A stretch of DNA of 64,000 bases, from NCBI GenBank assembly GCA_002269645.1, contig NIVC01001493.1, forward strand, positions 124,001-188,000. Reading direction: 5' to 3'. Made by a program: the position numbers and the translations under genes. Source of the stretch: Macrostomum lignano. Its lineage: Eukaryota. The notes under the pieces were generated by a model. It was not told the origin of the DNA. It was given only the letters and a program-made list of their open reading frames with translations, and did no database searches. Within the stretch, counting starts at the first letter, position 1; every line of letters starts with the position of its first letter. Shown here in pieces: positions 1 through 64,000 of this stretch.

Positions 1-144
1 CTGGCGCTGGCTGTTGATGTAGTCCAGGTAGCAGCCGACATAGGTGAAGTAGCGGCTCCTGCCGGCGCTCGAGACGATGCTGATGACCTGACAGGCGAGC
101 AGCAGGCCGGCCGTCAGAAGGATTAGGCCGTGTAGAGACCGCAT
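1..144 (-). CDS. Secreted WSC-domain protein, N-terminus only (continues beyond the window start)
   Basis: ATG at 144-142 on the minus strand, open to base 1: MRSLHGLILLTAGLLLACQVISIVSSAGRSRYFTYVGCYLDYINSQRQ. A hydrophobic signal peptide is followed by YVGCYxD, the typical WSC-domain start. Too short for the ORF track. Confidence 0.7.
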   Translation of the reverse strand, partial: MRSLHGLILLTAGLLLACQVISIVSSAGRSRYFTYVGCYLDYINSQRQ

Positions 145-3100
145 GGCGAGTTGGGGATTTTGTCAAACCGGATGGAATTGAGAGAAAATGAAATCGTTCT
201 GAATCCACTTTCTCTTTTGATAGACAGAGATGCATTTAAAAATGCTCTTAGTCTCCATTTTTTCCGCTCTCTTCCGAATAATATTTGAGCCTCGATTTTT
301 GATGCCTTGGTTACTGATGGAGCCTATTGCAATGCCTTGATTCATTCCAACACTCACGGTCCGTATGCGTGGCAGAATTTGACTTTCGTAGCCATTAAAA
401 TTTACTTCGCATTGATGGCTGAGGAGAAAAGCAGCCAGTTTAATGTGGCTTTTGTTTTGAGACAATGGACAACATGGGAGAGATTTGTACGCGTGCTACT
501 ATAGTCTTGCGTTTGCTTATAATGCTTGCAGTACTTGCCGAGCAGTCAGTTTCACTGCTGCTTTGGGCAGCTGCTCCATCGGCGATCTCAGGTGACGAAC
601 TGGTTGTCCCTGTCTTGAAACAGAATCAATGCCTCCTGCAGCAGTTGCGTGGATGTAAGCATGCAGACACCTTGTTGGTGCTCTTGGCCAGAATAAGGAC
701 GTTCTGAGATAAATATACTCAGTAACAGCGAACCCCCTTTACCTCACACTTCATGGCCCTAAAGTTTCGCATGCCATCGTTGATTCAGACATGTGCCTTT
801 TGATACATTTAGCCTTTCTTATAGCTCTATTGATATTCATAAAGCTTTTTGTTTAGAAATTTAGCCTTCGACGTTAATTTTATATCCTATAGGGAGTTCG
901 GGTTTAAGGTAAAAGGGAAGAAGGTTTTTAGAGCACGAGGTAAATCAGTTTCAAGTCACAGCTTACCATGTATACGCTCGTATAAAGGTCTGCAAATAGA
1001 GACGGTTGAACCGGTTCCTTGAAAAATTCCAGCGTTTTATGCTTGCGCAGTTGGACATGAGCCATGGTCTAGCAATACTTTTACCTCGTGTTCCTCGCTC
1101 AACTACTTAACAAGCAGTAAGCAAAGAAATATAAGAATATTTGTAATAAACATTAACTCTTGACAATCTCTTCTTTCGTGAATAATCCATCCCGAATTTT
1201 TCGTTTGCACAAAAATGGAGGTGTAATTCAAATCTTCGAATTGGTGGGTATAAGGCCTAGTAGCAGGATTTTAATAAATAAAAGTTCCGACCATTGAGTA
1301 TTAGCATTTTTAAACGCAATATATGGATAACATACAAAACATATATATCGACATCTTTATACTTTATAACTTTATAGATATTTTATACAAGGGGTCATGT
1401 AGTTGGTTTTGATGGTGGTATCTTGTTGACAGTGAGGGTGGTTAAAACATTAAGATAATTTTCTCATAAAAAATGATTAACAAAAATTTATGGCTTAATA
1501 TTTTAGGAATGGTTTACGATAATTGATGTCAGACTGTCAAATAAGTTTTGTGACCCTTTGGACATGATGAAGGTTTCCTGTTATCGGATGTATTATCGTA
1601 CCTTGGCTCTCGACCAGAACAAGAACAGGTTCGTTCCAGTATTGCCAGATACGCTTCGACTGCTGTAAGGTTTCCCCGGTGTGCCTGCGATGGAGTGGCC
1701 TTCGTCGCAGTATTCGGTTAGCCGCATCAAAACAGTCTGTTCGTCTATCATTAGTTTGAGATGGATTGGCCTAATAAGGTCTGCCACGATGCGAGTTGTT
1801 CCTTGGAGTGACTGGAGCAAGGACAACTGAAGTTACGTTATATTATTACTATATTATTTTACACTGGCTTAATGAGATTATTAGTTTACAAACTAAAAAC
1901 TCGTTTTCGCTATTGAGTATTGACTAGGAATTGTGACAGACTGACAAATTTCTAAAGAAAATTTGGCGTATTTTTAACGCTGCTTATACATGTAGTCTAC
2001 TATTTTATTACTTACATTTTAACGAAGAACAAAATTCTGGACCTAACGCCGAAAGAATTAGCTTTCTACGTGCAACTAGTCGAGAATTACATATATGTGA
2101 AGACCAGGCCTCCAATAAAAATTACACGATACGCGAGTGTTGCGTCCTACTACTTAAGTTGTCCTTGGACTGGAGGCTGACCGGAATTTCGTTATTCCCC
2201 GCCGTGCTAACGTGTGAAGGTAGTGAAGCATGTCCGATGTTGTTCCGGACATTGTTGCAAGGTTTGGTGACAAATCATGGCATATGATGCAATGCACACA
2301 TTCTCTTCGGCACATTGAGCAACTTGGTACCGTGTCCATCAATTCTCGTCTAAGCACTCTTGGCATTTCTCCATTTGAAAATTAGATAGAAATTATTTCT
2401 GGGAGTAGAAAATGCCGAATAGACCGAATCCGAGAGTGCGCAGGTTTATGCTAGTCGAAGTATGCATGTGAAGATATATAAGAGCGCAGTTAATGTTAAC
2501 GTTCCATATGGTTATGTGCTTGATACAGTAACATACTAAAGCTCTGCGCAATGAGCTTTGCGACTTGAAGCAATGCATATAATTGGCGTGTCGTGTTTAG
2601 TCGATCGCTTTGCCAGCTATCTAATTCGGATAGTGTTATTAATAGAAGGATTAGGTCGGCATTACGTTTATTAAGTATGGGGAGTTTGTTGCTGCGAAAT
2701 CGTTGACCGCTGCACGTACAATGAGAACCTCCTACATCTGATGTTATGACTTTATCTGATTTATTGAAACTTTATAAGTGAATATTTAGTCAGAATTAGA
2801 GTGGAAAAGTGCACTGGTTCTGTGGGGAATATTGGACCAGAATTGCATCCCCACAAAGATCAACGTTCAACTTTACCAACGTTAAAATTACGTCCACCAC
2901 AAAGAGGTTCTCGTTCAGATTCTAGTTGTAGGGAAGTCCTTGGCCTAGCTACCCATAAAATTCTCAATAAAACACTGATCTCCTCATTAAAACCCTATAC
3001 GTTATCCGCGTATACCTCTGCTTCCCCCATCCCCATCTGATGCAGCTGCGTTGCCATCTAAAGCGATCTGTGGCCTCCTTGCTTCTGACGCTCAGGAGTC

Positions 3101-3295
3101 AGGATGAGGGAGAGACAGGCTGATTTGATATATTGAGACTGCTTCTGCCTGCCTTTATAACCCATAAATATTTCATTTCCCTAAGCTGCAGTGGCTCTAC
3201 TTGGCCCCCGCTGCAATGTCTCGCTGCCTTCAATAAAGTTGCGCATTAATTTTAGCAATTTGTGGTTGCCAACGTTCCTCCGTCGATATGGCACC

Positions 3296-3466
<171 letters not shown>

Positions 3467-4657
3467 AGGGCGCCCCCAATCTCAGGCACGGACGCGGTAC
3501 ATGTAAAAAGGACAAACAAGTCAAGGGGTAAAGTTGCCGATATTTCGAATATTTCGACCCTTTAGCCGAAGCATCTCACAGTGCTTTGCTGGTTTGCACA
3601 AACAACAAGCAGCATCTCAGATGTGCTTGATTTCAACAGCAATTTAGAAAGCCAAACAACAGGCAGCACTCAAAGATTGTTGCTAACCAATATTTTATCA
3701 TAAGGATGCATAAATATGAGGCTAGGAAATCCTTGTATATAATTGTTCGAAAAAACTAACGTGAGAAAAGGTTAATATAGTCTGGAAAGTGAAAATTACA
3801 GGAATTTACAGCTACTGTAAGGGTATCAAGCACAAAAAGCTACATAAATTTGCAACAAAGCTAATGGCTACTTTGTAGCTCTGGTTTGCTAAAATGTTTA
3901 ACTTTTGTCACCAAAAAAAGTTGCTTTCTTCACTATTGAGTATTAAAGTTTAGTGCAGCGATCAGGTTTAGCATATAGGAATGTCAAAACAAAGACCTGC
4001 AGTGATAAGCATGAAGAGAAACTGCAAATTGAGTTCAAGAAGGAGAGGGAGAAAGGAAAACGGTCAGCTGTTAAAAACACTTCAAAATGACAAAAGAAAC
4101 GGCCATTTCCTGTAGGCGTTGCTGCGCCATGCACCAACCTAAACCTAAGCTGGTGGGGCCTGAATTGAAAATCTGTGTCTGGACAAAATTAGGCTTGAAA
4201 ATCATTGGGATCGTGACCCGATAAATCAATAAATGCAGCAGCTGACCTGCAGGAAATGTGATCCACAGTTTGGAGCTCAGCTGGATATCAGACACTCAAA
4301 CGTTTTCATCGAGTACGATTGCAATGTTTTGAGTTCGGGTCTCGCTAGCGCAGGCCTGCTGGCAAATTGTTCGTGCGGTACAAAACTAAATAGAGGGTTA
4401 AATTATAAGCCTTTTAAAGCTTCTGATAGTAAGCCACAGTTGCGGAAGCTCTAAACTTAATCCCTACTCACCCAGAACTGATAAATAAACAAAATATAAT
4501 TACCTACTAACGCAAGGCTAAACAGTCCATTTTAATCTTCGGTGTTTGGATTAAGTTCAAGTGTAGTAATTATTTAGTCCCTAAGACGGCGGTCTTTGTT
4601 TCTCTTTAATGTACTTCAATTCTTTTTAATTCAACTGCATGGAAGTTACGTTGAAAG

Positions 4658-5758
4658 TCAGTTGAAAATCAGGCACTCAAACGTCTTCATCGAATACGAT
4701 ATAACAAGTGCGCTACCAGATCCAGATGCATGAAGATAGTAATAGATTCCCTGTGAATTAATATTGGGATGCTCTTTGTAGACTCCGTTCGGGTCCATGA
4801 ATGCACACTGCCCGTACCACCAACCAGCCTGCCTGTTCTGTGCGCAGCTGCCTCCGCTCGAGTTGTCATTGTCGGAGTCCGGAGTGCTGAACTGCCAGTT
4901 GTTCGGTGAGTAGTTCGCATAAGTCCGCTGTCCGACACTCGACCTGCTCGCGTCCAGAGGTCCCATCGAGCACCTGTACTTGTCGCTCGCTGGGCCAACA
5001 GAGAACGGAGCATTCTCAGCCCAGTACCAGGTGCCGTTCCAGTCGCTGAACTCCCAGCGGACTCTCCACACTCCGGTGGCGGTGAGCTGGTGGAGCTGCT
5101 CCAGTCCCATCCAGTAGTTGAGACTCTCGCCCTGACCGAATCCGCTCGCGTAGTCCGCCCAGTTCCGGTTGAAGCTGACGGAGCCGTCGACTCTGTGCTG
5201 GAAGGTCGTCCAGCACTTCACCGGGTTTCTCATCTGCAATGGGCGATGCGGTGCTGCATTTCGTGCACGCATATTGATGCGGTGCTGCATTTCGTGCACG
5301 CATATTGATGCGGTGCTGCATTTCGTGCACGCATATTGATGCGGTGCTGCATTTCGTGCACGCATATTGATGCGGTGCTGCATTTCGTGCACGCATATTG
5401 ATGCGGTGCTGCATTTCGTGCACGCATATTGATGCGGTGCTGCAAAGTGCAGAAGCCACAAAGCAAAGCCCAGCTCGCTCACCCACAGCTGAGACAGGCT
5501 GGAGTCGCTGGCGTGCCGACACTTCCTGCAGGCGTCCATCGCTCCCCGATCGCAGGCCAGCAGCGAGCAGGAGCCCGAGGCCGCGTCGAAGCGGACGGCA
5601 TCCGCGTTCTCAGCAAGCATCGTACAGTGAATGTCGCTGATGGCCAGCTTCACCGCCAGCACCCGGTACTCGGCGAGGTCGCCTCGGTGGCGCTCCCAGC
5701 CGGAGTTTGCGGCCGTTGCAGTCGCCATGACAGCGCAGATGATGAGCAAAGCATGCAT
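4658..5758 (-). CDS. Secreted fibrinogen-related protein with an N-terminal PAN/apple-like module, 2 exons, ~283 aa
   Basis: Exon 1 5758-5483 (signal peptide; Cys-containing RFDAASGSCSLL module; donor TGG|GTGAGC). Exon 2 5233-4658 (acceptor ttgcag|ATG). Fibrinogen C-domain motifs WTTFQHRVDGSVSFNRNWADYASGFG, YWMGLEQLHQLT, FSTPDSDNDN, CAQNRQAGWWYGQC. Confidence 0.9.
   Translation of the reverse strand: MHALLIICAVMATATAANSGWERHRGDLAEYRVLAVKLAISDIHCTMLAENADAVRFDAASGSCSLLACDRGAMDACRKCRHASDSSLSQLWVSELGFALWLLHFAAPHQYACTKCSTASICVHEMQHRINMRARNAAPHQYACTKCSTASICVHEMQHRINMRARNAAPHRPLQMRNPVKCWTTFQHRVDGSVSFNRNWADYASGFGQGESLNYWMGLEQLHQLTATGVWRVRWEFSDWNGTWYWAENAPFSVGPASDKYRCSMGPLDASRSSVGQRTYANYSPNNWQFSTPDSDNDNSSGGSCAQNRQAGWWYGQCAFMDPNGVYKEHPNINSQGIYYYLHASGSGSALVISYSMKTFECLIFN
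5245..5444. repeat. 31-bp minisatellite (~6.4 copies) in the fibrinogen-gene intron
   Basis: Unit ATGCGGTGCTGCATTTCGTGCACGCATATTG. Confidence 0.95.
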
Positions 5759-7131
5759 TGTGTCGCAGTTGTTTGAGACTCCGCAGTTTTGCTCCGTGTG
5801 GTGGCATCCCGTGAGGCTGCGCTTTGATAACTTGAGTTTGGAGGTGGGTGACTGAGTTTTGTTTATTCACAACTGCTTGCCGACTTGAGCGCACAAGCAA
5901 ATGAGGGAAGAGAATTGAGGCGTCAATTCCCGACTTCTCTACTCAGTGTACGGCTGTGCTACTGAATCATATAGCTGGGACTTATGGCAATTGGTGGTCT
6001 GGATAAGCAGGGCTCTGTAGCATATAGAATGTGAGCATAGATGTGCAGATTAATGGAAAATACTCGTACATCACTTTGTCTTAGGTCTCTGTTCATAGAA
6101 TACCTGAGCTGATGTTTTAATGAAGTGTAGAGATCTCCAAACACAGTAGCCTACTAAAAGTAGTAACATAAAGTTATGAATACAAAATTAAAAATAGCTA
6201 CACGTCAAATTCTATTTTTAGTAATACCAGCAATATCACGCAAACAGCGAGTGACTATGCTATTGTTCGAAAAAACCGGTTTTCGACATTTATTTTTAGA
6301 ACTTCCAAATATGGTAAATGTTAACCTGAATGTGACCCAAGTCTCACCCTTTTCTATTCAAAAACACCACCTGTCAAATAATAAAATTCCTTTCGTGAAC
6401 TCATCAAAAAAACCGGTTTTGAGCTCAAGGCCGACAAATTGTGTATAAATACAAACGCAAAATCCGAGCTGAAATCTCAGACTCGGAGCAGCCTCCAAAG
6501 ATCTTGGGCTTTGCAAGAGCAGCCAAACGAGGCCATATCTCTGAGGACGAGATAAACACTAATTGGTAAGCTTTGTTCGAGTCTTCATTATTTTGATTAT
6601 TGAGAGCGATTGTTATTGCCGGCCGTTACTGTTCAGTGATTTTACTGAGTCTATTGAGTTTGAGGCCTCCCTTTTCCTAAGGGATTGGATAGGATCTGCG
6701 GACCGATTCCGATACCCTTAGAGGATTATCGAGTTATTGATTTTGAATTATCCTAGATTAACCGATAGGAGCACACGACTCCGATTCCGTTAGTTCTAGA
6801 AGAAGACGCCCTTTCTGGAGGACCTCGTATTGTTATAGAAGTTGATTTTGTTATTAGGGCGCATCGTTGATATTGATTTCGGAACTCGAGGAATATATTG
6901 AATTCTGCACTCGAGGAAATACTGCGACGTCGATTTAATTGTTACGCTCTCACTTTCGGCCGATTTTAGACTTCAAGAAGACTACCCCGGGAGGAACAGC
7001 TCTGCAAAGACCAGCTCTACAGACGCGCGCGACAAAGAAGAGGAGCCCGCAACAGTAAGTGATCACTAAAATTTGTTCCCAGGCTTAGGGTCTGGAAGTG
7101 GGAGTTCGAGCGTTTAGACACTAGACATAAT

Positions 7132-7185
<54 letters not shown>

Positions 7186-7194
7186 CCTCTCTCT
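7132..7194. repeat. (CT)n microsatellite
   Basis: CT dinucleotide run. Confidence 0.97.
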
Positions 7195-7339
7195 AGTGTG
7201 CTAAAGCGAACTCTTCAGAAGTTAGCGATTGGGAATAAGGGCAAGGCTCTAAATCGACCCCTTTTGCTATTCATGTTCCTTTGCTGGTTTCCTGTTTTGC
7301 TGGTTAATGCATTATTAATACATTTAAAGTCGAGGTGCT

Positions 7340-7560
7340 CACTGTGCCGGCTGACATCCCAGTGGACCTGACATGCCGCGACACAGACGGGCAGAAGACA
7401 ACGCTGACACGCTGCCTGCGGTTCATCTTCCTCGGCGGTCTGGTGCCCCACGTATAAAGGAGGGCATCTGGCGGCAGAGAGGATACCCTGAGCGGCCGAC
7501 TGATCCATCCAGACCGAGAGCTCCTGCCCTTAGGTTCTACACGGCGTCCTGCTGTTGACC
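7340..7560 (+). mobile_element. Degenerate RTE-like LINE fragment (end of RT domain)
   Basis: Translates as ...TLTRCLRFIFLGGLVPHV* followed by a frameshifted EDLRRRRGLAWAAF-like segment; same motif as in the 8985-9555 fragment. Confidence 0.55.
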
Positions 7561-7769
7561 TTGCAGGGCCCATTTAGGCGGAGCCAAGCCCGAACTCATT
7601 GATACGTGCACTGTCTGTTGTGCGACGTCAGGGCGCTCGACATCGCTGGCGGAGCGGACTTTGCAATCTGAATCACCCTGGACACTTGACCTTACTTGGC
7701 TGCGTCTTTTGTTGTCATTGTTTTCGTTGTTGTTGTTGTTGTGTGTGTGTGTGTGTGTGTGTCGGCATA

Positions 7770-8250
7770 CGCCTCTCAAACGGTCCACTGCGAGTGGGCC
7801 GCCCTGAGGAACTTAACCACCATATCTTTCTTCCTGAGATCGGCCACCGATTCCATCCCAAGATGTTTATGGAGTCCATAAGCGGCTCTCGAATTAGCGG
7901 CTCTTGAATGCCGCTACGCAGAGCTGATGAGCATCCAGCAGCTGGCGGCCTGCTTGCAAGAGCCGTCTCTGAGCACCATCCTCCACTGTCGCCGAATGGC
8001 CCTGGTGGACCACTGCTTCCGTAGCCATGGTCGAGGGTAAGCTTTCCCTCTGACCAACCCTGATGCTGCACGACCCGACGGAGCCCCTGCGCGTGGCCAA
8101 GCCTGCACCACCACCCTGCGGGCCACACTGACGGACGACCTGCTGAGCATCGGCCTGACCCCTTTGTCCACCACTGACCGTTTCCCCCAGCCTGTTCAAA
8201 CGGTGTGTGCTCGTTAACACTGACTAGCGTCATTAATAATAATAATAAAT
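7770..8250 (+). mobile_element. 3' end of an RTE-like non-LTR retrotransposon with a (TAA)n tail
   Basis: Frame PSLSTILHCRRMALVDHCFRS*...RGQACTTTLRATLTDDLLSIGLTP resembles the C-terminus of RTE ORFs; ends in TAATAATAATAATAAA at ~8235-8250. Confidence 0.7.
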
Positions 8251-8844
8251 GGTGTCATTATGAATTGTATAGCATAAACTATAACATAACTTCTAGGCGT
8301 CAGCACCACGGGCTTTAGCACCAGGGGCGCCATAATTGGGGATGCAACTTTTCAGATTTTTAATGGCGAATAGTAACTTTTGTTGCATTAGGCATTATCC
8401 CGTTTCGGTTGGTTGCACCGACACATGCCATTGTAAGTAAGCGGTAAGTAATTTGAACATTTCCCGATCCTTTGCCCAGGTGATTAAGGATTGCACTGTA
8501 ATTGCAGGCTTGTATGCTTTTTAGCTAAGAGTGGGTTCTCACCAGCCTGAATTAGAAGACTGTGCGACCTTTGACAGTGAGCCATCTTTCCGACTGAGAC
8601 TGTTAAATGAAGACGAGAGACGAAATAACATGAATTCTGTCGAAAGAGTACGAATTTGTACTGTAGTTGTCTGGAGACAAGTCTGTAGAAAGTCTGGTGT
8701 AATTTACTGAATCTCCCACTCCACATCCACTCCACATCCACTATAGCTAGCGTGCAGGCTTGTCAAGAAATGTTGATACACACTCAGCAACTGTCAAAAC
8801 CGCCGCCCTACCGACAGAGGCGACTTCTCTCTCACCTCAACCGC

Positions 8845-8915
8845 AAGACCTGGACTGAATAGCCGTGCGCAGCCTTCAGATGCACCGCGCAATAGCTGCG
8901 GCTGAGCTGTCGCGG
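8845..8915 (+). mobile_element. Partial copy of the SINE family (3' part)
   Basis: GGACTGAATAGCCGTGCGCAGCCTTCAGATGCACCGCGCAATAGCTGCGGCTGAGCTGTC closely matches 43282-43345. Confidence 0.8.
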
Positions 8916-8984
8916 TTGCAACAACAGCAATAAAATAGCTATAGGTTGTCAGCCAGTCAAGTGAATCATGAGAGGCAAAGACAA

Positions 8985-9555
8985 CGTCACAGGGCGGCGC
9001 ATTTCAGGGCCTGGGCGCGAACCTAGGCCGCACTGCCGCCAGTGTCCGGGATGCCAGCATCAACCAGTAGGCAGTCGACAAAACGTCGAGTGTGTGCCTG
9101 TCCCCGCCGGTAGGGATTCACCTCCTGCACCAGCTGCGGGCAGTAGGACTCGGAATAGATGATGTGGCTTGCCAGCTGGAGTCGCCGACGGCGCAACAGT
9201 TCGCTAGGACGGGACAGGCCGGTGCGAAATAGAGTCCGCATTGGTGACATGCTCCTAGCCGAACTTGAAGGCGGCGCGCAGCAGGCCAGCGTGCGCTGCA
9301 GCATCGACCTGCTGTTCGAGCGATTCCGTCAGCGTCCAGGTCTCGGCTTTATACAACAGGACGACCTCAATCACCGCCTGGAACAGCGCCGCCTTCTGGC
9401 GGTCAAGCAGGGCCTCGGAGTGCAGAACAGCCCTCACGGAACGAAAGGCAGCCGAGGCAAGTCCGCGGCGACGTCACAGGTCCTCAGCGAAGAGCTAGGA
9501 TCTGCGCCATTGTGCCGCGATGGGGCCGGAACCCGTTCTGCTCAGGCCGCAACGA
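8985..9555 (-). mobile_element. RTE-clade LINE fragment with an internal deletion of the RT core
   Basis: EQNGFRPHRGTMAQILALR (early RT) is joined directly to EDL*RRRGLASAAFRSVRAVLHSEALLDRQKAALFQAVIEVVLLYKAETWTLT...RRRRLQLASHII...RRGQAHTRRFVDCLL (post-RT C-terminus). Confidence 0.85.
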
Positions 9556-10057
9556 ATTGACTGAATCTAGGATGCATGAGCTTAATTCAAAACTTTGTAC
9601 ATGTATGTTAGTGTCTGTCTATCAGGGACTCGCACTCCGCAGTCCACGCTCCTGGCACCAGTCTTTGTCTGGCCGTAAGGTCATCAAACACAATTAATGT
9701 GTGAGCCTTGCTCATACAAACGTTTTGTCTTTTTCATTTGGAGTCAGGCTCCACAATGTAAATACGAGTATGTTTAAATACACGTAGATATTGAACAGAA
9801 TAGACAGAATTTGACCATTCAAGTTCAAGCTTTGTTACATCTCTCGTACTTGTATTTGGGAGAGTCTTCAGTACGTGAACAAGCTGAGTATATTGAACGG
9901 AGGGATCTGAGATCAAAGCTGGTGTTTAAAATGTATACGCGTACGTGTCTTGCTTATATTTTCATACAGGCCTGAACTGTTTTGGAGCCAAAAACAGAGC
10001 CTAAGCTAAGTGTATAGCCACAGCGTATTGAGCTGCAGTAATACGGTAGCTCTGTGT

Positions 10058-11236
10058 AATAATGATAATAATAATTGATTGATACATACACCTGCCCTAA
10101 TGAGCAGATGTGCAACCGACAGCTCAGCCGAAGCTATGGCACAGCGCATCTGAAAACTGCGTAAGGCTGTTCAGTCCAAGGACTGAAGGGTGGCCACACA
10201 CCCTTAATTACCCCAGCTAATGCTGGCACCCACTTTACTACTGGGATAACTGAAGCAATGCAGAGTTAAGCGTCTTGCTTAGGGATTGCAAATCCCGGCT
10301 GTTCTACGATCCCGGGATCCCGGACGAAGCTATGACTCAATCCGGGATCCCGGACCCAATCCCGGGATTGACATTTTAATTATTTTGCCAGAATGCCAGA
10401 AAACCCGCTTCAAATTAAGAATGCATTCTGCACTTGGTCCAACTTACTATATTACTACTATACTATATACAATATATACGTATATATACGTATATATCGA
10501 CATATACGATATATGCGATATACTACTATACTATACTACTACTATACAATATGTAATATATACATGTAAGTAGTATATCGTATATATCGTATATATACGA
10601 TACGATATACGATATATCGTACGATATATACGATATAATACTTATATACATGTACTATATATTGTACTGTATAGTAGTAGTATAGTAGTATAGTATAGTA
10701 TAGTACTACTATGAAATACTACTATATAAATAAAATATGAATACATGCATGCAAAATTATCTCCCAGTCATTTTTCAATGCTTTTATGAGCGCGTATGTA
10801 CATAACACAAGTTACACAAGTAACTCAAGTAGTCAAATACACAAACACAACACAAGTTTGAGATTGTTTGTTTGTTTGTATTGTATGTATTGTATAATTT
10901 GTATTGTATCACGATTCGAGAATCGAGAGTCACGTCACAATCACGACGCGCTCGAATGTTACTTGTGTAATGTATTTAAAATACGAACATTTTGATATTT
11001 CCTGGATATCACCCACTTTATCAAAAAAGTTTCCAATCCCGGGATCCCGAGCCCCTAATCCCGGGATTCCTTCAGGCCAAAAAGTGTCCGGGACCCCGGG
11101 ATTCGGGATCCCGGGATCCCGGGATTGCAATCCCTAGTCTTGCTCAAGGACACAAATTGTCCCGAGTGGGTGGTGAATCGAACCCCCGACTTTTCAGTCG
11201 CGAGTCCGATGCTCTAACCTCTAGACTTCAACCCGG
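10058..11236 (-). mobile_element. tRNA-derived SINE, split by a hAT-type MITE
   Basis: Minus strand: tRNA-like head with B box GGTTCGATTC (~11236-11165) and central GTGTCCTTGAGCAAGAC|GCTTAACTCTGCATTGCTTCAGT. The 3' region matches 43185-43400 and ends in a (TTA)-type tail. Confidence 0.8.
10280..11136. mobile_element. Non-autonomous hAT-type DNA transposon (MITE), 857 bp
   Basis: TIRs TAGGGATTGCA...TGCAATCCCTA; 8-bp TSD GTCTTGCT at 10272-10279 and 11137-11144; subterminal CCGGGAT/ATCCCGG repeats; AT-rich non-coding interior. Confidence 0.92.
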
Positions 11237-11620
11237 TCCCCTTTGTGTCACAAATTCCATTTACTGTCGTATAAGAAAAGTATGGCTGACGGCTACAGAA
11301 TACCACCGAAAAAAATGAAACAAAAATTCTCTGTAGATCGGGTCTATATATGGTTTATGTGTAGCGTTCACTATTAAAATTGAATAAGTTATTAAAAATC
11401 GATTTGTTGTTAAATGCACGCTTAGAAAACTGTGGAATGTGTGTTTAGGAAAAATTTGAACTGGAATTTATCTTTCGCCTCTATCGAGTAGTTTTTTTTA
11501 ATTTGGCTTGCTGGTAAAACACTAAAATGAGAAAAACTGTTTTCCGTGAGATCGACTTCTTTGATTTTGAGTTAATTGCAACAGTCTGAAACTGAGAAAG
11601 AAATTTACCACTGGAGAATA

Positions 11621-12725
11621 ATGAAAAACTTTTGCTATTTTTTCGTTGTGTGTTGTTGCGCCATCTGTATCGCTGAACCGACAGGTAAGTGTGACATCGT
11701 TTCTGTCTCTCAAATATCATTGCGGTTAAAGCATACAAAATTCTCTTTGGAAATGTTGATTTTAGTGATTGCGTACAAAAGTTTTTCAGGTAATGGACAC
11801 ACAGCTTTCAGGTAGCGGACAGTGAGAGTTCAGGTAGCGGATAGTGAGAGTTCAGGTAGCGGACAGTGAGAGTTCAGGTAGCGGACAGTGAGAGTTCAGG
11901 TAGCGGACAGTGAGAGTTCAGGTAGCGGACAGTGGCAGTTCAGGTAGCGGACAGTGAGAGTTCAGGTTGGTCTACAGACACAGTTGGTCTAGGCTTTTAA
12001 ATTTACATATGTTAGACATGCATGCATTGATATCTTGATTGATAGTATTGGCCAGACGTACCAGACCATGGTATGGTCCCTATATTAATTTATTGATTTT
12101 ATTTACTCTGGCTACCCTAGACGACATCAGGCAGCTGCTGTTCAGCATCCGCTCCGGTGTTAATGTTTCTCCACTGCAAGAGTGGCTACACGGCAGGAGC
12201 CAGTACTACGGCTCGAGACTCGATGCGATTCCCGACGTTTACCGATCCTCGATGCTGGATGACTTTAATTCTCGCCTGAAATTATTCAAGTCGCTCAATT
12301 TAATAGTTGTAGCCATGCTGAAATCAGAACAAATTGTTGCATCGGCAACTTTCAACATATCGGATCGGCGGAATCAAGTGGACTTGGTCAACTGGTTCGC
12401 ACCTGACAGACTGGTTGACACCAAGCCTTTCTGGATCGGCAAAGGTCCGTTCATCGATTTCGGCGTCGAAGGATTCCAATGGCCCAGTGACAAGCAGCAT
12501 CGGGGAGACTGGGCTACGATTACTAGGACGTTCTACATTCACAAGGGGCACAGGACGTGCCAGACAGATTCAGGGTTGATGGGCGTCATTGAAGAGGGCA
12601 AGGAGTACTGCGACTGGTCCGACAAAGCGCCTGGGCAACCGCCGATCTTTTACTACGCAAAAAACGATGCAAGCTATGAGAGCTCCCTTGACTTTGCCGA
12701 TCAGCTGATTGTTTACCTGAAATAG
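11621..12725 (+). CDS. Secreted protein with an uncharacterised invertebrate-type domain, 2 exons, 222 aa
   Basis: Exon 1 11621-11684 (signal peptide MKNFCYFFVVCCCAICIAEPT, donor G|GTAAGT). Exon 2 12121-12725 (acceptor ccctag|AC), phase-compatible. Contains LLFSIRSG, NWFAPDRL, RTFYIHKGHRTCQTDSG, CDW and PIFYYA motifs. Confidence 0.8.
11808..11966. repeat. 22-bp minisatellite (~7 copies), intronic
   Basis: Unit CAGGTAGCGGACAGTGAGAGTT. Confidence 0.95.
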
Positions 12726-12919
12726 AAAGCACTAAGGCTCGCTTCTAAACTGAGTATTGATTAAAACCGTGAAAGCAACATTGAACAACTTATGATTTAG
12801 CTCCAGGCAAATTGCCATCAGTCGCGTTTCTTTATTTCAAACATCAAATAAAGGTTTAGACAGAGTAGTAATTATACTCTGGAATGAAACCATGGAATCA
12901 AGTGTAGCATTGACCTCCA

Positions 12920-15330
12920 GGTGATCAAACTGTGTAGCACTGAACACTAGTGATCAAACTGTGTAGCATTGATCTGGTAGTGATCAAACTGTGTAGCATT
13001 GATCTGGTAGTGATCAAACTGTGTAGCACTGAACACTAGTGATCAAACTGTGTATAGCACTGAACACTAGTGATCAAACTGTGTAGCACTGAAAACTAGT
13101 GATCAAACTGTATAGCACTGAACCCTAGTGATCAAACTGTGTAACATTGATCTCGTAGTGATCAAACTGTGTAACATTGATCTCGTAGTGATCAAACTGT
13201 GTAGCATTGATCTGGTAGTGATCAAACTGTGTAACATTGATCTCGTAAGTGATCAAACTGTGTAACTGATGGGTTTCGACCTTCGGGCCCCTTGTTAGGG
13301 AAGCCTTCGGGCCTCAGGTCTCAGAAACAAATCACTTAGAGACCTGGCCCCCCACTCCTGTCAGATGGTCAGCCCCATGGTAGCTTGATCGTGTGGCGAG
13401 CAGTCTAGGTCCTATAGCTAAGAGAGGGACAGCGAGAGACAAGCAGGGAGAATTTTGAAGGTAGAAATTAGCTAATCCGCAGACTAAGCTAACTCGCTGC
13501 CACCAGCCCGTGCGTCCTGGCTCACCACACCGGGACTCTCGAAATCGGGCTTCCGACTAGAAGGGGCTTTGCGCTTACCTGCCAACTAGTGTCTTTTTGC
13601 TGTCAATCTCGAAGTCATAGCCGATGATAAGGGACACTGCTGGGACTAGATCGCATTGGCCATGCAGGTACAGAGGGGACTTGTGCAGGGGATTCTTGCA
13701 GTGGCGAGTCTATGGGGTAGCTACATGTACTATTACATTGCTAAATACGAAGATATGTACTTTTGGCCTTCAACGCGCCAACTAGCCTCTCATAGCGCTG
13801 ATGATAGACTAACTCGAACTTCAGAGACCTCGCATGATTCATTACCCGAGCCGCTTGGCTAACCTAGAGTGCACAAAGTACATCTCTGGCGCCGATTCTG
13901 CACTTCTGGCAGTTTTGCTCACTGATTTGATTGATTGATCGACTGGGGACTGCCTGGCCATTGGTCCACTGTGACCGGCGCCTACTAGCTTAGCCACTCA
14001 TCTGAGCCATCAGCGAACAAAGAAATAAAACCGATAAAAATAACTGTTAGATTTAACCTTCTCCTTAGATCACTTCACACCTCAGATTGAATTGGAGTTT
14101 CAGACTACTAGTAGTACGAGCGTATTATTAAGTGATTTCTGCCTCAGTAACAGCACTACTGAACAAAATGAGCAAAAGTGTGCGCCTAATTCAGCTACCG
14201 AAACAGGGGACAGATAGGGGATCACCCAATCAAGCAAGTCTAGGTAGCCTCTCACCCAACCAATCAGAAACTCAACAGCCGGAGACCAGGTAATCCACAG
14301 TGACCGAATCAGTTTGATGCTCTGCAGCTGTAGACTCGGGATGATGCTGACACAATCTTCGCTGATAGCTAGCAGGTGATGATCTTCGCTTGGTGTTCGC
14401 TGCTGACGACCGGGGGACTCGTCCTTGATGATGATGGGGGGAAGTCGCAATCCGGGGATCAAGAAACGACGGTCGCGCTCCGGGAACCAGAAGTTGCGTG
14501 CTGGGCCCGAGCAAGAGTTGCGTCCGAGCGGGCCAAAAACTCCGGTTTAAATAGCCGCCAACTGGACCGCAGTTTGTTATAATGAAACACGTCGATTCTG
14601 ATTGGCTGAGCCGTTTTGTTAAAATGAGCGCCGAATTTTCTGATTGGCTAAGCTTGTTGCTACCCAGAATCACGTGACCGAGAGATCCTATCAGTTCCCA
14701 CAGGGTCGTAAAAAGATGACAGGTGCGGCCATAAATCACTCAAAATCGCAACAAAATGATTTATGACTTTTCGCGTAGGATTGACAGAAATTAATGAAAA
14801 AATATACATTAGAAAGCTCTTATTAAATAGAAAGTGAAGATAATGAAGAGAAATCGCTAATCGCTAATCCCAAGGTACTTTTAGGGGTAAAACGCATAGC
14901 TGTCAAAGCTGTCACACGCTTGAGTGAATCCGAACAATAGGCTCTGACGTCATAAATCTTGATGGCCTGTCAAAATGATGAGAAAAAAGCTACCGCCCGC
15001 ATCCTCTCAGACCATCTGGCGCCCGTCTCAACACTGAGTGAGGCGCAGGTGGCTGTCAGACCAACTTCGGAAGCGATGATTTACGACCCAAAAAGCTGCG
15101 CCTATGTTATTATGACTACTAGTATGGCCAGACATTATATCTAGTATAGATTCTATGACAATTTGCAGAAAAAGGATAAAAATGCCCATCGCCCACTGTT
15201 AGAAGGCTAGTAAGTTTCGAGCCCATGTGCTAGCGCGGGATTTGGGAAAAAGTGCGTCCTCATCATAACATTAATCTCGTAGTGATCAAACTGTGTAGCA
15301 TTGATCTGGTAGTGATCAAACTGTGTAGGG
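12920..15330. repeat. 30-bp minisatellite interrupted by a 2-kb LTR insertion
   Basis: Unit GTGATCAAACTGTGTAGCATTGATCTGGTA and variants at 12920-13266, resuming in register at 15266-15330. Confidence 0.92.
13267..15265 (-). mobile_element. Solo LTR (1999 bp), probably Gypsy-type
   Basis: Termini TGATG...CATCA; 4-bp TSD TAAC at 13263-13266 and 15266-15269; no long ORF. Minus-strand promoter motifs: CCAAT (14601-14605, 14643-14647), TATTTAAA (14546-14553), CACGTG (14671-14676). Orientation inferred from these motifs. Confidence 0.82.
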
Positions 15331-18300
15331 TGATCTCGCGGTGATTGAGCTCCGTAGCATTGAACCAGTGAACTTGTAGTTTCGACGTAATTGGTACCTA
15401 TGAAAGGTCTAAGTGTCAACAAAACTCTGAGTGGAATTGATTTTTATAATGCCGCGGCATTTCGCTATTGCACATGTATTTGTAATTGTGTGAGGTTTAC
15501 TCAGATAGTGTTGGGAAGCCGGCGAAAAAAGCATTTATAAGTTTACAAAAATATCTAATGTTGCTGTAATAGATTGAGTCTTTTTTCATTACGTGAACAT
15601 GCAGTCAGATGCTTTTCTCGGATCAATCTGGTGCATACTGACCCACAAGCTACATACAGTACATGCGCACTCTATATAGCTCACTGTAGACTCGTATAGG
15701 TTAGACAGCGTCACGACAATCTGGCAGTTTTGATTAAATTATAACTCCAAAAATATACTGCTGTACACACGAGCTACGTTGGCCAGCGTTTACAATATCT
15801 ATCGACGTCGCTTACAAAGATGTACTTTTATATTATTACATCGATGGATAACGATGATGTCATATACATGGATAAACTGAACGTCGGTGCAATGTGGTCT
15901 GACTTGCCGACGTCTAATTGATGTACCGGGTCTCTAGAAACTTATTCCCCTTAATCTGCATTTTGCTAACATGATGACTAAAGGTATGATGACTGAAGTA
16001 AGATTGCAGGGTCAGATGGGGGTCGCGTTATCTGCGGGTGAGGATAGCGTGGGTCCTGGTAAGAGCGCAATTTAACCGTCTGACGAGAAGGGGGCGCGCC
16101 GCTGCTAGCTGAGATATGTATTTATCATATGATATTTATATTTTTGAAGGGAACAAACCCAGGATGGCTATACGAAAACAAGCTCCGCTCTGATTGGGTG
16201 AGCTCCAGACCCCAAATACCTCCCTCCATCGGGCAACATCACGGATCCCATGGAACTTGAGAGGCAACGATAAAGCTACGTACATGTAGTATAAAGGCAT
16301 CCGGCCTGCTGGCACTGAAAAAAACACAAGTGACAGTTTCGGGCCCACAAATCATAGCTGAAAGTAAAGCAAGGAAAGTTAAGCTGAGTGAGCAGAGGTA
16401 AACTGCAATTAACGATTGCGAGTAGGGCGAAGAAAATTTAGGCACATGTACTGCATGTCAGTGTGACAGTGTTGACTTAGTTGTAAAATGTCATTAATTG
16501 TTTTTACTGTGAGTAGACTTACGTAAATGTATTATATTTTGTATAACTTCTGTGTACATTCTTGCATCGACTAATTTTATATATCGGCAAGTGATAAATT
16601 TCTAACAAATCGATAATTTTGCCCAGCGCCCATCGTAACTTCCAGCCAATCATAATTCACTGTACCATCTATCGTTTGATCTATTATAACTCGTTTTTCG
16701 TCCGCTACTCAAAAAACTTGGCCAACTCAGCAAGCTAAATATATCGCTTCTTGGACTACTACTTTGCATATTCTGTTCTGTTCAGTCTTGTCCTGTCAAG
16801 GACTGCTACGCTGCGCTAGATTAATTCGTCACATAACAACATGGTAAAGTTTTTTATTGTACATTAATATTCTTACTGGCAAACAGTGTCGTGTGAGGGG
16901 CGGCATGCTTTGCATACTGTAATACCCTTCGGCCGGTTAGGTTTGATTTGCGGCTGCACTGGGTGCTCGATCAAGCTAGCTGCCGCATACGTCCGACCGC
17001 ATGGACGTCTTGGCCCAAGAATCATAAAAGGCATATTTTTGATCGTATTATATAATTAGAATTGGCAGCAGGTTGACTTTTAGAAGGCTAAACAACACGG
17101 CAAAAACAATTCGTATAATATATTATACATGAATACATGTAGATCCATACAAACAAAAACCGGCTATCTATAAATTAAAAAGGGAAGAACAAGCCTCAGA
17201 ATCATAAAAAGATCGAAAAACCTAAACTATCCTACGAGTACCAATAGTATGAGAAAAGTATGAGAAAAGGAGATAGAAACTCTAAGATAAAAAAGCGGAA
17301 TCATCAACTGAATTTACCAACGAAGTAATAATTCACTGTAAGATATAATTGTACGTAAAACAAGAAATTGGTCACCAAAGCAGTTAACGTTAGACTTTAG
17401 AAAGCAAAACAATAGCTTTTACGAAATAAAAAAACTGATTTATACTTTGAAACTGATTTACGAATAGGTACTGTCAACATTTAGCTAGCAATCTTTAGTA
17501 CAGCTTTGTTTAATGTAGCATGATAATTCCCGCGAAATTGAAAACGAAGAAATATTTTTGAAGGCTGTGATGTACTGATGATAATTATGTATAGTTTTCG
17601 AATATCGATCTGTCATCTGAATATCGATCGGGAAACAAATGCGTATAATAATACGGTCCAGCATGGAATGTAAATATTTTTTGGCTCCCCGCCTAGAAAA
17701 GTGAGGGTTCCGTCACTGTCGGCGCCGACCCCAGTTCAAAAATCCTGAACTGACCACTGTAAATGCAAGATAGGCGATAGGCCTACCGACTGCGCCTGTC
17801 ATCTGTGACTGAGACTGTGAGTGTAACCCTGTGACTGACGTCTGTCTGACTGCTGTAGCCGTAGCGGACCTAATCGGGCTAATGTCAATGAGTAATGTTA
17901 ATAATTACTTCGTATTTTTCTATAGGCCTAGGCCTATCTATGAAGATTAGAGCCCATGCCTTGTACCAGACAGAGCCCTGTGCATCAGGGTGATGAGGAA
18001 GAGGAACCTGTAGTCTAAGTCAGTCTTGTAGGCCTACTTCAGTACTTGTAGTGCTTCCATACTAGCTTATATCTAGGCCTATTTTACGAGTATACGAGTA
18101 TTTTACGATTTTGCAATGTAGGGTAGGCCTTAGGGCATTGTAGGCCCTATAACAATCTGATTATTAGGATAGGCTAGATGATTGTCAAATGTCAAGTTCT
18201 GTTCATTAAATTATATTGACTGTGTTTAAAATTTTGATATTGACTTATATATAATGTAGGGGCCTAGGCAGTAGGCCTAGGCCTAGTAACAAGGTCCAAA

Positions 18301-18427
18301 GAATAAAATAGGCAAATATATCACAGTCATAGCAAATCATCTATTGGTGGCCTGCCTAGCAGCTGTGGCAGCTAATGCTGCATTAGTATAGACCTAGTAG
18401 CTAGTAGGCCTATAATTCTTGCTATTT

Positions 18428-19225
18428 GGCACCAAGAAACCCAGTAAAATGCGGAATTCACAATGGAATTGGAATAGAATAGCATAGACCATAGTAAAAT
18501 GTAGAATCCACAATAAAATGGTAAATTATGGAATCAATTGCAAAAATCCACTAACTTGAACAAAGTAAAATGCAAAATATAGGCCTAGGTCCTAGGAATA
18601 AAAAAATTGAATTATAAATATATATAGCTTTGCCTATATCAATGTAAATATGAGAAAGATATATAAAGAAATTTTAATATGATTCTATATCAAAGCAAAT
18701 TGAAATAATAATAGTGCATCTATTAGGTGTACTCAAAGTAATAAATTTAAGTACTTTGTTCTTGTAAATAATAGGCTATAGCTGATAGATATATAAAATA
18801 TTACCTTAATTTTCTCTCTAATACTTTGGTCAAATTTTAAAGGCTTTTTTATTAAAATATATTTATAGTTCATAGCATGCTTGGGTGCAACCTAGGGATT
18901 CACCTGGCCGTTTCTATTGGCAACACACACATGTAAGTCACTATTGGACAGAATAGTAGTCACGTGACTGCTCTCAGCCAATAGCAACTTACATGTGTGT
19001 GTTGCCAATAGAAATGGCTGGGTGAATCCCTAGGTTGCGCATGTATGGTTCATAGGCCTAATGTGCTTTAGCTACCTAGGCCCTAGTCCTACCCTATATT
19101 TGCATTTTAATTAAAGTTAGTAACATCTGCAATTCATTCTATATTACTATTCCACTGCATTTTCTGCATTTTATTAAGCTATTCCATTCTGATTTTGCTG
19201 CAGATTTTACATTTTACTAGGTGCC
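18428..19225. mobile_element. Possible decayed TIR element hosting the 172-bp MITE
   Basis: Left GGCACCAAGAAACCCAGTAAAATGCGGAAT; reverse complement of the right end GGCACCTAGTAAAATGTAAAAT. Both arms are built of AAAATG(C/T)(G/A)GAAT subrepeats. No convincing TSD. Confidence 0.4.
18876..19047. mobile_element. Palindromic MITE (172 bp) with 8-bp TSD
   Basis: TSD GTTCATAG at 18868-18875 and 19048-19055; hairpin arms 18887-19038 centred on GTCACGTGAC; right TIR GTTGCGCATGTATG is shared with the 19251-19548 element. Confidence 0.88.
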
Positions 19226-19250
19226 ATAAATCAGTTAGTATAGTTCTAAT

Positions 19251-19548
19251 CATATATGCGCAACAGTCGGCCAAGTCGGCCGATCCGGCCGACTGATTTG
19301 GCAGCCAACCAAGGAAGTCGCAAAATTGCCAACCCTAATAAATACCCAAGTAGTAGTACTAAGTAGCTGACGAGGCATTTCAGCCTTATAAGACAGTCAT
19401 AGTTACTCCCATCGTTTACCTAAAGTTGCGTTAATTTTGCTTTAGGGTTTTTTTACATGTAAGTGGCATTTTTGGCCAAAAACTATGTCGCATTTTTGTT
19501 AAAACTAAGTCGCACGGCCGACCGAATTTTGGAAGTTGCGCATGTATG
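19251..19548. mobile_element. MITE (298 bp), CAT-terminal TIRs, 8-bp TSD (P-element- or hAT-like)
   Basis: TIRs CATATATGCGCAAC / GTTGCGCATGTATG (13/14 match); TSD GTTCTAAT at 19243-19250 and 19549-19556. Confidence 0.9.
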
Positions 19549-20100
19549 GTTCTAATCTAGGTGTCTCTTACCTAAAAAGAGTCCTTCCAAATAAATATTT
19601 AAACAAATAATAGAACTTGACAATTGTTGATTTTTATAGCCTATCCCCTTATAAATATTTTTGTATTATGCAATATAACAAATTTATATAATGCATCTAC
19701 AAATTTGTACTAGCCTAGCTATTTGACTTTTAGGGCCACTATGACAAGTTCTTATAGTTGTAATATTATATCATAGTATATATATACCATTTTGAAATCT
19801 AAGCCTTAGCTAGAACTAAAGCTAAATCAATGTATATGGAAGGATATAGAAGGGATAGGCTATTATGATCTAGGTTTATTTTTTGTCAAAATTGTTATGC
19901 CATTTGGAATAATAGCATCAAAATTGTTATGCCATTTTTTATTTTGACATGTCATGGCATGTCTATGACACAAAAAACCCAGATTATGATTCTATTACCA
20001 AATTAAAATTGAATATATAAGCCTAGGCGTAGTCTATTACAAAAGTACTAAAGTGTTAGTTAATAGGCCTAATTACTAAAATAGGCAAAATCTAATTTGA

Positions 20101-20270
20101 TTGCCTTTTTGGTTTTTTTTTCTTTTCCTTTTTCTCTTATATTTTCTTTTTCCCTTCTTTTTTGCCCCCTTTTCTCTCCTTTTCCCCTTCCTTTCTCTTT
20201 CTTTTTCCCTTTTTCCTTTTCCTTATTCTCATTTTCTCATTTTTTCTTTCTTTATATATCTCTTCTTATA
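20101..20270. repeat. Polypyrimidine low-complexity tract
   Basis: T/C-rich ~170 bp. Confidence 0.85.
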
Positions 20271-20699
20271 TTGTTGAAGTAGGCCTAGCTTAAGTTAAAA
20301 TCTCCATTTCCTATTGAGATCTTTTATGAGGGTGATAGCTTATTTAACAGGTTGTTTCCAAAAAGCCTCCTTTGTAATATAGCCTTCTTTGACAGTAGCA
20401 AAAGCTGAATGGCTTCCTCATTGGCTTCATTTATTTTAATTAAAGCATAATCAACAATAAATAATGTCAATAGTAAAAATGTTATTGAGTCCTTGACCCT
20501 AAGGACTTATAAGCTCTCTTTGCAATGAAAATAAAAACATTTATTTTAACTTTAGTCTTCTTTTCCATTCCAATCCCAGTATATATATAGTGCCAAAAAT
20601 TTGTCTTTGTTACTTAAGTCCCTGATTTAAAAAATTTAAAAGCTGTCTTTGCATGAAAGTAAAAACATTTATCTTAACATTAGCCTTTATACTATCTAA

Positions 20700-21120
20700 T
20701 AATAATGTGCATATGGCAATCTTGCTATAGACATGATACAGTATTCTAGCATTGGCACTTAGCTAACAAGTGCTATTTAAAGCTATAGCATATGCAGGGT
20801 TGCTATGGTAATATAGCTCTATTGACTAGCTCTAGCTGTTGGCCTCTACTTCTGCAATTTCTACTACTTGAGCAATTTCTTTTGCCTTTTCCAATGTCAA
20901 GGTATTGATAGCCAATAACCACTTTTGCACTTATAGCTCATAGAGTCTGCTGACAAAGCAGTCAAATAGTGGATCTTCTAGAAAAGTCCCAAAGTAATAG
21001 GTCTTTGACTAGACTTTGGAAGGTAGCCAGAAACTGCATATCCAGCTTTATCTTTCTGAATTTATTTGTAAAAGCAAAAATTCTTAGCAATAAAGCTAGC
21101 TTCTTTGGCTAGAAATGGTC
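20700..21120 (-). pseudogene. Hypermutated Ty3/Gypsy gag remnant with zinc knuckle
   Basis: Minus-strand frames read HF*PKK..FIAKNFCFYK*IQ, QFLATFQSL.SKTYYFGTFLEDPLFDCFVSRLYEL*VQKWLLAINTLTLEKAKEIAQVVEIAE and CICYSFK*HLLAKC. These match the Gypsy gag pattern IAERFxFYKRxQ...CxFGxFLExxLRDRFVxGL...QKRLLAxxxLTLEKAxEIA and CX2CX4HX4C. Confidence 0.75.
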
Positions 21121-22963
21121 TTTGAGTAGCTTTACCAACCCTGTAAGACTAGTCAAAAGGCTTCTTTGGCAAGCACAGATTTGGCAAGTCAGGAAACTAC
21201 CTTAATTTTGGTTTTCATTCTTGATTCTGTTTGTGCTTATATAGAAGGCTATATGCTCTATCAATCTTTCCCCTTTTGAAAGGGTTCAACTATATTGATA
21301 ATGGAGATCCTTGACACTACTATAGAGATTTAGCTCTGAATTAAAAAGACAATTTATATGTGCATTAGACTATATATAATAAAGTTTGTAATTGCTTATA
21401 GAGGCACTAGGCCCTAAGGCTATTTTATTTATTCCACTGCTCCCTTGCTAATGGAACATAATCTGATAGGCATTTAATTGTTTAGGGAGGATGCAAAGTG
21501 CAAATTGACAGACTTATATATTAGACTTATATATATATATTGGCTGAATAGTGATTACCATATAGCCAAATAGACTAATGTCTAATGGGACTATGGAGTG
21601 CAAGTCATAGATAGACAGACTATGCATATAAAATTCAAAAAGACTCAAATCTCAATTAAAAATTCAAATTCAAAAGAAAATATAAAAAATAGGAACAAGT
21701 CAGTGTTAGTTGGTCAAATTGAGCCATTATCAATTGCCTATCCACTAAGGCAATAAAGGACATATATAAATATATAGCTAAACCACTTTACTTGTTGCAG
21801 AGATACAACCAAAAATTCTATCTAATAAATTTATGATGATTTGTTGATAGGCTGCCATTGACTGATGCTATTCAACTTTGCTCTTAAAATGATAAAACTT
21901 AACTATTATACTATTTATTTACAAAAAAATCTCTGTTAAAATAGAATGTAACTTTCTTTTGAAAACCAAATCTATGCAAATGCAATCACTTAGAGACAAT
22001 TTTGGCCTTAGATAGTCTGAATTTAATTTTGTATAAGAATTAGACCCTAAGATTTTAAAATTAAATTTTAAATTGAAGAACTTTAAGAAGAAACTTTAAG
22101 AACTTTAAATTTTTAAATTGAAGTTCTGCTTGTTTCTTTTGAACTAGACTTTGTTCAAAATAGGAGGTAAATTATCAAAAGAGTCTATTTATAAATATCT
22201 ATAGTACTACAGATATAAAGAATCTTTATCAACTTAATATATAGAAAACAATTGCCTGCATTTACTTGCCAAATTGCATTCTATTATTGCATTATATCTT
22301 TGCTATTCTAGCATGTTGTATGATCATTTACCCTACTATCTTTACCCTACTATTAATATGCCTAAATACCATCACCTTTGCTATATGCTAACACCTCTAC
22401 AAAGTTAGACATTGCCATTTTTTCAGTGGATTAGTGGTTAGTGCTGTTATTCTAATTTCCAAAATTTTGTTATTGACTACTTTAGTAGACTATTATTTTA
22501 AGTCCAAATTAGTAAAAGCTTTGCTAATTCATTGTCCTTTTATTTTGCCATTTTTTATTTATTCTCTAAAAATTGTTTTTTATTTGTTATTTCTACTATT
22601 TCAAAATAAATAAAGAGAACAAGACTAAATAGTGCAGCAGCATAATCTGAAAAAATATGTCTTTTTTTAAATTCCAATATAAATATGTGCTTTAGATCTT
22701 AGATGCAAGAAAAGTCATATGCCATCAAAATATTACAACATTCTATGTTTGTATGTTAATTGTTAAAGCTATAACAAAAGAAGCTATACAAATGTAAACA
22801 TACTCATTTAAATATATTTAATTGGATTCATGTTAATTTGAAAAGTCAACTTCAAGTGAGACACAAGGCCAATATTGTGCCTTTAGTGGCATTGTAAGAA
22901 ATTGACTTGGTTGGCCAACTATTCAAGCCTTGCAGTTGAGAGAATTAATAATTAGTGAAACAT

Positions 22964-25900
22964 ATGGAGGCTGGGGGTGCCGGCTCTAGCACCGAAGACT
23001 TGGTTGATTCGGCCATACAGGAGTCTGCAGCGGTGGCCTCGCTTCGCTATCTAAATAGCTCAACAGGTTCCACTAATCAGCAGTCAATGTCTTCCCAGCG
23101 TCCGAAAGCGGCAAAGCCAAGAAATCCGTTTCTTGAAGAAGAAGAAGACTTTGATAGTAAAAGCGACATAGGCGATGCTAGTGCTACTCATGTACAGTTT
23201 CAGCAGCAGCTGCAGCAAAACGCGCAACAATCTCAGTTGCAGAAGCAACAAGAAAGCAAAGTATCTGTGCATAAGTTTGCCGAATATTTGTTAACAAACA
23301 AATTCTATTTAACCGCCTTGGAGTACCATGCCGAACTGTGCGAGCGCGGCGAGCCGCAGGTGCCGAGATTGGCGAATTTCTTTAGTAATCCGGGAAATTT
23401 CGAATCCACTTATTGGCCAGCCTTGGACAGCCACGCTGGCGGACACGGTTCCGGCCGGATGCAACGATCGCCGAGCGTCACCACCTTCGATTCCATGGAT
23501 GCGGCTAGAAACTCGGACAATGGCGATCAGGCCACTGACGAACGCGTCCCTGTGTTAGAATTCGAGCTGAGAAAAGCTCGAGAAACGATTGCTAGCTTGC
23601 GGCAGGAGCTCACTAATAAGGCTAAATCCTTGCTGCAGCCTCATCGACTGTCTGAGGAGGATCCAGACGCTGCCTCGGCCGCTGCCACTGGAGGAGCAGC
23701 TGGAGGCGCAGTTGTCGGTGGTGCCAATGAAGGTGACGAGACTGACAGCGAAAGGCAGGCCAGTTCTTCAGCTAACGAGCCAATCCAAAGTCACGAGAAG
23801 CGCGTATTGAACTTTCTAATTTACGAGTACCTGCTGCAGATGGATTATAAGTACACGCCGGCATCCTTTGCCGAAGAGAATGCCGATCAAATATTCGACT
23901 CCTGGGACGATGTCGGCTTGAATATGCCCAAGCCGAAGGATCTATTAAGGATGTTGAGATCGCAGGAGTCTGCATCAGCCGCTGCTGCTTCCGCCGCCGC
24001 TACTGCGGCGTTGCAAACTGCGGAGGCTGAATGTCAGACAGATCCAGATGAGCAGCGGTTGGCTTGGGAACGGGAGCGTGTTGAACTGCGCGAACGAACC
24101 GAAGAGCTGGAGGAATTAGTTGATCAGCTCAAGGCTGAGTCGGCTGCTAGTAAACAGCGTATGCTCAAGCTGGAAAATGACTTGCATAGAGCCAGGTAGC
24201 CTTTTTTATTTGTATCCTGGGGAATTTTTAAGCCTCAGAATCAAATAATATACTTAAAATCTCTCTCTATCCTACTCTTTACACTGCTAAGCCTCTGACT
24301 CACAGGTTGCTAACTCAGTGGGAGAGGTTGCTAACTCAGAGGTTGCTAACTCAGTGGGAGAGGTTGCTAACTCAGAGGTTGCTAACTCAGTGGGAGAGGT
24401 TGCTAACTCAGAGGTTGCTAACTCAGTGGGAGAGGTTGCTAACTCAGAGGTTGCTAACTCAGTGGGAGGTTGCTAACTCAGTGAGAGAGGATGCTAACTC
24501 AGTGGGAGAGGTTGCTAACTCAGTGGGAGAGGTTGCTAACTCAGTTGGAGAGGTTGCTAACTCAGTGAGAGAGGTTGCTAATTTAGTGGGAGAAATTGCT
24601 AACCCAGAGAGAGGTTGTTAACTCAGTGAGAGAGGTGGCTAACTCAGTGGGAGAGGTTGCTAACTCAGTGAGAGAGGTTGCTAACACAGTGGGAGAGGTT
24701 GCTAACCCAGAGAGAGGTTGTTAACTCAGTGACAGAGGTTGCTAACTCAGTGAGAGAGGTTGCTAACTCAGTGAGAGAGGTTGCTAACTCAGTGAGAGAG
24801 GTGGCTAACCCAGTTGTAGGGATTGCTAGCCCAGTAGATCTGGCTTATTTGCCCTCTCAGAGTCAGAAAGTTAAGCAGAATAGACCGTGGTTAGTACGCA
24901 GCTCTTGCTTAACTTGTTTTTTAACAGATCTACAAACAAACAGATTAACAGATTAACAAAAGGTGACAGATCCGTCTGTCACCTTGTGATTATAAAAGTA
25001 TAATTTATAATTTTTATTGTGTTTATCGGGTCTGGACTTATAAACTATAAACCCGTGCACAATTAATCCAACAGGTCCAACATGGTGTCTACTAAGAGCA
25101 AAAGATCAGACACCGCAGGCACAGCCAATAGCGACGGCTCCGGATCTGCTTCGATTAATCGCGAAGTTGACGAACTCATGGAAGATGAAGAGCCCAGCTT
25201 CACCGCCACGTCTCGCTCGGTGCCTCAGTTATTTATCAGACAACTGTACCAGTCTGTGCTGCCGTTCCGTCTAGAGGAGAGCTTGGTTACCATGGGAACC
25301 AGTCCAGAGGAGCTGGTCCGCATTCTTGGCCACGTGCTGCCCTGTCTCATACCGGGCGTGCTGTTTGACTATCGGCATCTAGCAGTGCCGCTGGCGGTTC
25401 ACACGGCCTGCCTGCACCCGGACTCCGGAGCCCGAGACCAACTGCTTCGCCTGTTGTTTAACATGACCAAAACTCCCGATAGGAAGCAGAGAAATGAAAT
25501 TCTAGAAGGCTGTTTAAGCTTCGCTAAAAGTGTCGGGCCTAGCCGGATTGAAGCGGAACTGCTGCCTCAGATCTGGGAACAGTTGGGTCACAAGGCCGAC
25601 TCAAGGCGGCTGCTTGTTGTTGAAGCCTGCGCCACTTTGCTGCCATTTCTGCCAGCCACTCTGCGCGACTCTCTTGTGCTCAGCATGCTGCAGCAGATGT
25701 TTGAAGAGGAGCGCACCGCGGAAGTTCGTTGCGCTATTATCCGGACATTGTCTCTGTTGTCCTGCTATATTGAGGATCGGGATAAATTCCCAGCGATTGC
25801 AAAGATTTTAATTGCCTGTCTAACGGACGGGACTAGCGAGTCTATATCGGAGACTACAGCTGATTTCCTGTTGCCAGCTGTGGCCAGCTGGGCGCTGGAG

Positions 25901-28900
25901 CTGGGATGCTTGCACACTGGCTTGATCGATCCTATGCTAGACCGATTGGATAGCTCTCTGCGTCAGCTGCCCAGCGTCTCGGAGGCGTTGCAATTGTCTC
26001 GACTGTTGCAATTGTTGCGACTGTTGGTGCCGTTTGTAGTTGTCTGGATTGTCAGGCACTTGCCGCAGAGTTCAGGTTGGTGTACATGCCTAACGATGCA
26101 TGGGGTGCATCCAGGCATCCGGGCTGAGATCCAAGGTGCACTCTGTTCTGACTGTTCACCGGTGTCTCAGCCCGGCTGTTCACCGGGATCTCAGCCCGGC
26201 TGTTCACCGGGATCTCAGCCCGTCTTGTTCACTGGGATCTCAGCCCGGCTGTTCACCGGGATCTCTGCCCGTCTTGTTCACCGGTGTCTCAGCCAGGCTG
26301 TTCACCGGGGTCTCAGCTAAGCTGTTCACCGGGGTCTCAGCCAGGCTGTTCACCGGGATCTCAGCCCGGCTTGTTCACCGGGATCTCAGCCCGTCCTGTT
26401 CACCGGGGTCTCAGCCAAGCTGTTCACCGGGATCTTATCCCTGCTGTTCACTGGGATCTCAGCCCTGTTATTTACCGGGATCTCAGCCCGGCTGTTCACC
26501 GGGATCTCCGCTCGTCTTGTTCACCGGGGTCTCAGCCAAGCTGTTCACCGGGATCTCAGCCCTGCTGTTCACTGGGATCTCAGCCCGGCTGTTCACCGGG
26601 ATCTCTGCCCGTCTTGTTCACCGGGATCTCAGCCCGGCTGTTCACCGGTAGCTCAGCCCGTCTTGTTCACCGGTGTCTCAGCCAGGCTGTGAACCGGCGT
26701 CTCAGCTAAGCTGTTCACCGGGGTCTCAGCCCGTCCTGTTCACCGGGGTCTCAGCCCGGCTGTTCACCGGGATCTCCGCCCGTCTTGTTCACCGGGGTCT
26801 CAGCCAAGCTGTTCACCGGGATCTCAGCCCTGCTGTTCACTGGGATCTCTGCCCGTCTTGTTCACCGGGATCTCAGCCCGGCTGTTCACCGGTAGCTCAG
26901 CCCGTCTTGTTCACCGGTGTCTCAGCCAGGCTGTGAACCGGCGTCTCAGCTAAGCTGTTCACCGGGGTCTCAGCCAGGCTGTTCACCGGGATCTCAGCCC
27001 GGCTTGTTCACCCGGATCTCAGCCCGTCCTGTTCACCGGGGTCTCAGCCAAGCTGTTCACCGGGATCTTAGCCCTGCTGTTCACTGGGATCTCAGCCCTG
27101 TTGTTTACCGGGATCTCAGCCCGGCTGTTCACCGGGGTCTCAGCCCGGCTTGTTCATCGGGGTCTCGCCAAATCAAGACAATTAAATCTAGTGTATTTAA
27201 AAGTACACTGGGGCAAATGTGAAGCAGAACTGGCCATAGACAACTTGGGCCGGGCATGTGTGTAAACATTTTCGTACTAACTAAAATTAACACTTTGTTT
27301 GTTTCCTGACTTACTATTAGTAGTATTATATCGTCTATTTATTTCTAACAGGCTATGGACAGCAGCAACAACAGCAACAGAAAAATCTGTTCCGCTCAGC
27401 AGTAGAGCAATCAGCTGTTTCTTCAAGCAATGGCGAATCAAATTCCATCTCAGGCGGGGCGGCATCGTCTGCGGTTGTTGCTTCGGCCAATCAGAGTCGA
27501 CCGAATCTCTACGCTTATGACCTTATTTGTCCTAGCTTTGCTTTGTACAGCCAGGCCTTACACTGCTACTGCAGTCAGCCGGCTTGGGAAGCCTGGTCCG
27601 AGGCCGCCTACATCAATGCCCGCCTAGCGCCGGGCCTCCTCACAGTTCTCCAATGCCAGCATATTAACGAAGTTCACTGCTCGGCTGTTTGTCGCTTATT
27701 TGCTCAACTTTCGGCTAGTCTGGGTGTCTATTTTGTACAGCGCACCCTGATGCCGCTCATGCGGCGCCAGCTGTACGACTTGACTACTTCGCAACTGAGA
27801 TTGGACGCCTTGGAGACCTGCCTACCTGCCGGCTATTGCGTCTGCCTTTTGGCCGCCTGCAGCGAGGACGAGACTGACACCTACGAGGCCGAGTTGCGAG
27901 ATGAAGTTCATAAGGTACTTTTTCTTGTCAATTCGTTTCTTTTATCATCGTTCTCTGATTGTAGCTGAATGTGTCGTTAAATGCATCGGTATGTGTCTGT
28001 CAAAGTGTCGCCACATGTGCCGGTATGTCTCGATGTCAAAGTGTCGCTAAATGTGTCGGTATGTCTCGATGTCAAAGTGTCGCTAAATGTGTCAGTATGT
28101 CTCGATGTCAAAGTGTCGCTAAATGTGTCGGTATGTCTCGATGTCAAAGTGTCGCTAAATGTGTCGGTATGTCTCGATGTCAAAGGGTCGCTAAATGTGT
28201 CGGTATGTCTCGATGTCAAAGGGTCGCTAAATGTGTCAGTATGTGTCGATGTGAAAGAGTCCCTCATGTGTCGATGTCGAAGTGTCGCTAAATATTTCGG
28301 TTATGTCGATCAAAAGTAGTCGAATGTCGGTAAAGATACATTCATATAGGTGCCGCTACACTGATTAATGCATATCAAAATTGTTGTCGTGTGCTCCACA
28401 GGTGCTCCTAGACGGTGTCGCAGCGCTAGCCAACAGTAAACGCCGCCTAAACGGTATCTGCGCCTGTCTTAAAGAACTGTGCAGCTGCCTGCCTAGCGGT
28501 AGCGGCGAGCGAGCTGCCCTTCGTCTACTGTGGGACTGCATCGTTCTTCCAGAAGCAACTGTCGAACTACGGTCAGCCTGTTGCCGGCTGTGCAACGCTT
28601 TAGTGCACAGCACAGAGAATGAAGCTACAATAGGCGAGACAGTGAAAGCTTTGGTCACCCTGGCATCGGATTCGTCAAGTGCAGTACGCCGAGCCTGTGT
28701 GAAACCACTGGGCTCGATTTTAACGCTGGCTAAATCGGCCGAACTGTTAGACAAAGTGCGGGTGCAGACTAGCGAGATCCTGTTCGACCCGGGCCCTGAT
28801 GACGACATGGAGTCCAGGATTGAGTGCGCCAACTATTGCACCGCTTTTGGGCCGAAGGTTGATCAAAGATTTCGCGAAGATGTCCTGCTGCCCGCGCTGG

Positions 28901-29274
28901 ACAGGCTGACGGTTGGTTGTCCGACATCGGCTGCTGGACAGAAACTGTTGCTAAGCCTATTCGAAGCCTACTCAGCTCTGAGCTGTTCGTATCTAAGCGC
29001 CGGAGCCGCTGAGAATAAGCTGTTGCCAGGCCTGAAACAGCTGGCTGATAAATTAATAAGCCACCCGGATCACCGCACTGTGATTGATGCGATTGTTCAA
29101 GATTTTGAAGCCAGACTGCAGGTCTCTATGCAGCCAGCTGAGCAGCAACAACAACCGCAACAGCAACAGCAGCAGCAAGCAAATGAAGCAACGAAATCTT
29201 CCGGTCTAGTCGATCGATTGAAAGATTTTCGGGATAGCAAAAATTCGCGATCTCTGTTTGGACGTAAAAAATGA
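22964..29274 (+). CDS. RELCH: RAB11-binding LisH/coiled-coil/HEAT repeat protein (KIAA1468), 4 exons, 1222 aa
   Basis: Exons 22964-24195, 25075-26075, 27352-27914, 28402-29274; all GT-AG and phase-consistent (3669 nt). Two LisH-like motifs (FAEYLLTNKFYLTALEYHAEL; LNFLIYEYLLQMDYKYTPASFAEEN), VLEFELRKARETIASLR, and HEAT repeats (LLPQIWEQLGH, SRRLLVVEAC). Confidence 0.92.
24304..24812. repeat. 21-bp minisatellite (with 15-bp short units), RELCH intron 1
   Basis: Unit GAGGTTGCTAACTCAGTGGGA. Confidence 0.95.
26148..27165. repeat. ~23-24-bp minisatellite, RELCH intron 2
   Basis: Unit GGGATCTCAGCCCGGCTGTTCACC and variants. Confidence 0.95.
27985..28310. repeat. 36-bp minisatellite, RELCH intron 3
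   Basis: Unit GTGTCGGTATGTCTCGATGTCAAAGTGTCGCTAAAT. Confidence 0.95.
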
Positions 29275-30183
29275 GAAAAAAATTTGCGAACGCTTTTATA
29301 ATAACGAAGATTTAATAATTCCACTAACAGAACAATTTGTTAATCGGCTGGACTTTCAGGGATGCTTTAAAGATATTTTAAAGGCTCATATGATTAAAAG
29401 TACTTTTGGAGACAGAATAAATACGAGTATTGAAAGTTTAAATTAACATCACGATAGAGCCCAGGAGGTTGTCATGCAATTCACACCCTGAGAGTGTACA
29501 TGCCTGATGATTAGAAAGTCAAGGGGCCGCTGGAGATTAGCAGTTTTAAGACACAACACAAGCCTATTGTTAACTTCACGTGCCTAAATTTTAATTAATT
29601 GGATAATTTCTACAATACAATAATTGGATAAATTTATAATATACACTAATGCATGTGGTCACATAATATGCTCGGAGCTCGCTTCGATCTTTGCTAAAGC
29701 TTTCATCTAATTGATTTAATAGAAGCAATTCAAAAGTTGTGATATGTGTTAAAGTGCGTTTTTTTTAGAAACATAAAACAAACAGATTTTCAATAGTTCT
29801 GTCCATTATTGGCTTGCTGTACATTATATAATATATTTCATGAATTGCTTAAGACATGCCGATACAGAATAACATTCCAAGGTAATCAATGCTTTACTTA
29901 ATAATTCCGCGTACACGATTATATAACGGAGAGGAGTAATCTTAATTAAGAAATATTAGAAGTTCATTGTCATTCACTTTTTCGTCAGACTTTTCGCGTT
30001 GTTTTCGTCGGTAATGAATCAAAGACCAAATGTAATAAACATTCATTATTCCTTTCTTCTGATGTACTTATTATGTCGGCAGTAATTTTTTATGATAATC
30101 CAAATAAATTATTTCAAGAAATGTTCTTTATATTCCTTAAATATCTGGTCTCTTCATTTTAGCCAAGCGAGTGAATTTAGTGG

Positions 30184-30697
30184 AGGTAGGAAAGTGGGGT
30201 CAGCTGGTGGGGGTAGGAAAGTGGGGTCAGTTGGTGGGGGTAGGAAAGTGGGGTCAGCGGGTGGGGGGTAGGAAAGTGGGGTTCAGCTGGTGGGGGTAGG
30301 AAAGTGGGGTCAGTTGGTGGGGGTAGGAAAGTGGGGTTCAGCTGGTGGGGGTAGGAAAGTGGGGTCAGCTGGTGGGGGTAGGAAAGTGGGGTCAGCGGGT
30401 GGGGTAGGTAAGTGGGGTCAGCGGGTGGGGGGTAGGAAAGTGGGTCAGCTGGTGGGGGTAGGAAAGTGGGGTCAGCTGGTGGGGGTAGGAAAGTGGGGTC
30501 AGCTGGTGGGGGTAGGAAAGTGGGGTCAGCGGGTGGGGGGTAGGTTAGTGGGGCTAGCGGGTAGGGGTAGGAAAGTGGGGTTAGCGGGTCGGGGGTAGGA
30601 AAGTGGGGTTAGCGGGTCGGGGGTAGGAAAGTGGGGTTTGCGGGTTGGGGTAGGAAAGTGGGGTTAGCGGGTTGGGGTAGGAAAATGGGGTTAGCGG
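30184..30697. repeat. G-rich 27-bp minisatellite just upstream of ARL13B
   Basis: Unit TAGGAAAGTGGGGTCAGCTGGTGGGGG. Confidence 0.95.
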
Positions 30698-30745
30698 AAA
30701 TTCTGATATCTAATCAATCATTCAATTCTATTTTTGCATGCAACA

Positions 30746-33700
30746 ATGACAATCGGCGCTTGCTTTTTCGGCTTTGGCAAAAAGAAAAAGAATGCAAATA
30801 AGTAAGTTAATATAAATGCCAATTTTCTATGCTAATTATTCTACAAATGTAGAAAGCAGTATAACGGTTTTTTAATCATTTAAATGCTTGATTTCGCTAC
30901 TTATAGTAGAAATATGCAAATAATACTATCTTTATTTATCCAGAGAGATAACTCTAGCAATATTCGGCATTGACAATGCCGGCAAAACCACGACAACAAA
31001 AAGTATTCGAGGCGATTCGCTAGAAGTCTGTCCAACAATGGGCTTCGATCTAATCGAATTCAGCCTGGATAGTTACAATGTCTCCATGTACGATATTGGC
31101 GGCAGCGGCAACCTTCGCAGCATATGGAATAATTATTTTAGCGAGATACACGGCCTAGTGTATGTTGTTGACTCCTGCGATGCCGATAGGCTGGATGAGA
31201 CCAGGGCTACTCTGGCTGGTCTCCTGCAGAATGAGCTGATTCAGGGCAAACCTGTGCTACTGCTGGCTAATAAGCAGGACTCTGCTGAGGCTATGGACGA
31301 GGCTGAGATAGTTTCTTCACTGCGACTGTCTGAGCTGGCCTGCGCTAACAGGTGTCCCTGCCGCCTGGAGAGATCTGTGAGTTGGGCTAATTGGCTTGTT
31401 TTATTTTCTACTTCTTTCTTTGCGTCTGCTGGTTTTTTATCTTGCGTCTTTGCTCAGCTTCTGAGCTCCACTTTCTAATTTCTTTTTCCTCTATCCGCTG
31501 TCTCCCTCCCTCTATCCGCTGTCTCCTTCCCTCTATCCGCTGTCCCCTTCCTTCTATCCGCTGTCCCCTTCCTTCTATCCACTGTCTCTTCCCTATCCGC
31601 TGTCTACAACTCTGCCGCTGTCTCCTTCCTTCTATCCACTGTCTCCTTCCTTCTATCCGCTGTCTCCTTCCTTCTATCCACTGTCTCCTATCCGCTGTCT
31701 CCTTCCTTCTTTCCGCTGTCTCCTTCTATCTGCTGTCTCCTTCCTATCCGCTGTCTCCTCCCTATCCGCTGTCTCCTTCCTTCTATCCGCTGTCTCCTTC
31801 CTTCTATCCGCTGTCTCTTCCTTATCCGCTGTCTACAACTCTATCCGCTGTCTCCTTTCTCCTATCCGCTGTCTCCTTCCTTCTATCCGCTGTCTCTTCC
31901 CTATCCGCTGTTTACATCTCTATCCGCTGTCTACATCTCTCTATCCGCCGTCTCCTTCCCTCTATTAGTTGCCTCTTTCTTACACTTCCACTCTCTCCTA
32001 CACTTCATCTGCTGCAGTCGCCTCCAATTTATCGGCTCTCTCCAGTCTCCATCAGCATTGCCGCTCTGCCCCCTTTCCCCCAGGTGGCCAACATCGGCAC
32101 GGGCACCAAGATGGACAAAGGCATCAAGACAGGCCTGCGCTGGCTGCTGCAGTACATCAGCATGAACTGGGAGGAACTGGACGCCAGAGTCCAGCGGGAC
32201 AAAGCCGCCAAAGCCGCCGCCGACGCCGAGGAAGCTGCCGCTCGCAAAGAGCGAGTCAGACGGCGGCGGGAGGAGCGGGAACGTCAGGAAGCTGCCGAGG
32301 CGGCCGCCGCAGGCACCGCCCCGCTCGATGCCGCCGATAAGCCCGAAGATGATGCCGCGTCTGCGAGTGCTCCTGCCGCTGCAGCTGCCGCTGCCGATGA
32401 AGATAAAGATGCTAGCGATTTGCGTCCAAAACGACGCGGTGGAAGGCTGCGTCAGGTGTGTTAAATAATATTCCGATTATAGGCTAACCTACTGCTAGCG
32501 GCTTCCTGAACTCCCTTATTCTTATTCCTAATCTACTTGTTGATATCATTGCAGGCTGTCACTACAGACTCATTACAGGCTCAATACAGACTCTCACTAC
32601 AGACTTTCACTACTACAGAATCTCACTGTAGTCTTACTACAGAATCACAACACAGACTCACTAGAGACACTACAGACTCACTAGAGTCACTACAGACTCA
32701 CTACGGACTCACTACAGACTCACTACAGAATCTCACTATGGACTCACTACAGACTCACTACAGAATCTCACTACAGACTCACTACAGACTCACTACAGAA
32801 TCTCACTACGGACTCACTACAGAATCTCACTATGGACTCACTACAGAATCTCACTACAGACTCACTACAGACTCACTACAGAATCTCACTACAGACTCAC
32901 TACAGACTCACTACAGAATCTCACTACGGACTCACTACAAAATCTCACTATGGACTCACTACAGAATCTCACTACAGATTCACTACAGAATCTCACTACA
33001 GACTGACTATAGACTCACTACAGAATCTCACTACAGACTCACTACAGAATCTCACTATGGACTCACTACAGAATCTCACTACGGACTCACTACAGAATCT
33101 CACTACGGACTCACTACGGACTCACTACAGAATCTCACTACGGACTCACTACGGACTCAGTACAGAATCAGTACAGAATCTCACTACAGACTCACTACAG
33201 AATCTCACTACAGACTCAGTACAGAATCTCACTACAGACTCAGTACAGAATCTCACTACAGACTCACTACAGACTCGATAGATTCTTTGAGTCCCGTCCT
33301 TTTCACTTTCTCAAACCAATATCAACTCCACTAGGTTGAACCGCTAGACCAGCCGAGCGGCGTCGACAGCAGCAAGAATGCCGACGACAACGCCAAAAAC
33401 CGAGCCGATTCCGACAACGAAGAGCCGGCGTCGGCGTCAGCCGCCAATCGACATCGACTAAATCGCCGACATCGTCGACGTAGCAGTGGCGGCTCCGGCG
33501 ACTTCAACGAAGAGGACGGCAAAGAAGAGGACTACTCTAGCGAGCGTCGCCGACGTTCTAGACGACATCGTCGCGATGTCGATGATCCGACATCGGCCGC
33601 CGCTGTCGCGGCTGACGACCAGCCCGAGGAGAATAGCTCCGACCGGAAGCCGAAACAGGGATCGTCCTCTTCCGGCGAAAGATCGACTGCCGGCAAAACC

Positions 33701-34825
33701 GGGCGTCGGCATCGGCGGCTGGCACCGGCGGACGACGCCGCTGAAGGCGACGGCCAGGCAGCGGCGGCGGCGGCGGCGGCCCCTCCGGTTGGGCTGTTCG
33801 AAATCGGCGCTGGTCCCAAGGGGCGAGGCGACGAGGCCGGCGGCGGCTCTAGCAGGCTGTCCAGTAAGTCGATTGTCTGATCCCATTTATCCCCTCTCTA
33901 CTCACCTGTCTGATCCCATTTATCCCCTCTCTACTCACCTGTCTGATCCCATTTACCCCCTCTCTACTCACCTGTCTGATCCCATTCATCCCCTCTCTAC
34001 TCACCTGTCTGATCCCATTTACCCCCTCTCTACTCACCTGTCTGATCCCATTTACCCCCTCTCTACTCACCTGTCTGATCCCATTTACCCCCTCTCTACT
34101 CACCTGTCTGATCCCATTTACCCCCTCTCTACTCACCTGTCTGATCCCATTTATCCCCTCTCTACTCACCTGTCTGATCCCATTTATCCCCTCTCTACTC
34201 ACCTGTCTGATCCCATTTATCCCCTCTCTACTCACCTGTCTGATCCCATTCATCCCCTCTCTACTCACCTGTCTGATCCCATTTATCCCCTCTCTACTCA
34301 CCTGTCTGATCCCATTCATCCCCTCTCTACTCACCTGTCTGATCCCATTTATCCCCTCTCTACTCACCTGTCTGATCCCATTTATCCCCTCTCTACTCAC
34401 CTGTCTGATCCCATTTATCCCCTCTCTACTCACCTGTCTGATCCCATTTATCCCCTCTCTACTCACCTGTCTGATCCCATTCATCCCCTCTATTCTCACC
34501 TGTCTGATCCCATTCATCCCCTCTCTACTCACCTGTTTGATCCCATTCATCCCCTCTCTACTCACCTGTTTGATCCCATTCATCCCCTCTCTACTCACCT
34601 GTCTGATCCCATTCATCCCCTCTATTCTCACCTGTCTGATCTCATTCATCCCCTCTATTCTCACCTGTCTGATCTCATTCATCCCCTCTCTACTCACCTG
34701 TTTGATGCCATGTTTCTCTGCTGTCTGATTTAGTCTAAATCCGGTTATTAACATACAACATTTCAGAATTGCCACCGTTAAGAGGTGCCCAGCCGAACAC
34801 AGATGAGGCGGATCCTCTTACTTAA
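30746..34825 (+). CDS. ARL13B: ADP-ribosylation factor-like ciliary GTPase 13B, 5 exons
   Basis: Exons 30746-30801, 30944-31376, 32084-32455, 33335-33863, 34767-34825, all phase-consistent. GIDNAGKTT P-loop, DIGGS (no catalytic Gln, as in ARL13), ANKQD, MDKGIKTGLRWLL, charged coiled coil, RQ|VEPL VxP-type motif. Confidence 0.9.
31490..31960. repeat. ~21-bp pyrimidine-rich minisatellite, ARL13B intron 2
   Basis: Unit CTATCCGCTGTCTCCTTCCTT. Confidence 0.93.
32560..33275. repeat. 12/14-bp mixed minisatellite, ARL13B intron 3
   Basis: Units ACTCACTACAG-like: GACTCACTACAG and AATCTCACTACAG interleaved. Confidence 0.93.
33874..34706. repeat. 33-bp minisatellite (~25 copies), ARL13B intron 4
   Basis: Unit CTGTCTGATCCCATTTATCCCCTCTCTACTCAC. 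Confidence 0.97.
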
Positions 34826-35216
34826 AACCCGATTTTACTTCTTGTAGGTTCTTAAAATAATTTCCCTTCTTTGAAGAACCTGAGTAACTATTTTTATTAC
34901 TGTGATCCAAGTGGAAAGAAAAAGTGATATACTCGTATACAATTGTTCACTTTTACTTTAATAATTCTTACGTAAGTTCTCAGCTATTTAAAATAAAATT
35001 TTTACTTTCGCTTGCATTCCCTAACTTTAACACTGTTTCTGTGTAGTTTTTTGTTTTTTTGCGAATCATTGGCACCTTTTAGCTGTATATTGTGACTTGT
35101 TTTTTATTTTGTGAATAATATTTTTTATTGTACTGGTATGCAACAAATGCATTCTGATAAAATGCTTGCACAAAATATTCTTTTTTTTTCGTTTTGGATG
35201 CTCAGGTCCAATCTTT

Positions 35217-35950
35217 GGTCTTAGAGTCCCGATCCTGAGTCTTAGAGTCCCGATCATGAGTCTTAGAGTCCCGATCCTGAGTCTTAGAGTCCCGATCCTG
35301 AGTCTTAGAGTCCCGATCATGAGTCTTATAGTCCCGATCCTGAGTCTTAGAGTCCCGATCCTGAGTCTTATAGTCCCGATCCTGAGTCTTAGAGTCCCGA
35401 TCCTGAGTCTTAGAGTCCCGATCTTAAATCTTAGAGTCCCGATCCTGAGTCTTAGAGTCCCGATCCTAAGTCTTAGAGTCCCGATCCTGAGTCTTAGAGT
35501 CTCGATCCTGAGTCTTAGAGTCTCGGTCCTGAGTCTTAGAGTCTCGATCCTGAGTCTTAGAGTCCCGATCCTGAGTCTTAGAGTCTCGATCCTGAGTCTT
35601 AGAGTCTCGATACTGAGTCTTAGAGTCCCGATCCTGAGTCTTATAGTCCCGATCGTGAGTCTTAGAGTCCCGATCCTGAGTCTTAGAGTCCCGATCCTGA
35701 GTCTTATATTCCCGATCGTTAGTCTTAGAGTCCCGATCCTGAGTCTTAGAGTCCCGATCCTGAGTCTTATAGTCCCGATCCTGAGCGTTAGAGTCCCGAT
35801 CCTGAGTCTTATAGTCCTGATCCTGAGTCTTAGAGTCTCGATCCTGAGTCTTAGAGTCCCGATCCTGAGTCTTAGAGTCTCGATCCTAAGTCTTAGAGTC
35901 CCGATCCCCAGTCTTAGGGTCCCAACCGTGAGTCTTAGAGTCCCGATCCT
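35217..35950. repeat. 21-bp minisatellite, ARL13B-STRIP spacer
   Basis: Unit TCTTAGAGTCCCGATCCTGAG. Confidence 0.97.
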
Positions 35951-36498
35951 TTAGTTTCTCTTGGAAAGAAGACTTAGTCTTCTATCTGTGTCCTTGTTTT
36001 TTGCTATTTAAAAAATAAAAAACTGTTATATGTGTACAAGTTGCTTGCTTTCGTTATATATTCAGTTGTCCGTCCAGACCAACAATTGATATCTTTGAAC
36101 CAGAAAATCCGTCCGCTCTATTATTATTCTTGATCTTGAAATATTATTACCCAACTGCCGCAACGGCAGGCTTTTCCTAGCTGCACGCAGCAATGTAAAT
36201 ATTGTTCTCTGCGTATTTTACATCAAATACTTTCTTAATTTCAACTTTGCTATAGTTTCTATTTTTTACGGCGCAGATATTTTATGAGCTAAAATCGAAA
36301 TAAAACAAAATTTTTAGATGTTAAGAAAGCTTCGTTGAATGCGTTTTTTATTTTTTATTAAAAATCTTCATTACACTACTGATTCTAATTTGAACAGTAG
36401 AAAAATGCTAACATTGTTATCTAAATTTTTATACTATTTCTAATCGTTAATTTTTTCAGCCTATAACAGAGAGAAGCTACAAAGCAAAAAAAAACCGC

Positions 36499-39400
36499 AT
36501 GGAAACCATTGACGCAGTCGACATTGAGTCGTCGTCGTCTTTGCCAGCAGTCGCCGATATGGAAACGGAGGAGAACTCTCTGCCAACAGTGGCGGCCGCT
36601 GCCGCAGACGAAGTTGCCGAATTAATTGATACAGGCAACGATTCGCAGTCATCGACAGCGGCGTCGGAAGCGGCTTCCTCCTCCTCCTCATCGACGTCGG
36701 TTTCGGCCGCAGCTGCAGCCGCCTCCGCCGTCGCCGCTAGCGATCCACAGTCCGGCGACGAGGCCGCTCCAGGAGCCGCTGCCGCCGCGCCGGCCCAGGA
36801 TCTGGAGTTTGTATACGCCGATGCCGACGAATATTCGGTTGAAATAGCCGAGCTGTACACCTACACTGAGGAGGCCGACCTGCGGGCTAATCAGGTCGCT
36901 TTTGATCAGCTGTTCGACGAGTTTCATCAGCACGATGAGCAGAAGCAGCAGCAGCATCGCTGGACTAAGCTGGACGATCCATCTAGACGGGCTTTCATCG
37001 AGCGCCTGTTGAACATGCTGGACCTGGGCGGCGGCGGTGTCGGTTCAGAGGATCGGCGCAAACGCCTGTCGGCAGTTCGAGCCCTGCTGTACATTGCGCA
37101 GGGTAATTGGGGAGAATGCGACCTGGAGGAGGACCAGCTCAGGTGGACTCTGCACAATGCTCACCTATTGCTAGTGAGCGGCGCTTATCAAGGTGTCTGC
37201 CAGCTGCTCTGCATGGAGATTGACGCTCCAATGGCTTCGTCGTCTGCTGTGCAAGCTGCTGCGGCCAACTCTGCTGGCGGTTCCGCTGCTGCCGCTGCTG
37301 CTGCGGCCGCCGCCGCCGCTGCTGCCGCCGCTGCTGCCGCTGCTGGTAAGCTGATGCACTATTAGCGCCCATCTCACGTTTGAGATGGTTTAGTCTTGAA
37401 AACTGGTGGGAAACACCAGCATCTCAGCTTAGCTGAAAATCGTCCCTGAGCTTACCCTGAACATCGCCCCTGAACTTACCCTGAACATCGCCCCTGAACT
37501 TACCCTGAACATCGCCCCTGAACTTACCCTGAACATCGCCCCTGAACTTACCCTGAACATCGCCCCTGAACTTACCCTGAACATCGCCCCTGAACTTACC
37601 CTGAACATCGCCCCTGAACTTACCCTGAAAATCGTCCCTGAACTTACCCTAAAATCGCCCCTGAACTTATCCTGAAAATCGTCCCTGAACTTACCCTGTA
37701 AATCGCCCCTGAACTTATCCTGAAAATCGTCCCTGAACTTACCCTGTAAATCGCCCCTGAACTTATCCTGAAAATCGTCCCTGAACTTACCCTGTAAATG
37801 GCCCCTGAACTTACCCTGAAAATCGTCCCTGAGAACTTATCCTAAAATCGCCCCTGAACTTGCCCTGAAAATCGCCTCCTGAGCTGCCCTAAAGTCGCTC
37901 TGGGTTAAACCAAAAAATGCCCCTGAACTACCCCGAAAACCGCCTTTGAACTACCCTGAAAATCGCCACTGAACTGCCCAGAGACGCTGGTATACCTGGC
38001 ATTTATGTAGAATCGCACATCAACTACAGGCGGCAATTATCCAGGCAAAAAGTCGGCATCGGCCGGCGGCCAATCCGGTCCCGGCGGCAGCGGCAGCAGC
38101 ATAACGTTGAACGATTCTACTGAGCTGCGCCTCATGCTCAGCCTGCTGTACATTCTAGTTGAAACTGCGCGCTGCTTTCCGCACGGCGATCACGCCGAAG
38201 GATGGGCCAAGGCTAGGGAGCACCTCATTCAGGAGCTGCAGGTAAGGCGTAATGGGATTTATTTATTTTTTACTTCAATCTTAGCCTAAACTCTATTAAT
38301 AGTTTTCCACCGCTCAACCTCATTCGGCACCCATATCTATCCTACTATATTTTAGCTGCTGTAGCTTCTACCTTAATTAGACATTCACTCATCTAATTTA
38401 TCTATTTACCTCTAATCTAATGAGCCACCCACCTCTGCCCTGATTAGCTAACAACCTCTGACCTAGTTAGCCACCCACCTCTGCCCTAATTAGCCACACA
38501 CATCCGCCCTAATTAGCCACCCACCTCTGCCCTAATTAGCTACCAACCTGTGCCCTAATTAGCCACCCACCTCTGCCCTAATTAGCCACCCACCTCTGCC
38601 CTAATTAGCCACCCACCTCTGCCCTGATTAGCTACCAACCTCTGCCCTAGTTAGCCACTCACCTCTGCCCTAATTAGCCACCCACCTCTGCCCTAATTAG
38701 CCACCCACCTCTGCCCTAATTAGCTACCAACCTCTGCCCTAATTAGCTACCAACCTCTGCCCTAGTTAGCCACCCACCTCTGCCCTAATTAGCCACCCAC
38801 CTCTGCCCTAATTAGCTACCAACCTCTGCCCTAGTTAGCCACCCACCTCTGCCCTAATTAGCCACCCACATGTACTCTAATTATCTGGTTATCAACAGAT
38901 CTCTGCCCCAGTCAGTCACACCTCTGCAACGATCATAGCTAATTATCAATTAAAACATTTCTCTCCCGGCAGGAGCCAATCGTTGGCGAAGACTGCCTGG
39001 CCATCCTCCTATTCAACATGGTGACCAAGTTTTGCAGCAGCGCAGCGCCACACTACCCGATGCGAAAGGTGCTACTGCTATTGTGGAAAGTTGTACTGTT
39101 AACCCTTGGCCCGCTGCCGGAGTTGCACAAGTGCAAGAATGAGCTCAGAGAGCGACACGGCCTGGCGCCAGTCACGGAAGAGACTGCCACAGTGTGCGCC
39201 AGGATGCGAGCCTCCAGCCCGCCAATGTCTGCTGCGGATATGTTCGACCAGATGCCCAGGCGGAGGGCTAGCCGGAAGTCGCTGGCTCCAAAGGATCCGG
39301 TGGCTGGTGAGGCGGAGTCAAGGCCCTACGGATATGACTACTCATATAATGAGCACTGCGAGAATGTCTACATTTCCGTGACAATGAGCAGTCAGATTGA

Positions 39401-42400
39401 CTAGATTTCCGTGACAATGATCAGTGTCAGAATGACTAGATTTCCTTGACAATGAGCACTGTCAGAATGACTAGATTTCCTTGACAATGAGCAGTCAGAA
39501 TGACTAGATTTCCGTGACAATGAGCACTGTCAGAATGACTAGATTTCCTTGACAATGAGCACTGTCAGAATGACTAGATTTCCTTGACAATGAGCAGTCA
39601 GAATGACTAGATTTCCTTGACAATGAGCAGTCAGAATGACTAGATTTCCTTGACAATGAGCAGTCAGAATGACTAGATTTCCTTGACAATGAGCAATGTC
39701 AGAATGACTAGATTTCCTTCACAATGAGCAGTGTCAGAATGACTAGATTTCCTTCACAATGAGCAGTTAGAATGACTAGATTTCCGCGGAAATTTTCTGC
39801 AGGCGAAGATCAGCAGCCAAACCAGCAGCAGCAGCAGCAGCAGAGCCGGCGCAACCAAGCCAGAGGCGATCTGCTTCTGCAACAGCAGCTCCAACAGCAG
39901 CAGCAATCCCGCTGTCTGCACTGGCGTCCGAAAGTGTCCGAACGCGATCTGGAAGCCTACCTGCAACAGGTGCGCGCTAAATTTGTCGGCTTCCGAGTGC
40001 AAGGCGACTTAACCAGCCTTGCCGGCCTCCCAGCCCCCATTCACGAGAGCGTTAAAGTGCTGCGGCAGAATCTCTACGTCAGCCTAGCGGAGATGCAGAT
40101 GCGACAAGAGCGGGACATTGTCAGCTATCCGCTTACTAAGGGCCGAGCTGAGGTAACTTTGTGTGTGTTTGCTTATGTGGGTTTTAGCAGCTTCCTTAAC
40201 TCATGCTGTCACGCGTTACAAACGCTATGAGTGATTCTATAGCATCCCTTGAAGGAATCAGGAACATACAGAAAGGAAAATTAAGCTTTAGAGCTTTAGC
40301 ACCAGGGGCTTTAGCACCAGGAGCTTTAGCACCAGGGGCTTTAGCACCAGGGGCTTTAGCACCAGGGGCTTTAGCACCAGGAGCTTTAGCACCAGGGGCT
40401 TTAGCACCAGGGGCTTTAGCACCAGGGGCTTTAGCACCAGGGGCTTTAGCACCAGGGGCTTTAGCACCAGGGGCTTTAGCACCAGGGGCTTTAGCACCAG
40501 GGGCTTTAGCACCAGGGGCTTTAGCACCAGGGGCTTTAGCACCAGGGGCTTTAGCACCAGGGGCTTTAGCACCAGGGGCGCCAGCAACAGGGGCGCCAGC
40601 ACCAGGGGCGCCAGCACCAGGGGATTTAGCACCAGGGGATTTAGCACCAGGGGATTTAGCACCATGAGCGCCAGCACCAGGGGCTTTAGCACCAAGGGCT
40701 TTAGCACCAAGGGCTTTAGCACCAGGGGCTTTAGCACCAGAGGCTTTAGCACCAGGGGCTTTAGCACCAGAGGCTTTAGCACCAGGGGCTTTAGCACCAA
40801 GAGATTTAGCACCAGGGGCTTTAGCACCAAGGGATTTAGCACCAGGGGGTTTAGCACCATGGGCTTTAGCACCAGCGGCGCCAGCACCTGGGATGCCAGC
40901 AAGTATTACTGGGAGCTCGCATTAAAGAGAACAAGAGGCTTATGATATCGTTGAACTTTATTTTAAGACCTAAATTTCGCTCTAAATTTTCTTACCCAGG
41001 TAATACCTGACACCCCAGCCGAGCACCTCTACCGGCAGATGATGCCGCACATACCGCAGTACATGATCGCCCTACTTAAAGTACTGCTGGCTGCTGCTCC
41101 GACTAGCAAGCCGAAAACTGAGACTATCAATCTGGCATCGGATCTGCTGCCGGCTGCCGACGGCATGCCGCAGACTCTGGTGCAGTCTCTGAGGCTTAGC
41201 GTTGATGTTAATAGGCACAAGGAAGTGATTGTCAAGGCTATTTCGGCTCTGCTGCTGCTGCTGTTGAAGCACTTCAAGGTTTGTTAGCATTTTTGTTGTG
41301 TTTTAGAAGCAGATTTAAGTCGGTTTAGAAGGTGGGATAGGGTAACAGCCCACAACTGAAGATTTGGAGGGTGAAGTGGGGGTAGTGGCCCGCAACTGAA
41401 TATTTGGAGGGTGGGGTGGGGGTATTAGCCCGCAACTGAATATTTGGAGGGTGGGGTGGGGGGTAGCAGCCCACAACTGAATATTTGGAGGGTGAAGTGG
41501 GGGTAGTGGCCCGCAACTGAATATTTGGAGGGTGGGGTGGGGGTATTAGCCCGCAACTGAATATTTGGAGGGTGGGGTGGGGGTAGCAGCCCACAACTGA
41601 ATATTTGGAGGGTGAAGTGGGGGTAGTGGCCCGCAACTGAATATTTGGAGGGTGGGGTGGGGGTAGCAGCCCACAACTGAATATTTTGAGGGTGAAGTGG
41701 GGGTAGTGGCCCGCAACTGAATATTTGGAGGGTGAAGTGGGGGTAGTGGCCCGCAACTGAATATTTGGAGGGTGGGGTGAGGGTATTAGCCCGCAACTGA
41801 ATATTTGGAGGGTGGGTGGGGGTAGCAGCCCACAACTGAATATTTGGAGGGTGAAGTTGGGGTAGTGGCCCGCAACTGAATATTTGGAGGGTGGGGTGGG
41901 GGTAGCAGCCCACAACTGAATATTTGGAGGGTGAAGTGGGGGTAGTGGCCCGCAACTGAATATTTGGAGGGTGGGGTGAGGGTATTAGCCCGCAACTGAA
42001 TATTTGGAGGGTGGGGTGGGGGTAGCAGCCCACAACTGAAGATTTGGAGGGTGAAAGATCGGAGGGTGGGTAGGGGGTAGCAGCCCGTAAATGAAGGATC
42101 GGAGGGTGGGGTGGGAGTAGCAGCCCACAACTGAAAGATTTGAGGGTGGGGTGGGTGTAGCAGCCCACAACTGAAAGATTTGGGTGGGGTGAGTGTAGCA
42201 GCCACAACTGAATATTTGGGTGGGGTGGGGGTAGCAGCCCACAACTGAAGATTTGGAGGGTGTGGTGGGGGTAGCAGCCCACAACTGAATATTTGGGTGG
42301 GGTGGGGGTAGCAGCCCACAACTGAAAGATTTGGGGGTGGGGTGGGGGTAGCAGCCCACAACTGAAAGATTTGGGGGTGGGGTGGGGGTAGCAGCCCACA

Positions 42401-45400
42401 ACTGAATATTTGGGTGGGGTAGGGTGGGTTGGGTGTAGCAGCCCACAACTGAAAGATTGGGAGGGTGGGGTGGGGCAGCAGCGAACCGAAAGCACCCTTT
42501 GGCTTAACACTTCAGTCGTACTAACAATATTGACATTCCCATTCCAGGTAAACCACGTGTACCAATTCGAGTACGTCTCTCAGCACCTGGTGTTCGCCAA
42601 CTGCATCCCGCTAGTGCTGAAATTCTTCAATCAGAACATTCTTAGCTACGTAGAATCGAAGAATAACATTTCTCAGTTAGATTTCCCGGCTTGCGTTGTA
42701 CGCTCGGGCGAGGACTCGATGCTGACTTCGTCTGGCGCTGGCAGCGGCGCTGTCTCGGCTGTGTCTGCAATGTCCGAAGCCGAGGCTCTGGCCCAGGAGC
42801 CCAGCTTTCCGGGCGATTTCTGCTGGCGCAATTTGTTCAGCTGCGTCAATCTGTTGCGCGTGCTGAACAAGCTGACCAAGTGGAAGCACAGCCGGACTAT
42901 GATGCTGGTTGTGTTCAAGTCCGCCCCGATTTTAAAGCGAGCCTTGAAAGTTCGCAATCCGCTGCTGCAGGTGAGCTGTTGTTGGCTCCTGGGAGGGGAC
43001 GTGGGTTCGAATCAAGGACGGCTTAAGTGAAAACAATCTTTTAGTTGGAAGCAGATCGAATGCTCATCGAGAAGAAATCTATTGATTCGAAAATTATTTT
43101 TAACTTTCCAGACTGTGTTTACTCTTGTGAACGACAGTAATGTCTAAATTAGATGAAATTTTAGCTACAATGCCTTGTATGCCTGCTTAACTCGACTGCA
43201 GTGCTTCAGTTCACCCAGCTGTAAGATGGCTGCCAGCATTAGCTGGGGTGACTGAGAGTGTGTGGCGACCCCCCAGTCCTTGGACTGAACAGCCGTACGC
43301 AGCCTTCAGATGCGCCGCGCAATAGCTGCGGCTGAGCTGTCGGTTGCACATCTGCTCATTAGGGCAGGTGTGAATCAGTTATTATTATTATTATTATAAT
43401 CATACGAAAGGTTCTATTACAGAAGAAATTAAATAATTTTGTCATTTTTATAAAGTTAAAACTTTCAGAAATATTTAGCAAAAAGAAACTGAAAAAATTA
43501 ACGTCGTAATAATTAAGAAAACAACATCAAGTCGACTTTCGCTTTGATCTACGGCCTACTGACCAATGCCTCCCTGGGAACTGACTTAGTGAAAACACCT
43601 TTCAAGTTCACGTCAAAGAAAAAGTGACTCGGAAACGCTTTGAAAGAAACTAAGCCACTGGTTTGGGGGACTGATAATTAACAAATTTTAAATTTGAGCT
43701 TGCTGCAGGATCTTAAATATTTAGTTTGCCGAAAACTTTATCGCTCAGGATAGATGAGTATATATAGTTGGTTATGTAAGTAACAAACTGCGAAGCTATG
43801 ATTAACAGCAAGTAGAATTTGGTAGTAGCAATCAACTTCTAGATGCAAAAAGTGCAACTATCTGCTTGTTAGAATGTTCTCTGCAATCAAACAGCCGAGT
43901 AGTCAATGCTCAATTCAGCGTGAGAACTTCTCCCAGTTGGCGTCTGTCTCGATTGCAGCTTCAACAGCCGCGTCTCCGTGTAGAATCTGCCGACAAGCCG
44001 ATGTAGCCTTGTTGAATAAGACAGACTTGCAGACTGGATTGTTGGCGCATAGAAAGGCGCAATGAATCTCACTATGAACAGTCAGTTGCTCGCCGATGCA
44101 TTTGAACGGTGAAACTTCTGGCGGCTTGTTCGTAGGCAGGTCGATCTTGGAAAATACAGTCTTGCTGCTGTAGCCCTGCAGTCCTGGCTCGCAGATGAAG
44201 CCATATTTGGTGCTGCAAATGCCGTCGCAGAGTCTCAGTGGCGAGAAACTATTTTGGCCTAGTAATATCAGACAGTCATCAGTGCTGTCTTTATTGTCTG
44301 GCCTTCCAGTATACCAAAAGTCATTGTTGACAGGCAGCTCTCCATCGTCAGTGCTTATCCAACCAGCCCTAGACTGACCGGTCTCTTTCAACATGTCAGT
44401 GAAGCCTAAATGGTATCTTTCAATGTTGCCGCGTGGACCTAGTTTAGGCTGCAATGCGATTAGAGTGCTTACAGTGCTCAACAACCGGCCGCCAATTGAG
44501 TTGCAGAAGGCTTGAGCATCGCACCAGTTCAAATTTTTATTGCCAGATTGTAGCGGCTTGATGTACAGACAGAATCCATTCTGCATAGTGAAGTTTGCTG
44601 GGCAACTAGTTGCAAAAGACACCTGCACGATAATAAGTTGGAAACTCAAGAGGTTGAGTAGACTGCTCAGCAAAGACGCGTCGACTTTGACGAGCATGAC
44701 GATTCACTTGGTAGATTACGTCGTATTTCTGAGCTTGCTTGGGTGAAAACCGAACGTTGGATGTAGTTAACTGTTTTTTGAAGACTTGAGCATATCTAAA
44801 TAACAGTCCGTATGCAATATGAGAAAATTTGCCAAATGCTATCCGCTTTGTCTGTATTATTTGAAGAAAATCAAGCTGTTTCTAGAGCATAAAACTGAAG
44901 ACAATGATTGACAGCAAGAAAAAAGCCATGACACAATGGCTGTTGTTAATTGGCTATTTTATCTGTGAAACCTGTATTCTGACATTGTCAATGTTTGCCA
45001 ATTAAGTATACAGTACTTTGGATATCTACACGTTTATAATGCTTGCTACAAAAACGACTGCTTGTTAAAATTCAAAGAAATATGGGAACGCCTACAGATG
45101 TATCAAACAGCAGAGCTAAAAGCACAATCGTTTGGCTGCAATGTAACCTATTGTAAGAGGATCAAGCCGCATATTAAAATTAAATACGAAAATTTAAAAA
45201 CCTTGAAGGTACATTTGCCAAATAACTAGGATGAAAAATTACCCTAAACGACTCTTCTCGCTTCTTGGACCATATGAAATATTTAATAATCGATTAAACG
45301 AACTTACCAATGTCCGATCTGTACGGCCTTTGCAGTAAATGTGCTTGCTTTACGGGTTATGTGAAACCATAAATTCTGCACTATGAATAGTGTTAATGGT

Positions 45401-46204
45401 GTTAATTGTTATCGGACCGATGATAAATTAAAACAGCCTTTTAGAGGAATATGATACTTCCTAAACGCATGCGTTAGTCGAAAAATTCTGGCTAAAACAG
45501 AAAACTTTTGAAAAATCATGGAGCTACGAGTATAGATCGATCGAATAAAAAATAGTTGCTCTAGGAATACAGTAACCTGCTAAAATGACAAGCAAGCAAT
45601 TTAAAATAATCTAAGAATTGAAACAGGGAGATACAACAAGGGTCGAATGTAAGCGTTATTGCAATTCTAATGTGAAAAATGCTTTCCTAATAACTGCCCA
45701 CATCAGGTTGGACAGCTATAGGTCTCAGCTTAAGAAAATCTGTCCCAACATAATGATACAACATAGCATTAACAGTTCTCTACAATTTTAATCAAGGTGT
45801 ACGCACTGAAGCTGATCAAAGCGCAGACAAAGTACATGGGCCGGCAGTGGCGCAAGATTAACATGACAACAATGTCGGCAATTTATGAGAAAGTCCGACA
45901 TCGCCTAACAGACGATTGGGCGTTTGCCAACGATCTGGATGCTAGGCCGTGGGATTTTCAAGCCGAAGAATGCTCATTGCGCAGTGCCGTAGATCGGTTC
46001 AATCAGCGCAGGTACTCGGCAACTGGGCCGGCGGCCACTTTGCCAGACACCCTGGCCCCGGTTGACAACAATGTTAGCAGCGTGTTGAGCACCCAGGTGA
46101 CTTTGACAGATCATTTCAAGAGGAATTATCAGCACTGGCTTGAGCAGGAGGTGTTCTCCGCGCCTATTAATTGGGACCTAGTGTTGAGCTCTATGCGTAC
46201 CTGA
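36499..46204 (+). CDS. STRIP1: Striatin-interacting protein (FAM40/Far11, STRIPAK complex), 7 exons, 950 aa
   Basis: Exons 36499-37345, 38030-38241, 38973-39306, 39803-40152, 41000-41278, 42548-42970, 45797-46204 (2853 nt, phase-consistent). Motifs [35 protein letters not shown]|[65 protein letters not shown]. The STRIP1 versus STRIP2 paralog distinction is vertebrate-specific. Confidence 0.95.
37430..37980. repeat. 24-bp minisatellite, STRIP intron 1
   Basis: Unit CCCCTGAACTTACCCTGAACATCG, diverging toward the 3' end. Confidence 0.95.
38420..38880. repeat. 23-bp minisatellite, STRIP intron 2
   Basis: Units CCACCCACCTCTGCCCTAATTAG / CTACCAACCTCTGCCCTAATTAG. Confidence 0.95.
39340..39785. 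repeat. 33-36-bp minisatellite, STRIP intron 3
   Basis: Unit TTTCCTTGACAATGAGCAGTCAGAATGACTAGA; runs up to the acceptor region. Confidence 0.95.
40283..40885. repeat. 15-bp minisatellite, STRIP intron 4
   Basis: Unit GGGGCTTTAGCACCA with GGGGCGCCAGCACCA variants. Confidence 0.97.
41335..42475. repeat. 40-bp G-rich minisatellite, STRIP intron 5
   Basis: Unit TATTTGGAGGGTGGGGTGGGGGTAGCAGCCCACAACTGAA. Confidence 0.96.
43185..43400 (+). mobile_element. 5'-truncated SINE copy with a (TTA)n tail, STRIP intron 6
   Basis: Matches the reverse complement of 10058-10270 (GCTTAACTC...GCTTCAGT...CCCAG...GCCAGCATTAGCTGGGGT...GTCCTTGGACTGAACAGCC...CATCTGCTCATTAGGGCAGGTGT). Confidence 0.85.
43915..44697 (-). 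CDS. Secreted C-type lectin + PAN/apple domain protein, intronless, nested antisense in STRIP intron 6
   Basis: 260-aa ORF: signal peptide, [56 protein letters not shown], then [27 protein letters not shown]. Confidence 0.88.
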   Translation of the reverse strand: MLVKVDASLLSSLLNLLSFQLIIVQVSFATSCPANFTMQNGFCLYIKPLQSGNKNLNWCDAQAFCNSIGGRLLSTVSTLIALQPKLGPRGNIERYHLGFTDMLKETGQSRAGWISTDDGELPVNNDFWYTGRPDNKDSTDDCLILLGQNSFSPLRLCDGICSTKYGFICEPGLQGYSSKTVFSKIDLPTNKPPEVSPFKCIGEQLTVHSEIHCAFLCANNPVCKSVLFNKATSACRQILHGDAAVEAAIETDANWEKFSR

Positions 46205-47131
46205 TGTCGAGGACTTCTAGTATTTTGTTTATAGTTGAATTATTCAGACTGCACTGGCTTATTTGTTTATTTTTTATGTATCACAGTAATGCTATGCTGT
46301 AGCGTAAATCGCGTTGTTGACTAATCAATTTTTGTATCAAATGTGGAGTTAACTTTAGCTAATCATTATATAAAGCATGTTTTGGAGGGTTAAATACGGA
46401 GTAGTTAAATAGAAAGCATGAAAGCATTAGTAGTAGTGTATGCTTGTATCTGACAAGTTTAGGTTTACAAAAACAAATTTGTTTATTAAAAATTTACAAG
46501 CGTTATATATTAGTTTGCTAGGATTTTGAGTAAATTCCATGCCTGTGCTGACTAACCGCTTATAATAACTGTTCACTTATTCAAATGCGTGCCTCTTAAA
46601 CTTCGCTTATTTATATTTGCGCGACTGTCAAATAATTCAAGTGCTTCTCAATAACTTATTAATAATACAAGCTCCTAGTTTTGTTTTCATTTTTTTCTGT
46701 TTCATCACGCTTTTTTTAATTTGTACGTTTCAATGCTAAAATGCGCTTTATTCTACTATACAGTAGTGAGAAATTGCTATATAGAGAGTGCAAGTGTAAT
46801 ATTGGTGAATTAGTTCTATGATAATCTATCACCTCTCGCGTGCATGCTGGCTAATAAATATTTATACAAACCCGCTGTCCTCTAAATTTTATTTCACCAT
46901 TGAATTCAGTTTGCAAATAAAATGTCGTCTTCGGTTTATTTAGATTTTTTATGTTTATGGGGTTCATAGTAGGAATTATAGATTTTTCTATTGCAATGGA
47001 ACTTTTTTAAATAAGACGAGAACTTCAGGTGGACCATTTTTGAACTTTTGTGACCCACCAGGCTTCAGGGATCTTAGGCCTAGGAGATGCATTCAGGGCT
47101 AAGGTGCCAGGCGCTCATCGTGCTCAAGCTG

Positions 47132-47134
<3 letters not shown>

Positions 47135-47209
<75 letters not shown>

Positions 47210-47332
47210 AACACAGCAACAACACTAACAACAGCACTACAACATCAGCAGCAACATTAATAGCAGCAACAACATTAACAACAACATTAACAACAACATT
47301 AACAGCAACATCAACAACAACAACAACAACAA
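47135..47332. repeat. (CT)n microsatellite followed by an (AAC/AGC)n low-complexity tract
   Basis: CT run 47135-47204, then CAA-rich repeats. Confidence 0.93.
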
Positions 47333-47473
47333 TTTTTGTTTGTCTTCATTTAGCTACTTTAAGCAGAAACCTAAGTAAATTTTAGTTTTTTGCATGTTTT
47401 ATTTCAAAAATCATTTTTCTATTTTTTTAATTCCAGCTTTCATATTAACAAACAAACAAAGTTGGCAGTCAGC

Positions 47474-47791
47474 ATGGGCGGAGACTCTCACGGTCACGGT
47501 ACTAAATGGATACCACCAGATTGGCGCCAATACAAAATCCAAGACGCGCCCAGAGTTCAACAGCACGTTGACAGGCTAGCCGCTATAGGCCTGAAAGATC
47601 CTTGGGCTCGCAACGAAGTTTGGCGCTATCACTCCGAGTTTTATAAGCCGCCAAATCGTTGGATTATGTGGTTAATCACCCGCGGTGCTCCCTACGGTAT
47701 CGCCGCCTTTGGCACTGTCATCGTATTGGAGAAATTGTACGGCTATGTGAATAGAAAGCACGGGCACGATGGGCATGCCAAGCATCACTAA
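47474..47791 (+). CDS. NDUFB3: NADH dehydrogenase (ubiquinone) 1 beta subcomplex subunit 3 (B12), intronless, 105 aa
   Basis: His-rich N-terminus, PDWRQYKI, LAAIGLKDPWARNEVWRY, single TM helix. Confidence 0.93.
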   Translation: MGGDSHGHGTKWIPPDWRQYKIQDAPRVQQHVDRLAAIGLKDPWARNEVWRYHSEFYKPPNRWIMWLITRGAPYGIAAFGTVIVLEKLYGYVNRKHGHDGHAKHH

Positions 47792-48224
47792 CCATTGATT
47801 GTGACGTTTTCGGATTCTGTTCGTCTGCTGTAAATTTGAGTAGTTAGTCTATATATCTAACTAATTTTAGATTGGCAAACAAAATAACAGAAAAACTCGA
47901 GCTAATACTACTAACTTAGATCGATAGTAGTAGTAGTAGTAGTACTAGTTTAGTAAAAAATTGTCTCCTTTGTTAGCTTTTTAAATTTCACAACAATATA
48001 CGAGCTATATATAATATGCTATAGAAGAGACTAATGCAGTCAATTTAGCAGTTTTCTTCAAGCCTTACAAACTGTTTTGTGTTGCTTTATTTATTGCTTC
48101 GGAGCTTATTCCCATCGTTTAGAATTCTCAGTGGCATACTATGGGATAGATTTTTTTCGGAGCTATCATATAGCCTTTTATAGTTCTCCCATTATTCCTT
48201 ATGCTTTCCTATGGTCCCCTATGA

Positions 48225-48880
48225 ATTTCGATGGTGTCTCCTATAAATTCCTTTGGTCTCCTATGAATCCTTATAGTCTCCTATGGTCTCCTATGGATCC
48301 ATATAGCCTTCTATGGGTTCCTATGGTCTCTGATGAATCCATATAGTCTCCTATGGGTTCCTATGGTCTCCTATGAATCCATATAGTCTCCTATGGTCTC
48401 CTATGGATCCATATAGCCTTCTATGGGTTCCTATGGTCTCTGATGAATCCATATAGTCTCCTATGGGTTCCTATGGTCTCCTATGAATCCATATAGTCTC
48501 CTATGGTCTCCTATGGATCCATATAGCCTTCTATGGGTTCCTATGGTCTCTGATGAATCCATATAGTCTCCTATGGGTTCCTATGGTCTCCTATGAATCC
48601 ATATAGTCTCCTATGGGTTCCTTTGGTCTCCTATGAATCCATATAGTCTCCTATGGGTTCCTATGGTCTCCTATGAATCCATATAGTCTCCTATGGGTTC
48701 CTTTGGTCTCCTATGAATCCATATAGTCTCCTATGGGTTCCTTTGGTCTCCTATGAATCCATATAGTCTCCTATGGGTTCCTATGGTCTCCTATGAATCC
48801 ATATAGTCTCCTATGGGTTCCTATGGTCTCCTATGAATCCATATAGCCTTCTATGGGTTCCTATGGTCTCCTATGGATTC
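48225..48880. repeat. 10-bp-monomer satellite with 40-bp and 110-bp higher-order periods
   Basis: ATATAGTCTC CTATGGGTTC CTATGGTCTC CTATGAATCC; 110-bp blocks begin at 48301, 48411 and 48521. Confidence 0.95.
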
Positions 48881-49110
48881 TTTTTGATTCCTGTGGACTT
48901 CTACAAACTCCTAAAGGCTCCTATGGATTCTTGTGGTCTCTTTTGGTCTCTTATGGAGTGTTAAATAGATCCATGTGGATTTCTCATTCAGCCCTCTTTG
49001 AAAATTAAATTTTCAAATGTTGCTAGTCTCATGGTGGTTTTTTTTTATTTTAACTTCGAATTTGCAACTCTGTCGTTAGTTGGACTCACTGAATTTTTGT
49101 TTTTGTCGTC

Positions 49111-51523
49111 ATGGAAACCGGTGTGGAGGAAGAGCCAACAGCATCCGTTAGCAGCCCTTGTCCCATATCCTGCCTAATAAAGAATGCACTAAATCGTGAG
49201 CCACTATCATCGCCGGTTGATGCCATGCCAAATAGTGAGCTGCAATCGCTCGGTTCCCTATGGTCAGCTGACTTGCTTGATTGCGTCAATCGGCTTGTCC
49301 AATTGTTATCATCATCATTATCTACTGATGATAGTTCTAATGCAGATTTTAATTCGCTTAGGCAATGGTAAGCCTATAAAATTTTCTGCTGTTTACTTCA
49401 AGTAGAGTAGTTTGGACGTCACTTTTTCATTACAATTTACAACCCTTATTAGGGGGCCGTAGCCTAGTGGTCTAGCGTTGCGCTCTGATGCACCAACGGT
49501 CCGGGCTCGATCCAAGTACAGTCAACATTATAATTTGGGGCTAAATTGGAATCTTGGCTTGGCTCTGCTCGTGCAATTAACGGCTTTGAAAGCCAACCCC
49601 CAAGTCATAGTGATGGGGTGGCGGTTGCTGGGGCAGAGAATCGGAGGATGGGGTGGTGGGTGCTGGGGCAGAGAATCGGAGGATGGGGTGGTGAGTGCTG
49701 GGGCAGAGAATCGGAGGATGGGGTGGTGAGTGCTGGGGCAGAGAATCGGATGATGGGGTGGTGGGTGCTGTGGCAGAGAATCGGAGGATGGGGTGGTGGG
49801 TGCTGGGGCAGAGAATCGGAGGATGGGGTGGTGGGTGCTGTGGCAGAGAATCGGAGGATGGGGTGGTGGGTGCTGGAGCAGACAATCGGAGGATGGGGTG
49901 GTTGGTGCTGTGGCAGAGAATCGGAGGATGGGGTGGTGGGTGCTGGGGCAGAGAATCGGAGGATGGGGTGGTGGGTGCTGTGGCAGAGAATCGGAGGATG
50001 GGGTGGTGGGTGCTGTGGCAGAGAATCGGAGGATGGGGTGGTGGGTGCTGGGGCAGAGAATCGGAGGATGGGGTGGTGGGTGCTGTGGCAGAGAATCGAA
50101 GGATGGGGTGGTGGGTGCTGGGGCAGAGAATCGGAGGATGGGGTGGTGGGTGCTGTGGCAGAGAATCGGAGGATGGGGTGGTGGGTGCTGGGGCAGAGAA
50201 TCGGAGGATGGGGTGGTGGGTGCTGTGGCAGAGAATCGGGAGATGGGGTCTGCGGAAGGAGGGCCGTAGCCTAGTGGTGTAGCGTTGCGCCAGCGGCCCA
50301 GACTCAATTCCAAGTGCAGTCAACATTAATTTTGGTCTATATTGGAATCTCGGCTTGGCTCTGCTCGGGTAATTAACGACCTTAAAGGCCAACCCCCAGG
50401 GCGCAGTGAAGTGTATATGCCTTAAAGATAAATAAAGTTTATTTGCGCCAGAAGCTGCGGTTGGGCTGTCGGATGCACATCTGGCCATTAGGACAGGTGT
50501 AATCAATTATTGAACTCGTGTGTGAATGTCGCTTAAAGTGCGCCGAGACGTACACAGCCCCCTGCCTCTAATGAAAAAATCATTTTATTTACTACCCACA
50601 GCCCAGCAACCCAGGTGCTTGTCCACCTATTCGCATCCGGATGCGCTCTCGCTGACCGTGTCTGGTCTCAGCCAGCTCTAGCCAAAGCCGTCATCAGCCG
50701 CCTCTACCCGCTGCTGCCGCCTCTGGCACCCAACTCGCTCAAGTACTTGGACTTCCAGCCTGCTCTGGCTGTCTCAGATGAGCCTGGTTGTGTACCATTT
50801 AGCACCGCCTCGCTAGTCCAGCTGCTCTGCAACAATTCTCCCATAATAAGCTACCCAGTAGCCGACTATTTATCCCCACCAGGTAGGAGGCACGCTATCG
50901 CTTTGACAACTCGTCTGTGCTCGCATCACTGCTTAGACTGGCAACTGTTAGGCTTGGATTGCCTGTCTGCCGGTCTGTTAACTTCTGTTGAGTCTCATCT
51001 GGCTAGGGATTTGCTTCATCGTCTGAGCCAGTCTCGAGATGCTGCAGCGCTTGAACCAGCGTTGAACTTGTCAGCCACACTGCGAGCTCTGTGCCCTGAG
51101 GATTGGCTGCTAGACAGAATCTACCTGGACTGTTTACAGTGCCTGTCCTACGAATGCCGCCCAGGGCTTCAATTGGCCCGTCTGAAAGCTTTGCCCGTTA
51201 TGATTGACAGGCTAGGCATGTCGTCTATTAAATATGGTAGCCTAGTAGTTAAATGCCTAGATAACTGCTTGTCCAGATGCGACAGTGACATTGTGGAGTC
51301 TGTCTGGCTTGTGCTAGACAGCTACCTGCGCTATTGCCTGTTTGAACGGCATCAGATTGCTAGAATTTTAATTAACTTTGCAATGCACAATCCTCTGGTT
51401 GATTGCGGTCGGCATTTGCCCGCAGTTGAGCCGCAGTTTGTTGGCGAAGTTTGTCGGGGCATTGTTAGCGAAGCGCCTGAGCTGCAATCAGCGTTGAGTA
51501 GATACATGACGCTTGAGGGCTGA
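49111..51523 (+). CDS. TTI2: Probable TELO2-interacting protein 2 (TTT complex), 2 exons, 392 aa
   Basis: Exons 49111-49367 (TG|GTAAGC) and 50602-51523 (cacag|C), phase-compatible. Helical protein; WQLLGLDCL and LPVMIDRLGMSSIKY resemble TTI2 segments (KILGVHCL; LPAFVNRLGILTVRH). The assignment is from recalled similarity and is divergent. Confidence 0.55.
49452..49604 (+). mobile_element. tRNA-headed SINE-like element, copy 1 (TTI2 intron)
   Basis: GGGGCCGTAGCCTAGTGGTCTAGCGTTGCG (A-box-like) ...GGGCTCGATCC (B-box-like); homologous to 50261-50436. Confidence 0.65.
49612..50248. repeat. 35-bp G-rich minisatellite, TTI2 intron
   Basis: Unit TGCTGGGGCAGAGAATCGGAGGATGGGGTGGTGGG. Confidence 0.96.
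50261..50512 (+). mobile_element. tRNA-headed SINE-like element, copy 2, followed by a 3'-end fragment of the other SINE family
   Basis: GGGCCGTAGCCTAGTGGTGTAGCGTTGCG...GGAATCTCGGCTTGGCTCTGCTCG...GCCAACCCCCAG. 50452-50512 (GCTGTCGGATGCACATCTGGCCATTAGGACAGGTGT) resembles 43335-43372. Confidence 0.6.
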
Positions 51524-51574
51524 TGTAGAGCAGCTTTTTGTTTGATTGACTCATCCTTGTAGCCTCAGAATCGA

Positions 51575-52185
51575 CCCCACCCCCTGACCCAAAGTTTACA
51601 ATCGCCCACCCCCTGACCCAAAGTTTACAATCGCCCACCACCTGACCCAAAGTTTAGAATCGCCCACCTCCCTGACCCAAAGTTTACAATCGCCCACCCC
51701 CTGACCCAAAGTTTACAATCGCCCACCACCTGACCCAAAGTTTAGAATCGCCCACCTCCCTGACCCAAAGTTTACAATCGCCCACCACCTGACCCAAAGT
51801 TTACAATCGCCCACCCCTGACCCAAACTTTACAATCGCCCACCTCCCTGACCCAAAGTTTACAATCGCCCACCACCTGACCCAAAGTTTACAATCGCCCA
51901 CCCCCTGACCCAAAGTTTACAATCGCCCACCTCCCTGACCCAAAGTTTAGAATCGCCTACCTCCCTGACCCAAAGTTTAGAATCGCCCACCCCCCCTGAC
52001 CCAAAGTTTAGAATCGCCCACCTCCCTGACCCAAAGTTTAGAATCGCCCACCTCCCTGATCCAAAGTTTAGAATCGCCCACCTCCCTGACCCAAAGTTTA
52101 GAATCGTCCACCCCTGACCCAAAGTTTAGAATCGTCCACCCCTGACCCAAAGTTTAGAATCGCCCCCTCACCTGACCCAAACTAA
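51575..52185. repeat. ~30-32-bp minisatellite downstream of TTI2
   Basis: Unit CCCTGACCCAAAGTTTACAATCGCCCACCT(C). Confidence 0.95.
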
Positions 52186-52954
52186 AAGCGTATCTTGACC
52201 TAATTTGGAAGCGTTTAAAATCGACGCGAGCACTGTATATGATAGATTTTGTAAATATAATTTTATAATAATATTTCTGCATTTCCTTTTAGTGTCTTTG
52301 TGTAATAACGAAGACTAGAGTGTCATTCAGTGTTTTGCATTCAATTTAAGGTAATTATAATTTTTAGCTTAGGTCATCCTTAGCTAGCTTTCCTGAACAA
52401 TTGATTAAAGATTCATAATAGACAGTCACCTTCCTTTCAGTATTTTAGCCCCTATCCCGTCAACATGTTGCCTATAAGTTGCCGTAGGGTCCACTCGTAG
52501 TAGCTAAGTGCCAATGTGTTGGATACCCAGTAAAAGTGCGTATTTTTGGTGCATCGATCCAGCGTCTCTCTATCTTTTATGATGCAGCTATATTTCCTTT
52601 GCAACGATACGCTCTACTGATCTCTTTATCTCTGGATATCTGTCTGTCAAGCTAATCAATTATCAGCTATATCGTATATTGCTGCATTCATCAATAGATG
52701 CTAAATGTTTTTCACCGTAGTACGAGTGTAGCACCTCTACTATGTCCTAACACTAACATCGCATCACAATCTTTGATTTATTGACCAAATTTCACTACAA
52801 AGTAATTTTCCACATCTGCGAGACTTTATCAGCCATGATTTTATTTCATTGAATTTTGCAGCTTTGTTTCAAATATGAGCGGTTTTTGATAGGCTTTATT
52901 ACAGTTATTGTTTTATTTATCGGTTGATGAACCTAAGCGGATACTGAGTTAAGA

Positions 52955-53760
52955 ATGATGCTGAGGGGAGAATGATGCTGATGGGAGAATGATGCTGAGA
53001 GGAGGGTGCTGATGGGAGAATAATGCTGATGGGAGAATAATGCTGATGGGAGAATGATGCTGATGGGAGAATAATGCTGATGGGAGAATGATGCTGATGG
53101 GAGAATAATGCTGATGGGAGAATGATGCTAAGGGGAAGGGTGCTGAGGGGAGAATGATGCTAAGGGGAAGGGTGCTGAGGGGAGAATGATGCTGAGGGAA
53201 GGGTGCTGAGGGGAGAATGATGCTGAGGGAAGGGTGCTGAGGGGAGAATGATGCTGAGGGAAGGGTGCAGAGGGCAGAATGATGCTGAGGGGAGAATGAT
53301 GCTGAGGGGAAGCGTGCTGAGGGGAGAATGATGCTGAGGGAAGGGTGCAGAAGGCAGAATGATGCTGAGGGGAGAATGATGCTGAGAGGAAGGGTGCTGA
53401 GGGGAGAATGATGCTGAGGGAAGAGTGCAGAAGGGAGAATGATGCTGAGGGGAGAATGATGCTGAGAGGAAGGGTGCAGAAGGGAGAATGATGCTGAGGG
53501 GAGAATGATGCTGAGAGGAAGGGTGCTGAGGGGAGAATGATGCTGAGGGAAGGGTGCAGAGGGGAGAATGATGCTGAGGGAAGGGTGCAGAGGGGAGAAT
53601 GATGCTGAGGGGAATAATGTTGGTGGGAAATGATGCTGAGGGAAATGATGCTGAGGGGAATGGTGCGGAGGGGGATGATGCTGAGGCGTTGATGCTGAGG
53701 GGGTGATGCTGAGGGGGATGATGCTGAGGGGGATGATGCTGGGGGCTGATGCTGAGGAGG
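52955..53760. repeat. Purine-rich 15-17-bp mixed minisatellite
   Basis: Units GATGCTGAGGGGAGAAT and GGGAAGGGTGCTGAG. Confidence 0.93.
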
Positions 53761-54164
53761 ATGATGTTGATAGCAAGTGTTTCAGTTGTATAATTTTTAT
53801 TACTCGATTCGATGTTATCGCAAAGTGACAGTTCAGTGCTATTCTACCGACTCCACTGACATCTGATTATTTGTATATCCATCATTTTTTAGGCAACATT
53901 TTCTATTACAACCTTGCTCAGGCCTGCTCAAAAGTTCGCCCTCTGTATGGTCATCAATTATCAATCCTAATCTCATTTCCTTCTGACGCGCGAACTCACA
54001 GCGCTGCTGTTGCTGTCCTTTTTTGTAGAAGAAGATTGATACTCTCTCCATCAGGACACCCAGCTATGTAATGCTCATTTCTCATCTGTAGGCTTAATAG
54101 CTACTTTCTTTTGGGTGCTCCTCTCTGCGTCTCTCGAATCTCTCTCGTCTCTCGCAACTCAAAA

Positions 54165-54197
<33 letters not shown>

Positions 54198-54261
54198 AAT
54201 ATTATTATTATTATTTTGTTAGGATTTTTCAACGTAACTTAGACCATTGATGTAGAGTATA

Positions 54262-57040
54262 AAGAATCGCCCCTGACACTCATTTAAAGTAAAGAATCGC
54301 CCATGACACTCATTTAGAGTTGAGAATCGCCTCTGACACTCATTTAGAGTTGAGAATCGCCTCTGACACTCATTTAGAGTAGAGAATCGCCCATGACACT
54401 CATTTAGAGTTGAGAATCGCCTCTGACACTCATTTAAAGTAAAGAATCGCCCATGACACTCATTTAGAGTTGAGAATCGCCTCTGACACTCATTTAGAGT
54501 TGAGAATCGCCTCTGACACTCATTTAGAGTAGAGAATCGCCCCTGACACTCATTTAAAGCAAAGAATCGCCCATGACACTCATTTAGAGTTGAGAATCGC
54601 CTCTGACACTCATTTAGAGTTGAGAATCGCCTCTGACACTCATTTAGAGTAGAGAATCGCCCCTGACACTCATTTAGAGTAGAGAATCGCCCATGACACT
54701 CATTTAGAGTTGAGAATCGCCTCTGACACTCATTTAAAGTAAAGAATCGCCCATGACACTCATTTAGAGTTGAGAATCGCCTCTGACACTCATTTAGAGT
54801 AGAGAATCGCCCCTGACACTCATTTAGAGTAGAGAATCGCCCCTGACACTCATTTAGAGTAGAGAATCACCCCTAACACTCATTTAGAGTAGAGAATCGC
54901 CTCTGACACTCATTTAGAGTAGAGAATCGCCTCTGACACTCATTTAGAGTGAAGAATCGCCCCTGACACTCATTTAGAGTAGAGAATCGCCTCTGACACT
55001 CATTTAGAGTAGAGAATCGCCCCTAACACTCATTTAGAGTAGAGAATCGCTGCTGACATCCATTTAGAGAGAATCGCCTCTGACACTCATTTAGAGTAGA
55101 GAATCGCCCCTGACACTCATTTAGAGTAGAGAATCACCCCTAACACTCATTTAGAGTAGAGAATCGCTGCTGACATCCATTTAGAGAGAATCGCCTCTGA
55201 CACTCATTTAGAGTAGAGAATCGCCCCTGACACTCATTTAGAGTAGAGAATCGCCCCTAACACTCATTTAGAGTAGAGAATCGCTGCTGACATCCATTTA
55301 GAGAGAATCGCCTCTGACACTCATTTAGAGTAGAGAATCGCCTCTGACACTCATTTAGAGTAGAGAATCGCCTCTGACACTCATTTAGAGTAGAAAATCG
55401 CCTCTGACACTCATTTAGAGTAGAGAATCGCCTCTGACACTCATTTAGAGTAGAAAATCGCCTCTGACACTCATTTAGAGTAGAGAATCGCCTCTGACAC
55501 TCATTTAGAGTAGAAAATCGCCTCTGACACTCATTTAGAGTAGAGAATCGCCTCTGACACTCATTTAGAGTAGAGAATCGCCCCTAACACTCATTTAGAG
55601 TAGAGAATCGCTGCTGACATCCATTTAGAGAGAATCGCCTCTGACACTCATTTAGAGTAGAGAATCGCCCCTGACACTCATTTAGAGTAGAGAATCACCC
55701 CTAACACTCATTTAGAGTAGAGAATCGCTGCTGACATCCATTTAGTGAGAATCGCCTTTGACACTCATTTAGAGTAGAGAATCGCCTCTGACACTCATTT
55801 AGAGTAGAGAATCGCCTCTGACACTCATTTAGAGTAGAAAATCGCCTCTGACACTCATTTAGAGTAGAGAATCGCCTCTGACACTCATTTAGAGTAGAAA
55901 ATCGCCTCTGACACTCATTTAGAGTAGAGAATCGCCTCTGACACTCATTTAGAGTAGAAAATCGCCTCTGACACTCATTTAGAGTAGAGAATCGCCTCTG
56001 ACACTCATTTAGAGTAGAGAATCGCCTCTGACACTCATTTAGAGTAGAGAATCGCTGCTGACATCCATTTAGAGAGAATCGCCTCTGACACTCATTTAGA
56101 GTAGAGAATCGCCCCTGACACTCATTTAGAGTAGAGAATCACCCCTAACACTCATTTAGAGTAGAGAATCGCTGCTGACATCCATTTAGAGAGAATCGCC
56201 TCTGACACTCATTTAGAGTAGAGAATCGCCTCTGACACTCATTTAGAGTAGAAAATCGCCTCTGACACTCATTTAGAGTAGAAAATCGCCTCTGACACTC
56301 ATTTAGAGTAGAGAATCGCCTCTGACACTCATTTAGAGTAGAGAATCGCCCCTAACACTCATTTAGAGTAGAGAATCGCTGCTGACATCCATTTAGAGAG
56401 AATCGCCTCTGACACTCATTTAGAGTAGAGAATCGCCCCTGACACTCATTTAGAGTAGAGAATCACCCCTAACACTCATTTAGAGTAGAGAATCGCTGCT
56501 GACATCCATTTAGTGAGAATCGCCTTTGACACTCATTTAGAGTAGAGAATCGCCTCTGACACTCATTTAGAGTAGAGAATCGCCTCTGACACTCATTTAG
56601 AGTAGAAAATCGCCTCTGACACTCATTTAGAGTAGAGAATCGCCTCTGACACTCATTTAGAGTAGAAAATCGCCTCTGACACTCATTTAGAGTAGAGAAT
56701 CGCCTCTGACACTCATTTAGAGTAGAAAATCGCCTCTGACACTCATTTAGAGTAGAGAATCGCCTCTGACACTCATTTAGAGTAGAGAATCGCCTCTGAC
56801 ACTTATTTAGAGTGAAGAATCGCCCCTGACACTCATTTGGAGTGAAGAATCGCCCCTGACACTCATTTAGAGTGAAGAATCGCCCCTAACACTCATTTAG
56901 AGTAGAGAATCACCCCTGACACCCATTTAGAGTAGAGAATCGCTGCTGACATCCATTTAGAGTGAAGAATCGCCCCTGACACTCATTTAGAATAGAGAAT
57001 CGCCCCTTACACTCGTTTAGAGTAGAGAATCGCCCCCAAG
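54262..57040. repeat. 2.8-kb satellite array, 30-bp unit (~93 copies)
   Basis: Unit CTCATTTAGAGTAGAGAATCGCCTCTGACA, with a recurrent 28-bp variant containing GCTGCTGACATCCATTTAGAGAGAATC. Confidence 0.98.
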
Positions 57041-57191
57041 TCAATTTCAAAGCGGCATGATATGTAGAAAATCTACTTTAATCGGTAGAATTTTATTTAA
57101 ACTGACACAACTAATCATTTTTTATTCATGCAATCTCTACACTGAACCAAGTCTTGCAATTTAAACCGTGCTCAAAAAACTCCCAACTAAC

Positions 57192-60100
57192 ATGGAGTCG
57201 TCGAACAACTTTGACTCGAAGTCTCCCCGCGTGCATCGCAAACGCCAATCTGGCCCGAAAGCAGAGAAGAAGCAGAAGCAGAAGCAGAAACTGTCCAAAT
57301 CCGATCCGGCAACAGCGCTGCAGCAGCGCCGGCGCAATCCGAAAGCATTCGCTGTTCAGCATGCGACCAAGACTGCCAAAATTGTGCGCAGAACTCTGGA
57401 CTTGGAGACCGCTAAGCATCACGTGCCGATGCGCAGTCGAGAAGACGATTGCGAACCGCCGCCAGTGGTTGTGGCCATTGTTGGCGGCCGCGGTGTTGGC
57501 AAGAGTACCCTGTTAACTTCGTTAGTGAAGAGCTTTGCCAAGCAGAAACTGACCAGCGTCAATGGCCCAGTGACGGTGGTGGCTGGCAAGCGGAAGCGGC
57601 TCACATTTATTGAATGCAACGATGATATTAATGTGATGATTGACGTTGCCAAGGTGGCGGATCTAGTGCTGCTGATGATCAATGCGGAACTAGGCTGGGA
57701 CATGCTGCTGTTTGAGTTTATCAACATCTGCCAGACTCACGGATTTCCTAAAATCATTGGCGTGCTCAACCATCTGGAAGCCTACAAGGATAGCAAAGCG
57801 TTGAAAAAGTATAAGAAGAGGCTGAAGCATCGGTTCTGGCAAGAGGTCTACCAGGGCGCTAAGCTGTTCTACCTGACCAAACTGATGCACGGCGATTATT
57901 TAAAGAATGAAATTCATAATCTTGGCCGGTTCATCTCTGTGATGAAGTTTCGCCCGTTGCCATGGCGAGCTGGTCATCCTTACGTGCTGTGCGATCGATT
58001 TGAGGATGCCACAGATCCTGAGGAGGTGCGCCAGAATGCCAAGTGCGACAGGAAAGTGCTGCTTTATGGGTGAGAGTGCCGTCTATTTTATTTAATTTGT
58101 TTATTCATCTTACAAGGGCTGTTGGTTGGGATAGAGACCGTTTGCATATACGAGGGGTGTCCCAGAAGTAGTGTCACTTTTGCTTGCTTCCACAAGTATT
58201 GGTTGTGTCAGCCTAACTGAGAATAAAGCCATCCAAAGTGAGAATCCTGCCTACGCTGACTGCGAAGGGCCTGGCTGCGTGCAGCCTTAGTCTATGGGCC
58301 ATAGACAATAAAGGACAAGCAAAGTGATAAAAAGCCATCCAATGTGAGAATCGATTGGTCTATGCGTCGTATTCTTTTATTTTTATACCTTCTGAGCTTC
58401 TGAGCCATATGACTAGCCAATCCTAGCTTATCCTTTATAGTCTATGGCTCATAGACTAGACTGGACGCAGCTAGGCCCTTCGCAGTCAGCGTAGGCAGGA
58501 TTCTCACTTTGGATGGCTTTTTATCACTTTGCTTATCCTTTATAGTCTATGGCCCATAGACTAAGGCTGCACGCAGCCAGGCCCTTCGCAGTCAGCGTAG
58601 GCAGGATTCTCACTTTGGATGGCTTTATTTTCAGTTAGGCTGACAAAACCAATATTAAATGTGTGTTGAAAAAATCATAGGCCTTAAAAGTTAGCGGCTT
58701 ATTTTAGCTTTCATGCCACGAAAGTCCGATTTTTAAAAGTGCTTCCTGCTATAAGCAGCAGGCATTGACATATGGCCAAGCAGTCTTAAATTGCTGACAC
58801 TATTCATTGTCTATGGCCAAAAAGCAATCCTTCACCAATAACGCGACTGTGCAGTAAATCCCAAGCTGTGCTGTAAATTCCAACCTCTTATAATCTCTTA
58901 TAAATTCCCTCTTACAGTCCATGCGTTCGGTAAATTCCAATCTATGTCTATGGCTAAAACCAGAAGAATGCTTTGCCCATAAATCAATGAATCTACACCG
59001 CATTGTGCTTCTACGCTCACTCAGAAGAAAGCCACAAGTAGAGCTGATCAAGCACAGAGTTGCAAGACAGCAGCTGCAAGATTTGTTCCAGTCATGGACC
59101 CTAGCATTCACTCTACAGAAGGGCGGAGACAAGCAATTTTTACACTTTATAGTCTTGTTCAGAAATGCCCTGAAATTCACAAAAACCTGACCCGCATTCA
59201 CGGTCCCGATGCCATCAGTCAACGAACGGTTTATAGGTGGATGGAACAGTTCGAGGCTGGCCGGGCGGCAGTGTGTTACCAACTTACCCAAAAATGGTTG
59301 AGGCAGTTAGCTCACGATGGCCTGGCAGTAGACAGCGCGAAGGTCAAGTCGAAATCGCAATTTACTTTCTTGGACCTTATGAGCTGTAAACTCTCGCATT
59401 GAATGTTGCTATTTAAGCTGGATTTTAATTTCACCGATTTCCATGTGGTACATGTAGTTGAAAAGTTATAAACAAACGATTGCTATCCCAACGAACAGTC
59501 CTGTGTTGTGTTCGTTGCTATCTATTGCGGCTTGCTCGTGCTGCCAGCCCCTGGTTCGATTCCGTGAAAAACACTGACAGTACAGACACTTGACACCATT
59601 TGGCTCCATAGAGTATTAGTAAAACAAACCAAATCAAATAAACAAAACGCAGTTACGTTCGCGGCGCCCACCTGCGCAACTGTACCGAGGTGCACATCCC
59701 CGGCTGCGGCGATTTTGTCATCTCGGACGCCGCCCGCCTGCCCGACCCCTGCCCGCTGCCCGACAGCGGCGCCGGCGGCGGCGGCAAGCGACGTCGTTCG
59801 TTGAATCTTCGTGAACGGACAATCTACGCTCCGATGAGCGGCGTTGGCGGCGTGCTGATGGACCGGGACGCGGTGTACATTCACACTGGCGGCAGTCATC
59901 ATCTGGCTGCTGATGTTGAAGCTAAGGAGGCTGGCAAGATTGCCGCTGGCTTGGACACCCAGCTGGAGCAGGCTCACGCCGTCAGGCTGGTGTCCGACGG
60001 TCGGCTTCTACTCGCCGGCGAGATGGGCAGCAAAACCGATGATGGCGTTGATCAACAACCGGACAGCGGCAGCGACTTCGAGGAGATGGACGAAGATGAA

Positions 60101-61975
60101 TCATCGGGCGTGTCGTCTGGAAGCGACAGTCAGGAGGATGAGGATGAGAAAGGCTCCAGCAGCGACGTTGAGATGAAGGATGCTGACCAGATGGAGAATG
60201 GAACTGTGAGTTGATGGTTTCTATGAAATACAACTATTCATTTTTTGTGAACAAGAGGCAGACTCAGTGATTATTGGTGGGGCAGAGAGGCAGACTCAGT
60301 GATTATTGATGGGGCGGAGAGGCAGACTCAGTGATTATTGGTGGGGCAGAGAGGCAGACTCAGTGATTATTGATGGGGCGGAGAGGCAGACTCAAACATA
60401 ACCCCCATCAATCCGTTGACCACAGCTCCAGAAAACAGACTCAGCCGAAAATGGCACAAAGTTAACAACAGCCCAAGACTACGAAGACAAGGACCTCGGT
60501 GTCAGGGCCGGCCTAGACCGAAGCTTGATCGACGATGATGACGAAGATGACGATGACGATGACCCGGTCGAGTCCATGAAGCAGCGATTCAACAGTCTGG
60601 CCTCCGGCTGGGACCCGTCGATGCAGTCGGCTGCAGCCGGCCGCATCAACTGGCACCGGGTGGTGTACGGCCGCGAAGGCAGGAGCCGCCAGCAGGCTGC
60701 CGAGGACGCCTTCGAGATTGGCGGCATCTTCCGGCCGGTGACCGCGCAGGCCGCCGCATCGACTGCTGGCGATGGAGCCGGCGAAGGCGGCTCGGCGTGG
60801 ACTGCCGCGTTTGCGACCTCGGTGGATGAGGACGAACAGGAGGATCAGACTCTGGCCGATTGTCAGGTAGCTGAATGCGGTCAGGTTTGATGTTGACGGT
60901 TAAAACAACTCAATTTTTTAGAGTCCCATGTCCCGAAGTTTAGAATTTCAAGTCCCTAGTTTAGAGTCCCAAATCCCTATTTTAGAATCCCAAATTCCTT
61001 GTTTAAAATCACAAGTCTCTAGTTTAGAATCCCAAATTCATATTTTAGAGTCTCAAGCCCCTAGTTTAGAATCCCAAATTCCTAGTTTAGAATCCCAAAT
61101 TCCTAGTTTAGAATCACAAGTCTCTAGTTTAGAATCCCAAATTCATAGTTTAGAATCCCAAATTCATAGTTTAGAATCTCAAGTCCCTAGTTTAAAATCA
61201 CAAATCCTTAGTTAAGAATCTTAAATCTCTAGTTCAAAATCCCAAGTCCCTAGTTTAGAATCCCAAATCCCTAGTTTAGTCCCAAATCTCTAGTTTCAAA
61301 TCTCAAGTCCCTAGTTTAGAATCTTAAGTCCCTATTTTAGAGTCCCAAGTCCCTAGTTAAGAATCCCAAATCCTTAGTTTAGAATCCAAAATCCCTAGTT
61401 TAGAGTCCCAAATCTCTAGTTTAGAGTCCCATCCTCATTCCCCAATTTAAATCTTAACCTGACTCACCCCAATTGCCGCAGGCTGTCCGTGACTGGTCCG
61501 ACGGCCTGCTGAGCCACCTGATCTCCAACTGCTTCATCACCGGAGCCTGGAGCGATCGCGAAGACGCCGGCGCCCTGCTAGGCCGAGATCAGCGGGCCCG
61601 CCAAGTCATGGCCAGCGGCGACGGCTCCGACCAAGACGATGTCGAGGCGGACAAAGACTTCGGCGATGAAGACGGAGACGACGATGATGAAGATGACAAA
61701 GACGGCAGTGACGATGAAAATGGGGATGCTGACGGAGACGCCGCCGGAGGCGACGAGGACTGGCTCAAAGAGCTCAAAGCGAAACGCGCCAAACGCGAAA
61801 TGACGCGCGCCGAGAAAGTGCGCGCCGCACGCGAGAAAAATCGCACTAAAAAAGCCGCGCTTAAAGCCGCCTTTGATGCCGAATATGATGCCGCCAAAAG
61901 TGGCGTGGCCGGCGACTCGAGTGGCGATTTCCTGTCTTCCTGGAAGGCGCAGGTATGCCGCTTATCCTGTCTCTG

Positions 61976-62056
<81 letters not shown>

Positions 62057-62075
62057 GTCTGTTTGCCTGTCTGCC

Positions 62076-62152
<77 letters not shown>

Positions 62153-62175
62153 ATCTGTCTGTTTGCCTGTCTGCC

Positions 62176-62236
<61 letters not shown>

Positions 62237-62259
62237 ATCTGTCTGTTTGCCTGTCTGCC

Positions 62260-62340
<81 letters not shown>

Positions 62341-62367
62341 TAGTGTCTGTCTGTCTGTCTATCTGTA

Positions 62368-62408
<41 letters not shown>

Positions 62409-62545
62409 GCCTGTCTGTCTGTCTGCCTGTCTGTCTGTCTGTCTGTCTGTCTGCCTGTCTGTCTGTCTGTCTGTCTGTCTGTCTGCCTGTATGTCTGTCT
62501 GTCTCTCTGTCTGTCCCCCATCCATCCCCTGCCCACGCCCCATCC

Positions 62546-62585
<40 letters not shown>

Positions 62586-62608
62586 GTCTGTCCGCCTGTC
62601 TGTCTGTA

Positions 62609-62677
<69 letters not shown>

Positions 62678-62696
62678 GTCTGTTTGCCTGTCTGCC

Positions 62697-62733
<37 letters not shown>

Positions 62734-62736
62734 TAG

Positions 62737-62805
<69 letters not shown>

Positions 62806-62808
62806 GTA

Positions 62809-62889
<81 letters not shown>

Positions 62890-63266
62890 GCCTGTATGTC
62901 TGTCTGTCTCTCTGTCTGTCCCCCATCCATCCCCTGCCCACGCCCCATCCGCAGCTTGAGGAGCAGGCCAGAATGAACCGCGAAGAGTTCAAAGACTTAG
63001 ACGAAGACACCCGCGCCCAGCTGGAAGGCTTCCGGCCGGGCCTGTACGTCAGGCTGGAGCTGACTGGTGTGCCCTGCGAGCTGTCGCGCTACTTCGACCC
63101 GGCCTACCCGCTGATCGTTGGCGGCCTCCTGCCAGGCGAATCGTCGACCGGTTTAATCCGGCTGCGGTTCAAGCACCATCGCTGGTACAAGAAGATCTTA
63201 AAGACCCGCGACCCGCTCGTGTTCTCAGCTGGCTGGCGGCGGTTCCAGTCTATGCCGATTTATTCG
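57192..63266 (+). CDS. BMS1: Ribosome biogenesis GTPase BMS1, first 5 exons (gene continues beyond the window)
   Basis: Exons 57192-58069, 59653-60205, 60426-60866, 61482-61952, 62955-63266. Motifs [78 protein letters not shown]|[30 protein letters not shown]. Confidence 0.96.
58149..59270 (+). mobile_element. Truncated mariner-like element in BMS1 intron 1
   Basis: TA|CGAGGGGTGTCCCAGAAGT is a mariner-type left end. 59094-59270 encodes [33 protein letters not shown], a Mos1-type N-terminal HTH. No right TIR or DDD domain seen. Confidence 0.7.
58199..58652. mobile_element. Foldback MITE (454 bp, ~145-bp inverted arms, TA TSD) nested in the mariner relic
   Basis: TA|TTGGTTGTGTCAGCCTAACTGA...TCAGTTAGGCTGACAAAACCAA|TA; the right arm carries a tandem ~107-bp subrepeat. 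Confidence 0.88.
60255..60394. repeat. 32-bp minisatellite (~4 copies), BMS1 intron 2
   Basis: Unit GAGGCAGACTCAGTGATTATTGGTGGGGCAGA. Confidence 0.92.
60915..61430. repeat. 21-bp minisatellite, BMS1 intron 3
   Basis: Unit TTAGAATCCCAAATTCCTAGT / TTAGAGTCCCAAGTCCCTAGT. Confidence 0.94.
61972..62920. repeat. (CTGT)n tetranucleotide array, BMS1 intron 4
   Basis: ~950 bp of CTGT with an internal ~405-bp duplication. Confidence 0.97.
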
Positions 63267-63404
63267 GTAAGTTATATATATAGTCTCGTTTTATCGTTAA
63301 TTTCCACCGATATGTATCGAGAAACGTTTCTATTACATGTCTGTTTTAACGCATTTAATCAACTATTCAATGTCAAACTAAACAATATGTGTCTGAAAAA
63401 TCAT

Positions 63405-64000
63405 CGCTGAACAGCTTTCAAAATCATATCTTAGCAGTCTTCAAAATCATCAATGAACAGCCTTCAAAATCATCAATGAACAGCCTTCAAAATCATCAAT
63501 GAACAGCCTTCAAAATCATCAATGAACAGCCTTCAAAATCATCAATGAACAGCCTTCAAAATCATCAATGAACAGCCTTCAAAATCATCAATGAACAGCC
63601 TTCAAAATCATCACTTAATAGCCTTCAAAATCGTCAATGAACAGTCTTCAAAATCATCAATAAACAGCCTTCAAAATCATCAATGAACAGCCTTCAAAAT
63701 AATCACTGAACAGCCTTCAAAATAATCACTGAACAGCCGTCAAAATCATCACTGAACAGCCTTCAAAATAATCACTGAACAGCCTTCAAAATAATCACTG
63801 AACAGCCGTCAAAATAATCACTGAACAGCCTTCAAAATCATCACTGAACAGCCTTCAAAATAATCACTAAACAGCCTTCAAAATAATCACTGAACAGCCC
63901 TCAAAATCATCACTGAACAGCCCTCAAAATCATTACTGAACAGCCTTCAAAATCATCAATGAACAGTCTTCAAAATCATCAATGAACAGCCTTCAAAATC
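63405..64000. repeat. 23-bp minisatellite, BMS1 intron 5 (runs off the window)
   Basis: Unit TGAACAGCCTTCAAAATCATCAA. Confidence 0.96.

What the first reader, a model, noticed from the sequence alone, without database searches (positions are those of the whole stretch)
18108..22980. Sharply bounded ~4.9-kb CpG-erased domain with a CpG and apparent CpA C>T spectrum (RIP-like or dense-methylation scar) abutting the gene cluster
Seen: outside two MITEs I count only 2 CpG in ~4.9 kb (1 in 19557-22980); dozens would be expected at roughly 30% GC. The equally AT-rich 15400-17900 region, the solo LTR, the LINE fragments and all genes keep abundant CpG. The right edge is abrupt: CpG resumes 17 nt after the RELCH ATG. 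Paralogous subrepeats show the path directly: GTAAAATGCGGAATTCAC (18444-18461) versus GTAAAATGTAGAATCCAC (18494-18511), i.e. CG>TA. Words in which C is followed by a pyrimidine (AGGCCT, TAGCTA, AAGCTT) are frequent. Known: 5mC deamination gives CG>TG/CA, while fungal RIP adds CpA>TpA. Inference: a locus-confined, transposon-targeted cytosine hypermutation process acting on CpG and CpA. I know of no RIP-like system described in animals.
Basis: partly seen in the sequence, partly recalled or inferred. Interest (0 to 1): 0.85.

Follow-up and report, generated by a model that had tools for sequence, protein, structure and literature searches.

The report
CpG-erased 5-kb block upstream of RELCH
A sharply bounded 5-kb stretch of non-coding animal DNA just upstream of the RELCH start codon has lost about 95% of its CpG sites, most likely as a scar of dense cytosine methylation rather than a fungal-style RIP system, and it is a curiosity worth a genome-wide follow-up.

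Summary
Without its two MITEs, the block 17908-22954 has 6 CpG where about 100 are expected (P about 6e-35). One 2,953-nt run has none. Flanking AT-rich DNA and RELCH exon 1 sit at CpG o/e of about 1, and every other long CpG-free gap in the window is a minisatellite.

The block has no ORF or protein-domain relic and no paralogue elsewhere in the window. Its left 2.2 kb is a nest of foldback and hAT-like MITE elements. A 10-nt direct repeat, TTAATAATTA, sits at both edges (chance about 0.01), so it may be one discrete inserted unit.

Internal paralogues show CpG-type decay: six CA-versus-TG double mismatches. No 1-kb window meets RIP index thresholds.

The expected TpG/CpA products are missing, and CAG is replaced by TAG. 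A model with a weaker CpA component fits best, but only if the ancestor resembled the flanking DNA. CpG much stronger than CAG/CAC is the known preference of DNMT3-type methyltransferases.

Best reading: a dense-methylation deamination scar confined to one unit. A RIP-like system is not needed and not shown. Methylation, DNMT genes, the species and other family copies could not be tested.

The parts
17680..17897 (.). CpG-rich flank (GC about 0.47) directly left of the block. It may be the RELCH promoter or 5' leader.
   Evidence: Abundant CpG up to 17875 and 17911. The promoter role is inference only.
17898..17907 (+). Left copy of the 10-nt direct repeat TTAATAATTA, at the left CpG-defined edge.
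   Evidence: Longest exact match between the two edges. Chance is 20/3000 in Markov resamples and 50/3000 in real window pairs.
17908..22944 (.). The CpG-erased, non-coding, AT-rich block (GC 0.30).
   Evidence: 6 CpG versus about 100 expected without the MITEs. No ORF longer than 61 aa. No Pfam family at E<=1 in six frames. No paralogue elsewhere in the window. No Rfam family or tRNA.
17912..20096 (.). Part A: a nest of non-autonomous elements, rich in the palindrome TAGGCCTA.
   Evidence: 12 of the window's 13 TAGGCCTA copies lie in 17778-20288. Inverted repeats and MITEs are present.
18440..18600 (+).
   Evidence: Aligns to the reverse complement of 19045-19210 with 100/149 identical, 33 transitions and 16 transversions. 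There are four CA-versus-TG and one CG-versus-TA double mismatches.
18876..19047 (.). MITE1, a palindromic hAT-like MITE with a perfect 8-bp TSD (GTTCATAG at 18868-18875 and 19048-19055). It is partly CpG-decayed (3 CpG, o/e 0.32).
   Evidence: The five mismatched positions of the 61-nt arms are all CpG-type: TG/CA twice and CG/CA once.
19045..19210 (-). Right arm of the old foldback.
19252..19549 (.). MITE2, with the same terminal sequence as MITE1 and a perfect 8-bp TSD (TTCTAATC at 19244-19251 and 19550-19557). Its CpG is intact (16 CpG, o/e 1.15).
20097..20262 (+). Polypyrimidine (CT-rich) tract separating parts A and B.
20263..22944 (.). Part B: 2.7 kb of anonymous AT-rich DNA (GC 0.30) with no CpG at all.
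   Evidence: Only tiny tandem duplications are present. One 81-nt internal duplicate exists, 20480-20559 and 20608-20687.
22934..22939 (+). A possible 3' splice acceptor (ttgcag). With a possible donor (GTAATG) at 17893-17898, the block could be a 5'-UTR intron.
   Evidence: Sequence inspection only. There are no transcript data.
22945..22954 (+). Right copy of the direct repeat TTAATAATTA.
22964..24199 (+). RELCH first coding exon (LisH motif). CpG resumes at 22981 and o/e is about 1.

Best explanation
The block is one discrete, about 5.05-kb, non-coding unit. Its left part is a nest of foldback and MITE elements, and its right part is anonymous AT-rich DNA. It sits between a CpG-rich flank and the RELCH start codon.

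The unit has been densely cytosine-methylated in the germ line, while its neighbours were not. Deamination of 5-methylcytosine turned about 95% of its CpGs into TpG/CpA. That loss alone accounts for the fall in GC from 0.36 to 0.30.

The methylation was probably of the de novo (DNMT3) type. That type also marks CAG and CAC weakly, which would explain the partial replacement of CAG by TAG.

The razor-sharp edges are the ends of the unit (10-nt direct repeats), not a chromatin gradient. MITE1 landed early enough to lose most of its CpGs. MITE2 is recent or exempt.

Shown: the CpG void, its edges, the direct repeat, the MITE insertions, the CpG-type mismatches between paralogues, the failure of the RIP indices, and the CAG-to-TAG shift.

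Inferred: methylation itself, the enzyme type, action in the germ line, decay in place, the unit being an insertion, and any intron role.
For: CpG is 6 versus about 100 expected, while GpC density is unchanged (42-44 per kb in block and control). That singles out the CpG dinucleotide rather than C or G in general.

Paired copies inside the block differ mainly at former CpGs. CA/TG is the commonest adjacent double mismatch (6), with one CG/TA and one CG/CA. The outer arms of MITE1 have no other difference.

(CpA+TpG)/(ApC+GpT) rises from 1.16 in control to 1.35-1.49. Simulated CpG decay of control DNA gives 1.50.

The second-order shifts match the methylation axis described across 753 vertebrate genomes: AG/CT goes from 1.02 to 1.26 and AC/GT from 0.91 to 0.72.

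A simple equilibrium model with CpG-only hypermutability of 30-100x gives rho(CG) of 0.07-0.02 and GC of 0.309. The block shows about 0.05 and 0.304.

The CpA-context loss ranks CAG as strongest, CAC and CAT as weaker, and CAA as unchanged. DNMT3 enzymes deposit non-CpG methylation mostly at CAG and CAC (PMC7736785).

The direct repeat at both edges has p of about 0.01.

Transposon-directed methylation with CpG loss is documented in some invertebrates (PMC8857917).
Against: No methylation data and no DNMT genes can be checked, and the species is unknown.

The rest of the window, including other repeats and housekeeping exons, shows no CpG decay. The genome may therefore have little or no methylation.

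A rho(CG) of about 0.05, and 0.013 over the last 3.4 kb, is lower than any bulk methylated genome. At equilibrium it needs a CpG multiplier of 30-100 or more, against about 8 for mammals.

The TpG/CpA product excess expected from CpG decay is absent: rho is 1.04, against 1.2-1.3 predicted.

The AC/GT deficit and the full retention of GpC are not reproduced by any model tried.

The CpG-free trinucleotide signature of the block correlates only 0.59-0.65 with control DNA, against 0.88 +/- 0.04 for control subsets. Its ancestor may not have been control-like.

MITE2 keeps all its CpGs inside the block.

The unit has no terminal repeats or poly(A), so it matches no known element class.
Confidence: 0.55

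Rival explanations
1. Imported composition. The unit lost its CpGs somewhere else, either in a heavily methylated compartment of the same genome or in another genome. It was then inserted here recently, so nothing CpG-mutagenic happens at this locus.
For: A perfect 10-nt direct repeat lies exactly at both compositional edges. The edges are razor-sharp. The trinucleotide signature is distinct from neighbouring non-coding DNA. MITE2 is CpG-intact. Nothing else in the window is CpG-depleted. Zero CpG in 2.95 kb implies little time for new CpGs to arise.
Against: GpC density equals that of the host's own AT-rich DNA, and that DNA has an unusually high GpC o/e of 1.38. This argues for native DNA. 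MITE1 has a perfect TSD inside the block and shares termini with CpG-rich MITE2, yet it has lost most of its CpGs. That is easiest to explain if decay went on in the block after MITE1 inserted. The unit has no terminal repeats, no poly(A) and no coding relics to explain mobility. No source sequence could be found.
Confidence: 0.2
2. A RIP-like, repeat-triggered enzymatic C>T hypermutation system in an animal, acting on CpG and CpA in bursts on transposon nests.
For: CpG erasure is near-total (95-99%) and exceeds what spontaneous decay gives in known methylated genomes. The CpA component is favoured by composition modelling (chi2 31 versus 96). CAG-to-TAG replacement conserves the CAG+TAG sum in part B. 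The left part is made of inverted and direct repeats. The result is an AT-rich block next to genes, as in fungal AT-isochores.
Against: RIP product and substrate indices are 1.04 and 1.44 (composite -0.40). No 1-kb window passes the thresholds of >=1.1 and <=0.75. Neurospora RIP regions average 1.59 and 0.44. The context order, CpG much stronger than CpA, is the reverse of canonical RIP. Part B (2.7 kb) has no duplicate in the window. Paralogue mismatches show no YpA excess. MITE1 and MITE2 share termini, yet only one is mutated. RIP is described as fungus-specific (PMC7882544 abstract). DNMT3-type methylation explains the same context order without a new system.
Confidence: 0.07
3. No mutational bias at all. 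The block descends from CG-free simple sequence, meaning decayed minisatellites and microsatellites, which fill this genome, and it never had CpGs.
For: Every other long CpG-free gap in the window is a minisatellite with a CG-free unit. The block contains a CT-rich tract, (GGCCTA)n remnants and small tandem duplications.
Against: Detectable tandem structure covers under 10% of the block. DNA that has diverged beyond recognition should have regained CpGs toward the local o/e of about 1. Former CpGs are directly visible as CA/TG and CG/TA mismatches between paralogues and in MITE1.
Confidence: 0.07
4. Technical artefact. Either methylated CpGs were systematically miscalled as TpG/CpA during long-read basecalling or polishing, or the segment is a mis-joined contaminant.
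For: The void is more complete than evolutionary equilibrium predicts. Its edges are abrupt. The arms of MITE1 differ only at CpG positions.
Against: The expected surplus of TpG/CpA is absent. MITE2 in the middle keeps 16 CpGs. The old foldback arms show 33% ordinary divergence. The direct repeats at the edges and the two intact TSDs look biological. The host-like GpC density argues against contamination.
Confidence: 0.05
5. Selection against CpG in a functional non-coding element, such as a 5'-UTR intron or regulatory spacer of RELCH.
For: The block abuts the start codon. Plausible splice signals lie at both ends.
Against: No known function requires the absence of about 100 CpGs over 5 kb. 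Transposons insert freely, which suggests little constraint. Other RELCH introns keep their CpGs.
Confidence: 0.03

Closest known systems
Methylation-driven CpG decay: CpG-depleted methylated DNA of vertebrates and mosaically methylated invertebrates, and transposon-directed methylation in cnidarians (PMC8857917; bioRxiv 10.64898/2026.09.02.747768)
   Same: Loss is specific to CpG while GpC is untouched. Paralogue comparisons show CG to TG/CA changes. AG/CT goes up and AC/GT goes down as second-order marks. The effect is confined to a repeat-bearing unit next to unmethylated, CpG-replete DNA.
   Different: Depletion is far deeper: o/e of about 0.05, and 0.013 over 3.4 kb, against about 0.27 for mammals. 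It lies in a 5' spacer rather than a gene body. Neighbouring genes and other repeats show no decay at all. The TpG/CpA surplus that balances CpG loss in vertebrates is absent. Methylation itself is untested.
DNMT3-type non-CpG methylation (mCAG and mCAC; PMC7736785)
   Same: The context ranking of the apparent extra C>T loss has CpG far ahead, CAG the clearest non-CpG context, CAC and CAT weaker (CAC not significant on its own, z = -1.85), and CAA unaffected.
   Different: This is known as an epigenetic mark of vertebrate stem cells, neurons and oocytes. I know of no description of it as a lasting mutational scar in an invertebrate. Here it is inferred from composition only.
Fungal repeat-induced point mutation and RIP-made AT-isochores (Neurospora; Leptosphaeria, PMC3105345; RIP indices, PMC6714961)
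   Same: An AT-rich, gene-free, repeat-bearing block with abrupt borders sits next to GC-normal genes. It shows C>T transitions in a dinucleotide context and a possible CpA component.
   Different: RIP indices are not met (1.04 and 1.44, against thresholds of >=1.1 and <=0.75). CpG rather than CpA is the main target. GC is 0.30, against about 0.16 in Neurospora RIP regions. No duplication is seen. The organism is an animal.
RIP-like TpCpG hypermutation of transposons in Pucciniomycotina (PMC3318451)
   Same: The hypermutation centres on CpG within repetitive DNA.
   Different: The 5' T preference cannot be checked because all CpG contexts are gone and no family consensus is available. That case is fungal and defined on multi-copy elements.

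Membership tests
Fungal RIP | Depletion of CpA/TpG and gain of TpA: product index TpA/ApT >= 1.1, substrate index (CpA+TpG)/(ApC+GpT) <= 0.75, composite > 0 | tested here: not met
   The block scores 1.04, 1.44 and -0.40. None of 126 1-kb windows in the window passes. Thresholds are from PMC6714961.
Fungal RIP | Targets are duplicated sequences, and both copies are mutated | tested here: inconclusive
   There is no copy of the block elsewhere in the 64-kb window. Only short internal repeats exist. The rest of the genome is not available.
Fungal RIP | Dependence on a RID/Masc-type cytosine methyltransferase homologue and a sexual-phase trigger | not testable with these tools
   Only 64 kb of the genome is at hand.
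Pucciniomycotina-type RIP-like hypermutation | C>T concentrated at TpCpG relative to other NCG in multi-copy elements | not testable with these tools
   All CpG contexts are erased, and no family consensus exists to polarise changes.
Methylation (5mC deamination) CpG-decay domain | CpG o/e far below GpC o/e and below that of adjacent DNA of similar composition | tested here: met
   rho(CG) is 0.047 against 0.955 in control (z = -12.9). GpC is 42-44 per kb in both.
Methylation (5mC deamination) CpG-decay domain | Related copies differ by CG to TG/CA transitions | tested here: met
   Six CA/TG double mismatches, one CG/TA and one CG/CA in three paralogue pairs. The outer arms of MITE1 differ only at such sites.
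Methylation (5mC deamination) CpG-decay domain | A surplus of TpG/CpA that balances the CpG deficit | tested here: not met
   rho(CA/TG) is 1.04, against 1.06 in control and 1.2-1.3 predicted. Only the ratio to ApC+GpT rises, from 1.16 to 1.35-1.49.
Methylation (5mC deamination) CpG-decay domain | Second-order signature: AG/CT up and AC/GT down | tested here: met
   AG/CT goes from 1.02 to 1.26 (z = +6.7) and AC/GT from 0.91 to 0.72 (z = -5.5). The signature is described in bioRxiv 10.64898/2026.09.02.747768.
Methylation (5mC deamination) CpG-decay domain | 5mC present on the domain in germ cells, and DNMT1/DNMT3 encoded in the genome | not testable with these tools
   There are no reads, no methylome and no genome.
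hAT-like MITE (the two small elements) | Short non-coding element with terminal inverted repeats and an 8-bp target-site duplication | tested here: met
   The TSDs GTTCATAG and TTCTAATC are perfect. Both elements share the terminus ...GTTGCGCATGTATGG. The superfamily is inferred from TSD length only.
Transposable-element insertion (the 5-kb block as one unit) | Target-site duplication at both ends | tested here: met
   TTAATAATTA is at 17898-17907 and 22945-22954, with chance of 0.007-0.017.
Transposable-element insertion (the 5-kb block as one unit) | Class-defining termini or genes (TIR, LTR, poly(A), transposase or RT) | tested here: not met
   There is no terminal inverted or direct repeat between the ends. 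No Pfam domain appears in six frames. There is no poly(A).

The most novel reading that the evidence does not exclude
An animal genome carries a unit-confined cytosine hypermutation process, with CpG near-complete and CAG partial. It acts faster than spontaneous 5mC decay, on foldback and MITE nests and the DNA they sit in. This would be a functional analogue of fungal RIP, perhaps driven by a DNMT-like enzyme acting as a deaminase.
Probability: 0.07. Interest if true: 0.9.

Novelty: new member of a known kind. Interest (0 to 1): 0.4.

Why it matters
If the block is a methylation scar, this genome directs very dense and long-lasting germ-line methylation to a single non-coding unit. Its gene bodies and most repeats otherwise look unmethylated. 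That would be an unusually clean example of targeted genome-defence methylation in an invertebrate, with a readable CpG-plus-CAG mutational footprint.

A genome-wide map of such CpG-null blocks would show what the targeting signal is. It could be hairpin-forming repeats, new insertions, or position next to promoters. It would also show whether such scars shape AT-rich spacers next to genes.

If the erasure instead proves burst-like and repeat-dependent, it would be the first RIP-type defence outside fungi.

Tried and rejected
- **Coding relics.** I looked for transposon, viral or mitochondrial relics. There is no ORF longer than 61 aa, and no Pfam family at E<=1 in six X-masked frames.
- **RNA genes.** None found.
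- **Paralogues in the window.** I searched for copies of the block and of the MITEs to build a substitution spectrum. None exist.
- **Other MITE copies in public metagenomes.** A 27-mer found nothing. The 18-nt terminus gave 11 chance hits in mostly GC-rich contigs that share only the 18-21-mer.
- **Species and orthologous loci.** The RELCH middle exon gave no hit at 1e-5. The best hit for the BMS1 exon is 65%, to Pinctada. Exact look-ups of three window ORFs are not on record. No empty-site or allele comparison was therefore possible.
- **Decayed minisatellite origin.** Tandem structure covers under 10% of the block.
- **An early assumption of mine that proved wrong.** I assumed the TpG/CpA surplus would vanish at equilibrium. 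A simulation keeps it at 1.2-1.3, so its absence is a real anomaly.
- **Context-free extra C>T.** This fits worse than CpA-specific loss (chi2 about 60 versus 31).
- **Classical RIP indices.** Not met.

Full report
**Observation**

In 18108-22980 (4,873 nt, GC 0.314) there are 21 CpG (o/e 0.175) against 214 GpC. Nineteen of the 21 lie in two small elements. The other two are at 18452 and 20028, and CpG resumes at 22981, 17 nt after the RELCH ATG at 22964.

The gap 20028-22981 (2,953 nt, 66 CpG expected) is the longest in the window. Every other gap outside the block with 10 or more expected CpG is a minisatellite whose unit lacks CG.

Judged by CpG spacing, the block starts near 17908 rather than 18108. 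Without the two MITEs, 17908-22954 has 6 CpG against about 100 expected at the control o/e of 0.955 (Poisson 6e-35). Three of the six sit in one triplicated 8-mer.

AT-rich DNA on the left (o/e 0.95-1.01) and RELCH exon 1 on the right (1.04) are normal. The window is animal: it encodes a fibrinogen-C domain, STRIP/N1221, BMS1 and a LisH/HEAT RELCH. The housekeeping exons show no CpG decay.

**Anatomy**

The block has no ORF longer than 61 aa. It has no Pfam family at E<=1 in any of six frames, no Rfam family or tRNA, and no paralogue elsewhere in the window.

Part A (17912-20096) is a nest of non-autonomous elements.
- An old foldback has arms at 18440-18600 and 19045-19210, with 100 of 149 aligned positions identical.
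- MITE1 (18876-19047) is palindromic, with a perfect 8-bp TSD, GTTCATAG.
- MITE2 (19252-19549) has a perfect TSD, TTCTAATC, and the same terminal sequence as MITE1.
- Twelve of the window's 13 copies of the palindrome TAGGCCTA lie in 17778-20288.

A CT-rich tract (20097-20262) separates part A from part B. Part B (20263-22944) is 2.7 kb of anonymous DNA at 30% GC. It has only tiny tandem duplications and one 81-nt internal duplicate.

A 10-nt direct repeat, TTAATAATTA, lies at 17898-17907 and 22945-22954, exactly at the two CpG-defined edges. Its chance probability is 0.007-0.017. Just left of it is a CpG-rich stretch (17680-17880) that could be the RELCH promoter. A GTAATG at 17893 and a ttgcag at 22934-22939 could make the block a 5'-UTR intron. 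That is sequence inspection only.

**Mutation spectrum from paired copies**

The 61-nt outer arms of MITE1 differ at five positions, all CpG-type: TG versus CA twice, and CG versus CA once. There is no other change. The inner palindrome adds one CAG/TAG mismatch, one A/G, one transversion and two indels.

MITE1 is down to 3 CpG (o/e 0.32), whereas MITE2 keeps 16 (o/e 1.15).

I pooled the foldback arms, the MITE1 arms and the part-B duplicate. The commonest adjacent double mismatch is CA/TG (6), plus one CG/TA. This is the signature of ancestral CpGs that decayed independently in each copy.

C/T mismatches are no commoner before A (9/71) than before T (11/79). Fisher p is 0.82. The test is small and unpolarised, so its power is low.

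**RIP indices**

TpA/ApT is 1.04 and (CpA+TpG)/(ApC+GpT) is 1.44, giving a composite of -0.40. None of 126 1-kb windows passes the published thresholds of >=1.1 and <=0.75. Neurospora RIP regions average 1.59 and 0.44.

The substrate index of the block (1.35-1.49) equals what simulated CpG-to-TpG/CpA decay of control DNA predicts (1.50, up from 1.16).

**Composition beyond CpG**

As a control I used 12 kb of AT-rich, non-tandem DNA from the same window. Against it the block shows:
- AG/CT rising from 1.02 to 1.26 (z = +6.7);
- AC/GT falling from 0.91 to 0.72 (z = -5.5);
- CC/GG rising;
- CA/TG unchanged (1.04 versus 1.06);
- GpC frequency unchanged (42-44 per kb).

Rising AG/CT and falling AC/GT with CpG loss is the methylation axis reported across 753 vertebrate genomes. 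In that study a CpG multiplier of 7.9 gives rho(CG) of 0.27.

My own simple equilibrium model gives rho(CG) of 0.26, 0.07 and 0.02 for multipliers of 8, 30 and 100. It gives GC of 0.309, starting from 0.356. This matches the block's GC of 0.304, so CpG hypermutability alone explains the AT-richness. The multiplier needed, 30-100 or more, is several times the mammalian value.

**The anomaly**

The same model keeps rho(CA/TG) at 1.2-1.3. Direct decay of control DNA predicts 153 CA/TG per kb. The block has 112-116. The products of CpG decay are therefore missing.

The deficit depends on context. C/(C+T) falls as follows:
- before AG, from 0.45 to 0.20 (z = -6.1);
- before AT, from 0.36 to 0.26;
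- before AC, from 0.39 to 0.32;
- before AA, it is unchanged (0.42 versus 0.43).

In part B the CAG+TAG sum is conserved.

I ran a forward model from control DNA and scored it over the nine non-CG dinucleotides. It gives chi2 of 96 for CpG decay only, and about 60 with added context-free C>T. With CpA-specific C>T at 13-20% of the CpG rate it gives about 31.

Four points weigh against it.
- The trinucleotide signature of the block correlates only 0.59-0.65 with control, against 0.88 +/- 0.04 for control subsets.
- The AC/GT deficit and the GpC retention are unexplained by any model.
- An equilibrium CpA multiplier of 3 would push GC to 0.24, which is too low.
- The MITE1 outer arms show none of the roughly 2.6 CpA changes expected. 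That estimate is mine, and gives P of about 0.07.

**Mechanism**

A footprint in which CpG is far ahead, CAG is next, CAC and CAT are weaker and CAA is unaffected resembles de novo DNMT3-type methyltransferases. They deposit non-CpG methylation mostly at CAG and CAC (PMC7736785).

Transposon-directed methylation with CpG loss is known in some invertebrates (PMC8857917). Dense methylation confined to one unit, followed by 5mC deamination, therefore explains the void. It also explains the AT-richness, the paralogue mismatches, the second-order dinucleotide shifts and possibly the CAG-to-TAG shift, without a new system.

The direct repeats suggest that the sharp edges are the ends of an inserted unit. 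The hairpin-forming MITE and foldback nest is a plausible trigger through small RNAs. That last point is inference.

**Rivals**

- **The unit was already CpG-free when it inserted here (0.2).** This fits the perfect repeat, the sharp edges and the intact MITE2. The host-like GpC density and the decay of MITE1 inside the block count against it.
- **A RIP-like system (0.07).** It fails the indices, the context order and the duplication test available here.
- **Descent from CG-free simple sequence (0.07).** The visible former CpGs contradict this.
- **A basecalling or assembly artefact (0.05).** This cannot be excluded without reads.
- **Selection against CpG (0.03).** There is no positive evidence for it.

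**Limits**

The species could not be identified. The best BMS1 hit is 65%, and three exact look-ups failed. No other copy of any element was found in public collections. Methylation, DNMT content, family consensus sequences, allelic empty sites and raw reads all remain untested.

**Verdict**

This is a genuine, statistically extreme, locus-confined CpG void. It is best read as a dense-methylation scar on a discrete unit, with an unresolved secondary CAG/CpA signal. It is not shown to be RIP-like.

Noticed in passing
window 17778-20288: The 8-nt palindrome TAGGCCTA occurs 13 times in the 64-kb window. Twelve of these lie in this 2.5-kb stretch, where about 0.02 would be expected by composition. 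Some are tandem (GGCCTA)n and some sit at the inner ends of the foldback arms. Their origin and role are unknown.
   Followed up: partly
window-wide, e.g. 24304-24835, 26152-27171, 33874-34711, 41340-42482, 54263-57034: More than 35 minisatellite arrays with 15-40-nt units fill introns and spacers. One has 93 copies of a 30-nt unit. They account for all other long CpG-free gaps. The 24-nt array at 26152-27171 begins inside the RELCH ORF 25082-26320.
   Followed up: partly
window 5245-5444 (inside ORF 4658-5758, minus strand): A perfect 31-nt tandem repeat (6.5 copies, 100% identity) lies within the N-terminal half of the fibrinogen-C-domain ORF. Because 31 is not a multiple of 3, that part of the ORF is probably not genuine coding sequence.
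   Followed up: no
window-wide AT-rich non-coding DNA (48 control tiles): The genome has an unusually high GpC o/e (1.38) with CpG o/e of about 0.95. The exons of the housekeeping genes RELCH, STRIP and BMS1 have CpG o/e of 0.8-1.4. There is therefore no sign of the gene-body methylation decay typical of many invertebrates.
   Followed up: partly
window 3569-3958: A small non-tandem, CpG-poor patch has 1 CpG where about 11 are expected. It is the only other candidate of this kind in the window, and it is far weaker.
   Followed up: no
window 18084-18110: A triplicated TACGAGTA-like motif holds three of the six residual CpGs of the block. It looks like a recent slippage duplication of a single CpG-bearing 8-mer.
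   Followed up: no
window 17893-17898 and 22934-22939: A GTAATG and a ttgcag sit within 15 nt of the two edges of the block. They would allow the whole block to be spliced out as a 5'-UTR intron of RELCH. There are no transcript data to test this.
   Followed up: no
window 25082-26317 and 57168-58070: The RELCH middle exon found no homologue at E<=1e-5 among 5.8 billion proteins. The best match of the conserved BMS1 GTPase exon is only 65%, to a pearl oyster. The source lineage therefore seems unrepresented in the protein collection.
   Followed up: partly
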